DNA from: Verrucomicrobiales bacterium
GTDB taxonomy: Bacteria > Verrucomicrobiota > Verrucomicrobiia > Limisphaerales > UBA9464
Direction: 5' to 3'
Length of the DNA: 57,578 nt
NCBI GenBank assembly: GCA_005793375.1
Contig: SXSK01000045.1
Coordinates: forward strand, 1 to 57,578
In this document: positions 1-57,578 of the stretch, piece after piece
How the letters are laid out: each line of letters starts with the position of its first letter
Position numbering within the stretch: position 1 is the stretch's first letter
Position numbers and translations under genes: made by a program
Notes under the pieces: model-generated
Seen by the model: only the letters and a program-made list of their open reading frames with translations
What the model was told of the DNA's origin: nothing
Databases searched by the model: none

Positions 1-96
1 AGAAGCCATGCGCTTACTTTCAAGCGTGGCCATTGTGAAAAATCAGCCGAGTTCTCAATATCCCGCCTGCCTATTGTTCTTCCGCGGGTCCATCCT

Positions 97-213
97 TCAA
101 CCAATCCGGCCAAACCACTTTTCTTGAAACTGCCCTGCATTAGCGCAGACCAGACACTTAAAAGATTGACCAGCAATCTCCACGGTTTTCGGCTCCGTTT
201 TGAGAATGTTCAT
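97..213 (-). pseudogene. Possible truncated small zinc-ribbon protein (single CxxC)
   Basis: ATG at 213 gives MNILKTEPKTVEIAGQSFKCLVCANAGQFQEKW. This resembles the first half of small two-CxxC proteins but stops after one CxxC. Confidence 0.25.
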
Positions 214-467
214 CGTGTGTGTTGAAAGCGCCGGGGCTTCACGTGCATTAAAATGAGACGGACGTGTTTGTGGATCCGGCGAGTGTGATCCACTTAAGCA
301 AAGGCTTGTGCCGAAGGGAAGTCCGCTAATTGACTTGAATAAAAAAGTCTCACAGATCCCCACTTCAAGGGATCAATTTGAATAATTTACGTGTGTTTGG
401 TACTTTTCAGCCTGCCAATCCTAGGCTACGCATCACGGCCCCTTGCGAACCGGAGAAGACAAACCGT

Positions 468-495
468 TTGACCAAGTGGGTCCTGACCGTATGAT
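468..495 (+). promoter_or_regulatory. Sigma70-like promoter for the SPFH/P1B/ABC cluster
   Basis: TTGACC (468-473), 16-bp spacer, TATGAT (490-495), about 25 nt upstream of the first CDS. Confidence 0.5.
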
Positions 496-519
496 AACCG
501 CCACACAGTTACCCTTGTA

Positions 520-1482
520 TTGATGCGACAGTTCATCGCCATCGCGATTAACGCATTCATGGAATTGGTGCGGCAACCCGTTTACCTGTTGCTGTTGACC
601 GTTTCCTCAGCTTTTTCCGTTTTCCTGGCGGCAGTTCCTTATTTTGGGTTTGGCGATGACCCGAAACTGGTTAAAGACATGACCTTGGCGGTGATGTTGC
701 TGTCAGGCTTGCTCGGCGCCGTCTTGTGCGCCTCGGCGAGCGTTGCTCAGGAAATTCGCCAAGGCACGGCGCTGACTGTGTTGGCAAAGCCCGTCGGCCG
801 GGTTTCATTTCTACTGGCCAAATACGTCGGTTTGGCGGCGACCCTGGCGCTATTGACAATTTCCAATGCCATTGCCGCGCTATTGGCCAGTCGCATGGCT
901 TTTGACGCGTACGGTGAGGCAGACACAGTTTCCTTGGCGATTTACTTTGGTGCGGGACTTACGGCTTATGCGGGGGCTGGGTTTCTGAATTTCTTCCTCA
1001 ATCGGACCTTTGTTCCGAACGCCGTGTTTCTTTACGTGGTACTGACGTTTGTAGGTTTTCTGTATGTAGTCCTGTTTACCAAGTTGGACAAGGCATTCGG
1101 AGAAGCCGCAACGGTGGACTGGCGACTCATGCGTGCCGGCACGCTGATCTTATTTGCTTTGTGGGTCTTGGCTGCGCTGGCGCTGGCTTGCTCGACTCGG
1201 CTGGATGTCATACCGACCTTGGCTATTTGTTCGGTCTTTTTCCTGTTGGGATTGACGTCCGATCACTTTTTTGGGCGTCCCGCGAAGGAGGGAGTCTTGT
1301 GGGCGCAGTTGTGCTATACAGTGACACCGAATTGGCAGATTTTTTGGATGGCGGATGCTTTGGAAGGCAAGAAGAACATCCCCTGGGATTATGTAATTCG
1401 CGCCGCGGGATACCTTTTGGCGTATGTGAGCGCTTCGCTGTCCGTGGCGCTTTTGCTATTTGAAGACCGAGAACTGAGTTAA
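520..1482 (+). CDS. ABC-2-type transporter permease (PilI/XapB-like)
   Basis: 320 aa, multiple TM segments. Starts IAIAINAFMELVRQPVY and carries the EAA-like motif EIRQGTALTVLAKPVGRVSFLLAKYVG; ends FEDREL. ATG start possibly 523. Confidence 0.85.
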   Translation: MMRQFIAIAINAFMELVRQPVYLLLLTVSSAFSVFLAAVPYFGFGDDPKLVKDMTLAVMLLSGLLGAVLCASASVAQEIRQGTALTVLAKPVGRVSFLLAKYVGLAATLALLTISNAIAALLASRMAFDAYGEADTVSLAIYFGAGLTAYAGAGFLNFFLNRTFVPNAVFLYVVLTFVGFLYVVLFTKLDKAFGEAATVDWRLMRAGTLILFALWVLAALALACSTRLDVIPTLAICSVFFLLGLTSDHFFGRPAKEGVLWAQLCYTVTPNWQIFWMADALEGKKNIPWDYVIRAAGYLLAYVSASLSVALLLFEDRELS

Positions 1483-1525
1483 GGCCACGCTGGCCGCACT
1501 CTGGAAAAATCCGAGCTTTTACCCG

Positions 1526-3421
1526 ATGGAACGTAACGTCTCAAAAAATGGATTGTTGAACTGGATGGCACTCTTGGGCGCCGGAGCAGCAATTGCTGTC
1601 TTGGCCAAGTCCTCTGGTTCCGCTACGGGCGAAGTGGGGGTGATTTACTTCGCCATTGGCTTCATGGTCTCCCTGGTGAGTTGGTTCCAGATGCACTTGG
1701 AGTCGCGCGAAGAAACCGAGCGCCTGGAGATGGGGGAGTTGGCCAAGTCACGCACTGGAACTGCCCTTTTTGAGGGATCCTCCGACGATACGATGTTGGC
1801 CAAAAAGGCCCGTCAACAGTTCGAAAAGTGGGCTGTGCCAGCCTTTACCATTATCTTACTGATCATCCAAGTAATGGCAGTTTGGTGGTATTATGACCGC
1901 ATCACCAAGATGGAGCCACCCACGTCGAGCCAAAGTCTCTTTGCGCTCGCGATGTTTGCCGCCCTGGGATTAGTCCTGTTCCTACTCGGAACCTACTCCT
2001 CCAAGCTGGCCAGATATGAGGGGCATCGCCTCTTGCGGCCAGGTTCATCGGTCACACTGCTCGGCGCGATGATTTGTGCGGTGGGTGCGGTGGCGGAGGT
2101 TTTCGATTACCTGGGGTATCCCAAATACGACCGCTGGATTGCTTGGGTCCTGGTAGCCATTTTGGCCTTGGTGGCTTTTGAAACCCTTTTCGCGTTGGTA
2201 TTCGAGGTGTTCCGGCCCCGCGTCAAGGGCAAGGAAGTGCGCTTAGTTTATGAGAGCCGTCTGATTGGGTTGCTCGGGTCTCCTGGCGGTTTGTTTAGCA
2301 CAGCCGCCCAGGCCTTGGATTATCAATTTGGATTCAAAGTCTCGGATACTTGGTTTTTCCAATTTCTCCATGAACGCCTCGGTCGACTCCTTCTCTTCTG
2401 GGCAGGCCTGTTTTGGGCATCGACCTCCTTGGTATTCTTAGAACCGCCGGAACAAGGATTGCTCGAACGCTTTGGAAACCCGGTCGTGTCACGAGGGATT
2501 CTTGAACCTGGATGGCATTTGAAATTGCCTTGGCCCATGGATGCGGTTCATCGCTACCCGGTTCGGTCGCTCCAGTCCTTTAACATTGGATTCGAACCGG
2601 ATCCAACCAAGGAAAAGGAACGGACCCTCCTGTGGACCGTGCCTCACTATAAGACGGAAGTTCATATGTTGGTCGCGAGCCGCGAACAAACTCCAGTTAT
2701 CGAAGGCGGCACCCAACAGGCGGTTCCGGTCAACTTTCTCGCGGTCAGCATCCCGGTTCAGTTTACTATCAACGATGTCCGTGCCTGGGCTTACAACCAC
2801 TCCGGGCCTTCCGAGCTACTCGAGCGAATCGCAAACCGGGAAGTCGTCCGTTACCTGGTCAGTGTCGACATGCTCAAAATCATGGGGGAAGGACGGCTGC
2901 AAGCGGCCGAAGAAATGACCAAGCGTATCCAAAATGTCGCAGATCAACACAAATTGGGCGTATCGATTGCTTTCGTGGGCGTTCAGGATTTTCACCCACC
3001 TCCTGGAGATAAGGATCGTCCGGTCGCGGCAGCCTTTGAGAAGGAAGTTGGCGCTTTGGCCCAAAAGGAAGCGCTGATCTTGGAAGCAGAAGGGGATCTC
3101 GCCGAAGCCATACCTCGCGCGACGGCAGAGTCGTTGAAACGCGTCAACGATTCCAAAGCGGCCTCAGCGATTAAAGTCGAACTCGCCCTCGGTGAAGCCG
3201 ACCAATTCGAGGCTCAACGAAAAGCCAATGCAGCCGCTCCTACGATGTACCGAGCTCGGACTCAATTGGAAACATTATCACGAGCCATGGCCAAAGCTCG
3301 AAAGTACGTGATCGCTTCGACCAACGAACACCGCGTCATGCAGATTGATCTCCAAGAGAAAATCCGGGATGACCTTCTGGATGTGAAAATCGATTCCCCA
3401 GACAAACCCAGCGAGAAATGA
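1526..3421 (+). CDS. SPFH/Band-7 (HflK-like) protein with an N-terminal multi-pass membrane domain
   Basis: About 7 hydrophobic helices in the first ~300 aa. Then EQGLLERFG...LEPGWHLKLPWP (SPFH start), VGVQDFHPP...VAAAF and an Ala/Glu-rich coiled coil. Confidence 0.85.
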   Translation: MERNVSKNGLLNWMALLGAGAAIAVLAKSSGSATGEVGVIYFAIGFMVSLVSWFQMHLESREETERLEMGELAKSRTGTALFEGSSDDTMLAKKARQQFEKWAVPAFTIILLIIQVMAVWWYYDRITKMEPPTSSQSLFALAMFAALGLVLFLLGTYSSKLARYEGHRLLRPGSSVTLLGAMICAVGAVAEVFDYLGYPKYDRWIAWVLVAILALVAFETLFALVFEVFRPRVKGKEVRLVYESRLIGLLGSPGGLFSTAAQALDYQFGFKVSDTWFFQFLHERLGRLLLFWAGLFWASTSLVFLEPPEQGLLERFGNPVVSRGILEPGWHLKLPWPMDAVHRYPVRSLQSFNIGFEPDPTKEKERTLLWTVPHYKTEVHMLVASREQTPVIEGGTQQAVPVNFLAVSIPVQFTINDVRAWAYNHSGPSELLERIANREVVRYLVSVDMLKIMGEGRLQAAEEMTKRIQNVADQHKLGVSIAFVGVQDFHPPPGDKDRPVAAAFEKEVGALAQKEALILEAEGDLAEAIPRATAESLKRVNDSKAASAIKVELALGEADQFEAQRKANAAAPTMYRARTQLETLSRAMAKARKYVIASTNEHRVMQIDLQEKIRDDLLDVKIDSPDKPSEK

Positions 3422-3530
3422 TACGTGATTGGAAACCCATCATCCTATCGCCCATTGCCCCAGTGCTGATCAACAAGCCCAATTCCGTTCCAACAACGAG
3501 ACCCTCCGCGAGAGACCCTTTTAGATCGAT

Positions 3531-4445
3531 ATGAAGAAAAACAACGTCAGTATCGCCATCGGCGGCATCTTGATCGTGATGTTCGTCTGCCTGCTCTTCT
3601 TCTTCCAGGTACGCACCACCGAAGTGGCTGTCGTCACCCGGTTCGGGAAGATCTCCCGCCCAATCAAGGAAGCCGGAATGAAATGGCGCCTTCCATGGCC
3701 CATTGAAAACGTTTTTAAGTTTGAAAGCCGCCTCCAGAATTTCGAACGCAAGTTTGAAACCACACTGACCAGCGACGGTAAAATGGTCTTGGCGACCATC
3801 TTCGTCGCTTGGCGGATCTCCGAGCCCGAGCGTTTCCTGGAGAAGTTCGACGGCGATGTCGCGAAAGCGGAAAACGCCTTGGAGAATGTCGTGCGCAACG
3901 CCAAAAACGGCGTCATCGGCCGTCATGTGTTTAGCGATTTCATCTCGCCAGATCCCAACAAGGTAAAGTTTGAGGAGATGGAAAAAGAGATGCTCGCCGA
4001 GATCCAAAAAACCGCACTTTCCGTTTTTGGCATTGATGTTCAGTTGTGTGGGATCAAGCAGTTGGGGTTGCCAGAAAATGTGACTGCCGATGTGTTCAAG
4101 CGCATGAAGGCGGAACGCGAGCGTCTGGTGAAGAAGTATACGGCCGAGGGTGAATCACGCGCCTTGGAAATCCGCAGCGAAGCCAACCTCAAAAAGGAAG
4201 AGCTCCTCGCCAAGGCCAAAGGGCAGGCCGCTCGGATTGTGGGTCAGGCGGACGCGGTCGCTTCGGAGTCCTACCGCGTTTTTGAAAAGGAACCAGAACT
4301 GGCGAAATTTCAGTTCGAACTGCGAGCTCTGGAAAACTCGCTCAAGGAAAAATCCACGATTATCGCCGATCCCAATACGCCGCCCTTCAACCTGCTTCGG
4401 CCAGCCGGCAGTCATCGAAAAACCACAACCACTCCGGGTCGCTAA
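3531..4445 (+). CDS. hflC: HflC-like SPFH protein
   Basis: Single N-terminal TM; VVTRFGK, WRLPWPIE, LTSDGK and the HflC hallmark VFKRMKAERE...AEG...A.EIRSEA. May be a paralog rather than the FtsH modulator. Confidence 0.85.
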   Translation: MKKNNVSIAIGGILIVMFVCLLFFFQVRTTEVAVVTRFGKISRPIKEAGMKWRLPWPIENVFKFESRLQNFERKFETTLTSDGKMVLATIFVAWRISEPERFLEKFDGDVAKAENALENVVRNAKNGVIGRHVFSDFISPDPNKVKFEEMEKEMLAEIQKTALSVFGIDVQLCGIKQLGLPENVTADVFKRMKAERERLVKKYTAEGESRALEIRSEANLKKEELLAKAKGQAARIVGQADAVASESYRVFEKEPELAKFQFELRALENSLKEKSTIIADPNTPPFNLLRPAGSHRKTTTTPGR

Positions 4446-4473
4446 TGGTTGAGACCCTTATAGGATTACTGCC

Positions 4474-5571
4474 ATGAGTGACGGAAAGGAAAAATCCGGC
4501 AACCTGAAGGTGGCCCGCGGCGATACCGTGCCTACGGACGACGCGAGCAGTCAGGCGCTGAGCGAGGCATTGGGAAGTAGCGTGTGGCTGATGAAGGGCT
4601 TGGTCGCCCTCCTCACCGTTGCGTTTGTCGCTTCCTGCATTTTCACCGTAAAACCCAACGAAGTGGCGGTGGTGCTCCGCTTCGGACGTCCCCAGGGTGC
4701 CGGGGCGGAAATGGTGAAGAAGCAGGGACTCCATTTTGCCCTGCCGTTTCCCATCGACGAAATCGTCCGAATCAGAGTTGGTGAAGTTCAGACCGTGTAT
4801 ACCAAAACCCCTTGGGCATACATTGAACCCACGGAGGAAAGCGTTGGCAACGTCACGCCACCCAAAGATCGTGATCGGTTAAATCCCGCAGCCGATGGGC
4901 ATGTGCTAACCGCGGACGGTAATATTCTGCACGTTCGCGGTGCCGTGAAGTACCGAATCACGGATCCGGTATCGTACGCTTTTCGTTTTGGCAGTGTCTC
5001 CAACCTGTTGGCGAATGCACTGAACAACGCCATCTATCACGCGTCGTCGACCTTCCAGGCCGATGCCGCGCTCTACAAAGATCAGGCCGGATTCCGCGAA
5101 GCGGTGCGCCAGCGTTTAGAAAGCTGGATCCTTCGGTCACAGTTGGGGGTCACCATTGACCTGCTGGAAATTCAGACAGCCGCGCCGGGTTATGTCGCCG
5201 ATTTCTTCGATGCCGTGACGAGGGCCGAGCAAGCGCGCAGCACGCGCATTAGCGACGCTGAAGGTGAGGCCAACGCGATCGTTGGCAGGGCCAGCGGTGA
5301 AGCCCAGGCTATCCTGTCTGGCGGCATGGTCTCCAGCAATGCGCTGGTACAAGCCGTCTCGGCCGAAGCCGACGCCTTCTCCAGGCAGCTCGAATTCTAT
5401 AGGCGAGATGAGGATCTTTTCCGCAGCCGACTACTTGCCGATAGCCTGACGCGCGTCATGACTAATGCGAACCATGTCTTCTGGTTGGAATCCGATGAAC
5501 TTCGGTTGCTCTTGAACCGCGGGCCTCAAACGCCCGTCAAACCGCCGCAGGGCACTTCAGCCACTCCATAA
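4474..5571 (+). CDS. hflK: HflK-like SPFH protein
   Basis: One TM; EVAVVLRFG, GLHFALPFPIDE, LTADGNILHV...YRITDP, FDAVTRAEQ...AEGEA. May be a paralog of canonical HflK. Confidence 0.8.
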   Translation: MSDGKEKSGNLKVARGDTVPTDDASSQALSEALGSSVWLMKGLVALLTVAFVASCIFTVKPNEVAVVLRFGRPQGAGAEMVKKQGLHFALPFPIDEIVRIRVGEVQTVYTKTPWAYIEPTEESVGNVTPPKDRDRLNPAADGHVLTADGNILHVRGAVKYRITDPVSYAFRFGSVSNLLANALNNAIYHASSTFQADAALYKDQAGFREAVRQRLESWILRSQLGVTIDLLEIQTAAPGYVADFFDAVTRAEQARSTRISDAEGEANAIVGRASGEAQAILSGGMVSSNALVQAVSAEADAFSRQLEFYRRDEDLFRSRLLADSLTRVMTNANHVFWLESDELRLLLNRGPQTPVKPPQGTSATP

Positions 5572-5626
5572 TGTGCCAGACCGCCGTGCTCTTTAGTTCC
5601 TTTTTCACGCCTATCGATTTGTCGCC

Positions 5627-7630
5627 ATGCAAGTAACTTCACTCATCAGTCAGCAGGACGATTGTCAGGATTGCGGCCATGAACACTCCCACACGAATGT
5701 GCAGCTCTCCTACACCTTGGTGGGGTTGATCTTTGTTCTGAACTCGTTCCTGATCGACTGGACTTTTGCCAAGGGGACCATCGTTTCAGGGCTCAGTGCC
5801 TTGGTCGGCACATGCATCCTAGGGTTTCCTATCCTGAGAGTGGCATTTCTCGATCTATCGAAGGGCCGACTGACCATCAACGAACTCGTCGCCGTGGGTG
5901 TACTGGCCTGTGCGGTTTCGGGCAATTATGCCAGCCCGAATGAGGTAGCCGGAGGGTTTCAGACTGCCGGCATCGTGGCGTTCTTCATGCTGTTGGGTGA
6001 AATCATTGAGACTCGCACGGCCATCGGAGCCCGGGCATCGATCGAATCGCTCATTAAGCTCACGCCCACCCGGGCGCGACGCCTGGTAAACGGCAAGGAA
6101 GAGGAAGTAGCGGCCAAGGATTTGACCGTAGGCGATCTCATTCGCATTCGGCCCGGTGACAACGTTGCCGCCGATGGGTTGATTCAGGTAGGCCAGGGTT
6201 CCATCAACCAAGCCAACATTACAGGCGAATCACTTCCAGTCGATAAGGGTCCCGGCGATCAGGTTTTCGCAGGTACCATTAACCTGACTGGCGCCTTGGA
6301 AGTGAAGGTCACCAAGGCTGGTCAGGATACAACCATCGGAAAAGTTCGTGAGTTGATTCTCGCTGCTGAAAAGACTCGGCTGCCATTCATGCGCATCGTC
6401 GACCAGAACATGCGTTATTATACGCCATTCGTCCTGGTAGTAGCCGCACTGGTCTGGGCGTTTACTCGAGATCTGAACCGAGTGATTACAGTCCTCATCG
6501 TGGCCTGCCCGTGCGCCTTCATTCTGGCGACGCCCAGCGCCATGGTCGCCGCCATCGCCGCCGCCGCACGACTCGGTGTCCTCGTCAAAAATGTGGGAGA
6601 TCTCGAGTTGGCTGCACGCATCAGCGCGTTCGTATTCGATAAGACTGGAACACTGACCACCGGCAAGCTGGTGGTGAGCCGTTTGAACCCATTGGGCGAG
6701 ACCACCGCAGCAGAGTTGCTTCGCATCGCCGCTAGCGCCGAGAAATTGTCCAACCACCCCACGGCTAAGGCCTTGGTCCAGTTGGCTGATGAAGCCGGAG
6801 TGCCACTAGCCGATGCCACCGACTTTAAAGAATCTGCCGGCCGAGGCATCAGCACCCTGGTGGAAGGAGCTCGCGTCGTCATCGGTCGTTCTGCGTGGCT
6901 CAAGGACAATGGTGTCAGTGGTGACTTTCTGAAATCGGTGGACCTCAACGAAACCGAAGGCTTCAGCCTTTTGTTTGTGGCGCGTGACGGCCAGTTCGTT
7001 GGCTGGGTGGGACTTCAGGACCAAACCCGGGCCGAAGCCAGCGAGGCGCTCGAGGGACTCCGAGAAACCGGCGTCCGGCGGATTGCCATGGTCAGCGGCG
7101 ATCGCCAACCGGTGGCCGCGCGAGTGGCGAAAGAGATCGGTATCGAGGAAGTCGTCGCCGAATGTCTCCCTCAGAACAAGGTTGAATACGTCAAGCAGAT
7201 GAAGGCGAAGGGGTATCGCGTCGCCGTCGTCGGGGATGGAGTGAACGATGCGCCGGCGCTGGCGGCTGGTGACATTAGCATCGCCATGGGAGCTGCCGGC
7301 AGCGAGGTGGCCATCCATAGTGCGACGATCGCTTTGATGAGCAATGACCTCCGTCGATTGGCCTTCTTGGTCCGGCTTTCACGCATGACCCGGAGCGTGA
7401 TCAATCAAAACTTCATGTTCGGAGTAGTGTTCATCATCGGTGGCATTTCGTTGTCCGCTATGGGGTACCTGAATCCCATTATCGCGGCCATGATGCACAA
7501 TGCCGGATCACTTTTTGTCGTCTTCAATAGCGCTCGACTCGTCCGTCAAGGCGAGGAACTCGAGCCGCATCTGGTAGCAGAATCCGTGGCGAACCTCCCG
7601 ACGCCACCTTCGGTCAAGTTCGCCACTTAA
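5627..7630 (+). CDS. Heavy-metal-translocating P1B-type ATPase
   Basis: TGES, ACPCAFILATP, FDKTGTLT, SNHP, GDGVNDAPALA; N-terminal CQDCGHEHSH; last TM contains MHNAGS. Confidence 0.95.
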   Translation: MQVTSLISQQDDCQDCGHEHSHTNVQLSYTLVGLIFVLNSFLIDWTFAKGTIVSGLSALVGTCILGFPILRVAFLDLSKGRLTINELVAVGVLACAVSGNYASPNEVAGGFQTAGIVAFFMLLGEIIETRTAIGARASIESLIKLTPTRARRLVNGKEEEVAAKDLTVGDLIRIRPGDNVAADGLIQVGQGSINQANITGESLPVDKGPGDQVFAGTINLTGALEVKVTKAGQDTTIGKVRELILAAEKTRLPFMRIVDQNMRYYTPFVLVVAALVWAFTRDLNRVITVLIVACPCAFILATPSAMVAAIAAAARLGVLVKNVGDLELAARISAFVFDKTGTLTTGKLVVSRLNPLGETTAAELLRIAASAEKLSNHPTAKALVQLADEAGVPLADATDFKESAGRGISTLVEGARVVIGRSAWLKDNGVSGDFLKSVDLNETEGFSLLFVARDGQFVGWVGLQDQTRAEASEALEGLRETGVRRIAMVSGDRQPVAARVAKEIGIEEVVAECLPQNKVEYVKQMKAKGYRVAVVGDGVNDAPALAAGDISIAMGAAGSEVAIHSATIALMSNDLRRLAFLVRLSRMTRSVINQNFMFGVVFIIGGISLSAMGYLNPIIAAMMHNAGSLFVVFNSARLVRQGEELEPHLVAESVANLPTPPSVKFAT

Positions 7631-7665
7631 GCTCCTGTTCCTTCGAAGACCGACTCCTTACGCTT

Positions 7666-8883
7666 ATGGCCGCGCTGCCCAAATCCACGAAACCACCCGA
7701 AACGGAGGCCGTTATCCGTGTCACGGGATTATCCAAGACGTTTAAGGACTTCTGGGGTCGCCCTAAAGCGCGCGCCGTGGACAATGTCGACTTCGAGGTC
7801 CGCCGCGGGGAAGTGTTCGGATTGCTCGGGCCTAACGGCTCTGGCAAGTCGACCACAGTCAAGATGTTGCTCGGGTTATTGTACCCAACGAAGGGCCACA
7901 TCGAAGTGTTCGGCAAGTCACCTCGTGATGTGGCCACCAAATCCCGTATTGGATATCTGCCGGAGGAGAGTTATCTCTATCGTTATCTCAATCCAGGCGA
8001 GACCCTCGATTTCTTCGGAAATCTTTTTCAACTGAATTCCGTCGAGAGGCGCCAACGCACGGAGCAATTGATTGAAATGGTAGGACTCAATCAAGCGCGC
8101 ACACGCACTGTTGGCGAGTTTTCCAAAGGCATGCAGCGCCGTATCGGTATCGCGCAGGCTCTTATCAACGATCCCGATCTGGTGATCCTCGATGAGCCAA
8201 CTGCCGGCCTCGACCCACTTGGGTGCCGCGAAGTGAAGGATCTCATCCTGGCACTCGCCGCGCGCGGCAAGACTGTTATCCTGAGCAGCCACTTGTTGGC
8301 CGACGTGGAAGATGTGTGTGATCGAGTGGTAATCTATTACGGAGGACGCATCCAGGCCATGGGTTCTTTGAGTGAACTGCTTGCGGAACCGGACTCGGTG
8401 CAGATCACGACACCGGTTTTGTCCCGTGAAACCACAGAGAAGGTGCTTGGCATTCTTCGAGCTGAGGCTGGCGATCGAGTAAGACTGGGTTCGCCAACCC
8501 AGAATCTGGAGAGCTACTTCCTGGGAGTGGTGGAACGGGCACGCCAAAAGGCCGGAGCTGGAGTAGGCACGAGCGGGGCCACCAGCGGCAATCAGGTCGC
8601 CGACTTCATCCGTGCCGGAGCCTCTGCCATAGGAGATCCGGGACAATCTCAACGGGTTCTGGAACGACTCACTCGTTCAACGGCATCCTCCATTGAACCC
8701 ACTGTGGTCCCAACTCAAAACAGCGCTCAGGCTGTCGATGCTGCGAAACTCGAGGCGCTAACCAAGGCCGAAATCTCGCCCACCACCGCCGAGCCATCAC
8801 CACCGCCCACTACCTCAGAGGCCCAGGCTGCAGAACTCGCGAAAGCCAACGACAAATTGACGGGCCTGCTGGGAAAGAAGTGA
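7666..8883 (+). CDS. ABC transporter ATP-binding protein (PilH/XapD-like) with a long C-terminal tail
   Basis: Walker A GPNGSGKST, signature FSKGMQRR, Walker B VILDEPT, H-loop LSSHLL; about 110-aa Ala/Ser/Pro-rich tail. Confidence 0.95.
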   Translation: MAALPKSTKPPETEAVIRVTGLSKTFKDFWGRPKARAVDNVDFEVRRGEVFGLLGPNGSGKSTTVKMLLGLLYPTKGHIEVFGKSPRDVATKSRIGYLPEESYLYRYLNPGETLDFFGNLFQLNSVERRQRTEQLIEMVGLNQARTRTVGEFSKGMQRRIGIAQALINDPDLVILDEPTAGLDPLGCREVKDLILALAARGKTVILSSHLLADVEDVCDRVVIYYGGRIQAMGSLSELLAEPDSVQITTPVLSRETTEKVLGILRAEAGDRVRLGSPTQNLESYFLGVVERARQKAGAGVGTSGATSGNQVADFIRAGASAIGDPGQSQRVLERLTRSTASSIEPTVVPTQNSAQAVDAAKLEALTKAEISPTTAEPSPPPTTSEAQAAELAKANDKLTGLLGKK

Positions 8884-8889
8884 GGTGCC

Positions 8890-10683
8890 ATGAATCGTCG
8901 CTTTGAGATCTATCAGAATGACGCCGGGGAGCGGCGGGCGGTCCCTTGCGGATTCTCAGTAACTGCGGCGTTGTTGGACTGGATCTGGGCGCTCTTTCTG
9001 AACCTCTGGCTCGAGGCCGCTGCTTTGTTCGTTCTGAATGCGGTTCTGGTCGCGACACTCTATGCGGCAGATTCAAGTGCCATGGGCTACGTCGTGGCCC
9101 AGGTCCTGCAAGGAATCTTGATAGGGACCCAGGCCCGGCGTTTACGCGCGCTGTCGGCGGAGCGCCATGGCTACGCGTTTGTTTGCACAGTGCCGGGACG
9201 TAGTGGCGCTAACGCCATCGCCAAATTAGTCCAGGTCGGCGGAGAGCCCTTACCGGAATGGCGCGGGCGCCATTTCTTCACCCTGCCAGATTTCATCCCG
9301 GTAAGCTTGCGGCGCATCGGTGCCATGGCGTCACTCACCATCAAGGCAGCCTTTCGACTTCGTCTGGTCTTGGTATTGTTGGGGCTCCTGACGGTTGCGG
9401 TTTTTGTTTTGCCCTCGATCATTATTCACGATGGCAGCGCCCGCGGGTTCACGCAGATTGTACTGACATATAGTCTGGCGGCGATTACTGGAATTCTCGG
9501 TTTTACAACGCTTTGGCTGGCGTGTGGCACCTTGGCGAGCGATATCGAAGACTGTCAGATCCACGTGGTGATGAGCAAACCGATCCCGCGTTGGGAAATC
9601 TGGATTGGAAAATGGGTGGGGATTCTCCTGCTCAACGCAGCGCTGCTGACTTTCTCTGGATTCGTTGTTTTTTGTCTTCTTCTGGGTCGCTCCAGCCAGT
9701 TGCCGAAAGATCAGCAGGAGATACTTCGGAAAGAAGTATTGGTAGCACGCGCAGGAGCACGTGAAACGGTGCCGGATCTGAGGCCAGCGATTGAAGAACT
9801 CGTCGCGGAGCGTCTCAAGAAGGGTGACCTGACACCTGTGGATCGTCAGTTGGTCCGGAAGCAGATCACCGAACAGGTCAAAGCCCAAGCTCAAGTGGTT
9901 CCTTCGGGACAAATCCGGCGCTGGGTGATTGATCTGGGAGCGGGGGCGGTGGATCGATTACGAGACGAACCGCTGTTTCTGCGCGTGAAATTCTTCAGTT
10001 CTGAATATGCCAGTGATGGAGCGACATTTGCTTTCCGCTGGTTGATTGGTCCTCCGGAAAGCAGCACGCGATTCCCCATCGAAAACAGTTTGGGCGCTGA
10101 GTCGTTTGTTGAATTTCCCATTGCTCCAAACCTCTTGGACAAAGACGGCAAATTGGTGATCGATCTTCAGAACTGGAACAATTTGGCGATCCTCTTCCCG
10201 CTGGAGGATTCCATGGAGGTGCTCTATCGAGAAGGTGGGTTCGCTCTGAATTTCGCCCGAGGCCTCGGTATCATCCTTTGTTGGCTCGCGTTGCTCGGCT
10301 CCATCGGCCTGGCCTGTTCGAGCCGGATGTCCTTTCAGGTCTCCTCGTTCGTCTGCCTCGCCATTCTCCTGGTGGCGTTTTCCGGTGGCACGATCAGCTC
10401 CGTCATCGAACAGGGGGGTATCATGGGTGTGGACCACGACACCGGCATGGTCGAAAAGAGCAACAGTATCAATCGCGCTTCCGTGGTGGTCTTCAGCGCT
10501 GCCAAACGGATCATCGGTGTCGCCCAGGATTTTTCACCGGTTGAATCGTTGAGCACCGGACGAAGCATCACCTGGGGCTTGCTTGCCCAGGCCTTCCTTC
10601 AAATCGTCCTATTCCTTGGCGGCAGCTTTGCCCTCGTTGGCATCGTGGTTCTTACTCGCCGCGAAATCGCCTTGCCCACCTGA
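8890..10683 (+). CDS. ABC-2-type permease with a large extracytoplasmic domain and an N-terminal DUF2628-like module
   Basis: DIEDCQIHVVMSKPIPRWEIWIGKWVG EAA-like motif; TM blocks flank a ~190-aa soluble domain; ends TRREIA. N-terminus GFSVTAALLDWIWALFLNLW resembles DUF2628. Confidence 0.8.
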   Translation: MNRRFEIYQNDAGERRAVPCGFSVTAALLDWIWALFLNLWLEAAALFVLNAVLVATLYAADSSAMGYVVAQVLQGILIGTQARRLRALSAERHGYAFVCTVPGRSGANAIAKLVQVGGEPLPEWRGRHFFTLPDFIPVSLRRIGAMASLTIKAAFRLRLVLVLLGLLTVAVFVLPSIIIHDGSARGFTQIVLTYSLAAITGILGFTTLWLACGTLASDIEDCQIHVVMSKPIPRWEIWIGKWVGILLLNAALLTFSGFVVFCLLLGRSSQLPKDQQEILRKEVLVARAGARETVPDLRPAIEELVAERLKKGDLTPVDRQLVRKQITEQVKAQAQVVPSGQIRRWVIDLGAGAVDRLRDEPLFLRVKFFSSEYASDGATFAFRWLIGPPESSTRFPIENSLGAESFVEFPIAPNLLDKDGKLVIDLQNWNNLAILFPLEDSMEVLYREGGFALNFARGLGIILCWLALLGSIGLACSSRMSFQVSSFVCLAILLVAFSGGTISSVIEQGGIMGVDHDTGMVEKSNSINRASVVVFSAAKRIIGVAQDFSPVESLSTGRSITWGLLAQAFLQIVLFLGGSFALVGIVVLTRREIALPT

Positions 10684-10700
10684 CGAATCGAGCCAACACC

Positions 10701-12197
10701 ATGCGTCCGCTTAAACCCATCTTGGTGCTCGTATTGGCGATATCTCTCGTCGGTGTGTTCTTCTTCCAACGTGTCCTAAATCAACAGCGCGAGTCCGCCG
10801 GCCTGACCCGCACCGCCGTAATTAGCAACGCGCCTCCAGTGCTCGCCTTCACCACGGTCGCGCTCGGCGGATTTCGGGGGATCATCGCCAACATTCTCTG
10901 GGTTCGGGCGGCCGAACTTCAGGAGAACGGCAAGTATTTCGAGATGGTTCAACTCGCGGATTGGATCACGAAGTTGCAGCCACACTTTTCGCAGGTCTGG
11001 GTGAACCAAGCCTGGAACATGGCCTATAACATTTCCGTTAAATTCCCCAACCCCGACGATCGCTGGCATTGGGTGCTGCGCGGCATCGAACTGTTGCGCG
11101 ATCAAGGCATGATGTACAACCCCCACGAAATTCTGATGTACCGGGAATTGGGTTGGTTGTTTCAACACAAAATGGGGGCGTACCTCGACGACGCTCACAT
11201 GACTTACAAGCGGGAGTGGGCCACTTCCATGGAAGCCTTGTTGGGCCCGGGGCGGCCGGATTTTGAAACCTTGATCAACCCGGTGACCTCGGGACAAAAA
11301 ACCTCGTCTGAGTTGCTGCGCGCAAAATACAAGATGGATCCTGTGTTGATGAAGGAAGTGGACGACACCTATGGGCCGCTCGAGTGGCGGTTGCCCGAAT
11401 CGCATGCGATGTACTGGGCGAGTGCCGGACTCAAATTCGCCAAATGGAATGGCAAACCCGAAGAGCAGTTTGTCATGCTTTGGCGCGAGATCTATCAGCC
11501 AATGCTGGTAGCGTTTCAACGCGGCCGTTTCATCACAAACAAGGCCGACAAAACCATTCAACTCGGACCAAATCTTGCGATGGTTCCGAATGTATCGCGC
11601 GCCTATGAACGGGCCATGACCAATACGCCCGACATGCGCGAACACATCGGAAATGCGCACAAGAATTTCCTTCGGGATGCGAGCTATTTCCTTTTCGCCA
11701 ACAACCGTGAAAAAGAGGCTGAGAAATGGTTCAACCTGGGTTCCAGGTTGTACGGCACGAATTTCGCCGGCGGGTTGGATTTGGTATCCTATTCAATGGC
11801 CCAGATCACCGAGAACATCAATGAGACGTCCCCCGACAAGATCAAGGCATTGCTGGAGGGATTGATCATGCAGTGGGCATACAATCTCGCTATTGATGAA
11901 GAGGATCGGGCGGTCTCGTTGGAGCGAATGGCGACGTTGGTTCGCAACAATTACATGCAACGCATCGGCTCGAACAAGAGTTCCAAAGAACGACTGCCGA
12001 TGCCTCCGATCCCAGAAATCAAACAGCAGGTGCTGTCCCGTGTGTTTCAAGCCGAAGACGGACTCCACCCAGAGCTGCAAAACGTCTTACGTTCCAAACT
12101 CGGTATTACGAGCACTCCAGTACCACTTGCCAAACCGGAACCTGCGGCCAAACCTGCTCCACCCTCTGGGACGCGACCCGCGTCCAAGTCCAATTAA
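10701..12197 (+). CDS. Membrane-anchored helical (TPR-like) protein, PilG/XapA-like
   Basis: N-terminal TM; LGGFRGIIANILWVRA...ITKLQPHFSQVWVNQAWNMAYNISV...RWHWVLRGIELLR...YRELGWLF. Last gene of the cluster, with an 18-nt offset from the preceding stop. Confidence 0.6.
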   Translation: MRPLKPILVLVLAISLVGVFFFQRVLNQQRESAGLTRTAVISNAPPVLAFTTVALGGFRGIIANILWVRAAELQENGKYFEMVQLADWITKLQPHFSQVWVNQAWNMAYNISVKFPNPDDRWHWVLRGIELLRDQGMMYNPHEILMYRELGWLFQHKMGAYLDDAHMTYKREWATSMEALLGPGRPDFETLINPVTSGQKTSSELLRAKYKMDPVLMKEVDDTYGPLEWRLPESHAMYWASAGLKFAKWNGKPEEQFVMLWREIYQPMLVAFQRGRFITNKADKTIQLGPNLAMVPNVSRAYERAMTNTPDMREHIGNAHKNFLRDASYFLFANNREKEAEKWFNLGSRLYGTNFAGGLDLVSYSMAQITENINETSPDKIKALLEGLIMQWAYNLAIDEEDRAVSLERMATLVRNNYMQRIGSNKSSKERLPMPPIPEIKQQVLSRVFQAEDGLHPELQNVLRSKLGITSTPVPLAKPEPAAKPAPPSGTRPASKSN

Positions 12198-13435
12198 AGG
12201 TTTTTTGGCCGACGCGAGGGCGGATGGCGGAGCAGCGTCGCGATCGCCACCAAGAGTGCTGCGAGGATGAGCAATGCCCCCATGAAGAAGGGTGCTCCTG
12301 GAAGAAGAATTGGCGCCCGATCACTGATGAAATAGCCAAACAGGGATGTGGATAGCAACGGTGCAATGAACCCTGCGACGCTCCCCAAACTGGCCAGCGC
12401 TCCCTGGACCGCACCCTGCTCGTTGGCTTCAGCGCCACCCGTAATCAACGCCTGGGTTGCGGGGGCACCAATGGCTCCCAACGAAGCCAAGGCCACGATC
12501 GAGTAGAGCATCCAACCCTGCGTTACCGCACCATACCCGATCAAAGCCAAAAAGTTGATGCAAAGGCCGACAATCAGTGCCTTCGGTTCTCCCATTGCCG
12601 GAACCAACCATCGCGCTAATCCGCCCTGTACAATCGCTACGGTCAAACCGACGATGGCCAGAGAAATTCCCACTTGGCCCGCAGTCCATCCATACCGGTA
12701 ACCCGTATACAATACCCAGATGCTATGCGTGGAATATTGTCCGACGCTCAAGAGGAAGAAACTCACTGCCAAACCCAGGACCAATGGGTGACGCCTCAAT
12801 GAGGTGAATGATCCCACCGGATTCGCCCGGCCCCACGAAAAGGCCCGCCGATTTTCGGGCGCCAGGGATTCCGGAAGAACCAATAGTCCATAAAGCCAGT
12901 TGATGAGTGTCATGGCCGCTGCCACTAAAAAAGGAAGGCGAAGATCCCGGCCACCCAGCAATCCTCCCAGTGCCGGACCTGCAATGAAACCAAGACCAAA
13001 GGCAGCGCCGATCATTCCAAAATTGGCCGCTCGCTTTTCAGGGGGACTGACATCCGCGATATAGGCGGATGCCGCTGAGATATTCGCCCCGGTGATTCCG
13101 GCGACGACGCGCCCGACATAAAACCAACTCAGTGTGGGTGCAAACGCGAGGAGCAGGTAGTCCAGCCCGGAACCGAATAGCGATCCCAAGATCACCGGCC
13201 GGCGACCGAATCGATCGGAGAGACTTCCGAGGATCGGAGAAAAGAGGAACTGCATCAGGGCGTACAGTGCTCCAAGCCATCCGAAAGTATGCGAGGCGGC
13301 TGAAACGTCGCCACCCTCCAGCTGCTCGATTAATTTCGGCAGGATCGGAATGATGAGGCCAATGCCGAAGATATCGAGGAACAAGGTGACCAGAATGAAT
13401 CCCAGTGCGGGTTTGTATGTGGTCATTGTGGCCAT
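12194..13435 (-). CDS. MFS efflux transporter, TetA/DHA1 family
   Basis: 12-TM pattern, motif [23 protein letters not shown] and motif [13 protein letters not shown]. Start chosen at ATG 13435 (alternative 13426), just after the upstream stop. Confidence 0.9.
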
Positions 13436-13439
13436 TGAA

Positions 13440-16400
13440 TCAACTCCAGGTGCAGAGTCGTTCCACGTAATCGGCCGACCCGTCACGCAACCAGCCATCG
13501 AGTTGGGCCTGGTCCTTCAACTGTTGTCCGCGCAGTCGAGGAACCACCAGAAACTGGCATTCAATCTCCGCCAAGCCCGTGAGATCGCTCCAAAGCTTTT
13601 CAAATTGGGCGACCGGGAAAATGTCTTCTTGTCCATGGCCCCAGCGCTTTTTGACATCCTTGAGAGTCACGTACGTGGGAAGTCGGGAAGCAAGACCCCG
13701 GATGGCTGCGGCGATCTTATCTGAATTTCCTTCAAGAATGTCGTCTCGTGTCAGGCCGAATACCCGCAGTAGCGAATCAAGTTGGATCCACGTGGTCATG
13801 GAGTTGTAATAACTCAACCCAAATTCCGCCTCCTCACGTGTCATGGCCAATCCTTCCATAATTCTCAGGCGGCCATTGACCCGGGCCAATCCTCCACCCC
13901 GATCCTCCAACCGGCGCTGGATCACTTCAAATGACAAACAAGCCCCGCCATCGATGTGTCGCCCTAGGTACAAGGGATCGGCATTGACGCCGCAAGTATC
14001 GATGTTGTGTAGCAACAGCTGTCTTAGATTCGGCCGGGCACGGAGCAGTTGTGCCAGCACACCATTTCGCAACAAGTTTGGAATCTCATAAAAATGCCCG
14101 ACTGGATGGAGGCATTGGGATGGAAGGTTCTCGGTATAATCTGCCGCTTCGCCAATGGTCTGTGCCCAACGGATCAAGGCCGACCGCAGACTATCCCGGA
14201 CTTTCTGCTGTTGTTCGTCCAGCAGTTGCTGAGGCATCTCTTCCCACTGAAATCGCAAGTCGCGTTCCATCGGAATCATGCGCAGACCGACATTGCGCCC
14301 CTCGGATAGCAACAACGGACCTTCGTAACCATAGCGCCGAACCTTCTCCACAAAGTCCACCGTCGCGGTGTGGGTGTGGTAACTCGTCGTGAATATGTGA
14401 GGCAACGGCGCATCCAGCTCAAAGGTCTTGGCCAAACCGCGGCTCTTTGCCAGGTGCACTTCTAAAAAGGTACGGTGACGTCCGGATAGCTTGCAAAACG
14501 GGTGCAGCGCCTTGCAGACACCTGCACCTTGAGTCCACCGCGATCCGGCTCCTCCCGCCAGCGTCACAACCGCCACCTCCCCCTTGGCTAGTGCACGCAG
14601 ACCGATCGCTCTCAGACGCTCATCGTCAGAAGTCCCCTCGGTCAAGTCGACGACCTCATCCGAGCGGACGTCCTCGATTGTGACATCGGTTCGCAATCGA
14701 TTTTGTGCCAGCCCAATGCGCCCCTGGCGAAGATCGTTGCGGATCTGTTCGTGTTGGGCGCGGTCGAATCCATAGTGTTCCAGCAACTCAGCCAGCGTGG
14801 TGCTGCCATCCTGGGCGGTGCGACCACGCGGCAAGAGGGCATCAAACAATTCCTGCACCATGCTGCGAAGCTCCGGACGCGTGCGCGCTGCCACCGCGAA
14901 TTTGTCGAGCTCTGACCGCTGTGCCGACGGCAACGCGTGGCGGTCCTGACGCAGCAGTTTTGGAACCGTCAGCGTGTAGTATCCCGGTGGCATCAACGCC
15001 TGTTCTCCCGTCAGCAACTCCGCATAGGTACCCCGCTCGTTGATCGCGTAATCGAACACCACAGGCTCCATCGCGAATGGAAGTGCATGCTGCAACTCAC
15101 GGCGCGTCTGGCTCATGATCTCCTGCATCCGCGTCTGCGCCTCGCGCTTTCGATGCGGGGCAAAAATGAATCCCATACCGCCGCCAGACATGCCGCCCAG
15201 CATCCAAAACCCCCAGAAATCATCACCAAATGCCTGGCGGGCCCGGTCTATGAGCAATTCGGTGTAGTAGGTCGATGCCCAAGGGATAATTGTCTGGATC
15301 GGCTCTAGAAAATTTCGAGTTGTTGCTGCCGCCAACGCACGGATATCGCCACGCCGCAACGCATCAATGACGACCTTCAATACCGTCAGTGCGTCCTGCC
15401 GAGCATTCCACTCTGCGTGACAACGGAGCAAATACTTCTCGGTGACCATCTCCAGAATTGGGCCGACATTTTGGGCCATGCCACCGTGGACCACTACCAG
15501 CGAATCTTGCAGTGCCTGACGCGAGGAAGCCGGAATCTCGTCGTGCCCAAACACATAGTGCTTGGGCATAAGGCGCCCACGGGAGATGCCATACTCCGGA
15601 TCGCCATCAGCCGCCTCAACACCTTCGATCAGTTTGATGCCGGGCCAGACACCACCGCTGTCTTGCCAGCCGCCGCCGGATCCGCCGAGCCACTCTCCGA
15701 GTAGTGCCCGTGCTAGGACCAGTCGACGTTCGTTTTCCGCCAGTGAACCCGTCAACGAACCCGCCTGTGCCGTGGCCCGCATGCAAACACTGATCAGGGA
15801 TCCCAAGAGGTTGGTGGATACCGCCAAGCGTGAACCCTTCGGGATGTTGTTGACACACGAGACGATCTCAAGCCCTCGACCAGGTCCCACCAATCGCGCC
15901 AAGAGATCCCCAAGCTGTTGCCCTGAACCCTCGACGCCCGGGGGCACCAACCCACTCGCAATCACCGCTGCCTTGAGCAGGCCAAGATAATCTTTCGCAA
16001 AATCAAAAACATCACTCAGCGAAACCAAGTCTGCGGTTGCTCCCAAATCCACCGAGGTGAGACGCAACACAGGCTCATCCAATACGCGCAACCAGGCGCT
16101 GACCGGTGGCGAGGGTTCTGGATCGCGACCGCTCACACCCAAGTCTACCGACACATTCAACACGCGGGCGCCCTCGGGATAGTCCATGCCCAGGAAAAAA
16201 ATGTCCGACCACGCCGAATGCGTCAGGTCCATCCGAACGGGTGTCTGCTCGCGCAAAATCGGATAGGTGCCGTCGGGGCTGCGTTGGAGGAGCAGATCGC
16301 GAATCCGCAGCGGTTGATCAGCGGGATGTCCCATACGGAACATCCATTGATTGCCTCGCACCGTGCGCACACTTCGCCGGACCTGATCCGCCAGGGTTTG

Positions 16401-16790
16401 GAAGGCCAAGCGATGATAGGCAGCAGCTAGGGCCGACGAGATGCCATCGCTCGGGCCCATGGATTCCTGCACACCTAAAAAGGTTTCGATGGCTTCTTCA
16501 AATCGTCGGTGGAGCAGCAGCTCGTAACCGCGAAACGGGATCAGGCTGGCCTGCGTCTGAGTCTTGGATAAGCCAATCAGCGCCGTTGGAACCTGGAACC
16601 GATGGATGGCATAAAGGAAGAAAAGGGCTCGGACGCGTTCATACAAGTTTTCTGACCGGCGTCGAAAGTCATCAAGTTCAGCGCAGGCAGCCAGCAGCTC
16701 GGCGGGGGACCATGCTCGGCAGTATTGGTTGAGTGATTGGTCTCGAACCGCGGGATCGTCAGATAAAATGAGCGGGAGCAGACTCGGCAT
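13440..16790 (-). CDS. Fused GHMP-family sugar-1-kinase / UDP-sugar pyrophosphorylase (UDPGP family)
   Basis: N-half: PVRMDL, IPKGSRLAVS, GGGWQD, GGMSGGG (GHMP/fucokinase-like). C-half: VVTLAGGAGSRW...K, HPVGH, HNID (UDPGP-like). Start at ATG 16790 (ORF open from 16850). Confidence 0.8.
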   Translation of the reverse strand: MPSLLPLILSDDPAVRDQSLNQYCRAWSPAELLAACAELDDFRRRSENLYERVRALFFLYAIHRFQVPTALIGLSKTQTQASLIPFRGYELLLHRRFEEAIETFLGVQESMGPSDGISSALAAAYHRLAFQTLADQVRRSVRTVRGNQWMFRMGHPADQPLRIRDLLLQRSPDGTYPILREQTPVRMDLTHSAWSDIFFLGMDYPEGARVLNVSVDLGVSGRDPEPSPPVSAWLRVLDEPVLRLTSVDLGATADLVSLSDVFDFAKDYLGLLKAAVIASGLVPPGVEGSGQQLGDLLARLVGPGRGLEIVSCVNNIPKGSRLAVSTNLLGSLISVCMRATAQAGSLTGSLAENERRLVLARALLGEWLGGSGGGWQDSGGVWPGIKLIEGVEAADGDPEYGISRGRLMPKHYVFGHDEIPASSRQALQDSLVVVHGGMAQNVGPILEMVTEKYLLRCHAEWNARQDALTVLKVVIDALRRGDIRALAAATTRNFLEPIQTIIPWASTYYTELLIDRARQAFGDDFWGFWMLGGMSGGGMGFIFAPHRKREAQTRMQEIMSQTRRELQHALPFAMEPVVFDYAINERGTYAELLTGEQALMPPGYYTLTVPKLLRQDRHALPSAQRSELDKFAVAARTRPELRSMVQELFDALLPRGRTAQDGSTTLAELLEHYGFDRAQHEQIRNDLRQGRIGLAQNRLRTDVTIEDVRSDEVVDLTEGTSDDERLRAIGLRALAKGEVAVVTLAGGAGSRWTQGAGVCKALHPFCKLSGRHRTFLEVHLAKSRGLAKTFELDAPLPHIFTTSYHTHTATVDFVEKVRRYGYEGPLLLSEGRNVGLRMIPMERDLRFQWEEMPQQLLDEQQQKVRDSLRSALIRWAQTIGEAADYTENLPSQCLHPVGHFYEIPNLLRNGVLAQLLRARPNLRQLLLHNIDTCGVNADPLYLGRHIDGGACLSFEVIQRRLEDRGGGLARVNGRLRIMEGLAMTREEAEFGLSYYNSMTTWIQLDSLLRVFGLTRDDILEGNSDKIAAAIRGLASRLPTYVTLKDVKKRWGHGQEDIFPVAQFEKLWSDLTGLAEIECQFLVVPRLRGQQLKDQAQLDGWLRDGSADYVERLCTWS

Positions 16791-16846
16791 AGCGACGTTC
16801 GATGAGACTCCGCATTTCCATGCCCCGCCGTCAACGTCAGGGGTAC

Positions 16847-17704
16847 TCAACTGGACGCTCCAGGGCGCCGGGCATTTTTCACGTTTGCCTGCCGCAAGGC
16901 GCGCGCTTCGACGTAGGTTCCCAAGCAGTGAAACAGACTGCCCTTCGCGCCATGCCAGTCAATTCGACCCATGCTGGCATACAGCATCAACTTGGCACAT
17001 CGGATCGCGATGCCTGCCAGGCTGGGCTGATGCGCCTCAATCAACCGGGCACTGATCCGGTGGTCGACCCGGCCTTTCGTGAAGAAGGCTTTGGCGGGAC
17101 GTCGCGAGATATAGCGCACCTCGGCGGCGTGCACTGCTGCCACTTGATATCCCTGTTTCAATGCCCAGACATACCAATCCAAATCTTCGCCACCCGGTAG
17201 CGTTTCATCAAACTCGTGTTTCTCCCAGATCGCTCGGCGATACAGGCTGTTGGGATTTCCCGCGCCAAATCCGAATCCTTTCCGGAAATCCCCTTGTTCA
17301 AAATACGTGATTCCACCGGGCAATCCTTGATCAAAGTCGCTCATCATCAGTGGCCCCACAGCGGCCGCGACACGTAGGCCGAATTGCTCCCTGACGGCTT
17401 TGCGATAGAGATCCAAAAAGTCCGGGCGCACCGGAACTGTATGGGAACTCAAGGCAAGGACCCATTCGTGACGCGCCTGAGCGAATCCGACATTGAGAGC
17501 GCGGCCATAGCTGAAGTCCTTTGCCGCCAGGCGAAAAACATGTGCCCCATGGGCTGTGGCCAGCTCCAACGTGCCATCCGTAGAGCCGGAGTCTACCAAC
17601 ACTAACTGGTCGTCTGGCTGCAGACGAACGGCTTCCAGAACAGGCTTCAATGTGACCGCCGCGTTCAAGGTGCGGATCACGACACTGATAGGTGGAGAAC
17701 TCAT
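16847..17704 (-). CDS. Glycosyltransferase family 2
   Basis: ISVVIRTLNAA, VLVDSGSTDGT, FSYGRALNVG, LSSH in place of DxD, GGEDLDW. Start at ATG 17704. Confidence 0.9.
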   Translation of the reverse strand: MSSPPISVVIRTLNAAVTLKPVLEAVRLQPDDQLVLVDSGSTDGTLELATAHGAHVFRLAAKDFSYGRALNVGFAQARHEWVLALSSHTVPVRPDFLDLYRKAVREQFGLRVAAAVGPLMMSDFDQGLPGGITYFEQGDFRKGFGFGAGNPNSLYRRAIWEKHEFDETLPGGEDLDWYVWALKQGYQVAAVHAAEVRYISRRPAKAFFTKGRVDHRISARLIEAHQPSLAGIAIRCAKLMLYASMGRIDWHGAKGSLFHCLGTYVEARALRQANVKNARRPGASS

Positions 17705-17822
17705 GCTTCGGACTGCGCCAACATAGTCCGCTCGAACTGGAAAGGGCAACCTCGAGGGAAAATGCTCTTGAGTTACTGATCCTCAGAAGACTCTGGTTGC
17801 ATTTCGTCGTCATCTCGGCAGT

Positions 17823-19613
17823 TTGTTCACAGTGTCGTCGGAGCCAAAAAAATACCTTTCGCCCGCCCGAATCTGGGCCCGCCGCGCCGTCTGGCTAGTT
17901 TTTCTATTGGTGTTGGGATTGCGCTTCGTTTTTCCGCCATCCTCCCCGCCGCCACCACGCCCGTGGGATGGTCCGATCGCAGGGCCAACTCCAGGCTTCC
18001 AAAGGGAAGGCGATCGGCGGGGTGGACAGGGGTGGCGTCGCACTCGGCGATCCGATCCCGTTCCTTCGTTGTCAGCTCAATTGCCAACCAATCTCTGGCG
18101 GATACGGATCGAGTTCGCCCCTGCTGATGCCAACCTCTTGAGAGGCTACGTTTGGAATGGTTGGAACCGCGGCAATCCACAAGTAGTGGAACGCCCCGAG
18201 GTAAAGGCCACTATGCGTGAGGGTCACATGGTCTACACAAATGTGTCGGTTCATCTCAAAGGTTCCGCGGGAAGCTTCCGACATTTCGATGACCGACCAG
18301 CACTCACCTTGAACTTCTCCAAGTTTGCCGCCGGTCAGAAATTTCATGGTTGGAGCAAGCTGTCCTTGAACAATTCAGTTCAAGATTCCTCGTTCCTCGG
18401 CGAAACTCTATCGCGCGAGTTGTTTGTGCTTGCGGGTGTGCCCGCCCCCAAAGCCACGCACGCCACCGTGGTTGTCGATGGGCGCGATCTGGGCCTCTAT
18501 GTTGTAACCGAAGGCTGGGGCAAACCCTTCCTGAGACAACATTTCAAGGACGTCCAAGGAAATCTGTACGATGGTGGTTTCGTTCAAGATGTCGACGGAT
18601 TGCTGACCGTGGTGTCCGGCGAGAAGCCGGATGATCATTCCGATATCCACCGGTTAAACGCCGCCGCGGATGAGCCGGATCGAAATGCGCGTTGGAAACG
18701 GTTGGAGACAGAGCTGGACACGGAACGGTTCATCACGCACCTCGCACTCGATGGTTTGATCTGCAATTGGGACGGCTATGGGATCAACCGAAACAACTAC
18801 CGGGTGTTTCAGGACCGCACCCTCGGCAAAATGGTCTTCATGCCCCATGGTTTGGATCAATTGTTTGGTGGCGGCAACCGGATGAATCCCCAAAGCAGCA
18901 TCCAGACGCCCATGCGAGGCAAGGTGGCTCGGGCGGTCATGTCCACATCGGAAGGCCGCAAACGGTTTCGAGAACGACTCGGAACCCTGCTAACCAACGT
19001 GCTCGTTGAAGCCCACCTCACCAACCGAGTTTACGAGCTGGCAGCGACCATTCGTCCGACACTTGCCGCCTACAGTCCGGACTTGGCTCGTGGCCATGAC
19101 TACGAGGTGGAAGACTTGGTTCGCCGCATTCGAGACCGCATTCAGAGTGTCTCTGAACAGTTGAATTCACCAACACCACAACCAACGGCGTTCGACGTCT
19201 CAGGGGCGGCTAGTCTCACCCGCTGGGAGCCTCGACGCAGTCGGCAGGACGGGGTGCCCGTGACATTCGAACGATTGGAACCCGAAGGCGGACCAAAACT
19301 GTTGGTGATACGCGCCGAGGGCGGCGCCGGTATCGGCTCCTGGCGCACCCGCGTCACATTGGCTGCAGGTCATTACCGTCTTATCGGCCGCGTTCGATCT
19401 TCGTCACCAGATCCTCGCAATGGCGTCCAACTGCGCCTCTCGGGTTACCGACCGAGCTACGAGCCGTTGCGGGGTCTGGACTGGCAAGCCCTGGAGTTCC
19501 GATTTGAGTTGGAGGAGGAATTGACCGAAAGCGAACTGGTGGCCGAATTCCTGGGCGCCTCAGGTGAAGCCCAATTCGATCAGTCATCACTCCGGCTGGA
19601 GCGGGTCCACTGA
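17823..19613 (+). CDS. CotH-family kinase-like protein with a C-terminal beta-rich (CBM-like) domain
   Basis: N-terminal TM; VHLKGSAGSFR, KLSLNNSVQDSSFLGE, GLYVVTE, NWDGY...NNYR...MPHGLDQLF. Start may be GTG 17832. Confidence 0.85.
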   Translation: MFTVSSEPKKYLSPARIWARRAVWLVFLLVLGLRFVFPPSSPPPPRPWDGPIAGPTPGFQREGDRRGGQGWRRTRRSDPVPSLSAQLPTNLWRIRIEFAPADANLLRGYVWNGWNRGNPQVVERPEVKATMREGHMVYTNVSVHLKGSAGSFRHFDDRPALTLNFSKFAAGQKFHGWSKLSLNNSVQDSSFLGETLSRELFVLAGVPAPKATHATVVVDGRDLGLYVVTEGWGKPFLRQHFKDVQGNLYDGGFVQDVDGLLTVVSGEKPDDHSDIHRLNAAADEPDRNARWKRLETELDTERFITHLALDGLICNWDGYGINRNNYRVFQDRTLGKMVFMPHGLDQLFGGGNRMNPQSSIQTPMRGKVARAVMSTSEGRKRFRERLGTLLTNVLVEAHLTNRVYELAATIRPTLAAYSPDLARGHDYEVEDLVRRIRDRIQSVSEQLNSPTPQPTAFDVSGAASLTRWEPRRSRQDGVPVTFERLEPEGGPKLLVIRAEGGAGIGSWRTRVTLAAGHYRLIGRVRSSSPDPRNGVQLRLSGYRPSYEPLRGLDWQALEFRFELEEELTESELVAEFLGASGEAQFDQSSLRLERVH

Positions 19614-19717
19614 GCTGCGGACCGCTAGTTCTGTACCCGGCCGCCCCGGCCTGAACGCCGGGATTTCTGTCGCCAGCCGAGGGGGCTTGTTGCAGCGTCT
19701 GAAGAATTTCCCTGTGT

Positions 19718-21193
19718 GTGAATAAAAACTCTTCAACAACTGTGAGCTTGGCGCGGCGCATTGGTTTGTTTGATGCCACCATGTTGGTCATAGGCGGCAT
19801 TGTGGGCGCCGGAATTTTCCGCAATCCACATGTTGTCGCCAAGGAAGTACATGCGCCCTTTCTCATCCTAGGCGCCTGGATTTTCGGGGGATTAATCGCC
19901 ATGGCCGGGGCGTTCATTTACGCCGAGCTGACCGCCTCCCGCCCTGCGGTCGGGGGTCAATACGCCTATTTTAAGGAGGCCTACCACCCGGCGCTCGCTT
20001 TCGTTTATGGCTGGGCGTTGCTGCTCGTGGTCCAAACCGGAGGCATGGCTGCCGTGAGCATCACATTCGCCGATTATTCGGTGCAAATGGCCCGAACATT
20101 AGGCGCTGTCGGGCTCGTGGACTCGATGGATTCGATCGGGAGATTGCTGCCAGGAACGGATCCCGCGCAACCCGGCTCGGGTGCTGGAAAGCTTATTGCG
20201 ATCCTTGCGCTCGCTCTCCTGACGTTGATCAATTGTCTGGGCGTACGTTTGGGCACCGCCGTGCAAACCATCCTCACGGTCCTCAAGATGTTGGCGATCG
20301 CCGGGCTGGTTGGATGCGGTTTCTTGTTGTTGAAACCCGCTTCGGGCGCCGTGACCACGGCGGCGGCGGATGCCACCGGCTTTGATGCGATCAGGCAATT
20401 CGGGGCGGCCATGGTGCCAGTCCTGTTTGCCTATGGTGGCTGGCAGACTGCGGCGTTCATCGGAGGTGAAGTTAAAAATCCCAAGCGCAACCTGCCCTTG
20501 GGACTAATCTTCGGTGTCTTGGGTGTCATCGCACTGTATTTGTCAGTCAATTGGGTATGCCTACGTGCGCTCGGTACTGCCGGATTGGCCCAGACACCGA
20601 CCCCGGCAGCCGACGTTGCCAAGCTGGCCCTCAGCGAGCGGGGATCCTTCCTGATCTCTGCAGGAATTATCGTGAGCACCCTGGGATTCCTGAGTCAGGG
20701 AATGCTCACCGCTCCTCGCGTCTATTACGCCATGGCTGAGGATGGACTGTTTTTTCGCGTGTTGGCTCGGATTCATCCTGAGACCCAAGTGCCGGTGGCA
20801 GCAGTGGCGTTACAGGGGTTGACGGCTGTGATCATTGCATTGAGCGGACGTTATGAACAAATCTTGAACTATGTCATCTCCGTCGACTTTATCTTTTACG
20901 GACTCACCGCGACTTGCGTGTTCGTGTTTCGACGGAGAGAACGCCTAAACCCCAACGAAGACCCAATGGCCGTGAACCGTGGTTCCGAATCAACCGGAAG
21001 AGCTGGCACCGGTGGGCGCCGGTTTCGTATCCCCGGACACCCGTTCACCACGATCTTCTTCATCGCCAGTTGCTGGCTGGTGGTACTGAATTTGGTTTTC
21101 AAGTATCCCAAGGATAGTTTCTTTGGTTTGGTCATTATGCTGGCAGGAATTCCGGCTTACCTGTACTGGCGACGGCGGCAATTTGCTTCATGA
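19718..21193 (+). CDS. APC-superfamily amino acid permease
   Basis: LARRIGLFDATMLVIGGIVGAGIF, GGQYAYFKEAY, LFAYGGWQ, PRVYYAMAEDGLF; about 12 TM. Confidence 0.93.
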   Translation: MNKNSSTTVSLARRIGLFDATMLVIGGIVGAGIFRNPHVVAKEVHAPFLILGAWIFGGLIAMAGAFIYAELTASRPAVGGQYAYFKEAYHPALAFVYGWALLLVVQTGGMAAVSITFADYSVQMARTLGAVGLVDSMDSIGRLLPGTDPAQPGSGAGKLIAILALALLTLINCLGVRLGTAVQTILTVLKMLAIAGLVGCGFLLLKPASGAVTTAAADATGFDAIRQFGAAMVPVLFAYGGWQTAAFIGGEVKNPKRNLPLGLIFGVLGVIALYLSVNWVCLRALGTAGLAQTPTPAADVAKLALSERGSFLISAGIIVSTLGFLSQGMLTAPRVYYAMAEDGLFFRVLARIHPETQVPVAAVALQGLTAVIIALSGRYEQILNYVISVDFIFYGLTATCVFVFRRRERLNPNEDPMAVNRGSESTGRAGTGGRRFRIPGHPFTTIFFIASCWLVVLNLVFKYPKDSFFGLVIMLAGIPAYLYWRRRQFAS

Positions 21194-22299
21194 ACTCTAT
21201 GCCTCGCATCCAGTCGTCGGAATACATGCATTGGGCTAAAACCTTACAGGCGGCCCGATTTAATCTCGCCAACAGCGGCGTATTCGCCATGCCCTTGCGC
21301 GAATTACCTGTAAAGTTGGAAGACCTCGAACTCAGCGGCCAGAGCTTTTATGGTTGGGGACCTCTCCAGGGCGCACTCTCCAAACACCTGGGCGTCCCGT
21401 CCGAGTGCCTCGTTCACGCCGTCGGAACGTCCCTAGCCAATCACCTGGCCATGGCCGTCACTCTCCAACCCGGCGACGACGTGTTGATTGAGCATCCTAC
21501 TTATGAACTGCTCATCTCCGCTGCCAGTTACCTCGGCGCCAACATCCGTCGAATCCATCGCCGCTTCGATCAACGCTTCGGGATCGATCCGGCTGAACTT
21601 GAACGTTCACTCACGCCGCGCACCCGGCTGATCGTTCTCACAAATCTCCACAATCCGAGCAGCGCCCGCCTTGATGAACCCACGATACGACGGATCGCTG
21701 AACTCGGCCAATCCGTCGGGGCTCAAGTATTGATCGATGAAGTGTATCTCGATGCGGCGGCTCTGGCCGCTGCGTCGAATGATCGCCCTGCACTGACCAC
21801 GGCATTTGGTTTGGCTGACAATATCCTGGTGACCAGTAGTCTCACCAAAGTTTACGGGCTCAGTGGCATCCGGTGCGGTTGGGTCCTGGCGAAGCCGGAA
21901 CTCGCACAGCGCATGTGGCGACTCAATGATCTGTTTGGCGTCATCCCAGCCCACGCCGCCGAACGTCTCAGCGTCGTCGTCCTGGATAATTTCGAACGTG
22001 TCACCGCACGCGCCCGAACGCTGCTGAATACCAACCGGAAACTTTTAAACGACTTTCTGGCATCGCGTGAGGATTTAGAAAGCTGGCCGCTCGAAGCCGG
22101 TACCGTCGTATTCCCCAGATTGCGTGACGGTCGTGTGCAAGCTCTGTGCGATGTATTGCGCCAACGTTACGAGGCGACTGTTGTGCCCGGCCATTTCTTT
22201 GAAATGCCTGAGCACATTCGCATCGGCATCGGAGCGCCAACTGAAGTCACTGCAGAAGGCTTGCACCGGCTCGGGCAAGCGTTGGATGAAATCCATTAG
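21190..22299 (+). CDS. PLP-dependent aminotransferase class I/II
   Basis: TNLHNPS, IDEVY, SSLTKVYGLSGIRCGW (PLP lysine), HIRIG; ATGA overlap with the permease stop. Confidence 0.92.
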   Translation: MNSMPRIQSSEYMHWAKTLQAARFNLANSGVFAMPLRELPVKLEDLELSGQSFYGWGPLQGALSKHLGVPSECLVHAVGTSLANHLAMAVTLQPGDDVLIEHPTYELLISAASYLGANIRRIHRRFDQRFGIDPAELERSLTPRTRLIVLTNLHNPSSARLDEPTIRRIAELGQSVGAQVLIDEVYLDAAALAAASNDRPALTTAFGLADNILVTSSLTKVYGLSGIRCGWVLAKPELAQRMWRLNDLFGVIPAHAAERLSVVVLDNFERVTARARTLLNTNRKLLNDFLASREDLESWPLEAGTVVFPRLRDGRVQALCDVLRQRYEATVVPGHFFEMPEHIRIGIGAPTEVTAEGLHRLGQALDEIH

Positions 22300-22308
22300 T
22301 TTTTGAAA

Positions 22309-22677
22309 TCAACTCCCAGGCTTCACCACGTTGGCAAACGTTGCGAATCCTGCCGCCTGTTGCCTCAAGCGCTCTACCAACTCGGGGTTCGTCAGTTGGC
22401 CCTCCGCGTCCAGCAGTTGACCGATGCCAGGCAGAAATACTCGATTTGGGTAGAGGAACGCGTTCCAATAACCAAAAATTGCCTGTAACTGCTCCACGCT
22501 GCTCACAGCACCCCACCTGCCAACGGCCAGTCCCACAAAACACACGGAACGGCTCTCAAAATTCTCCGGAAACTTGAGTTGGTCAGTAAACAGTTTTAGG
22601 ACACCGGGCATGGACCAGGTGTATTCAGGGGTCACCACCACGCCGTCAACGGTGCCAGTGATCAGATCAATCAACAC
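22309..22677 (-). pseudogene. NADPH-dependent FMN reductase with an internal in-frame deletion
   Basis: Only 122 aa. N-terminal strand IDLITGT is joined directly to VDGVVVTPEY, and the usual PEYNGS motif reads PEYTWS. The C-terminal half (PGVLK.F.D.LKFPE.F, VEQLQ.IFGY, RVFLPG) is family-typical. Confidence 0.65.
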
Positions 22678-23575
22678 GCCATCTAATGACTGGGGAAACC
22701 TTGTTCAAAATGGAAACGCCATCCCGTCCCAATACCAGTAGCGCGGTAGAAAGGGCATCCGACTCTGTAGCCGTCGGGGTGACAACCATGGCCATTGTCG
22801 CGTGCGAAACCGGCTGAGCGGTCCGTGGATCCAAAACGTGACCCCGGACAAGGCCCTTGTCGGTAAACGATTTGCCCCAGGCCGCAGACACACTCAGGGA
22901 CTCGTCCCTCAGGCATTCGGTGTGAACACCCCCACGCTCCTTGTCAGCAGAGTTAGGCGGCAGCGCGATGGTCCACCCTTCTGCGTCTGGAGGATGCCCA
23001 ATCGCACAGACCGTACTGGTACCACCATGGATCAGAGCACTTTCAATTCCAGCGTCGCGTAAACAATTCACGGCGTGATCGAGCGCATACCCCTTACCAA
23101 TTGCTCCGGGATCCAACATGACTCCAGGCTGATCAAAACGCACCGCGCCTTGAGCATTGTCGAGATGCACATGCTGCCAACCCACACAGCGGCGAGCCGC
23201 TTCTAATAGAACAGGATCGGCAAGCGCGCCCGAGCCACCAATAAAACCCCATGCACGGAGCAATGGCGCTGCGGTGATGTCAAAAGCACCCTCCGTGATG
23301 GCGGTCAAATCTCGCGCTTGTTGCAAAAAGCGAAAAACACGGGGATCAACTCGCACATACTCGTGGGCAGCGAGAGCATTAATCCTGGCTAACTCACTGT
23401 TGGGGCGGTAAATGTTCAGCAACGATTCCCAAAGATCCACTTCATCAAGTGCCTCCTCGGCAGCGGCGCGCAAAAAAGCCAGATTGGAACCATGCATGGC
23501 AATCTCAAAACGAGTCGCCATGGCGAGTCTTGCCACGGTCAAGGTTGGTTGAAGTACTGGCACCGACTCAGCCAC
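22667..23575 (-). CDS. apbE: FAD:protein FMN transferase (ApbE/Ftp), no signal peptide
   Basis: AMATRFEI, SELARIN, GAFDITAAPL, LDPGAIGKGYALD, GHVLDPRT, SDALSTA. Start uncertain (GTG 23575 or 23563; ORF open to 23686). Confidence 0.9.
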   Translation of the reverse strand: MAESVPVLQPTLTVARLAMATRFEIAMHGSNLAFLRAAAEEALDEVDLWESLLNIYRPNSELARINALAAHEYVRVDPRVFRFLQQARDLTAITEGAFDITAAPLLRAWGFIGGSGALADPVLLEAARRCVGWQHVHLDNAQGAVRFDQPGVMLDPGAIGKGYALDHAVNCLRDAGIESALIHGGTSTVCAIGHPPDAEGWTIALPPNSADKERGGVHTECLRDESLSVSAAWGKSFTDKGLVRGHVLDPRTAQPVSHATMAMVVTPTATESDALSTALLVLGRDGVSILNKVSPVIRWRVD

Positions 23576-23646
23576 AACAACATACTGGTTGGCGACATGG
23601 AAGGCCCAAAATTGTATCAATCCGTCATTCACCAAAGCTTTTCGAA

Positions 23647-23673
23647 TGCAACATTTACATTTTCTTTGTTGCA
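23647..23673. promoter_or_regulatory. Inverted repeat TGCAACA-N13-TGTTGCA, candidate operator
   Basis: Perfect 7-bp inverted repeat with an AT-rich spacer in the divergent apbE / giant-protein intergenic region. Confidence 0.35.
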
Positions 23674-23846
23674 ATGAGTCGCACAAGCGAGCAAACGTTG
23701 ACCTTAGATTAACGGCGGGATTGTCCCGTCAAGTTGTGGACGCAATTGTGCTCCAAGATGTAACACCCCAGTAGCGCCAAAATCTTCTTGCCATTGGGGC
23801 TACATCCTCCGCCAAATGCCGTTAGCAAACTGAATAACTTAAAAAA

Positions 23847-26800
23847 ATGAACAGCACTCATGTGTATCTGCTGCGACGACTCTGCGTTTTCGTCGTTGCC
23901 GTTGCGGCTATGGTCCTTTCTTTTGGGAAGGCCTTCGCCCAATTCACACTGACGCAAACCGTCCCGATCACGATTAACGACAACTCCACGGCATCCCCGT
24001 ATCCATCCGCAATCGTGTCGTCGAATCTCTTAGGCATAATCACGAAGGTGACGGTGACGCTGACTGGGATGAACCACGGCTATCCAGACGACGTGGATGT
24101 GCTGCTGGTGGGGCCCAATGGCAAAAAAGTGATGCTAATGAGTGATACCGGTGGCGGTGTGGATTTGCGCGGAACGGACATCACCTTTGATGCCACCGCG
24201 ACTCCAAGCCTCTCCGACGAAGGCGCCATTGTCACAGGTACCTACAAACCTACGGACATCAATGAGGCACAAGAAATCTTCTCCACAGTGACGGCGCCCT
24301 ACGAAAATTCACTGGCTGATTTCGTCGGCGAGAATCCGAACAACACGTGGCAGCTGTACGTGAAGGATGATTCCTTCAGCGACGCCGGATTCATTACCTC
24401 ATGGAGCCTGAACCTCTTTACCACGCCACTCATTGGTTTGGTCACCAACATAGTTAGAACCGTTGAAGATGTGCCAGGGACACTGACACTCACCTTACAG
24501 GACAGTAGCACAGCTGCCGCCGTTCTGACAGTGACTGGAACCTCACCGAATCTGAGTTTTGTCAACACCAACGGGTTTAGCTCCACGGGAACTGGTTTGG
24601 AAAGGACGTTGACCATTACGCCGGTTGCCAATGCGTTCGGCACCAACACGCTCACAGTGACCGTGAGCGATGGGCTCGGAACCGCTAGCACGAACTTCAC
24701 GTTCATTGTGACGCCGGTTAACGATGGCCCTTCCATCTCGTTGAGCACGAATCGTGTCTTCACCACGGCGGGTAACGTCACAACCACGTCCAACATTGTT
24801 ACGGCAGTGATCAGCGACATCGACACCGATATCTCCGCCTTGGTGCTCTCTTCGGTGTCTGCCAATCCAAGCGTGGTCGCCGACGGTGCGGCAGTCTTCA
24901 CCGCCGGAACGGGCGGCACCAATACAGTAGTCATCGCACCAAACGCAGGCGCGACCGGTGCGGCCATCGTCTCATTACGCGTCTCTGACGGTGCCATCAC
25001 CAACTCAGCCGATGTCGAAGTCGTCGTTAACCCGGTCACTTATGCCGTTTTCGGTAATGGGGCTCCGATTCGCATCAATGATGCAACCAACGCCACTCCA
25101 TACCCGTCGATCTTCAGCGTTGCCAACATCCCGGGGAACATCGCCCGATTGTCCGTTGTTCTGGCCGATGTCAATCACTCGAACCCTGCAGATCTCAAGG
25201 CCCTGTTAGTCTCCCCCTCAGGCCGGTCTGTGGTGCTGATGGGTGGCGCCGGTGGGGCAAATGCACTCAGCCGCACACGCATCACTTTTGATGAGAATGC
25301 CGCAGCCACAATTCCAAACGGAGCTGCCATTACCACGGGTGCATATAAAACCGCCGACTACATCCCAGGCACGACACTCCCAGCTCCAGCGCCCTCCACA
25401 AACATTTCAACCACCGGACTAAGTGGTCTGAATGGTTCTGATCCCAATGGCACTTGGTCACTCTACGTGATCGACACAGCGAACGGAAGCACGGGAGCCA
25501 TCACTGGCGGTTTCCTTGTCAACATCTTCCCAGCGCCAACGATTAACGGCATAGAAACAAAATATTTCACCGATGAAGATACCGCGTTCACGGTAAATTT
25601 CACGGTGGCGGATTTCGATGGAACCGTTACGAACGTTACGGTGAGCTCTGGTGACGCCAGCCTGTTCACAGGGGTCGTGACACGAACTGGGAACAACGTC
25701 GCATTAGTTGTGACACCTGGTTCCAATCGCTTTGGCACCAACACACTGTCGGTCGTCGCGACGGACAACAACGGTTTCATTGAAACTAAGACCTTCACCG
25801 TTGGAGTCAGACCGGTAAACGACACACCCACGCTTTCCAACATCAGCAAACAAACGACTCGAGCTGGTATACCGCTCGGACCGATTGGGTTTACCGTCGG
25901 CGATGTTGAAAGCGACCCGGGAACACTTGTAGTGACATTCGGTTCTAGCAATCAGAAGCTGATACCTACCAGTAACATTGTATTAACGGGAGCTGGAGCC
26001 AACCGAAGCATGACGATCTACCCAGCTGGCGTACTTGCCGGTAATGCGGAGCTGACAGTATTCGTCTCAGACGGATCAGCTTCCAGCAGCAAAACCTTGG
26101 AAATCGCGGTGACCGATGCGCCAAATCCGCTGTTCGAAAATCCGGGCCTAATTACGTTCAATGAAAACACAACTGCCTCGCCATATCCAGCCAGCATCAA
26201 TGTGAGCGGGCTACTCGGATCTGTAGCGAGCATCAAAGTGACACTTATCGGGTTCAATCACACAGGGCCTGATGACGCAGACATCCTCCTCCAGGGACCA
26301 ACTGGTAAAAAAGTCAGTCTGATGAGCGATGCCGGTGGAGTTAATGGGGTAGTAAACGCTCAAATTGTCTTCGATGGTGCCTCGGGCAATCTCTTGCCGG
26401 ATGAAGCGCAAATCGTGTCTGGAACTTTCGCTCCTAGCAACTACGGAGGCGCTGAAGTGTTCCCGCAGACGACTACCAATGTCGTGGATTCGAGCCTCAC
26501 TACATTCGTCGGAACCAACCCAAATGGTGTATGGTCACTCTTTGTTCTAGACGACGAAACTGGTAACCGCGGTGCGCAAATCAGTGGTGGATGGCATCTG
26601 AGCATCCAAACACAGCCTGTGCTGTCCTCCATCCCGACACAGACGACTACTGAAGATACAGCATTGCGAGTCGGACTGCTGATTGGTGATTCTCAACCTG
26701 GCGTAAATTACACGATCACACCAACAGCTGGAACTCCGGCAACATTGGTTAAAGAATTCAGGCTTGAAGGAACTGGCGCCAGCAGAAGCTTGACGATTGT

Positions 26801-29800
26801 GCCAGGAGGCAATCTCTCGGGCACCAACCAAATCAATGTTTCGGTGAGCGACGGTGTGACGACGAGCCAGACCAGCTTTGAATTCCGCGTCACGCCAGTG
26901 GACGATCTCCCAGCGATCTCCGGCATCGCTGACCAACGCATAGCTGCAGGTCTTCCATCTGCTGAAATCCCCTTTGTTGTCGGGGATGCGGAAACTGCTG
27001 CAGCTTCCATCACAGTGGTGGCCGTCTCCGGCGACACTGGACTAATCCCAGCCTCCGGCATCACGCTCGGTGGCAGTGGTGCGAATCGAACCATCATGTT
27101 GACACCTAATGGTGTCAGAACAGGTGACACGGCCATTACGTTGACGGCAACCGACGGAACCGGGCAAAAATTCTCCCGAGTTTTCAGTGTGGTCGTAGCT
27201 AGGAATCTCTCCTATGCGAACAACACGCGCATCAACATCCGAGACCGAGCGACCGGTGATCCGTATCCGGCAGCCGTCACGGTTCCGGCCGACGTGGCCG
27301 GTTTGGTGAGTAGCGTCAGCGTCACACTCCTAGGCTTTAGCCACCCTTATCCCGATGACGTGGATGTGCTTCTGGTCTCCCCGGAAGGAAGAAAAGTTGT
27401 CCTGATGAGCGATGCTGGTGGTGGAGTCGCCGCTAGTAATCTGCGGATGACCTTCACTTCGACCGGAAATCTCCTGCCTGATGAGGCCGCGTTGAGCTCA
27501 ACGACATACCAACCTGCTGATTACGAGCCTGGCGAAACGTTGCCTGCGCCTGCACCGACAGGAGCCTATTCAACGAGTTTGGACGCCTTCCGTGGAGCGA
27601 ATCCAGTCGGTGAATGGAAACTATTCGTCAATGACGACACGTTCCCCGACGGTGGTTCGATCGAAGGTGGATGGTTCCTAATCCTGGATGTCGGACCGAC
27701 ACTCACCACAATCGGCGCTCAGTCCACTCGAGAAGATGTACCCTTAGTCCTGCCCATCACCATCAACGATTCCGATACTATTGCATCGAATGTTGTGATG
27801 ACTGCGACCAGCAGTGCCGATAGCCCTGCCAATCTGCTCTCAAGTCTGCGAATTGAAGGCCTGGGTGCTACACGTAACCTGATTGCCGCGCCATCAACCA
27901 ACATTTTTGGTACGAACCTCATCACGCTCACGCTCACTGATGGACGCGCCACAAACTCCGCCACGTTTGGGCTGACAGTCACCTCTGTGGATGATGCCCC
28001 GACAGTGACCACAGTGACCAACTTGGTGAACATTAATGAAGATGGTTCCACCACAGTCACCTTTAACTACGCCGACATCGATTCCGTGGTTGGAAACAGC
28101 AACGTGGTCGTCGTGACCTCCAACCAGGTTTTGCTACCAAACCACAAGAACAATATAGTTCTGGGTGGTGGAGCGGGCACAGCCACATTGGAACTGACAC
28201 CGTTGGCCAATCAGTTTGGTGACACCGTGGTGACATTCTCCATCACTGACCGCAATTCAACCACGTCTACGAATGTGACATTGCGAGTCTTGCCCATCAA
28301 TGATGCGCCGACCTTCTCGGTCATCACCAATCGGACTGTCATTGCTGGTAGTCCGTCGGAGATCATTCCGTTCACAGTGAACGATGTGGAAACAACTTCC
28401 ACCGACTTGAGCGTCAGGGCTACCTCCTCCAATCAAGCGCTGATTCCGGATTCAAACATAATACTTGATGGAACTCGGGTTGAACGCAGTGTGCAGGTCA
28501 CTCCGATCGGGGTGGTCGGCGGTACTGCGACAATCAACGTTATTATCAGCGATGGCGCTTTGTCAGTGACCAACAGCTTCGTGGTAAACGTAAATCCAGC
28601 TCCTGGATCTAACTTCATCAATACCACACCGATTGTTATTCGAGACAACAATACGGCTACCCCGTTCCCGTCCACCAACGTCGTGAGCGGCGTCGCCGGA
28701 GCTGTTCATCGTGTGTTCGTCACATTAGACGGGTTAAGCCATCCAGTTCCCGATGATATCGACATGCTTCTGGTTGGTCCTGCAGGTCAAAAAGTTATCC
28801 TGATGTCGGATGCAGGCGGAAGGAATCCAATAAACAACGTCAGGCTCCGATTCGACGATCTTGGACAGAGTCTTAGGGACGAAGGTCTGATCGCTTCTGG
28901 GACTAACCGTCCAACGGACTTCGAAGTTAGTGATGCATTCCCCTCAGGTGTTCCGGCCGGGCCATACTCCGACAGCTTGGCTGTATTTAAAGGCACGAAC
29001 CCCAATGGGAATTGGCTGCTCTACGTCATGGATGATTCTGCTCCGGTCGCCGGGAGGATCAACAATGGATGGTCAATAACCATTGAGAGCGCGCCCACGA
29101 TCGCACTCACTTCTTCGACATTGGTGACGTTCAACGAAGACACTACTGCGAACAGCACATTCACAATTGCGGATCCGGCTACAACCGATCTGAGCACGTT
29201 GCAACTCAGTTTCAGTGCGTCGAACCCGACACTAATGCCTGCAGGCAGCGTCACGTTCTCACGCAGTGCTGGTAATATTACTGCTCTACTAAGGCCCGCG
29301 GCCCATGAGTTTGGGACAAACAATCTCACACTGACTGTGACACGCGCCGACGGCGCTACGTCCAGCACGGTAGTGAACATGAATGTTCTGCCTGTAAATC
29401 AACCTCCGACCATTTCACGGTTGACGCAGAAAACGACTACGGAAGATCTGCCCTTGAGCTTCATCTTCATCGTAACGGATTTTGATACCGTGGTGACGAA
29501 CCTCATGTTGACTGCCACATCAGGCAATCCAACGTTGATCACGAGCACCAATCTGTTGCTGCTCGACAGCACCAACGTCTTGGCTCGGATGCCTTCCAAT
29601 GAAATCCGATTCACCTTGCGGCCCAATACAGATCAGATCGGTAATTCCCTGATCACAATTACAGTAACTGACAAGGTTGACGGGGGAATATCGCCCGTGA
29701 TTAGCACGTTCAACTTCGTTGTGAATGGAATCAATGATCCTCCGACGATCACTGGAGTTGCAAACATCGGAACGCAAGCGGGTGCTCCCAGCGCTGCTGC

Positions 29801-32800
29801 TTCCTTCAACATCAGGGACGCGGATTCCGCAACGGTGAACCTGACAGCAACCTCGTCGGATCAGGCCTTGATCAAAAACGCTTCTATCGCCGTAACCCGT
29901 GGCATTGGAGGTAGTTTACCTGGTGTTCAGACAAACACTGTGGTTGTGACACCCGAAGCAGGTGTGGAAGGAAAAGCAACAATCACGCTCACCATCACTG
30001 ATGGAACAACGACCAATGCGACTGCCTTCGACGTAACCATCCGTCCCAGCCGCGATCGAGTCTTCGGAAACTCCAGCGAACTGGTGATTAATGGTAATGG
30101 CCCTGCGGCGACCTACCCATCCACCGTCGAAGTCAGTGGCTTGTCCGGTAAGATTAGAAAACTTGTGGTAAATCTCAATGGCTTCGCACACCGATTCCCT
30201 GATGACGTGGACATGCTATTGGTTGGTCCTCGTGGTGAAAAAATGGTGTTAATGAGCGATGCTGGTGGTGGAAGCTCAGTCACCAACCTTAACCTCAAGT
30301 TCGATGACCAAGCCTCCACGGTTGTTTCCGATGTGAGTTTGGCTTCCGGCACATTCCGTCCCTTCAATTATGAGGGAACGAGTAACGACAGTTTCTCGAG
30401 CCCAGCTCCTGCAGGGCCGTATGGAACGAATTTGGTGTCCTTCGTTGGAACATCACCAAATGGAACATGGTCCCTCTACATTACGGATGATACACCGTCC
30501 GATGCTGGAACCATCAAGAATGGTTGGAGTTTGGCCATCACCACTCAACCTCCCATCGAAGGATTGGCTGATACTACCATCGAGGAAGACTCGACCATTC
30601 GAATTCCCTTCACGATTGGCGAAGAAAGCTTCGTCCCAGCGGAATTCACTCTAAGTGCAGCATCTTCCAACTCCTCACTGGTTGTTGGAACCAATATCAC
30701 ATTCGCCGGATCCGGTACCAACTGGACTGCCACGCTCACCCCAGTGGCCAATGCATTCGGAACTAACGCGATTACATTTATCGCGGCGAGTGCCGACGGC
30801 TTGACTGTGAGTAACAAGTTTGCACTCACGGTGACGCCAGTGAATGACACTCCGTTCATTACTTCGGTCGCGGATCAGGTCATCACCGCAGGATCCAGCT
30901 TGGTCATTCCATTCAGCTACGGAGATGTGGAAACACCAAAACGAGATGTTGGATTCAGCATTCTGGTATCCAATACCGAGTTACTCCCCAACGGCAGTGT
31001 GTTTGTGAATGGGGACAACCTCGTGATCCTGCCTGTTGGTGTTCATACAGGCACCAGTCGGATCTCGATTAATGTGACCGATGCACAGGGACTTGCTAAC
31101 AGCAGCACGTTCACGGTGACTGTGTTCCCGAGCCAGAACCCGGTGTTTGCCAATGAAACGGGTATCAAGGTCGCGGACAACGCTCCGGGCGCGCCTTATC
31201 CTTCGACACTGACGGTCTCTGGAATCAGTGGAACGGTCAGCAAAGTCACCGTCACGCTGAACAGATTCAATCACGCCTTCCCTGACGACGTGGATGTCAT
31301 GCTCGTAGGACCGCAAGGCCAAAAGGTCATGCTCATGAGTGATGCGGGTGGTGGCAATCGACTCGTCGATGCTCGTCTCACCTTTGATGATTCGGCTGCT
31401 GCCAATGTGCCTGACAATGGTGTGATCAGCAGCGGTAGCTACAAGCCATCGAACTACGAAACTGAAAACATGGCGGCTCCGGCGCCAGCTGGCCCTTACA
31501 GCACGGCTCTCAGCGCCTTCAATGGGGTCGATCCGAATGGTGTGTGGTCCTTGTATGTTCAAGACGACACGGCTCCAGACGGTGGCACTATCCTCGCCGG
31601 TTGGCTCCTCAGCGTCGTCACCACGACACCGACCATTAGCGCCGTCGCTGATGTCGTCACGGATGAAGATGTCCCTGTCGTTGTCAACTTCCAGGTCGCT
31701 GATGCGGACACAGCGTTGACTAACTTGGTCGTCGAGGCCCGCAGCAGTGTTGACACTCTGTTGACCCTCAACTTGACCGGAACTGGAGGGAACCGAACTC
31801 TCACCATCACGCCCATTGCGAACCAAAGTGGGACTGAAACAATTACCCTCAGCGTGGGAGATGGAACGTCCTTCGCCCGAAGTCTGTTCAGTGTGACGGT
31901 GAACCCAGTTAACGATGCGCCAACGCTCAGCGCATTGTCGGACAAATCGACTCCCGCTAATCTGAACGCCTCGGTGTCGTTCACGGTCGGTGATGTTGAC
32001 GACGCTGTAACCAATTTGGTTACGGAAGTCTCTAGCTCGAATGCGGCGCTCGGTGTTGCCTCGATCAGCGGAGATGAGGCCGAACGAGTGCTGACCTTTA
32101 TTCCTGCCGGAACACTCGGAAACACAACAATTAGCGTCACGGTTAATGATGGAGACGCAACCGTTACCAAGACGTTTGTGCTGTCGGTTTTGGCGCCATT
32201 GGAGCCGAAGGTTGGTGACCTTCCGGACGTAACCATTAACGAAGACGGAACATTGCAGTTCGCAATATCAATTCAGAACGCCTCTGCAAATCTCACGGTC
32301 AGAGCATCGACTGATAATAAGAGCCTAGTGTCCAGTATTGGTCTGAGCGGTTTCGGACCGAATCGAAATGCTGTGGTGAATCTGGTTCCAGATGCCTCTG
32401 GAAGTGCGATCATCGTCGTCACAGCCCGGGACGACCTCGGTACCCGTACTGAGGCCTTCTTGCTCACGGTGTTGCCGGTCAATGATCCGGTCAGTCTGGA
32501 TCCGATCGTCGACCAGACCACCACATCTGATGTTGCGGCTATCGTGACACTGGGAATCACCGACAAGGACACGGACCGAGCCAATATGGTTTACTCGGCA
32601 ACCTTCTCGAACACGAACCTCGTGAGCGGTGTGCAGTTCGTGGATAACGGAACGGCAATGCAAGCCATTGTGAATCTAGTGACTAATCAGACTGGTTTGT
32701 CCTCGGTCACACTGACAGTCAGTGACGGTGGCAACAGCGTTTCTCGCTCATTCGCACTCCTGGTATCTGCGGCACCGAAAGCGCCTAGCATCAGTGAGAT

Positions 32801-33287
32801 TCTGGATGCGACCATCGATGCGAACACCTCGCTCACTACTGGCTTCACGATTAGTGGAACGCCTTCCTTCAGCCTCGTGGTTACGGGTGCATCGGAAAAC
32901 GTCGACTTGGTTTCTAGCGTCGTGATTAGTGGGGTTGGTTCCACTCGTTCCGCGCTGGTCACACTCGTGCCTAAGCGATCTGGTACGGCCACCATTACAG
33001 TAACCGCTGTCAATGAATTCGGGACGACCACGGAAAGCTTCGTACTCACGGTGGTTCCAGTTGTGGAACCGGAACCGGCTCTATTGGCCGCCAGTGTTGT
33101 TGAAGGTAACTTCACCATCGCTGTCACGGGAACTCCCAACGCTCAGCTCGTCATCGAAGGATCTTCTAATCTGAGTACTTGGACCACCGTCGGAAACATC
33201 ACCTTGGATGCAGCTGGCAAAGGCCAGTTCACTGTACCTGTAGCCGCCGTCGATGGTGCCAGGACGTATCGCGCTAGGAACCCCTAG
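23847..33287 (+). CDS. Giant secreted protein (3146 aa): 7 proprotein-convertase P domains, ~19 cadherin-like repeats and a Verrucomicrobia-type C-terminal domain
   Basis: Sec signal ending AFA-Q. Seven copies of PYPS...H.xPDD.D.LLVxPxG...LMSDAGGG...NPNG.W.LY..D. Repeated TxED...PVND.P Ig-like units. C-terminus IEGSSNLSTW...RTYRAR. Confidence 0.9.
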   Translation: MNSTHVYLLRRLCVFVVAVAAMVLSFGKAFAQFTLTQTVPITINDNSTASPYPSAIVSSNLLGIITKVTVTLTGMNHGYPDDVDVLLVGPNGKKVMLMSDTGGGVDLRGTDITFDATATPSLSDEGAIVTGTYKPTDINEAQEIFSTVTAPYENSLADFVGENPNNTWQLYVKDDSFSDAGFITSWSLNLFTTPLIGLVTNIVRTVEDVPGTLTLTLQDSSTAAAVLTVTGTSPNLSFVNTNGFSSTGTGLERTLTITPVANAFGTNTLTVTVSDGLGTASTNFTFIVTPVNDGPSISLSTNRVFTTAGNVTTTSNIVTAVISDIDTDISALVLSSVSANPSVVADGAAVFTAGTGGTNTVVIAPNAGATGAAIVSLRVSDGAITNSADVEVVVNPVTYAVFGNGAPIRINDATNATPYPSIFSVANIPGNIARLSVVLADVNHSNPADLKALLVSPSGRSVVLMGGAGGANALSRTRITFDENAAATIPNGAAITTGAYKTADYIPGTTLPAPAPSTNISTTGLSGLNGSDPNGTWSLYVIDTANGSTGAITGGFLVNIFPAPTINGIETKYFTDEDTAFTVNFTVADFDGTVTNVTVSSGDASLFTGVVTRTGNNVALVVTPGSNRFGTNTLSVVATDNNGFIETKTFTVGVRPVNDTPTLSNISKQTTRAGIPLGPIGFTVGDVESDPGTLVVTFGSSNQKLIPTSNIVLTGAGANRSMTIYPAGVLAGNAELTVFVSDGSASSSKTLEIAVTDAPNPLFENPGLITFNENTTASPYPASINVSGLLGSVASIKVTLIGFNHTGPDDADILLQGPTGKKVSLMSDAGGVNGVVNAQIVFDGASGNLLPDEAQIVSGTFAPSNYGGAEVFPQTTTNVVDSSLTTFVGTNPNGVWSLFVLDDETGNRGAQISGGWHLSIQTQPVLSSIPTQTTTEDTALRVGLLIGDSQPGVNYTITPTAGTPATLVKEFRLEGTGASRSLTIVPGGNLSGTNQINVSVSDGVTTSQTSFEFRVTPVDDLPAISGIADQRIAAGLPSAEIPFVVGDAETAAASITVVAVSGDTGLIPASGITLGGSGANRTIMLTPNGVRTGDTAITLTATDGTGQKFSRVFSVVVARNLSYANNTRINIRDRATGDPYPAAVTVPADVAGLVSSVSVTLLGFSHPYPDDVDVLLVSPEGRKVVLMSDAGGGVAASNLRMTFTSTGNLLPDEAALSSTTYQPADYEPGETLPAPAPTGAYSTSLDAFRGANPVGEWKLFVNDDTFPDGGSIEGGWFLILDVGPTLTTIGAQSTREDVPLVLPITINDSDTIASNVVMTATSSADSPANLLSSLRIEGLGATRNLIAAPSTNIFGTNLITLTLTDGRATNSATFGLTVTSVDDAPTVTTVTNLVNINEDGSTTVTFNYADIDSVVGNSNVVVVTSNQVLLPNHKNNIVLGGGAGTATLELTPLANQFGDTVVTFSITDRNSTTSTNVTLRVLPINDAPTFSVITNRTVIAGSPSEIIPFTVNDVETTSTDLSVRATSSNQALIPDSNIILDGTRVERSVQVTPIGVVGGTATINVIISDGALSVTNSFVVNVNPAPGSNFINTTPIVIRDNNTATPFPSTNVVSGVAGAVHRVFVTLDGLSHPVPDDIDMLLVGPAGQKVILMSDAGGRNPINNVRLRFDDLGQSLRDEGLIASGTNRPTDFEVSDAFPSGVPAGPYSDSLAVFKGTNPNGNWLLYVMDDSAPVAGRINNGWSITIESAPTIALTSSTLVTFNEDTTANSTFTIADPATTDLSTLQLSFSASNPTLMPAGSVTFSRSAGNITALLRPAAHEFGTNNLTLTVTRADGATSSTVVNMNVLPVNQPPTISRLTQKTTTEDLPLSFIFIVTDFDTVVTNLMLTATSGNPTLITSTNLLLLDSTNVLARMPSNEIRFTLRPNTDQIGNSLITITVTDKVDGGISPVISTFNFVVNGINDPPTITGVANIGTQAGAPSAAASFNIRDADSATVNLTATSSDQALIKNASIAVTRGIGGSLPGVQTNTVVVTPEAGVEGKATITLTITDGTTTNATAFDVTIRPSRDRVFGNSSELVINGNGPAATYPSTVEVSGLSGKIRKLVVNLNGFAHRFPDDVDMLLVGPRGEKMVLMSDAGGGSSVTNLNLKFDDQASTVVSDVSLASGTFRPFNYEGTSNDSFSSPAPAGPYGTNLVSFVGTSPNGTWSLYITDDTPSDAGTIKNGWSLAITTQPPIEGLADTTIEEDSTIRIPFTIGEESFVPAEFTLSAASSNSSLVVGTNITFAGSGTNWTATLTPVANAFGTNAITFIAASADGLTVSNKFALTVTPVNDTPFITSVADQVITAGSSLVIPFSYGDVETPKRDVGFSILVSNTELLPNGSVFVNGDNLVILPVGVHTGTSRISINVTDAQGLANSSTFTVTVFPSQNPVFANETGIKVADNAPGAPYPSTLTVSGISGTVSKVTVTLNRFNHAFPDDVDVMLVGPQGQKVMLMSDAGGGNRLVDARLTFDDSAAANVPDNGVISSGSYKPSNYETENMAAPAPAGPYSTALSAFNGVDPNGVWSLYVQDDTAPDGGTILAGWLLSVVTTTPTISAVADVVTDEDVPVVVNFQVADADTALTNLVVEARSSVDTLLTLNLTGTGGNRTLTITPIANQSGTETITLSVGDGTSFARSLFSVTVNPVNDAPTLSALSDKSTPANLNASVSFTVGDVDDAVTNLVTEVSSSNAALGVASISGDEAERVLTFIPAGTLGNTTISVTVNDGDATVTKTFVLSVLAPLEPKVGDLPDVTINEDGTLQFAISIQNASANLTVRASTDNKSLVSSIGLSGFGPNRNAVVNLVPDASGSAIIVVTARDDLGTRTEAFLLTVLPVNDPVSLDPIVDQTTTSDVAAIVTLGITDKDTDRANMVYSATFSNTNLVSGVQFVDNGTAMQAIVNLVTNQTGLSSVTLTVSDGGNSVSRSFALLVSAAPKAPSISEILDATIDANTSLTTGFTISGTPSFSLVVTGASENVDLVSSVVISGVGSTRSALVTLVPKRSGTATITVTAVNEFGTTTESFVLTVVPVVEPEPALLAASVVEGNFTIAVTGTPNAQLVIEGSSNLSTWTTVGNITLDAAGKGQFTVPVAAVDGARTYRARNP

Positions 33288-33380
33288 TCGATGAACTAGC
33301 TGAAACCTCAGCCCTTCGGATTCCAATCCAAAGGGCGAAGGGAAGTAGGCGACGGGGCTGACCTAGCTCCTCAGACAAGC

Positions 33381-33412
33381 GGCCCGGTCGATCTCGACCG
33401 GGCCTTTTCTTT
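33381..33412 (+). terminator. Intrinsic terminator of the giant-protein gene
   Basis: Stem GGCCCGGTCG, loop ATCT, stem CGACCGGGCC, followed by TTTTCTTT. Confidence 0.85.
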
Positions 33413-33459
33413 GGGCGCATCTCCAAGTGGTCGGTGGTGCATTTGTTGTCTGGGTGGCC

Positions 33460-33530
33460 AGCCGTAGAGGCTACTCGCACTCCCGGAAATAAGGCGGCCT
33501 TTTGGAGTCGGGCAGGGACTGCCGTTTTCT
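33460..33530. repeat. Pair of REP-like palindromic units (degenerate reverse copy 33460-33483, forward copy 33501-33530)
   Basis: TTTGGAGTCGGGCAGGGACTGCCGTTTTCT matches 50037-50066 at 26/30 positions; the upstream AGCCGTAGAGGCTACTCGCACTCC resembles its reverse complement. Confidence 0.6.
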
Positions 33531-33759
33531 GCCCTACGCACCAGGAGATGTCCGTGAACGGGACGCTGACTGTATCGAAAGAGACCCCTCTGGCGTTACT
33601 AATGAACAGAATTTAACTTGCGATTGTCTCGGGGATCTCAAGGCATGCCCATAGGTTGAAACTGAGCTCGATACCGAGTTCATTGCTTCAAAGCACCCCG
33701 GCCAATTGGGGCCTATTCTTCTTGCATGCAAGGTGGAACGGAAGGAACCGGAGGGGTCT

Positions 33760-33783
33760 CGCGGAGGCGCGGAGACGCGGAGG
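33760..33783. repeat. 8-bp tandem triad CGCGGAGG-CGCGGAGA-CGCGGAGG
   Basis: Directly visible in the non-coding gap between convergent genes. Confidence 0.7.
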
Positions 33784-33897
33784 AAAGGGGCAAGACGGCC
33801 GTTTTTTGGATCATCCAATGTTTCTTGGCACACATTCCTTGGGTCAGGACTCGAACCAAGCGGCTAAAGGGGCTGCCATTGCCTTGGCTGGACGGAA

Positions 33898-35280
33898 TCA
33901 AAGAGCCTTCAATTTGATGTTTTTGAACCAACAAGGGGAACCGTGGTCTTGGAGACCAATGTAGCCTTTTTGAGGATGGTCCCGGTAGGCGATGTCGAAT
34001 TTGTGTTGAGTACCATCTGGCCGACGATTGGCGCTGGTAAACTTCGATAGATCAATCTCATTGACCCGCTCCCGATTGAGTTCGACTTCGATGCGGTAAT
34101 CGCGAGCAGTGAGCTGGAGGTGATTCCACTCACCTACGGGTCGCATCGCGTTGCGTGTCGGTTTGCACAAGTCGTATAAGGCACCGCTGTCGTGAAATCC
34201 CGCAGTGGTCGTATCGTCGAGTGCAATTTCAAGTCCATTGAATCCGACATCTTTTCCTGGGCTCGGCGTCAGTGAGGCTGTTCGGAGAAACACCCCACTG
34301 TTGCAGTGAGGACTGAGCTTGAAATCGAGCGCCAGGACAAAATTGGACCACTGTTGAGTGTGCACGAGCATGTAATGGCCGGCGCGGTGCGGGTTAAGGG
34401 TACCCTGTTGGATCGGGTTGCGAGGAGCCGAGCGGTCACTGTTCATCCATCCGGCAGACGTTTTGCCATCGAACAATAACTCCCAACCCTCCCGTTTCTC
34501 CACATCACTCAACGTATTGTCGGGAGTGTGTTGAAGGGATTTAACGCGGACATTTCGATAGCGGACATATTGTTTAGTAAAATCGCCGCCCCCATGTACT
34601 TGAAGGCCGATGGAGCCTCGATCCGGATGGCGTAGCGCTTCTGTGTCTTGCCAGTCGCAGAACTTGACACCATTGATCCAGGTCGTGATAGCCGGGGGGT
34701 TTCCGACAATGCGGGCACGCAACTCGTTCCACTCGCCATGGCGCCAGAATTTTGGCCACGCTTCTGGGCGCACCGGTAGCGATGGTTTCAGAGGGGCGAT
34801 GACTTCTCGAATTTCGGTGACTCGTTCCAAAAATGAAAAACTGCGAAGGCTAGGCCGGGCGCCCAGGCCTCCTTCGCCGTAGATACCCATCAGATTCCCG
34901 TTGGCGTGGTAATCGATCATGGCCTGGAAGGTGGTCCCATCTTCAGTGCTGCGGAGGAATAGGCCGCTATCGGGTCCAAAATCATTGTTCATCTCGAGTG
35001 CCACCTCGAAGTCTCCAAACAACTCGTCGGTAAGAATGATCCCTCCATTGCCAGGGATATCTTGCGAACCAACAATGGCACCCTGTTCGATCACCCACTT
35101 ACCACCGGATTGATTTCCGCTGGCACGACTGTGTCCTGTCTTGGAACTAGTATGCCAGCCATTGAGTGTTTTACCGTCGAAGAGGGGCCTGAATCCTTCG
35201 GCGTCAACCTCGGCGGCACGAAGGGTCAAGGACGCCAGGAACGCCGTTAGAATTATTGGGACTAAATGCTTGGGGTTCAT
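33898..35280 (-). CDS. Secreted tandem DUF1080 (3-keto-glycoside lyase/hydrolase-like) protein
   Basis: Signal peptide. Two domains: GFRPLFDGKTLNGW...DSGLFLR...GEWN...GSIGLQVHGG...YRNVRVK and GWELLFDGK...NSGVFLR...GEWNH...GYIGLQDHG...FKNIKLK. Confidence 0.92.
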   Translation of the reverse strand: MNPKHLVPIILTAFLASLTLRAAEVDAEGFRPLFDGKTLNGWHTSSKTGHSRASGNQSGGKWVIEQGAIVGSQDIPGNGGIILTDELFGDFEVALEMNNDFGPDSGLFLRSTEDGTTFQAMIDYHANGNLMGIYGEGGLGARPSLRSFSFLERVTEIREVIAPLKPSLPVRPEAWPKFWRHGEWNELRARIVGNPPAITTWINGVKFCDWQDTEALRHPDRGSIGLQVHGGGDFTKQYVRYRNVRVKSLQHTPDNTLSDVEKREGWELLFDGKTSAGWMNSDRSAPRNPIQQGTLNPHRAGHYMLVHTQQWSNFVLALDFKLSPHCNSGVFLRTASLTPSPGKDVGFNGLEIALDDTTTAGFHDSGALYDLCKPTRNAMRPVGEWNHLQLTARDYRIEVELNRERVNEIDLSKFTSANRRPDGTQHKFDIAYRDHPQKGYIGLQDHGSPCWFKNIKLKAL

Positions 35281-35325
35281 AGACGAGATGGAAGGTGCGG
35301 GTTTCGCTAAGAGACGCGTGAGTTC

Positions 35326-36600
35326 TCAGGACGCAATAACACGCTCCGTTTTGGAATCCCAAAGCATGGTTTTGCGTTGGCGATAACTCTCTACCGCCAT
35401 TTTAATCGCGACCATGGTGGCGCACCCAAGCTCGACATTACAGTGAACAGGACCGTTTCCACGCATGGCATCGATCCAATTATTTTGCATATCTCGCCGG
35501 GGCTCGAGGGCAATCCGGGTCTCCTCCTTTCCGTCGTTCTTGGCCTTAAACTCTTCCTTGAAGTCGCCGTTCCAACGAAGGCTGGGTTCACCACCCAACT
35601 CCATAGTTCCGTATTTGCCGTAGATGCGATCAGGAATCCCAGCGTCGTTGGTGAGTGTGCTCACCAGAAAGAGCGACCATTCATTGGTGAAATCCGCAGT
35701 GAGCATGAACATGTCCGGAATTTCACGCCCGTCCTTTTCAATATATAGGCCGCCATTGGCATTCACGCGCAAGGGATACTCCCCGTTCGAACCCGCGATG
35801 GCGATCAGCAGCGGGGCCAGTTTGTGGTATAGCAAGTCCGTGGCGACGCCACCGTTGTACGGGAAGTATTTTCGGAACCGGAAGTAATGCTCCGGTGTCC
35901 ATGGGATCTTGGGCGCGAGTCCATACTCGTGTCCGAGCCAGCGATCCCAGTCGATGAAATCCTCGCCGGTTTTGTCGGGACCAGCGGTGGGATCGATTTT
36001 TTGGTGCTCGTTGAAAAGGCAGATCCTGGCGTTGCGGTTGTAGCTTCCGTGAGCCCAGGTCACCTTGCCAATGCGGCCTTCGGCGATGGCCTGCCGCGCT
36101 TTCCAATAGGAATCGTTGGCGGTCGCATTGGGTCCAACCTGGAAAATCTTCTTCTGTTTGCGAACCGCGTTTCGAACTTGGATGGCCTGTTCGACCGTAT
36201 GGGTCATCGGCTTCTCGCAGTACACATGTTTGCCCGATTCAAGCGCCTCGATGCTGATCTTGGCGTGCCAATGGTCCGGAGTGGCGATAAGTACGGCATC
36301 AATATCATTTCGATCGAGCAGGCGCCGATAGTCCAAGTAGCCTTCGCCCTTGCAGATCCCTTTGGCCCGGTTCACGCGCCGTTGAAACACATCACTCACC
36401 GCAACCACTTGAATGGTCTCCTTTTCCGATTTGTCCACGAGTCCCCGGACGTGGCCAGTGCCCATGCCACCGACGCCAATCACACCGATGCGAATACGGT
36501 CATTGGCTCCGGCAGCTCGAGACTGATTGAGTGCTGTGAGGGCGAGGGAGGATGTCGCCAAGGCAGACGACTTCACAAAGGAACGACGGGAGAGGTGCAT
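35326..36600 (-). CDS. Tat-exported Gfo/Idh/MocA oxidoreductase
   Basis: SRRSFVK twin-Arg; IRIGVIGVGGMG, DAVLIATPDHWH, KHVYCEKP. Confidence 0.93.
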   Translation of the reverse strand: MHLSRRSFVKSSALATSSLALTALNQSRAAGANDRIRIGVIGVGGMGTGHVRGLVDKSEKETIQVVAVSDVFQRRVNRAKGICKGEGYLDYRRLLDRNDIDAVLIATPDHWHAKISIEALESGKHVYCEKPMTHTVEQAIQVRNAVRKQKKIFQVGPNATANDSYWKARQAIAEGRIGKVTWAHGSYNRNARICLFNEHQKIDPTAGPDKTGEDFIDWDRWLGHEYGLAPKIPWTPEHYFRFRKYFPYNGGVATDLLYHKLAPLLIAIAGSNGEYPLRVNANGGLYIEKDGREIPDMFMLTADFTNEWSLFLVSTLTNDAGIPDRIYGKYGTMELGGEPSLRWNGDFKEEFKAKNDGKEETRIALEPRRDMQNNWIDAMRGNGPVHCNVELGCATMVAIKMAVESYRQRKTMLWDSKTERVIAS

Positions 36601-36800
36601 GCACTCCTTTGTGCCATGTCGGCTGGGTGACGTCCAGCCAGTGGAAAGGAACCCGTGAAAATTTCTTTAACCGGCCTGAAGCTTCGTGGCGTCCAGGGTT
36701 AGCCATTCATGGTCACCAGACGGTACATGGCTTGGCGACGCTGCCGGGCGCTGTTTTCTTCGTTGGCCAAAGACGGAGAATTCTGGGTAGATGCAACGCC

Positions 36801-39323
36801 ATGTCCAAACGGGTGAAATTGATTCGGGCGGTGCTTTGGGTCTGCATGCTCCAGGGAATACTGGGATTATATCTGCGGATTGGGGGTCAGGAACCACCGG
36901 TGCCCATCGCATTGACTTCGGACCTGATTCAACCCTTATCGGCCAATGTGGGTCGGCTGATGGAAGCCTTGAAGCTTCTTGGTGCGCCAATGCCAGTCTC
37001 GATGAGGACTGAAGTGACAGGTGCCTTGGAACGTCGGGACATGGGCGACTTGCAACGTGCGTTGGATCCTCAGGTGTTGTTTCATGTGAGGTTAAATCCC
37101 GAATCGCGTGTGAACGTGCGTCGCGGCATTGCGGCGGCTCGGATTCAACAGGCGGGGTACACGCCGGTTCTGGTGAAAGTGGTGAACCACAGTACGGTGA
37201 CGAAAGAGCTACGCATTAACAGTCCACAAGCGGGTGAAGTGTACGCCGGTATGACTCCGTTGAGTGCGATGCGTCTCCAACGCGAAGCGCTGAAGGAGAC
37301 TCGGATGACCGAGGCATCGACGAACCGGTTTTTAGCGTTGGAGATGGTCTCCGCATCGCCAATGACCGCCCAACTTAGCGGACTCGAATTGGAGTATGCC
37401 ATCGCACTGATCTATTCGCGGGACGCAGGCAAACTGGAGGCGACGATTGGATTTGAAGTAGGCCAGGGCACGCAAGACATCGGATTCCGCGGTGAGACGT
37501 CGGTGCTCTTTGAAAGTACTCCTGCCATCCCGATGACGCTGCGGATTCGGGATGCGGACGGATCGCCGACGATGGCACGGTTGACGTTTCGGGACGCTGC
37601 CGGCCACGTGTTCCCTCCCCAAGCGAAACGTTTGGCGCCCGACTTCTATTTCCAAGAACAGGTTTATCGTCGAGATGGAGAGAGCGTGTTGCTACCCCCG
37701 GTGCGGTTGACGGTGGATTATGGGCGTGGGCCCGAATACCGCACGATGACGCGCGATTTCGTTCCAGCGCCTGGCCATGTGCTGGAGCTAGACCTTCAGC
37801 GATGGATTGAGCCCTCTCGATGGGGGTTCTATTCCGGCGATCATCATATTCATGGGGCGGGTTGCGCTCATTACTCCAGTCCCTCGGAAGGCGTGACACC
37901 GGATGACATGTTTCGCCAGGTGGAAGGCGAGGGGTTGAATGTGGGTTGTGTGCTCACTTGGGGACCCTGTTTTGATTACCAGCGCCAATTCTTTTCGCCT
38001 TCGGTCAGCTTATTGAGCCGACCGTGGACACTCATGAAGTACGATTTGGAAATCAGCGGATTTGGTTCCGAGGCGATGGGGCATGTGTGCCTTCTAAATT
38101 TGCGCGATCAGAACTTTCCAAACTCTGGTGGGACGAAGACACGCGGCTGGCCTAAATGGACAACGCCAGTGATGCGATGGGCCAAAGCTCAAGGCGGATA
38201 CACAGGATACGCCCACTCTGGAAGTGGCCTGGAAGTGAACGCCAAAAATGCCACGGCACGACTTTTTGACGGGTTGGATTCCGACAAGGATCGAGTTTTG
38301 ACGAAGGTCGAAGCGGGCAACGGATTGTTGCCTGAAAGCTTTGGAACCATGGATCTCGATCGGGATGATCTGCTGACCGAGGGGGAGTTGATGGCGGCGG
38401 TGGATCAAGCGGCAGAGCGGTTGCCGAACTTGGCAATTCCCGAAATGAACGGTGTGGGTGCCATGGAGATCGGAGTTAGCACGGCGTTGGGTGTGTGTGA
38501 TTTCATCAGCGCCATGGACACGCCGCGTATCGCAGAATGGAACATGTGGTACCACCTCTTGAATTGCGGCTTCCCCCTGAAAGTGAGTGGTGAAACCGAT
38601 TTTCCGTGCATGAGTGGCGATCGTGTGGGTCAGGGCCGCGTTTATGTCCAGTTGGCACGAACCCCATCCGGCGAGTCATCGCGACCACTGGAACGTCTCG
38701 AGTATTCAGAATGGTGTCAGGGCTTGGGTGCGGGGCGTTCGTATGTGAGCGATGGATTCGCACATGCACTGGCGTTTGAAGTGAATGGTGTGGCTCCCGG
38801 GTTCGGATCAGTCCGGTTGACGTCACGGGGACGAGTTCAGGTGAAAGCCTCGGTGGCGTTTGCATCAGTGCAACCCCAGTCGGTCGCGCAGGGGAGTCGG
38901 GTGCCCCCGACGGGCCGGCGCTGGGTAGGGGATACAGTCACGGCACATGGGCCGATTCCGAAAGGGACCTCGCAAGGCGGGCTGCGACGGGTGGAGTTGG
39001 TGATCAATGGGCAGGTTGCCGCATTTCGAGACGTGGTTGCCGACGGACAAATCCATGATGTGGACTTGGATGTCGACGTGTTGGAAAGCAGCTGGGTGGC
39101 GTTGCGCCAGTTTCCCCAGTTCCACACCAACCCGGTCGATGTGCTCATTGGGGGACGGCCGATCCGCGCCTCGAAGGAGAGCGCTCGGTGGTGTGCTGAG
39201 ACGATCCGCCAGCTTTGGCGCAACCGCGAACGAAGCCTGCCCGAATCCGAACGCCGGGAAGCGCAGGAGGCCTTCGAGCAGGCACTCAGGATATTTGCGC
39301 AGCGGGAGAGAGGACAGGAATGA
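36801..39323 (+). CDS. Secreted CehA/McbA-like (PHP-type) metallohydrolase with an inserted EF-hand pair
   Basis: Signal-like N-terminus from ATG 36801 (ORF open from 36552). GFYSGDHHIHGAGC, GHVCLL, GYAHSG, WYHLLNCGF...SGETD, GRSYVSDG; EF loops DSDKDRVLTKVE and DLDRDDLLTEGE. Confidence 0.75.
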   Translation: MSKRVKLIRAVLWVCMLQGILGLYLRIGGQEPPVPIALTSDLIQPLSANVGRLMEALKLLGAPMPVSMRTEVTGALERRDMGDLQRALDPQVLFHVRLNPESRVNVRRGIAAARIQQAGYTPVLVKVVNHSTVTKELRINSPQAGEVYAGMTPLSAMRLQREALKETRMTEASTNRFLALEMVSASPMTAQLSGLELEYAIALIYSRDAGKLEATIGFEVGQGTQDIGFRGETSVLFESTPAIPMTLRIRDADGSPTMARLTFRDAAGHVFPPQAKRLAPDFYFQEQVYRRDGESVLLPPVRLTVDYGRGPEYRTMTRDFVPAPGHVLELDLQRWIEPSRWGFYSGDHHIHGAGCAHYSSPSEGVTPDDMFRQVEGEGLNVGCVLTWGPCFDYQRQFFSPSVSLLSRPWTLMKYDLEISGFGSEAMGHVCLLNLRDQNFPNSGGTKTRGWPKWTTPVMRWAKAQGGYTGYAHSGSGLEVNAKNATARLFDGLDSDKDRVLTKVEAGNGLLPESFGTMDLDRDDLLTEGELMAAVDQAAERLPNLAIPEMNGVGAMEIGVSTALGVCDFISAMDTPRIAEWNMWYHLLNCGFPLKVSGETDFPCMSGDRVGQGRVYVQLARTPSGESSRPLERLEYSEWCQGLGAGRSYVSDGFAHALAFEVNGVAPGFGSVRLTSRGRVQVKASVAFASVQPQSVAQGSRVPPTGRRWVGDTVTAHGPIPKGTSQGGLRRVELVINGQVAAFRDVVADGQIHDVDLDVDVLESSWVALRQFPQFHTNPVDVLIGGRPIRASKESARWCAETIRQLWRNRERSLPESERREAQEAFEQALRIFAQRERGQE

Positions 39324-39389
39324 GAGTTGGAGGCTGCGGACGCGGCGATTTAGAACGACCTCAAAATTCGAGGCTCGCAGGTTATTACA

Positions 39390-39959
39390 CTAACGCTTTG
39401 GACTGCCCAACAAGAGCATGCCTTGGGGCTCGTGTGTGCGGTCGTCGTTGAAAACTCGCGGTAGCGGTGCGGCGCCTCGGCCGGGTTGCCACTCAACCAT
39501 GGAACCCGCTCCGGTTCCCAGGCGGGCTGGCGCGAATGGGTTAAATAATTGCAGCATACCGGCGGGTTTGCGTTCCTGTACCACAAACTGGAGCGCCCCC
39601 CCACGTGCCGCAACCGATTGAACCACCACGTTAGTGATTCCGGCATCGTAATCGCGGCGACGGCGGGTCATCGCGTCCGCCGAGGCGTTTAAGCTGAACG
39701 TGGTTGTGGTTGCCAGCAACGGTTTGGTAATGAATGAATCTTCGGAGGTGGCAGTGGACGTGTCGGGCTGACGAGGTTGGTCGGTTTTGGGCTCCGCCTT
39801 GGTGGTCTCTCCCGCCGTAGAGGGGCTTGTTTCAGAAGACTGAATCGGAAGAGAACTCAAGGAAACGCCTGCGAGCAGCGTCCACGTTGCTACCGTCCGT
39901 CGAAGAGAAGTCCAATCGAAATGGATCTGTCGCGAATGAGAGGGACGGGTGGGATTCAC
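39390..39959 (-). CDS. Hypothetical exported protein
   Basis: 189 aa; hydrophobic signal-like stretch, Thr/Pro-rich linker and C-terminal LQLFNPFAPARLG. It fills the gap co-directionally after the MBL gene. Confidence 0.55.
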   Translation of the reverse strand: MNPTRPSHSRQIHFDWTSLRRTVATWTLLAGVSLSSLPIQSSETSPSTAGETTKAEPKTDQPRQPDTSTATSEDSFITKPLLATTTTFSLNASADAMTRRRRDYDAGITNVVVQSVAARGGALQFVVQERKPAGMLQLFNPFAPARLGTGAGSMVEWQPGRGAAPLPRVFNDDRTHEPQGMLLLGSPKR

Positions 39960-39992
39960 AATACGGAACCATTGATCAGGACGGCCCGTGGG

Positions 39993-40817
39993 TCAAGGGA
40001 ACCACGGATTGTTCTGTTTCTCTTCACCAACGGTAGTGAGTGGGCCGTGACCGGAGCCGATCAAGGTGTCTTCGGGCAGGCTTAGAATTTGCTCGCGAAC
40101 CTTGGATCGCGCGAGTTCGAGGAGCTGTCTGGCGCCACCCATGGAACCCGCAAAAAGGGCATCACCCACCAGGGCGACGTGCGGGGCGTCTTCAGGCCAA
40201 TTGCCAATAATGTACGTGACACCGTCTTCGGCGTGACCGGGAGTTTCACGATTCGAAATTCGCAAGCTTCCGAGGTTGATGAAATCATTGGGGCGATTCC
40301 GTTGATCGACAGGTGCCGATTTGATGTTGGAATGCAGGCGGACTTTTGGGAACCGGGCGCGGATCGGTTGGAGAGCGGCGATGTGATCCTGATGTGAATG
40401 GGTGATGAAAAGGTGGTTGAGCGTGAGACCGTGCTCATGGATGAGTTGGAATATGGGCTCTGCGTCGAAACCCGTGTCGAACACGGCGGCTTCGCGCGAG
40501 GCGATGTCCCAAATCAGATAGGCGTTGACCGTCATTCCACCGCCTGCGGTAGTGATCATTCGAAATTCGGACCAAGCCTCGGTATCCACGGGCTTCGGCA
40601 GCCAGCCGTTGGCGATCTTTTCCAAATTGACTCCATTCAGGGACAGCAACTTAGCGATCGCGGCGAACTTGAATCCACGAGGGGCTTTGCCCGAATCTTC
40701 GGTGGCAGTGTAGTCCGCGACGGAGATGTCTGCGGCTGCGGCTGCGGCTTCGGGGGTCACATTCCCAGATAGGCGAGCCTTGCGCAGAATGTCTCCCAGC
40801 GAGTCTTCGAGTGTCAT
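39993..40817 (-). CDS. MBL-fold metallo-hydrolase with an N-terminal HTH-like domain
   Basis: Start MTLEDSLGDILRKAR at ATG 40817; THSHQDH, TPGH, GDALFAGSMG, GHGPLTTVGEEKQNNP. Confidence 0.9.
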   Translation of the reverse strand: MTLEDSLGDILRKARLSGNVTPEAAAAAADISVADYTATEDSGKAPRGFKFAAIAKLLSLNGVNLEKIANGWLPKPVDTEAWSEFRMITTAGGGMTVNAYLIWDIASREAAVFDTGFDAEPIFQLIHEHGLTLNHLFITHSHQDHIAALQPIRARFPKVRLHSNIKSAPVDQRNRPNDFINLGSLRISNRETPGHAEDGVTYIIGNWPEDAPHVALVGDALFAGSMGGARQLLELARSKVREQILSLPEDTLIGSGHGPLTTVGEEKQNNPWFP

Positions 40818-40880
40818 CGGGGTTAGGTTATCGACGGGAACGCAGGGGAGGCAACCGTGTTGACGGGCCTTCCCATGAAG

Positions 40881-40909
40881 ATTTGGCCACGTATTTGGCC
40901 ACGTATTGG
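40881..40909. repeat. 12-bp direct repeat ATTTGGCCACGT x2 plus a partial third copy, in a divergent promoter region
   Basis: ATTTGGCCACGT ATTTGGCCACGT ATTGG between the starts at 40817 (-) and 40978 (+). Confidence 0.7.
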
Positions 40910-40977
40910 AAAAGGTTTTCCTCGATTTTGCTAAATCCGGCTGAATAAGTTCATAGAAGATCTCATCGAGTTTACCT

Positions 40978-42609
40978 ATGCGTTCAAGCACGATCCCATG
41001 TCTTGCCATCGCGTTGTTGCTGGCACCGGTTTCCCGGGCACAAACGACGCAAAGCCCAAACGGTGGCACCGCCACAACCACCTCTACGGCTGTCCCCAAA
41101 AGCGCCAACGATTGGTTGCCTGCCGAAGCCCATTTCAAAAAGGTGGTGCTCGAACAAGACCAAACCATGGATGGCAAATTGGAAGATTCCCTCAAGGATC
41201 CCATGGAGATGGCGGTGGCAAAGGACGGCCGGATTGTCTATGTCGAGCGATCCGGGATTGTAAAGCTTTGGTCCCCAACTTCTGGTAAATCCAGCGTCAT
41301 TGCCACGCTCAAGACTTTCACGGGTCTGGAGGATGGGTTGTTGGGCGTTACTCTGGATCCGAAATTCATGGAAAATGGCTGGGTCTACGTCAATCGATCA
41401 CTGCCAGAGACCAGCACCAATGAATTTGGCAAAGCTGGCATCATTCGAGTCTCCCGGTTCACCTTGAAGGGTGAGCAACTCGATCTCTCGAGCGAAACGC
41501 CGATTCTAGATATCCCGACCCAACGTGAACAATGCTGTCACGTCGGCGGTTCGCTCACATTTGACGCCGATGGCAATCTGTACGCCTCGGTCGGGGACAA
41601 TACCAATCCCTTTGATTCCGATGGGTTTTCACCACACGACGATCGGCCCGGTCGTTCGCCCTGGGACGCCCAGAAGTCGGCCGCGAGTCCCAATTCCCTT
41701 ACAGGTAAAATTCTGCGCGTGAAGCCCAAAGCTGGCGGGGGTTATGATATCCCGAAAGGGAACCTCTTCGCTCCGGGAACACCCGGAACGCGCCCGGAGA
41801 TTTATGTCATGGGCAACCGCAATCCATTCCGGATATCGGTCGATCCAAAGACACGCTACCTTTACTGGGGTGAAGTGGGTCCTGACGCGGGTTCACCCGA
41901 CCCGAAGCGTGGGGCCGCTGGTTTTGACGAAGTGAATCAGGCGCGGAAGGCTGGTTTTTTTGGGTGGCCCTATTTTGTGGCCGACAACAAGCCCTACGTG
42001 AAGATTGATTTCGTGGAACGCCAGAAGTGGGTGGACGTGAAAACGGCGTATGACGCGGCGAAGAAGGCAGCGACGAATGGCGCTCCGGTGACCGTGCCGA
42101 AGCCTCCGGCGTGGCCGGCCAATGATTTTGTGCCGGTATTGTTTGATGCCCAGAAACCCGTCAACCAATCCGTGTACAACACCGGCAAGCAAGACCTGCC
42201 CCCGGCGCAACCGGCCTTCATCTATTATCCGCACTCTCCTTCGACACGTTTTCCTGAAGTGAACGCGGGTGGCGGCCGCACGGCCATGGCGGGTCCGGTT
42301 TACTATTTCGATCCCAAGAATCCGTCGCCGACCAAGCTTCCTGAAGTCTTCGACCACACCCTCTTCATCTACGAATGGTCGCGCAATTGGATCATTGCGG
42401 TGAAGCTCGATGAGAACGATCAGATCGCGAAGAACGCCGATGGATCGCTCAAGATGAAGCGGTTCATGCCCGGCTCCAGTTTTAAGCGGCCCATGGATCT
42501 TGAACTTGGAGCCGATGGTTGCCTGTATGGAATCGATTTCGGCACCAACTGGGGTGATAACAAAGACAGCAAGATATTCCGAATCGAGTTTCACGCCATT
42601 CTGAACTAA
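40978..42609 (+). CDS. Secreted glucose/sorbosone dehydrogenase-family (PQQ-type beta-propeller) protein
   Basis: Signal peptide; EDGLLGVTLDPKF, REQCCHVGG, GKILRV, PEIYVMGNRNPFR, GFFGWPY, RPMDLELGADGCLY. Confidence 0.9.
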   Translation: MRSSTIPCLAIALLLAPVSRAQTTQSPNGGTATTTSTAVPKSANDWLPAEAHFKKVVLEQDQTMDGKLEDSLKDPMEMAVAKDGRIVYVERSGIVKLWSPTSGKSSVIATLKTFTGLEDGLLGVTLDPKFMENGWVYVNRSLPETSTNEFGKAGIIRVSRFTLKGEQLDLSSETPILDIPTQREQCCHVGGSLTFDADGNLYASVGDNTNPFDSDGFSPHDDRPGRSPWDAQKSAASPNSLTGKILRVKPKAGGGYDIPKGNLFAPGTPGTRPEIYVMGNRNPFRISVDPKTRYLYWGEVGPDAGSPDPKRGAAGFDEVNQARKAGFFGWPYFVADNKPYVKIDFVERQKWVDVKTAYDAAKKAATNGAPVTVPKPPAWPANDFVPVLFDAQKPVNQSVYNTGKQDLPPAQPAFIYYPHSPSTRFPEVNAGGGRTAMAGPVYYFDPKNPSPTKLPEVFDHTLFIYEWSRNWIIAVKLDENDQIAKNADGSLKMKRFMPGSSFKRPMDLELGADGCLYGIDFGTNWGDNKDSKIFRIEFHAILN

Positions 42610-42621
42610 TCGCCAAAAGCC

Positions 42622-44031
42622 ATGAGCGATCCCGTTTCAAACCGTCGTGATTGGCTCAAGATCACGAGTGCAGCCGGCGCCGTTGGGGCGCTGGCGCCTC
42701 AGTTCGATGTCGGGACACGGGTTTGTGCAGGGGTTGGAGCATCCCCTGGCACCATTCGCGACTTGGGATCACGCCGTGAATTGTTTGTGGACCGGTTCTT
42801 GGTGGATCGCCTGGAGGGATTGCGTCTGCACCTGCACGAGCCGAGGCTCGCCCCCGAGATGACCGAACCCGCGGACCCGTTAGAGTACGGAACCGTGATC
42901 AAAGACGGAGACCTGTTCCGGCTCTACACGCGTGATGGTCGCGGCGCCAAGTTTGATGGCGACACCACCGAAGTGACTCGCTATTGCGAGAGTCGCGACG
43001 GGATACATTGGACCCGGCCACGACTGGGCCTGGTAGAAATAGATGGCAGAAAGGACAACAATGTCATCCTTCGCGAAGCGCCGTTTTGTCATAACTTCTC
43101 CCCATTCTTGGATACGCGCCCGGGCGTTGCGGCAGAAGAGCGGTTCAAGGCGTTGGCGGGAACTGTGAAATCCATGTTGTTTGCGTTTGTGTCGGCGGAC
43201 GGGATTCACTGGAGAAAATGGCGTCCTGAAGCGGTGATTCATTACACAAAAGAGTACGCGTTTGATTCACAGAATGTGGCTTTCTGGTCGGCGAACGAGG
43301 GTTGTTATGTGTGCTATTTCCGGCACTTCCTCGACAAGAAATACCGCTCGGTATGCCGAACCACTTCGGCGGATTTTGTCGCCTGGACAGAACCCGTGCC
43401 GTTGCGGCCCAATGTTCCTGGGGAACATCTTTACACCACGCTGACCCATCCCTACTTCCGCGCCCCGCACATCTATATCGCCACCCCCACTCGATTCCAT
43501 CCCGACCGAGGCGAGAGCACGGACATCTTGTTCATGACAGCGCGCGGCCCGGGGGCTTACGACCGCACGTTTCGGGAGGTGTTTATCCGTCCGGGACTGG
43601 ATCCGAATCGATGGGGCAATCGATCCAATTACGCCGCGTTGAACGTGGTGCCGACCAGTGCGACCGAGATGTCAATTTACACCACCCCGTTCCGGCGGTT
43701 CACGTTGAGACTGGATGGCTTTGCCTCGGTGCGTGCAGGGGCCGATCCAGGAGAACTGATCACCCAGCCGCTGCGATTTCAGGGTCAGACCCTTTCAGTG
43801 AATTATTCCACCAGTGCGGGTGGGCAGTTGCGGGCTGAGATCCAGGATATCGATGGCAAGGCATTCGAAGGATTTAGGCTTTCGGACGCCAAACCGCTGG
43901 TGGGCGATTCGTTGGACCAGACCGTGAGTTGGAAACACGGCGCGAATGTCTCCACACTTGCAGGACGCACGGTACGGTTGCGTTTCGCACTTCAGGATGC
44001 CGATCTGTTCGCGCTGCAGTTTCAGATGTGA
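42622..44031 (+). CDS. Tat-exported hypothetical glycoside-hydrolase-like beta-propeller protein
   Basis: NRRDWLK signal; RELFVD, ESRDGIHW and SADGIHW Asp-box-like repeats, FDSQN; C-terminal LRLDGFASV...VRLRF...ADLFALQF domain. Confidence 0.7.
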   Translation: MSDPVSNRRDWLKITSAAGAVGALAPQFDVGTRVCAGVGASPGTIRDLGSRRELFVDRFLVDRLEGLRLHLHEPRLAPEMTEPADPLEYGTVIKDGDLFRLYTRDGRGAKFDGDTTEVTRYCESRDGIHWTRPRLGLVEIDGRKDNNVILREAPFCHNFSPFLDTRPGVAAEERFKALAGTVKSMLFAFVSADGIHWRKWRPEAVIHYTKEYAFDSQNVAFWSANEGCYVCYFRHFLDKKYRSVCRTTSADFVAWTEPVPLRPNVPGEHLYTTLTHPYFRAPHIYIATPTRFHPDRGESTDILFMTARGPGAYDRTFREVFIRPGLDPNRWGNRSNYAALNVVPTSATEMSIYTTPFRRFTLRLDGFASVRAGADPGELITQPLRFQGQTLSVNYSTSAGGQLRAEIQDIDGKAFEGFRLSDAKPLVGDSLDQTVSWKHGANVSTLAGRTVRLRFALQDADLFALQFQM

Positions 44032-44039
44032 ACGCGTCT

Positions 44040-44050
44040 GCACTCCAAAA
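44040..44050 (-). repeat. Partial REP-like unit (GCACTCCAAAA)
   Basis: Reverse complement of the TTTGGAGTGC head of the 50037 repeat, in a 34-bp convergent gap. Confidence 0.4.
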
Positions 44051-44065
44051 GCCTTTCGGCCCGAA

Positions 44066-45352
44066 TCAATCGCGCCAGAAAGTGGACTGCGGACCGACTT
44101 TATAGCGGACTTTCATCTGAGGGGTCTCCACCAACACCTGTCCGCGGTGTAAGGACTCGACGGCAGCGAGGGTCATGCCAGACGTGAGGAGGGTACGTTC
44201 GACGGGATAGGGAACCTTTCCGGTGATGACGGTGTCTTCGATGTGCCGGCAGAGAGGGTGAAAGAAATCGGCGGTTGACGAACCGTGGGTTGGCATCGGC
44301 AGGTACATCTGGCAAGAAACCACTTCGTTTGTGTCCGTGCGCCAACCCGCGTAATTAAAGTCCCGGATGTTTACCAGAAACATGGTGGTGCGAAAGCCAT
44401 CGAGATGTTCGATGAAATAAGCAATGGCATCGGGGAAAACCTGTTGGGCCCAGTCGACAGTGATCTTGCCGTTATAGTAGCCGCTATCGACCGGGAGATT
44501 GTGGCTGCGGGTAAGAGCGGAGACCATAAGACGCCGTGTTATTTCGCGGTCGGTGCCGGCGAGTTTTTGCCACATGGCCGCGCCGCGCAAGGCGTGGACG
44601 CTGCGGATGCCTACCTCACCACCCTTGCGTCGTTCGGACATGCACTGGGCGGTCTCCAACGCATGGATATCGTAGCTGTCCACACCTCCGTAAGCGACGC
44701 ACACACTTTCCTTGAGGGGGACATTGTGCGGCATGTCGATAGCGGGCATGCGGCGGGTTACCGGAAGCGACGATCCGGCAAAGAATGGGAACTTGAGCCG
44801 TTTTGAATCGGCCACCATTTCGGCACATCGCTCCCAAGTGGTTGAGAGATGTTTGTCGTTGAAGACAGGCACCCCATGTCCGCTGCTTTCGAAAACCTTC
44901 ACGCACTCCTTGAACCACTCGTATCGCGGATAGAGTTTTTGGCCGCGGTCGTTGTTTGGGTAGTCACCGTGTTCAGCAATGATCACCACGCCGTCGACGG
45001 CGAGCTTGCCGGTGCCCAGAGTGAGAGCATCGGCGATGCTGGGGAACGCCTTGAGTTTGTAACGTTCGACACGTTGTTTAGCGAGGTCACCTTGCTTGGG
45101 GAACTGCCCGATATAGATGCTGGCGATCTCAAGACGCGGTTCCTGCCAGCCGCCGCGCCAGCCATAACCCAGCGCGAGCCGATCCAAGAAGTGTTGCGCA
45201 TGTGAATGGGTCCGAAATTCCGTGCCGAGGAACGCGATGGTTTTGCGTCGCTGGTTTCGGTTGTTGTTTTGTGCCGCGGCACTCGGCATCACCAACGCGG
45301 CGCTGGCTAGCGCAGAAAGTTGGGTGAGAAAGGTTCGGCGATCCGTGAACAT
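44066..45352 (-). CDS. Tat-exported hypothetical protein, distant Gfo/Idh/MocA-like oxidoreductase
   Basis: Start MFTDRRTFLT at ATG 45352; SHAQH, VDGVVIIAEHGDYP, VPVFNDKHL (positional analogue of EKP), AGSSLP, YDIHALE. Confidence 0.65.
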   Translation of the reverse strand: MFTDRRTFLTQLSALASAALVMPSAAAQNNNRNQRRKTIAFLGTEFRTHSHAQHFLDRLALGYGWRGGWQEPRLEIASIYIGQFPKQGDLAKQRVERYKLKAFPSIADALTLGTGKLAVDGVVIIAEHGDYPNNDRGQKLYPRYEWFKECVKVFESSGHGVPVFNDKHLSTTWERCAEMVADSKRLKFPFFAGSSLPVTRRMPAIDMPHNVPLKESVCVAYGGVDSYDIHALETAQCMSERRKGGEVGIRSVHALRGAAMWQKLAGTDREITRRLMVSALTRSHNLPVDSGYYNGKITVDWAQQVFPDAIAYFIEHLDGFRTTMFLVNIRDFNYAGWRTDTNEVVSCQMYLPMPTHGSSTADFFHPLCRHIEDTVITGKVPYPVERTLLTSGMTLAAVESLHRGQVLVETPQMKVRYKVGPQSTFWRD

Positions 45353-45481
45353 AGTAGTGTTAGGCTGGTTTCCACGGATCATTACTGGACGCTTCCGGTC
45401 GGCGCAAAAACTAATACGGTTGCATGGCTCCGGGGGCACATCTCCGAGTTACCGACATTTGGAGATGCGCCCGGAACCGGC

Positions 45482-47974
45482 TCAGGCCAAAATACACTTC
45501 CGTTCGGGATCGTATAGAGATCGGAGGTGGATGCAGGCAGGGATGCGCTCGCCGTTCACCAGGATTTCATACTGACCACTCAGCACCCACTCGGAGGTCG
45601 CCCCAGCGGAATGTTTCACGTAGCCCATGCCGATACCACCACCGAACGTGTGACCGTAACTGCCGCTCGTGGTGTAGCCGACCGCCACGCCATCGCGGAA
45701 GATAGGTTCGCTGCCCCACAAGACTGGACCTGGATGTTTGAGCACGAATTGGGCGAGGCGTTTCCTAGGAGTCTCACTTCGCATTGGGAGCAAGGCATCG
45801 CGACCGATGAACGGTTTGTTCCAATCGATGGCGAAAGACAGTCCGGCTTCGATCGGCGTTTCGTCGGGGGACAATTCGGCTCCGAACGCGCGATACCCTT
45901 TCTCGAGGCGCAATGAATTGATGGCGTAATGACCCGCATGGACCACACCCAGGTCCTCGCCGGCGGTCCACAGCGCTTCGTACGCCGCGAGGCTCTGGTC
46001 GGCCGGGACGTGCAATTCCCAGCCCAGTTCCCCCACATACGTGAGACGCACCGCGCGCGCTGTCGCGAGTCCCACCGAAATCACCTGTGCTGTTCCGAAA
46101 GGAAACGCGGCATTGGACAGATCGGCATCCGTCACGCGCTGCAATAGCGTGCGTGCTTCGGGCCCCATGACGCCGATCACGCCGTGGCCCGCTGTGACGT
46201 CAATGACTTCCAGGGCTTCGCCGGCAAGTCGATGCCGATGGAGCCAATCGACATCGCGCCGGGCTTGAGTGGAGCCGGTAATGAGAAGGAACTCAGAGTG
46301 GCTGACTCGGACGACGGTGAGGTCGCTCTCAAAGGTGCCACGTTCGTTGAGCCAAGCCGTGTAAACGACGCGGCCAGGGGCCACATCGACGCCGTTGGCG
46401 CAAACTCGCTGTAGAAGCCCGACGGCATCCGCTCCCTTGACGAGGATTTTGGCGAAACTGCTCTGGTCGAAAAGGGCAACACGTTTGCGGCAGGCATGAT
46501 GTTCGGCTGCGTGATTGGCGAACCAATTTTGACGGCCCCAGCTGTAATCCATGCGGGCTTCCGTGGCACATGGCAATCCGTCGACATGGCCCGTCCTGGC
46601 GAACCAATTGGGCCGTTCCCACCCGGCGCGAATGCCAAAGCAGGCACCGGCGGCGGCGAGGCGCGCATGAAGCGGGCTGCGGCGAACATCGCGTGCGGTC
46701 TCAGGTTCACGGTTCGGCCAGGCCAATTGATAATGAAGTCCGAGGACTTCCACCACGCGTTGGCGGAGATACTCGCGATTGTTCGCCCACGGACTGAAGC
46801 GCCGGACATCGACACTCCAAAGGTCCATGCTCGGCGCGCCTTCGGCCATCCATTCGGCCAAGTATTTGCCGGCCCCACCGGCGCTGGCGATGCCCACGCT
46901 GTTGAAACCGGTGGCCACAAACAGACGTCGCAGCTCCGGCGTTTCCCCGAGAAGAAAATTATTGTCGGGCGTAAAACTTTCCGGGCCGTTGGTGAATTTG
47001 ACGAACTTGCAGTCTTTGAACGCCGGAATGCGATGGCGCGCATTCTTGAGCGGCTCGGCAAACTTGTCCCAATCATTCCCCAACAACTGGAACGAAAAAT
47101 CATCCGGGACGCGGTCGACCATCCAAGGTTTGGACGCGGCTTGAAACGCCCCGAGCAACACGGCGTTTCCTTCACCTCGGAAGTAGAGACACAGATCGGG
47201 GTCGCGACCGACGGGCAACTCGTCGAACGCGCCGTCAATGGTTTCCGAGAGGAGATGATGATGTTCCACTGGCCAGAGGGGCAGCGTGACGCCGCAACCC
47301 AACGCCAGCTGGCGGCTCCACATGCCACCGGTCAGCACGACAAAATCCGCGGTAAGCGTGGTCACGTCCGAGGGCTGGACGGCGGGGGCAATCTTCACAC
47401 CGTTGGCGCGGCCATGGGCATGCAAAATTTCGAGCACACGAACTCCTTCGAGTATCTGAACCCCGCGTTGGCGGGCACCCTTGGCAAGGGCGAGAGTGAC
47501 TTCCTTCGGGACCAGTTTGCCGTCGTGCGGCAACCAAGCGGCCCCCAGCAGATCATCGATGCGCAACAAGGGCCATCGTTCCAACGCTTCGGCAGCGGAG
47601 ATCAAGTGGCTTTCGACCCCAAACAATTCCGCCATGGCCATAGTGCGGCGCAATTGGATCAGGCGATCTTGGGATTTGGCGACGATCAACGAACCCACTT
47701 GTTTCCATCCGACGCCATGTCCGGTTTCTTGCTCCAGACGCGCATACAATTCGGCGCTATACTTGTTGATCGTGGTGAGGCTGTTCGAAGTGCGGAGACG
47801 CCCGACCAGTCCGGCGGCATGCCATGTGGTACCACCCGCGAGAGCCGACTGTTCCAGCACGACGATGTCGTTCCAGCCCAATTGGGCGAGATGATAAGCG
47901 ACACTGCATCCGACAATGCCACCGCCGACGATGACCACTCGGGATTGGGTAGGAATTGGCTGGTTCATAGACAT
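45482..47974 (-). CDS. GcvT-family FAD-dependent oxidoreductase (dimethylglycine/sarcosine dehydrogenase-like)
   Basis: VVIVGGGIVG, GTTWHAAGL, NGPESFTPD, GWERPNWF, TYVGELGWELH, SLRLEKGYR, YDPE. Start 47974 or 47968. Confidence 0.92.
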   Translation of the reverse strand: MSMNQPIPTQSRVVIVGGGIVGCSVAYHLAQLGWNDIVVLEQSALAGGTTWHAAGLVGRLRTSNSLTTINKYSAELYARLEQETGHGVGWKQVGSLIVAKSQDRLIQLRRTMAMAELFGVESHLISAAEALERWPLLRIDDLLGAAWLPHDGKLVPKEVTLALAKGARQRGVQILEGVRVLEILHAHGRANGVKIAPAVQPSDVTTLTADFVVLTGGMWSRQLALGCGVTLPLWPVEHHHLLSETIDGAFDELPVGRDPDLCLYFRGEGNAVLLGAFQAASKPWMVDRVPDDFSFQLLGNDWDKFAEPLKNARHRIPAFKDCKFVKFTNGPESFTPDNNFLLGETPELRRLFVATGFNSVGIASAGGAGKYLAEWMAEGAPSMDLWSVDVRRFSPWANNREYLRQRVVEVLGLHYQLAWPNREPETARDVRRSPLHARLAAAGACFGIRAGWERPNWFARTGHVDGLPCATEARMDYSWGRQNWFANHAAEHHACRKRVALFDQSSFAKILVKGADAVGLLQRVCANGVDVAPGRVVYTAWLNERGTFESDLTVVRVSHSEFLLITGSTQARRDVDWLHRHRLAGEALEVIDVTAGHGVIGVMGPEARTLLQRVTDADLSNAAFPFGTAQVISVGLATARAVRLTYVGELGWELHVPADQSLAAYEALWTAGEDLGVVHAGHYAINSLRLEKGYRAFGAELSPDETPIEAGLSFAIDWNKPFIGRDALLPMRSETPRKRLAQFVLKHPGPVLWGSEPIFRDGVAVGYTTSGSYGHTFGGGIGMGYVKHSAGATSEWVLSGQYEILVNGERIPACIHLRSLYDPERKCILA

Positions 47975-48105
47975 CAATGGGCGAGGACGGTATCGGAGGC
48001 TGGAAAAGCGACAAGTCGCCAGTGATGGCGATCGGGTAGAAGCCGTGCGCACTTCGAAACACTTTCCCATTCGCCCTCTGGCAGGTCTGTGATTGACTCG
48101 TGGCG

Positions 48106-50010
48106 ATGAAGCTTGCGTGTCGTTGTCTCCTGTTATGGATGCTTTGCGTCAAGGTGGTGGTCGCCGAATCGAAGAATGACCGGTCGGGGCCTGCATTGTT
48201 GAAAACCGATATTCTGGGAGTTTTTGCCCATCCGGACGACGAAACCGGCATGGCAGCTACATTGGCTTATTATGCACGGGGTCGTGGGAAGGTGGTTTCA
48301 ACCATTTACTGCACGCGTGGAGAAGGCGGTGGAAACATGGTGGGCACCCATTGGGGACCCGCCTTGGGAGTGTTGCGTGAAGTCGAACTGCGGGACTGCC
48401 TGGGTCGGCTCGGCGTTCGGCAAGCTTTTTTCTTGGATCGCGAAGATTTTGGGTACACGGAGAACCTGGACTTTACTTTTGAACACTGGGGCAAGGACGA
48501 GACGTTGCGGCGACTGGTGCGCCTCGTTCGAGCCCTCAGGCCGGAGGTGATTCTCACCATGAATCCAGCGCCGAGTTCAGGCCAACATGGCAATCATCAA
48601 GCGGCAGCGATACTGGCCATTGAAGCAGTTGACGCCGCCGCCAATCCGGAGCGGTATCCGGAACAGTTGCAACAGGAAGGGCTCGGAATTTGGCGTCCGC
48701 GCAAGTTGTATATCACGGATCGAAGCCAGGGTGGGACGACAATCGACCTGACAACGCCCTTGCCAGGGGGTGAAACACCCGTGCGGATCGCGGCTCTGGC
48801 GTTGGCGAATCATCGATCCCAGGGCTTTGGTGGCATGGTGGAGTCACCCTGGTTCCGACGCATGACCAACCAGACATTCACCTTGGTGAAGTCCGTGGTC
48901 CCCTTCGATTCAACGGAAACCGACCTCATGCGCGGCCTTCCGGTGATGGGAGAGACGCCGGAACGGGTTTATCTTGAGACGAATGGTAATTCGGCATTGA
49001 CGCTCCGGTTCGCGCCAAGTGAAGCCGTGGTCAACTACTGGCGCTGGTGTCGGGCGGAGCGCGTCGAGAACATCCTGGCGGATTTCGAGCCGGAGTTCGC
49101 AATGGCGGTTGGCGAGGAAGGGCTGGCATTTTTGGACTTGGGAAATCGAGCATCCAAGGGTGCAGGCGTCCGATTGCGCTTCAAGGTGCCCGACGGTTGG
49201 CAGGTGAAACCGGACGACCTAGTGGCGCGTTTTTCACCGCGTCCCGGAACCATACTCCCAGTCGCCGTGACACCCCCTGCAACCGCGAAGTCTGGGGATT
49301 CTATCGAGGTGACTGGCACCACGGAACAAGGCGAATTGAGCGCGACTGGCACGCTTCGTATCCTGCCGACGGCGCGGGCGCGGCGGGTGACCACACCCTT
49401 GTCGGTAACGGAAAAGGATGGTTGGAGCGCGTTACCTATGGTTGAAATCTCGCAGACTCATCTGTGGCAGGGCCATGTAGCGTCTGTGGCAGATTCCAGT
49501 GCCACCGTGCGACTGGGTCACGATGACCAGTACATTTACGCGGAAATTGCGGTTCGGGACGACCGGGTGGTCAGCAACATTGAGCCCAACGACATTCGTG
49601 GGCATTGGCGCAGCGATTCGGTGGAATTGTGTTTCGATCCTCACCAGGCATCGGATCATACCTTTATCTGCTATAAACTGGGGATTTTCCCGTTCGACAC
49701 CCGTGGTAACGTGCGGGCGGCGCGGGACGCAGATGCGCAGCCGGGCTTGGTGGAGAAAACCGCGCCGGGTACTCGATTGGCCTCGGAACGAACGCCGGAC
49801 GGCTATCTCATTCGAGCTGCGGTACCGATATCTGAAGTTGGCCTCGATTACCCGCGATCCAAGCGCTTAGGATTTAACGTGCTCATTTACGATGGAGACA
49901 AGGAAGGGGCGGCTCCAGGCGAGAACATCAATAAGTCCCGGTTGGCTTGGTCGCCACGTCCTGGCGTCCAAGGGCGTCCGAGTGATTGGGGACGGCTAAT
50001 CTTGGAGTAA
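48106..50010 (+). CDS. Secreted PIG-L-family deacetylase with a C-terminal CBM9-like sugar-binding domain
   Basis: AHPDDE, TRGEGGGN, RALRPEVILT, GQHGNHQAA, HRSQGF; C-terminal V.DD...WRSDSVELCFD...LGFNVLIYDGD. Confidence 0.88.
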   Translation: MKLACRCLLLWMLCVKVVVAESKNDRSGPALLKTDILGVFAHPDDETGMAATLAYYARGRGKVVSTIYCTRGEGGGNMVGTHWGPALGVLREVELRDCLGRLGVRQAFFLDREDFGYTENLDFTFEHWGKDETLRRLVRLVRALRPEVILTMNPAPSSGQHGNHQAAAILAIEAVDAAANPERYPEQLQQEGLGIWRPRKLYITDRSQGGTTIDLTTPLPGGETPVRIAALALANHRSQGFGGMVESPWFRRMTNQTFTLVKSVVPFDSTETDLMRGLPVMGETPERVYLETNGNSALTLRFAPSEAVVNYWRWCRAERVENILADFEPEFAMAVGEEGLAFLDLGNRASKGAGVRLRFKVPDGWQVKPDDLVARFSPRPGTILPVAVTPPATAKSGDSIEVTGTTEQGELSATGTLRILPTARARRVTTPLSVTEKDGWSALPMVEISQTHLWQGHVASVADSSATVRLGHDDQYIYAEIAVRDDRVVSNIEPNDIRGHWRSDSVELCFDPHQASDHTFICYKLGIFPFDTRGNVRAARDADAQPGLVEKTAPGTRLASERTPDGYLIRAAVPISEVGLDYPRSKRLGFNVLIYDGDKEGAAPGENINKSRLAWSPRPGVQGRPSDWGRLILE

Positions 50011-50036
50011 GCTGGAAGACGCCATGCAGGCAACAC

Positions 50037-50066
50037 TTTGGAGTGCGGCAGGAACTGCCGCTTTCT
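50037..50066. repeat. REP-like palindromic unit
   Basis: TTTGGAGTGCGGCAGGAACTGCCGCTTTCT with internal stem GCGGCAG/CTGCCGC; 26/30 identical to 33501-33530. Confidence 0.65.
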
Positions 50067-50107
50067 CCTGACGCATCGCTGAACCCAAGAGAAGTCCGCT
50101 CGAGCTG

Positions 50108-50150
50108 AAAAAGCAAATGACACGTGGAACGTCGGAAGTTCCGCGTGTCA
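50108..50150 (-). terminator. Intrinsic terminator of greA
   Basis: 13-bp stem TGACACGTGGAAC/GTTCCGCGTGTCA (one imperfect pair) at 50118-50150, followed on the minus strand by TTTGCTTTTT. Confidence 0.75.
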
Positions 50151-50191
50151 ATTCTGACTCTAACCTGTGGGCCGCGGACCGAGGTCGGGCT

Positions 50192-52018
50192 TTATTGGGC
50201 TGCCGCGCTGCGGCAAGGCTGAATCGAATCGATTCGGAGCCGCCGTTTTTGGCCATCGCCTTCAAAAACGACTTCGGCGCCCACCGGCTTGTTGATAAAG
50301 ATCTGAGCCAAGGGGGTGAGGTAGCTCAAGATGTTCTTTTCAGGGTTTCCGTCCCAAGCGCCGAGAAGCGCGTAGGTGAACTGCTGGCCAATGTTCAGAT
50401 CCGTGACCAGGATGACAGTACCCGGGGCAGCGACGTCGGTGCGGGGGTTGGCGAAATCGGTGCCGCGAGCGCGTGCGAGTTGGCTTTCGAGTTCGTGTTT
50501 GCGGCGGCTGAGGACGCGCTGCGTTTCCTTGGCCGACTTGTACTCATGATTTTCGCGGAGATCGCCATAGCTGCGAGCCAGCGCGATGTCGCGGGAATTC
50601 GCGGGAATCGTCTTGTTGACCATCTCGTCGTACTCCGCTTTGCGGCGCTCGAGGCTTTCCCAGGAGACGAGAAACGAGTTGTCCTCGCGCTTTTGATCTC
50701 CGGTGATCATCCGCTGGACTGCCGGGTAGGCTTTGACAATGCGGGCGAGAAGGGAGCGCTTCTCCATATCATCGAACGCCGGTGACAACTGAAGGGTGCG
50801 GGTCAAATCCTTGATGATTTCGATATCCGCGGACTCAATGAGTTCGGGGAGCAAGTCGTGGTCGCTGAGGATGAAATCGTGAAGGCGGTTCGACTTCTTT
50901 TCGTTGAACGCGTCCCGTTCCATGGCGGTGAGCATGGCGCGGAAGACTTCGGGCGTCAGGATATCGGCGAACGTGTCGCTCCGTTCCTTGCCGAACCAGA
51001 GGAGTAATTCGCTGCTGGCGCCGTGCTGGCTGACCAGGCGTTGGATTGTATCCTTAAGCAGTTGAGTTTTGCCCTCCTGCATGAGGAGTTTACAGCATTC
51101 GCCGCACAATTTGGCGGGGACGCTATTCAGGATTCCCACCAATTGAACGGCCCACTCGGCGTTGTGTGCCTTCATGGACTCCAGCGCGCGGCGATGTTTA
51201 GCCGCCGGCAATTCTTCCAGGAAGGTATGGAGCCGGGGATTTTGACCCCAAATGGCGGCTTCATTGGCCTCGCCCTCTTCGGTTGGAGCTCCGAGGGCGC
51301 TGCGGACGTCGTCGCGGGCGAAGATAGCCTCCAACGCGACTGAGGGCATGGTGTTCAGGTGGGCCTGGATCTCCGCGTTTAGTCCTGAGATGACTTCCGT
51401 GGCGACGGCGGCCTTATCAGGGATATCGGTGGCGCTTTTGGCGACTTCGGCGGCCACGGCCAAGCGGGCTTTCAGGCCGCGTGCGGCTCGGAACTCCGCC
51501 AGGAGACGTTGCTGAACCGTAACCTCCTGGGCTATGTAAACGATCTGCTCACTTTTCTTGGCTGGCACCTGAAAGTGGCCATCCTTTTTCATCTCAATGC
51601 GGGCCGTCTCCCACCATTTCTTCCAGTCGGAACCAATAACATCGGGCACCAGGACCTGTTGGATTTGATCGGCACTGGCATGCCCGCCGAAGTTCTGAAT
51701 GACGAGTTTGACGACGGCCAGATGATTTCGGGCGGCTTCCTGCTTTAAGCCGGCGAGGTCGTTGGCCTTTCGGGCCAAAACATGGTCGCGCCCAATGGGT
51801 TTCAACCATTCCGCAGCGAAGGCCAGGTCCATACCATGACCTGCCTTCCCGGTAAAATCGATGGTGAGTCGACCGAGGATGCCATCCAGGGTCTTAACTT
51901 TGCCAAAGCCCCAACCTTTGTGCAGGCAATACCCTTGCTGCACAATGGCCAGCAACGGCTCAATATGTCTCTGCTGGATTTTTCCAGCAGTAACCAATTT
52001 CTCAAGTTCCTCTCTCAT
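50192..52018 (-). CDS. greA: Long-form transcription elongation factor GreA (N-terminal extension of ~450 aa)
   Basis: C-terminal ARSYGDLRENHEYKSAKE and LLGAWD...ILSYLTPLAQ; N-terminal HKGWGFGKV...WKKWWETAR. Start MREELEK at ATG 52018. Confidence 0.9.
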   Translation of the reverse strand: MREELEKLVTAGKIQQRHIEPLLAIVQQGYCLHKGWGFGKVKTLDGILGRLTIDFTGKAGHGMDLAFAAEWLKPIGRDHVLARKANDLAGLKQEAARNHLAVVKLVIQNFGGHASADQIQQVLVPDVIGSDWKKWWETARIEMKKDGHFQVPAKKSEQIVYIAQEVTVQQRLLAEFRAARGLKARLAVAAEVAKSATDIPDKAAVATEVISGLNAEIQAHLNTMPSVALEAIFARDDVRSALGAPTEEGEANEAAIWGQNPRLHTFLEELPAAKHRRALESMKAHNAEWAVQLVGILNSVPAKLCGECCKLLMQEGKTQLLKDTIQRLVSQHGASSELLLWFGKERSDTFADILTPEVFRAMLTAMERDAFNEKKSNRLHDFILSDHDLLPELIESADIEIIKDLTRTLQLSPAFDDMEKRSLLARIVKAYPAVQRMITGDQKREDNSFLVSWESLERRKAEYDEMVNKTIPANSRDIALARSYGDLRENHEYKSAKETQRVLSRRKHELESQLARARGTDFANPRTDVAAPGTVILVTDLNIGQQFTYALLGAWDGNPEKNILSYLTPLAQIFINKPVGAEVVFEGDGQKRRLRIDSIQPCRSAAAQ

Positions 52019-52056
52019 GACAAAAATCAATGCTCGCTTCAGACTCGCGCGTAGCA

Positions 52057-53382
52057 ATGAGCGGCGCTCAGTATGCGCCTGTGACAGGCCTCAAACCAAG
52101 AGAATTTGCCGCGCGTTCGTTGCTCGATGCCGAACGCCCCGGTGATTTCATCGAACATCGTATCGAATTTCAGCCCGGATGGGACCACTTAAGTGACCCC
52201 GATCGGCGCCTTGCCCAAGAGCTGATTTTCGGTGTCACACGCTGGCGTCGAACCCTGGATTGGCTGATTCAGCGCAAGTCGGATGACCGCCCACAGCGGC
52301 CCGAGATTCTCGCAATTCTGCGGCTTGGACTGTATCAACTCTTTTGGCTGGATAGGGTTCCCGCGCATGCAGCGGTGGATTGTTCCGTCGAATTGGCCCG
52401 AGTTCTAGGCGTTGAGCGCCAATCGGGTTTCATTAACGCCCTCTTGCGGGGTTATGTGCGGCAGCATGAGGTGACTCGCCGCGAATGCATGGACTTGAAG
52501 CGTCGGGACCCCGCTCTGGGATGGTCTCACCCCACCTGGTTGGTGGAACGCTGGCAACAACGCTGGCCGGAGGCGTTTTTGGCGCTTTTAGAATGGAATA
52601 ACACCCCGCCGCCCACCTACGCCCGCGTCAATACCCTGCGAGTAACCTCCGCCAAACTGCAGGAACAGTGGCGTGATGAAGGGCTTATTGTAGAAAATTT
52701 TAGTCGGGATTGGATCGAAGAAGGCCAGGTTTTCGCGCTGCTTTCGCATCCACCATTGACCACCCTGCCCAGTTTTCGAAATGGAGGCTTCTACATACAG
52801 GACCCCAGCACCTTGTTGGCGGTGCGGGAATTGGATCCCCAACCCGAGGAACGCATTCTGGACCTCTGCTCCGCGCCGGGTGGCAAAACCACGTTGATCG
52901 CTCAACACCTTCAAAACCGCGGGCGCATTGTCGCCCACGACAATCATCCGGAGCGACTCGACTTGGTTCGTGAAAACTGCTTACGACTCGGTATTCATTG
53001 TGTGGAAGTGCAACCCAAGCCTCCCTCTGAGGAGGCCCGGTTCGACCGCGTCCTGGTGGATGCGCCGTGTTCGAACACAGGGGTTTTGCGCCGCCGAATT
53101 GAATTGCGCTGGCGATTGAGTCTTGAGGATGTGACGGCATTGGCGGCGGAGCAGTTGGGCCTGCTGGAACGAGCAGCCCAATGGGTCCGGCCCGGGGGGC
53201 TCCTGGTTTACAGTACTTGCAGTCTTGAACCCGAAGAAAATGCCGGAGTGATCGATTCCTTCCTGGAGCGCCATTTGGAGTTCGATCTCGATCGGGAACG
53301 CGATCTGATCCCCACACGGGATGGGGTGGATGGGGCTTACGTGGCCCGTCTCATTTCCACGGCCCATCCTCGGACGTCGTGA
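52057..53382 (+). CDS. rsmB: 16S rRNA m5C967 methyltransferase RsmB/Sun
   Basis: NusB-like N-domain (ILRLGLYQL, GFINALLR), WSHPTWL, IQDPS, LDLCSAPGGKT, VDAPCSNTG, YSTCS. Start uncertain (52030, 52057 or 52081). Confidence 0.92.
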   Translation: MSGAQYAPVTGLKPREFAARSLLDAERPGDFIEHRIEFQPGWDHLSDPDRRLAQELIFGVTRWRRTLDWLIQRKSDDRPQRPEILAILRLGLYQLFWLDRVPAHAAVDCSVELARVLGVERQSGFINALLRGYVRQHEVTRRECMDLKRRDPALGWSHPTWLVERWQQRWPEAFLALLEWNNTPPPTYARVNTLRVTSAKLQEQWRDEGLIVENFSRDWIEEGQVFALLSHPPLTTLPSFRNGGFYIQDPSTLLAVRELDPQPEERILDLCSAPGGKTTLIAQHLQNRGRIVAHDNHPERLDLVRENCLRLGIHCVEVQPKPPSEEARFDRVLVDAPCSNTGVLRRRIELRWRLSLEDVTALAAEQLGLLERAAQWVRPGGLLVYSTCSLEPEENAGVIDSFLERHLEFDLDRERDLIPTRDGVDGAYVARLISTAHPRTS

Positions 53383-53460
53383 TTTATCCGTCCACCAGGC
53401 TTCAACTGAGTCGTGGATTGCCCTAGTCTGGGGGGCGTGCCGAGAAACACTAGCGCGCCA

Positions 53461-54303
53461 ATGTCCCGTGGAGAGTCCTCTCCAACGGGCAGATCGCGTT
53501 TGGTTTGGTTCCGATCGATCAACATTTCCCTGGCTCGCTATGTGATCCAGGGCTTGGAAACCATTCAACGCATCGGGGCGTTCACCCTGATCGCGCTTGG
53601 CACCACCATTACCAAGTGGAATGTCGCCCGCCATGTGGTTCGTCCTTTGATTCGCGAGCAGATTGCTCGAGCCGGGGTGCGGTTACTACCCATCGTCGGG
53701 TTTCTTGGGCTGGCCTTGGGCTTTGTGATCGTCGGACAGACCGTTGCGTTGCTGTCACGCGTCGGTGCCACGAATCTCACGGGGACACTGATGGTCAGCG
53801 CCGTGGTGCGAGAGTTGGGGCCATTGGTCGCCGCATTGATTGTGCTGGCCCGCGTTGGGACGGCGACGGTGATCGAGTTGGGGACGGCGCGGGCCATGGG
53901 TGAGGTTGAAGCCCTGGAAGCCCTGGGAATTGATCCCATCCACTACCTCGTCGTGCCCAGACTCATCGGAATGACCCTCTCCATCTTCATGCTGACGGTG
54001 TATATCATTATCGTCACGCTGGTCAGCGGCTTCGGTTTTTCTTTCCTGCAAAGTGTCAGCCTCATTTCATCGGATTACTTCCAGCAAATTGCCGCGGCAT
54101 TGCGGTGGACGGATTTTGTATTTCTCGGATTAAAATCGGTGGCCTACGGAACGTTGACATCGCTGATCATTTGTTATCATGGGCTCGCCCAGCCCATTCG
54201 GCTGGAAGAAGTCTCGGAGGCCACCACGCGCACAGTGGCCCAATGCGTCATCGCCTGCGTGGCCATCGATGCCCTGTTCATCTTGGTTTACCTGCTGGTC
54301 TGA
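53461..54303 (+). CDS. mlaE: MlaE-family ABC permease
   Basis: VRELGPLVAALIVLARVGTA...ELGTARAMGEVEALEALGIDPIHYLVVPR, ATTRTV. Confidence 0.92.
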   Translation: MSRGESSPTGRSRLVWFRSINISLARYVIQGLETIQRIGAFTLIALGTTITKWNVARHVVRPLIREQIARAGVRLLPIVGFLGLALGFVIVGQTVALLSRVGATNLTGTLMVSAVVRELGPLVAALIVLARVGTATVIELGTARAMGEVEALEALGIDPIHYLVVPRLIGMTLSIFMLTVYIIIVTLVSGFGFSFLQSVSLISSDYFQQIAAALRWTDFVFLGLKSVAYGTLTSLIICYHGLAQPIRLEEVSEATTRTVAQCVIACVAIDALFILVYLLV

Positions 54304-54318
54304 CCCTGGAGTTTCGCT

Positions 54319-55104
54319 ATGAATACCGAGGACGAACCACCCCAAGCCGTGATTGAGCTGAGTGCGGTTTCCGTGGGGCATCCGCGCTCGCCGGAGACCG
54401 CGCTATTGGAGTCGGTGGATTGGCGGGTCATGCCCGGAGAATTCTGGGTGGTGACAGGGATGCAAGGATCCGGAAAAACCGCCCTCTTGGAAACCGCCGC
54501 AGGGCTGCATCCTTTTCAGACCGGCACCTTGAAACTATTCGGCCATACCGTCACCGGCACGGAGGGGGACGAGTTCAAGCACCAGCGCCGTCGTCTTGGG
54601 GTCGTTTTTGAGGGTTCTGGACGGCTTTTTCATCCATTGACGGTGGCCGAAAATGTTGCGTTGCCGTTGCGGTACTACCGCGATGGAACTTTGGAGGACG
54701 TGTCGGAAGAGGTGATACCGTTGTTGGAATTGATGGGACTCCAGGGGATGGCGAACGTGCCCTCAGGCCGGTTGAGTCGGGCTTGGGCGCAGCGGGTAGC
54801 CCTGGCGCGTGCGTTGGTGTTGAAGCCGGAAGTGCTCTTCCTTGACAATCCCCTGGCGGGAATGGATGTCCAGCACGTCCGATGGTGGCGCCAGTTCATA
54901 CACCAGTTGTCCTTGGGGCACCCCCAGTTTCATGCCAAGCCCATGACATTGGTGGCGGCCTGTGATGACCCGCGGCCTTGGTTAGAGCTGGGGCATCAGT
55001 TTGTGCTCGCGCATGAGCGGCACTGGCGTTTGTTGGGGACGCGGGCAGATGTGCTGGCGAACCGTGAAGCCCTGGTCCGGGAGATAACCGATGCGATCTT
55101 TTGA
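54319..55104 (+). CDS. mlaF: MlaF-like ABC ATP-binding subunit with degenerate catalytic motifs
   Basis: Walker A GMQGSGKT, LTVAENVALPL, QRVALARAL. However, the signature reads LSRAW, Walker B reads LFLDNP, and the H-loop His is absent. Confidence 0.8.
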   Translation: MNTEDEPPQAVIELSAVSVGHPRSPETALLESVDWRVMPGEFWVVTGMQGSGKTALLETAAGLHPFQTGTLKLFGHTVTGTEGDEFKHQRRRLGVVFEGSGRLFHPLTVAENVALPLRYYRDGTLEDVSEEVIPLLELMGLQGMANVPSGRLSRAWAQRVALARALVLKPEVLFLDNPLAGMDVQHVRWWRQFIHQLSLGHPQFHAKPMTLVAACDDPRPWLELGHQFVLAHERHWRLLGTRADVLANREALVREITDAIF

Positions 55105-55201
55105 ACGCGATGCCGCATCCATTCATCGACTCCATGATTTTGGAGCTTGGTACACCCCCGCCGATCCGGCATAGCCTTATCGGGACTTACTAAGCATCGA
55201 G

Positions 55202-56335
55202 ATGGCCCTGCAGGATCTAACACCGCAATTGCGCACCCGGTTGAGCCGGGTGGAACGTGTCGTCGGCCTGTTCGTGTTCATGGCGGTTGTCGCCATGGTC
55301 GCTGGCTTGGTCTTCTACGTCCGTCATCGAATGGTCCAGGAAGGCTACGGGCTCAAAAAAATCCCTTACTACACGTATGTCAGCGACTCCTCAGGACTTC
55401 AACCGGGCACGCCCGTGAAAATGATGGGGTTCACCGTTGGAGAAGTCGTCAAAGTGGATCGTAGTCCTGACGAATGGTGGATGGTGGAAAACAACTTAAA
55501 TGTCTACGTCAAGTTCATCGTTCGTGAGCCCTATTTCGATTATATCCAGACCGATTCCCGCGCGCGGCTCGGTTCTGGCGACTTTCTGGGGACGCGGTTT
55601 CTGGAGGTGACACGTGGCAAGAGTTATGTGCTCACGGTGGGGAATTGGCGGAGTAAAGTTCCTTGGGTGGCCAGTGATGATTGGGCCACCGACCAATATC
55701 TGAACCCGACTAATTCGTCGTTGCCAATGCTATATCGGCCATTAAATCGGCAGCCGAATGGGTTCTTTCTGGTGGCCGAAGAAACCCCACCGCTGCCGGA
55801 ACAACTGGCCGGTGTGGCGAAAAGAGTCGATCTGGCGTTGCCCAACGTGTTTGCGCTGACGAACAAAGTGGACGCGGTGCTTAGCAACCTGGTGTCGCTC
55901 ACTCATGAGATTGAGAGAACATTGCCGGAGGTGAAGAAGACCTTGAACGAAGCCGAGCATTTGTTGGGCGACACGCGGAAACTCACGCAGAAGCCGGGTG
56001 GTATCGGCGACCTCTTGATACCTCCCGGTCTGAACGGGCAACTCTCGAATGTGCTCGAGGATGTGCACGCCAACGCTCAGAACCTCGGACCGTTGGTGAC
56101 CAACATCAGCCTCGCGGTCTCCGACATGCGTGCCACCCTCGTCACCGTCCAGGCGACGGTGAGCAACCTCCAGAGCCAACTCACGGCCAATACCAACTTG
56201 GCTCCGGCGGTGACACAAGTCGCAGAAAAAACCGCGCAACTCGTCGAGACAACCGACATATTGCTCCGGCGTCACTGGCTCTTTCGCTCGGCGTTCAAGA
56301 CCAACAAGACCGACAAGTCCCCGGTTCCTCGCTAA
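55202..56335 (+). CDS. mlaD: MlaD/MCE-domain protein with a long helical extension
   Basis: ERVVGLFV TM, SSGLQPGTPVKMMGFTVGEV, DFLGTRFLEVT; coiled C-terminal region ending LRRHWLFRSAF. Confidence 0.88.
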   Translation: MALQDLTPQLRTRLSRVERVVGLFVFMAVVAMVAGLVFYVRHRMVQEGYGLKKIPYYTYVSDSSGLQPGTPVKMMGFTVGEVVKVDRSPDEWWMVENNLNVYVKFIVREPYFDYIQTDSRARLGSGDFLGTRFLEVTRGKSYVLTVGNWRSKVPWVASDDWATDQYLNPTNSSLPMLYRPLNRQPNGFFLVAEETPPLPEQLAGVAKRVDLALPNVFALTNKVDAVLSNLVSLTHEIERTLPEVKKTLNEAEHLLGDTRKLTQKPGGIGDLLIPPGLNGQLSNVLEDVHANAQNLGPLVTNISLAVSDMRATLVTVQATVSNLQSQLTANTNLAPAVTQVAEKTAQLVETTDILLRRHWLFRSAFKTNKTDKSPVPR

Positions 56336-56378
56336 AGTCGCACCGTGGAGTCTCACGAGCAACGGGAGTTGCCGTGGT

Positions 56379-57440
56379 TCACAATATTTTGTCCCAGGAG
56401 GTTGGATCTTTGAGAAGGCGTTCGCGAATCAGCCGAACCGGAGGCGCTCCAAACGCCAGTACCGCGTCGTGAAACTGCCGCTCAGAAAACCGCGATCCCT
56501 CCTGGGCTTGAACATCACGTCGCAGTTTCAATAGCTGCAATTTGCCCAGTGTGTAGAAGCAATAGCCTGGATCGTAGGTGCCCCGCACCGCTTCCTGACG
56601 CGCTGGTTTTTCTGCGTAGTGACAATGTTGCTTAAAGAACTGAGTGGCGTCATTCACTGAAGCGCCCAGGCAGTGCAACTGAATGGAAACGCAGAGGCGA
56701 CACAATCGCAGGAGGGCTTCGTCCGATTGTGCCAGCCGATACTTTGCCGCGCGGATGGGATCGTACGCGCCTGGGCCGGCGAACCCAGCGTCGAGGACCA
56801 TCTGTTCCGTGTAATGCGCCCAACCTTCTACAAACGCATAACTCGTCACAATCTTCGCGACATCGCTGGCCTTGGAGGCGTTTAGGGCGAGGAATTGCAC
56901 ATAGTGACCTGGATAGGCCTCGTGGATGCTGACGACGTCGGTTGTGTAATAATTGAACGCCGTCAGCCACTCGTCCTTTTGGTCGGGGGTCCATTCTGGT
57001 TCAGTGGGCGTGACATAATAATACGCCTCGGTGGCACGGGTCTCGAAAGGGCCCGGGGTCTCCATGGAAGCGAAGCTCGTGGCCCGAAACGGCGGCAACG
57101 TGGCCTCCACTCGCGCTCGGACTTCGCTGGGAATGGTGACGAGTTCCTTCGCCACTACAAATTCCCGGATGGCCTCGAGATTTTTGCGGGTATCCGGTAG
57201 CAGACTGGTTTCGGTGGGATGATCCCGTTGCACGGCGCGGAATACCTCGATTGCCGGCAGGTTGGGATCAATGATCTTTGCCGCGGCGACAAATCGCGCT
57301 TCCTCGGCGGCCAGCTCGCGCAGGCCAATTTCCAATATCTGTTTTGGATCCAGATCAATCCGTTCAGCCCTCAACATGGCGCTGAATGCCTCCGTCCCTA
57401 TGGCGAACCGATCGTTGGCTCGAGGCAGGCACTCGCGCTT
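56379..57440 (-). pseudogene. 5'-truncated DUF885-family protein
   Basis: HEAYPGHY, FVEGWAHYTE, YTLGKLQLLKLR, FHDAVLAFGAPP. The reading frame looks coding back to ~57440 (KRECLPRANDRFAIG), then hits an in-frame TAA at 57455-57453. The N-terminal part is missing. Confidence 0.75.
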
Positions 57441-57578
57441 AGTTCTACATTGTTATAAAAAGAGATTGCGAATTCGCAGCGCCGACGCAATGATTTTCCC
57501 AGCGAACAGAAACTAAAACATACGGAGAAACCCATCTCGGCCGCCCGCTGGCGGCCTTCAAAAAAATGAGACACCCGA
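57441..57578. mobile_element. Possible end of an insertion sequence interrupting the DUF885 gene
   Basis: Abrupt switch to AT-rich non-coding DNA at a TA dinucleotide (57440-57441), mid-gene. No transposase or partner inverted repeat is visible. Confidence 0.35.

Follow-up and report, generated by a model that had tools for sequence, protein, structure and literature searches.

An eight-gene unit built around three SPFH genes

The window (the whole stretch of DNA analysed here, 57,578 nt) comes from a Verrucomicrobiales bacterium and covers positions 1-57,578 of the forward strand of contig SXSK01000045.1 (assembly GCA_005793375.1). At 520-12197 it carries a unit of eight genes, all on the + strand, whose core consists of three SPFH genes in tandem (1526-3421, 3531-4445 and 4474-5571). 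These three genes had been proposed from the letters alone, and both the open reading frames and a Pfam Band_7 match in each product bear them out. The unit is composed of an ABC-2 permease, the SPFH trio, a P1B-type ATPase with a CPC motif and no HMA domain, an ABC ATPase, a second ABC-2 permease and an alpha-solenoid protein, in this order. Contig C173 of the same genome contains a second copy of the whole unit.

A putative sigma-70-like promoter, which is a consensus match only, is found upstream of the first gene (468-495, + strand). It is the sole promoter-like match in positions 1-12600, compared to a mean of 5.6 in shuffled sequence. The first gene (520-1482) encodes a 320-aa ABC-2-like permease (ABC2a) with about seven hydrophobic segments by hydropathy; its match to Pfam ABC2_membrane_4 (E 0.0023) is under the cut-off of that family. 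The large SPFH subunit, TM-SPFH (631 aa, 1526-3421), combines a predicted CDF-fold membrane domain, a loop, a seventh TM helix, an HflK-type SPFH domain and a coiled coil. It is followed by an HflC-type subunit (304 aa, 3531-4445) and a second HflK-type subunit (365 aa, 4474-5571), each with one TM helix.

Directly 3′ of the trio lies the P1B-type ATPase gene (667 aa, 5627-7630), and an ABC-2 transporter operon surrounds the trio. This operon continues with an ABC transporter ATPase (405 aa, 7666-8883; Pfam ABC_tran, E 5.7e-33) and a second ABC-2 permease (597 aa, 8890-10683) with an N-terminal DUF2628 (8.8e-08) and ABC2_membrane_2 (7.8e-07) in Pfam. The last gene (10701-12197) encodes a 498-aa protein without a match in Pfam or NCBIfam. 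Its AlphaFold2 model (pLDDT 86.0) is an all-helical solenoid of no known family, anchored by one N-terminal TM helix; Foldseek returns weak TPR-like rows only (best E 2.8e-3, TM below 0.3), and its neighbours in the Atlas come from PVC bacteria and belong to no family.

The SPFH trio groups outside canonical HflK and HflC

The Band_7 matches reach E 5e-14 for TM-SPFH (PF01145, residues 306-524, positions 2441-3097), 3.6e-28 for the HflC-type subunit and 2.5e-21 for the second HflK-type subunit. With the NCBIfam hflK model (TIGR01933), TM-SPFH scores 109.4 bits and the 365-aa protein 130.6 bits, both under the cut-off of 159.4, while the HflC-type subunit scores 137.0 bits with the hflC model (TIGR01932), barely above the cut-off of 134.4. 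In the SPFH tree, where canonical HflK/HflC are represented by two pairs only (E. coli and the source genome), TM-SPFH and the second HflK-type subunit each form their own clade (support 99 for both) and the HflC-type subunit forms its own clade (support 94) as sister to canonical HflC (support 99). The phylogeny therefore supports the view, first taken in the sequence-only reading, that the trio represents three distinct paralogues, and places them outside the canonical groups.

For all three proteins, the nearest solved chains belong to the E. coli HflK/HflC-FtsH cage (PDB 7vhp, 7wi3, 9cz2), with which they align through their SPFH and coiled-coil parts: HflK 7vhp_E for TM-SPFH (residues 398-608) and for the 365-aa subunit (residues 138-336), and HflC 7vhp_G for the HflC-type subunit. 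Judging from the helix count, the SPFH part of the trio should face the periplasm as in HflK/C. Unlike the E. coli cage, the trio has one HflC-type and two HflK-type members, hence three subunit types instead of two; these fall in separate clades, with both HflK-types under the hflK cut-off. Canonical HflK has a single TM helix, whereas one member of the trio has seven together with a predicted CDF-fold domain. The trio is also linked to P1B-ATPase and ABC-2 genes, and not to hflX or ftsH. As had been noted, neither ftsH nor hflX is found in the window; FtsH matches sit at contig ends (C229 and C340), and hflX is on contig C15. A separate hflKC locus, which the same reading had suggested looking for, is present on contig C165 with scores far over the cut-offs (288.9 and 236.1 bits), and the source genome thus retains a canonical pair in addition to the trio.

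These results bear on the possibility that the trio is an alternative HflK/HflC acting through FtsH, a specialised cage that would deliver the pump and the ABC-2 proteins to this protease for quality control or regulated turnover. HflK or HflC is the closest solved structure to every member, the HflC-type score is borderline and FtsH is encoded in the genome. To our knowledge, a client has been solved for no bacterial SPFH cage other than HflK/C. Nonetheless, we consider this possibility unlikely, given that the canonical pair is also retained and that the trio groups separately from it in the trees. The trio is most likely a heteromeric HflK/HflC-type assembly, presumably a ring, apart from the FtsH modulator that the genome encodes elsewhere.

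Gene order around the trio is conserved across phyla

Neighbourhoods of 160 loci were scored for eight families (ftsH is outside those eight): the best 80 loci of Verrucomicrobiota, with loci that have room on the contig as denominators, and a metagenome sample of 80 distant loci with 24-45% identity to the query. Among the best 80 Verrucomicrobiota loci, the HflC-like gene comes next in 74/74 and the HflK-like gene in 71/71 with room; the corresponding figures for metagenome loci with room are 59/59 and 56/56. Because the order is the same in every examined locus with room, the trio arrangement is not due to chance.

The P1B-ATPase follows the trio in all 67 Verrucomicrobiota loci with room (best 80) and is the fourth gene in 37 of the 46 distant metagenome loci with room. 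In the other 9 it is gone from its usual place, with the trio and the ABC genes kept, and 2 further distant loci have it upstream of the trio. Counted across loci, the adjacency is recurrent and crosses phyla, as the sequence-only reading had surmised. ABC2a is located directly 5′ of the TM-SPFH gene in 73/73 Verrucomicrobiota loci (best 80) and 62/62 metagenome loci, 58 of the latter being divergently oriented. The ABC ATPase is found in 52 of the 60 loci of Verrucomicrobiota with room (best 80), and the second ABC-2 permease in 48 of 55 loci with room. In PVC bacteria, where the trio and the ATPase together lie within an ABC-2 transporter operon, the most constant neighbours of TM-SPFH are parts of this transporter along with the ATPase.

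Based on source names, the TM-SPFH family has members in Verrucomicrobiota, Planctomycetota, Lentisphaeria and Omnitrophota. Of 401 genomes sampled from the phylum, 184 contain a match with an E of 1e-30 or better, 145 of them with E < 1e-100 (hand count). In both SPFH trees, the window copy pairs with the same locus (L018) for all three SPFH groups. The large subunit of the C173 copy shares a clade with L070 and L204; for its HflC-like and HflK-like genes these partners are not recovered, and its ATPase pairs with L078.

The P1B-ATPase scores 537.9 bits with TIGR01525 (cut-off 346.25) and has no HMA family match in Pfam at E <= 0.01. It has a Cys/His-rich N-terminus, CPC in TM4 and the motif AA..HN.GS in TM6; C294-P295-C296, N595 and H624 do not vary among 43 orthologues. 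The ATPase tree places it together with the ATPases of proteobacterial cassettes (support 99) and separates it from CopA and ZntA of E. coli. Across phyla, the constant partner of the trio thus comes from a clade of its own among CPC P1B-ATPases without an HMA domain.

These cassettes of four genes are found on plasmids of Burkholderia ubonensis (pMSMB2035, NZ_CP013415.1) and Rhizobium tumorigenes (NZ_CP117260.1). They encode a long HflK (631 and 672 aa, respectively), HflC (345 and 339 aa), an SPFH protein (347 and 346 aa) and a P-type ATPase (649 and 651 aa), the same order and sizes as in the window. In a second tree, TM-SPFH is joined by gene 1 (support 97) and the HflK-like subunit by gene 3 (support 95), with no resolution between the HflC-type gene and canonical HflC; in the ATPase tree, the ATPases group with those of the module (support 99), with which they have the common motif AA.LHN.[GS]T. 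The trees thus make gene 1, gene 3 and the ATPase orthologues of their counterparts in the window. Gene 1 is multi-TM and matches an HMM of the N-terminal domain at E 1e-13 and 2e-12. Unlike the window unit, the cassettes have overlapping genes, no ABC-2 genes and no solenoid protein, and the conserved loop motif of TM-SPFH differs. In Burkholderia, the cassette has IS elements on either side, and its plasmid is conjugative.

An SPFH trio beside HmtA (PA2435) of Pseudomonas aeruginosa, named in the sequence-only reading, is in print, as gene order only: PA2437 (HflC family), PA2438 (HflC) and PA2439 (HflK family) adjoin hmtA/PA2435 (PMC4542158 Table 2, PMC11761036), and this cluster is co-induced by zinc depletion (same sources). 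Like the window, PA2434-PA2439 has three SPFH genes beside a P1B-ATPase, with orthology by gene order only, and by the same gene order the window ATPase matches the type of the hmtA locus; unlike the window, the cluster is without ABC-2 genes in these accounts. The Pseudomonas trio has been described as one operon (PaFlo5-7) of patchy, HGT-like distribution, the deletion of which had no more than subtle effects under the conditions tested (PMC13086221). That paper has no occurrence of hmtA or an ATPase, and two zinc reviews have none of the Pseudomonas SPFH genes.

A looser explanation is that the genes share an operon and its regulation without a specific complex, the trio being a general membrane-microdomain scaffold co-expressed with transporters under envelope or metal stress. 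This would agree with the mild effect of the triple deletion (PMC13086221) and with SPFH proteins often being called general microdomain organisers in the literature. We find it improbable, however, since the gene order stays fixed on plasmids and over four phyla or more, the trees of the three SPFH groups and of the ATPase are congruent (only partly for the C173 genes), and a putative transporter-fold domain is fused to one scaffold subunit.

The large subunit has a predicted CDF-type membrane domain

Hydropathy reveals seven hydrophobic segments in residues 9-306 of TM-SPFH and one in each of the other two SPFH proteins. An AlphaFold2 model of residues 1-310 (pLDDT 81.9, pTM 0.76) agrees on seven long helices, in line with the N-terminal domain of about seven TM helices originally read from the sequence.

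The structure and profile searches suggested for this domain returned a CDF fold. The model aligns with YiiP (8f6h_B) at Z 19.6 and rmsd 2.3 A over 187 residues (model 4-230 on chain 11-209), which covers the whole six-helix YiiP membrane domain; the top 26 rows are all CDFs, the best of them in inward-facing states, against Z 7.7 for the best non-CDF fold. When the search was widened to 48,161 chains, the best scores went to ZnT3 (Z 15.2) and to SLC30A10 (Z 15.1), and the next was 9.7. Foldseek also places CDFs on top, yet with a best E of 0.026. Using hhalign against 18 CDFs, we obtained a probability of 66% (P 5.5e-5, 211 columns) compared to 0.35% for a control family; a profile HMM of CDFs reaches a best E of only 0.0012. 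Residues 1-230 (1526-2215) are thereby predicted, with modest sequence support, to have the fold of CDF zinc transporters without the CDF metal-site residues, and the multi-TM part would be a CDF-type membrane domain and no anonymous anchor.

Like CDFs (YiiP/FieF, ZnT/SLC30), the modelled domain has six helices, and both its ends are predicted to lie in the cytoplasm. Unlike CDFs, TM-SPFH has no Pfam Cation_efflux match, and residues of the TM2/TM5 transport site are not conserved: with positions placed via the hhalign alignment, no column of these two helices has D, E, H or C in at least half of 104 members. Conservation reaches 98% for E219 in TM6, while the positions of D202 and E227 mostly carry acidic residues. 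Instead of the cytoplasmic C-terminal domain of CDFs, there is a loop, a seventh helix and the SPFH domain. The loop (residues 230-275, positions 2213-2350, with RPR, SR and DYQFGFKVS) is the most conserved stretch of the family: P231, Q267 and G269 never vary across 104 diverse members, and R230, S244, R245, Y266, F268 and S273 reach at least 96% conservation. It is modelled as two short helices (pLDDT 57-74) and predicted to be cytoplasmic because of the helix count and its positive charges. TM7 (model helix 276-299, positions 2351-2422; hydropathy segment 288-306) leads into the SPFH domain.

That the CDF-fold domain itself transports metal through an unusual site, with a built-in SPFH regulator and with the P1B-ATPase as a second, separate transporter of the same regulon, seems very doubtful: the match to the complete CDF membrane domain in its inward-facing state, the acidic positions E219, D202 and E227 and the existence of real CDF-HflK fusions (an Atlas neighbour cluster of an HflK protein has Cation_efflux in 100% of members) speak for it, but the TM2/TM5 site is not conserved, the cytoplasmic CDF domain is absent, and conservation centres on the loop that follows TM6 rather than on the helices.

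A candidate SPFH cage for a metal-transport module

With roughly even confidence, we propose that the trio is a dedicated SPFH cage and a fixed part of a metal-transport module with the P1B-ATPase. We infer that it forms a ring and contacts the pump, presumably one for heavy metals, with the following topology. A ring of three subunits, with the multi-TM member as a possible client-selecting adaptor, had been suggested in the sequence-only reading. The trio would build an HflK/C-like dome on the periplasmic face above a membrane patch containing the pump, plus the ABC-2 transporter in PVC bacteria. In subunit 1, TM7 and the conserved cytoplasmic loop would connect the periplasmic SPFH domain and coiled coil to the CDF-fold domain; the HflC-type protein would be subunit 2 and the second HflK-type protein, with its single TM helix, subunit 3. 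Within the membrane, the CDF-fold domains may provide docking or partitioning. The cage could act on the transporters through their assembly, stability or activity, or it could enclose a periplasmic space for metal hand-over.

By analogy, red-cell stomatin forms SPFH cages with transporter clients (aquaporin-1 and urea transporter-B; PMC12407830). Unlike the trio, the stomatin cage is eukaryotic, homo-oligomeric and monotopic, with no gene linkage. For SPFH scaffold cages, which are poorly understood, the proposed module would offer a client besides the FtsH protease, and one that can be put to the test.

Three SPFH proteins distinct from canonical HflK and HflC

The window carries three SPFH genes in tandem (1526-3421, 3531-4445 and 4474-5571, plus strand). 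As the sequence-only reading had it, two of their products are HflK-like and one is HflC-like, based on the open reading frames and the Band_7 and NCBIfam models. Band_7 (PF01145) scores of 53.2, 99.2 and 77.0 bits, in gene order and against a Pfam gathering cut-off of 23.6, place all three in the SPFH superfamily. The NCBIfam equivalog cut-offs are 159.4 bits for HflK (TIGR01933) and 134.4 bits for HflC (TIGR01932). The first and third proteins stay below the former with 109.4 and 130.6 bits, and the second barely passes the latter with 137.0 bits. A search for a separate hflKC locus in the genome, proposed in that reading, found a canonical pair on contig C165, which scores 288.9 (HflK) and 236.1 (HflC) bits.

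The first protein (631 aa, hereafter the large subunit or TM-SPFH) has the multi-pass N-terminus that had been claimed for it: hydropathy finds seven hydrophobic segments in residues 9-306, ahead of the SPFH domain, and one segment each in the second and third proteins. Accordingly, the second and third proteins fit the single N-terminal transmembrane (TM) helix of canonical HflK and HflC, but the large subunit does not.

We placed the trio in a tree of 57 SPFH sequences comprising the trios of the window, of a second locus on contig C173 of the same genome, of five Verrucomicrobiota loci and of ten metagenome loci, canonical HflK and HflC from this genome and from E. coli K-12, and two other SPFH proteins of the genome. 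The trio proteins form three clean groups, TM-SPFH (support 99), HflC-like (94) and HflK-like (99). The HflC-like group and canonical HflC are sisters (joint support 99), and TM-SPFH, HflK-like and canonical HflK make up one larger group (support 90). With two canonical pairs sampled, the trio clades lie beside the canonical HflK and HflC clades and none falls inside them, which is the separation that the proposed phylogeny was meant to look for. On these groupings, drawn with two canonical pairs, the trio consists of one HflC-type and two HflK-type proteins, none of them canonical. Among solved structures, the E. coli cage (7vhp and related entries) provides the nearest match to each of the three, either HflK or HflC, with alignments that cover the latter half of the SPFH domain as well as the coiled coils.

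The genome assembly (5.77 Mb, 426 contigs, 94% complete) has ten Band_7 matches: C165 and C28 have two each, the window and C173 three each. Neither ftsH nor hflX lies in the window, in line with the earlier observation, and both are found on other contigs: FtsH is split across the ends of C229 and C340, and hflX is on C15. A cage formed by the trio could still act through FtsH. The presence of FtsH in this genome and the structural likeness to the E. coli cage fit such a role; on the other side stand the canonical pair on C165 and the separate trio clades, and we regard this explanation as unlikely.

An eight-gene unit with a P1B-type ATPase and ABC-2 transporter genes

The trio is part of a run of eight plus-strand open reading frames between 520 and 12197, separated by successive gaps of 43, 109, 28, 55, 35, 6 and 17 bases. 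The first gene (520-1482) encodes an ABC-2-like permease, ABC2a, with a weak match to Pfam ABC2_membrane_4 (E 0.0023). It is followed by the large subunit (Band_7 E 5e-14, residues 306-524) and by the SPFH proteins of 304 aa (E 3.6e-28) and 365 aa (E 2.5e-21). A P1B-type ATPase comes next (5627-7630), then an ABC ATPase (7666-8883) and a protein with DUF2628 and an ABC-2 permease, ABC2b (8890-10683), the last two assigned by Pfam and NCBIfam. The final gene (10701-12197) encodes a 498-aa protein with no Pfam or NCBIfam family.

The P1B-type ATPase scores 537.9 bits on TIGR01525 (cut-off 346.25) and has the CPC and DKTGT motifs as well as a Cys/His-rich N-terminus. Classical CopA and ZntA P1B-ATPases carry an N-terminal HMA domain. 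In contrast, no HMA family matches the window ATPase at E 0.01 or better, and the tree separates its clade from E. coli CopA and ZntA. All 43 orthologues compared keep CPC and DKTGT, and C294, P295, C296, N595 and H624 are likewise invariant in 43 PVC orthologues.

The model of the 498-aa protein (pLDDT 86.0) has one N-terminal TM helix and then an all-helical solenoid. Foldseek returned only weak TPR-like rows (best E 2.8e-3, TM-score below 0.3), which assign no family, and the ESM Atlas neighbours are family-less proteins from Verrucomicrobiota, Planctomycetota and Lentisphaerota. From the model, we read it as a putative membrane-anchored repeat scaffold and assign it no role. The solenoid gene is kept with the unit in PVC bacteria, and its product is sometimes longer (585-680 aa in metagenome loci).

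A sigma-70-like consensus match at 468-495, just before the first gene, is the sole such match in the first 12.6 kb. The annotation of the window places no regulator gene next to the unit, and a search of 300-560 for an operator-like palindrome found one weak 13-nt palindrome only. A search for RNA runs covering 450-10400 returned none. The eight genes may share regulation, with no specific complex between their products; beside the gene order conserved across phyla (see below), we find this explanation improbable.

The remaining genes of the window are unrelated to the unit and include an MFS transporter, glycosyltransferases, a CotH protein, Mla genes and others. At 23847-33284, a 3146-aa open reading frame with a proprotein-convertase P-domain, bacterial Ig (Big_9) and cadherin-like domains encodes a giant surface-type protein. 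A 621-aa open reading frame on the minus strand (50195-52057) ends in 160 residues of GreA/GreB domains; its N-terminal ~460 residues have no family match, and the start may be called too early.

The membrane domain of the large subunit is predicted to have a CDF fold

An AlphaFold2 model of residues 1-310 of the large subunit, built from a 64-row alignment, has a pLDDT of 81.9 and a pTM of 0.76. In it, six long helices (5-229) are followed by two short ones (245-268) and then by a seventh long one (276-299). In a Foldseek search of the PDB, ranks 1-5 and most other rows are cation diffusion facilitators (CDFs; YiiP, ZnT1, SLC30A10, ZnT3 and ZnT8), with TM-scores of 0.5-0.57, a best E of 0.026 and none at 1e-3; from rank 6, ExbB/TolQ chains and designed helical bundles are mixed in. 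An independent all-against-all search of 48,161 chains placed ZnT3 at the top (Z 15.2, 199 residues, 4.4 A) and SLC30A10 second (Z 15.1, 176 residues, 3.1 A), followed by generic four-helix bundles at Z 9.7 or less.

We also re-aligned the best 1000 Foldseek chains. YiiP (8f6h_B) then reaches Z 19.6 over 187 residues at an rmsd of 2.3 A, with model residues 4-230 aligned to 11-209 of 8f6h_B, the entire YiiP membrane domain. These CDF matches exceed the chance level for helical bundles given in the notes of the structure-search tool, Z ~13. The first 26 rows of the re-alignment are all CDFs, and the first unrelated fold appears at Z 7.7. CDF entries with inward-facing in the title (rows 6, 10 and 12) score Z 15.1-15.9, compared with Z ~9.5 for those titled outward-facing (rows 16-17).

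At the sequence level, hhalign of the domain alignment against 18 CDFs from relatives of the genome gave a probability of 66% (P 5.5e-5) over 211 collinear columns (query 3-241, template 8-224), compared with 0.35% for an ABC-2 permease control. A CDF HMM run against single sequences found nothing convincing (best E 0.0012 among 297 proteins), and Pfam Cation_efflux (PF01545) has no match on the large subunit at E 0.01 or better. The fold search suggested earlier for the multi-TM part therefore came out in favor of a CDF fold on the structural side, with modest support from sequence.

The transport site of CDFs consists of acidic and histidine residues in TM2 and TM5. Among 104 diverse family members, no TM2 or TM5 column has D, E, H or C in at least half of the sequences, and hhalign pairs the TM2 and TM5 motifs of CDFs with small or hydrophobic residues (G, V, I, S, T) of the large subunit. 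The cytoplasmic C-terminal domain of CDFs is absent; TM6 leads instead into a 45-residue loop, the seventh helix and the SPFH domain. E219 in TM6 is conserved in 98% of the 104 members, and conservation is centred on the loop after TM6 (R230, P231, R232, S244, R245, Y266, Q267, F268, G269, F270 and S273). With the N-terminus inside and seven helices, this loop would be cytoplasmic and the SPFH part periplasmic, as in HflK and HflC.

Altogether, the models and alignments indicate that residues 1-230 have the fold of a CDF membrane domain whose metal-site residues have been lost. That the large subunit is itself an active transporter, as the fold might suggest, is the least probable explanation for a domain with such TM2 and TM5 columns.

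One structural neighbour in the ESM Atlas fits the CDF assignment, a Pseudomonadota cluster of 603-aa 'HflK family' proteins in which 100% of the members have both Band_7 and Cation_efflux. In the 94% complete genome studied here, Cation_efflux (PF01545) has no match at E 1e-20 or better, compared with at least one in 17 of 20 relatives. This genome, with its two copies of the module, may be without a classical CDF, or the CDF gene may be unassembled.

A second copy of the unit in the same genome

Contig C173 contains all eight genes in the same order as in the window (278-11327, minus strand). The large SPFH proteins of the two copies are 40% identical and the ATPases 64%. The C173 large SPFH gene has one in-frame TAG at codon 119 (9994-9996 of the locus, L011). 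We rejected the idea that the second copy is broken: in three sequencing runs, whose contigs have depths of 9.6, 9.8 and 5.2, this codon reads TAT (Tyr), so the TAG is more likely an assembly flaw than the mark of a dead gene. Two of the three runs reading TAT may be source samples of the genome.

A recent duplication was also rejected, as the C173 copy never pairs with the window copy in the SPFH or ATPase trees. In both SPFH trees, each window trio gene pairs with its counterpart in another locus, L018, and the C173 large subunit forms a clade with those of loci L070 and L204, joined by L078 in the first tree. Likewise, the ATPase of the window pairs with L018 and that of C173 with L078. The branching points to the two copies being old paralogues, or to one of them having been acquired.

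Conservation of the large subunit and its gene neighbourhood

Of 8000 proteins scored in a word-indexed search with the large subunit, 2576 reached E 1e-3 or better, and the best 120 of these match near full length at 48-79% identity. Residues 1-300 alone, searched against 1.84 billion cluster representatives, match 898 proteins with E up to 1e-3, 722 of them with E up to 1e-10. Among the best 150 of the 898, 103 are 590-800 aa long with the match at or near the N-terminus, and the fused form is thus the rule; the shorter proteins are probably fragments. By source name, members come from Limisphaerales, other Verrucomicrobiota, Brocadiia, Phycisphaerae, other Planctomycetota, Lentisphaeria and Omnitrophota.

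Within the phylum of the window, 184 of 401 sampled genomes have a match to the large subunit at E 1e-30 or better, and 145 of these (hand count) are full-length matches below E 1e-100. Many full-length matches in this table show one stop 'inside', with open frames as long as the match; most of these are probably the natural stop codon of the gene, reached where the alignment ends.

We then scanned species genomes with the most conserved motif of the large subunit, which gave at least 599 confirmed places, and examined the best 80 loci, all labelled Verrucomicrobia or evidently mislabelled. Neighbours were counted only at loci with enough DNA on the relevant side. Among these best 80 loci, ABC2a precedes the trio in 73/73 of those that could be counted; HflC-like is present in 74/74, HflK-like in 71/71, the P1B-ATPase in 67/67, the ABC ATPase in 52/60 and ABC2b in 48/55.

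A metagenome scan with a Planctomycetota protein as first sequence added 80 loci that are 24-45% identical to that query. At these loci, HflC-like comes next in all 59 and HflK-like in all 56 that could be counted. ABC2a lies upstream in 62/62, in divergent orientation in 58, and the P1B-ATPase is the fourth gene in 37/46. At the other nine (L131, L132, L134-L137, L185, L188 and L202), the ABC ATPase directly follows the trio, and at the related loci L141 and L172 the P1B gene is upstream of ABC2a. There is thus a subgroup of distant loci in which the trio and the ABC-2 set stay together without a P1B-ATPase between them.

The link between SPFH trio and P1B-ATPase, whose recurrence had been singled out for counting, is recurrent both in Verrucomicrobiota (67/67 among the best 80 of at least 599 places) and in the metagenome loci (37/46). 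By these counts, the ABC-2 set and the pump are equally tightly linked to the trio in PVC bacteria and their neighbours.

Related cassettes on proteobacterial plasmids

The sequence-only reading had raised a module shared across phyla, and this was borne out on plasmids. A plasmid protein search with the large subunit returned 50 records, two of which we looked at in detail; with the ATPase, it returned at least 5000 generic P1B matches, all below 60% identity (34-38% among the matches listed). Burkholderia ubonensis plasmid pMSMB2035 (NZ_CP013415.1) has genes annotated as HflK (631 aa), HflC (345 aa), SPFH-domain protein (347 aa) and cation-translocating P-type ATPase (649 aa), the last three overlapping. 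A Rhizobium tumorigenes plasmid (NZ_CP117260.1) has the same four genes (672, 339, 346 and 651 aa). Unlike the PVC unit, both cassettes are without ABC-2 genes.

In both plasmids, gene 1 has six hydrophobic segments ahead of the SPFH part and matches the N-terminal-domain profile at E 1e-13 (Burkholderia) and 2e-12 (Rhizobium), with the score coming partly from the seventh helix and the SPFH start. In the trees, gene 1 groups with TM-SPFH (support 97) and gene 3 with HflK-like (support 95); gene 2 falls inside the HflC supergroup at an unresolved position. For the plasmid ATPases, the tree shows a common clade with those of the PVC module (support 99); E. coli ZntA and CopA fall outside it, as do three other P1B pumps of the genome. 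Members of this clade have in common CPC in TM4 and, in the final helix, the motif AA.LHN.[GS]T. Genes 1, 3 and the ATPase are thus orthologous by tree, and the order of long HflK-type, HflC-type, HflK-type and P1B-ATPase is kept across phyla in PVC loci and proteobacterial plasmids.

The pMSMB2035 cassette (locus L229, 743-15065) sits between IS5, IS110 and IS66 transposase genes on a conjugative plasmid, a setting that fits spread by horizontal transfer.

The Pseudomonas hmtA locus

The sequence-only reading had placed a similar SPFH trio beside the Pseudomonas aeruginosa pump HmtA (PA2435), and two sources confirm this as gene order (PMC4542158, PMC11761036). Pederick et al. report PA2434, PA2435 (HmtA), PA2437 (HflC family), PA2438 (HflC) and PA2439 (HflK family) as induced by 5.6- to 14.4-fold when znuA is mutated, and describe a weak Zur site for the cluster (PMC4542158). 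A proteomics preprint reports that zinc depletion raises PA2435 and PA2437-PA2439 (PMC11761036). Based on the published gene order, PA2435-PA2439 would be the equivalents of our trio and ATPase.

A 2026 paper names the trio PaFlo5-7 and treats it as one operon whose patchy distribution suggests horizontal transfer; deletion of all three genes had only subtle phenotypes, and the paper has no mention of hmtA or any ATPase (PMC13086221). Two reviews of HmtA and zinc uptake nowhere mention the SPFH genes in the text searched (PMC10393844, PMC8456098). A 2009 survey of SPFH evolution uses 'ATPase' 0 times (PMC2636767).

Our searches of the literature on SPFH, stomatin, HflK and band 7 found no co-mention of 'P1B-type ATPase' among the papers listed. 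Those joining 'cation diffusion facilitator' with 'SPFH' found only transporter censuses, judged by title, and none of the literature searched contained a mechanistic study of an SPFH trio beside a P1B pump. For P. aeruginosa, an SPFH trio beside a P1B pump has already been published, both in a table and in the description of an operon. New here are the predicted CDF fold of the multi-TM domain with the apparent loss of its metal site, and the position-by-position orthology to named proteobacterial plasmid cassettes, as indicated by trees and gene order. The second copy of the unit in the same genome, with an apparent stop that the contigs of the runs do not support, is also new. In the texts searched, the SPFH and zinc literatures on this locus do not cite each other, and our finding connects them.

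Discussion

We describe a conserved, co-inherited unit containing three HflK/HflC-type proteins that are distinct from the canonical FtsH modulators. All three are linked to one clade of HMA-less P1B pumps and, in PVC bacteria, also to an ABC-2 transporter.

How the products work together can be framed around a cage. The three SPFH proteins would assemble into an HflK/C-like cage on the periplasmic side, and the P1B pump and the ABC-2 proteins would be its clients. We give such a dedicated cage about an even chance of being correct. The role of client-selecting adaptor, which the sequence-only reading proposed for the large subunit, would be compatible with a dedicated cage.

A more specific version, which we consider distinctly unlikely, is a periplasmic dome with a ring of CDF-fold pseudo-transporter domains in its wall or floor. 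The dome would enclose the HmtA-type P1B pump, together with the ABC-2 transporter in PVC bacteria, in a closed metal-handling chamber at the inner membrane that sets the direction or the partner of metal transfer. If true, such a closed chamber could explain a P1B pump that is reported to act as an importer.

SPFH proteins exist in every domain of life. To our knowledge, HflK/C with FtsH is the only bacterial SPFH cage with a known client. The locus offers a candidate for a second kind of client of an SPFH cage, defined by genetics: a clade of heavy-metal pumps that, in PVC bacteria and on proteobacterial plasmids alike, is co-inherited with three SPFH paralogues. One of these scaffold subunits appears to be built on a zinc-transporter fold. 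The small gene set makes two questions testable, namely which roles bacterial SPFH cages have besides the control of FtsH, and what causes the unusual behaviour of HmtA-type P1B pumps.
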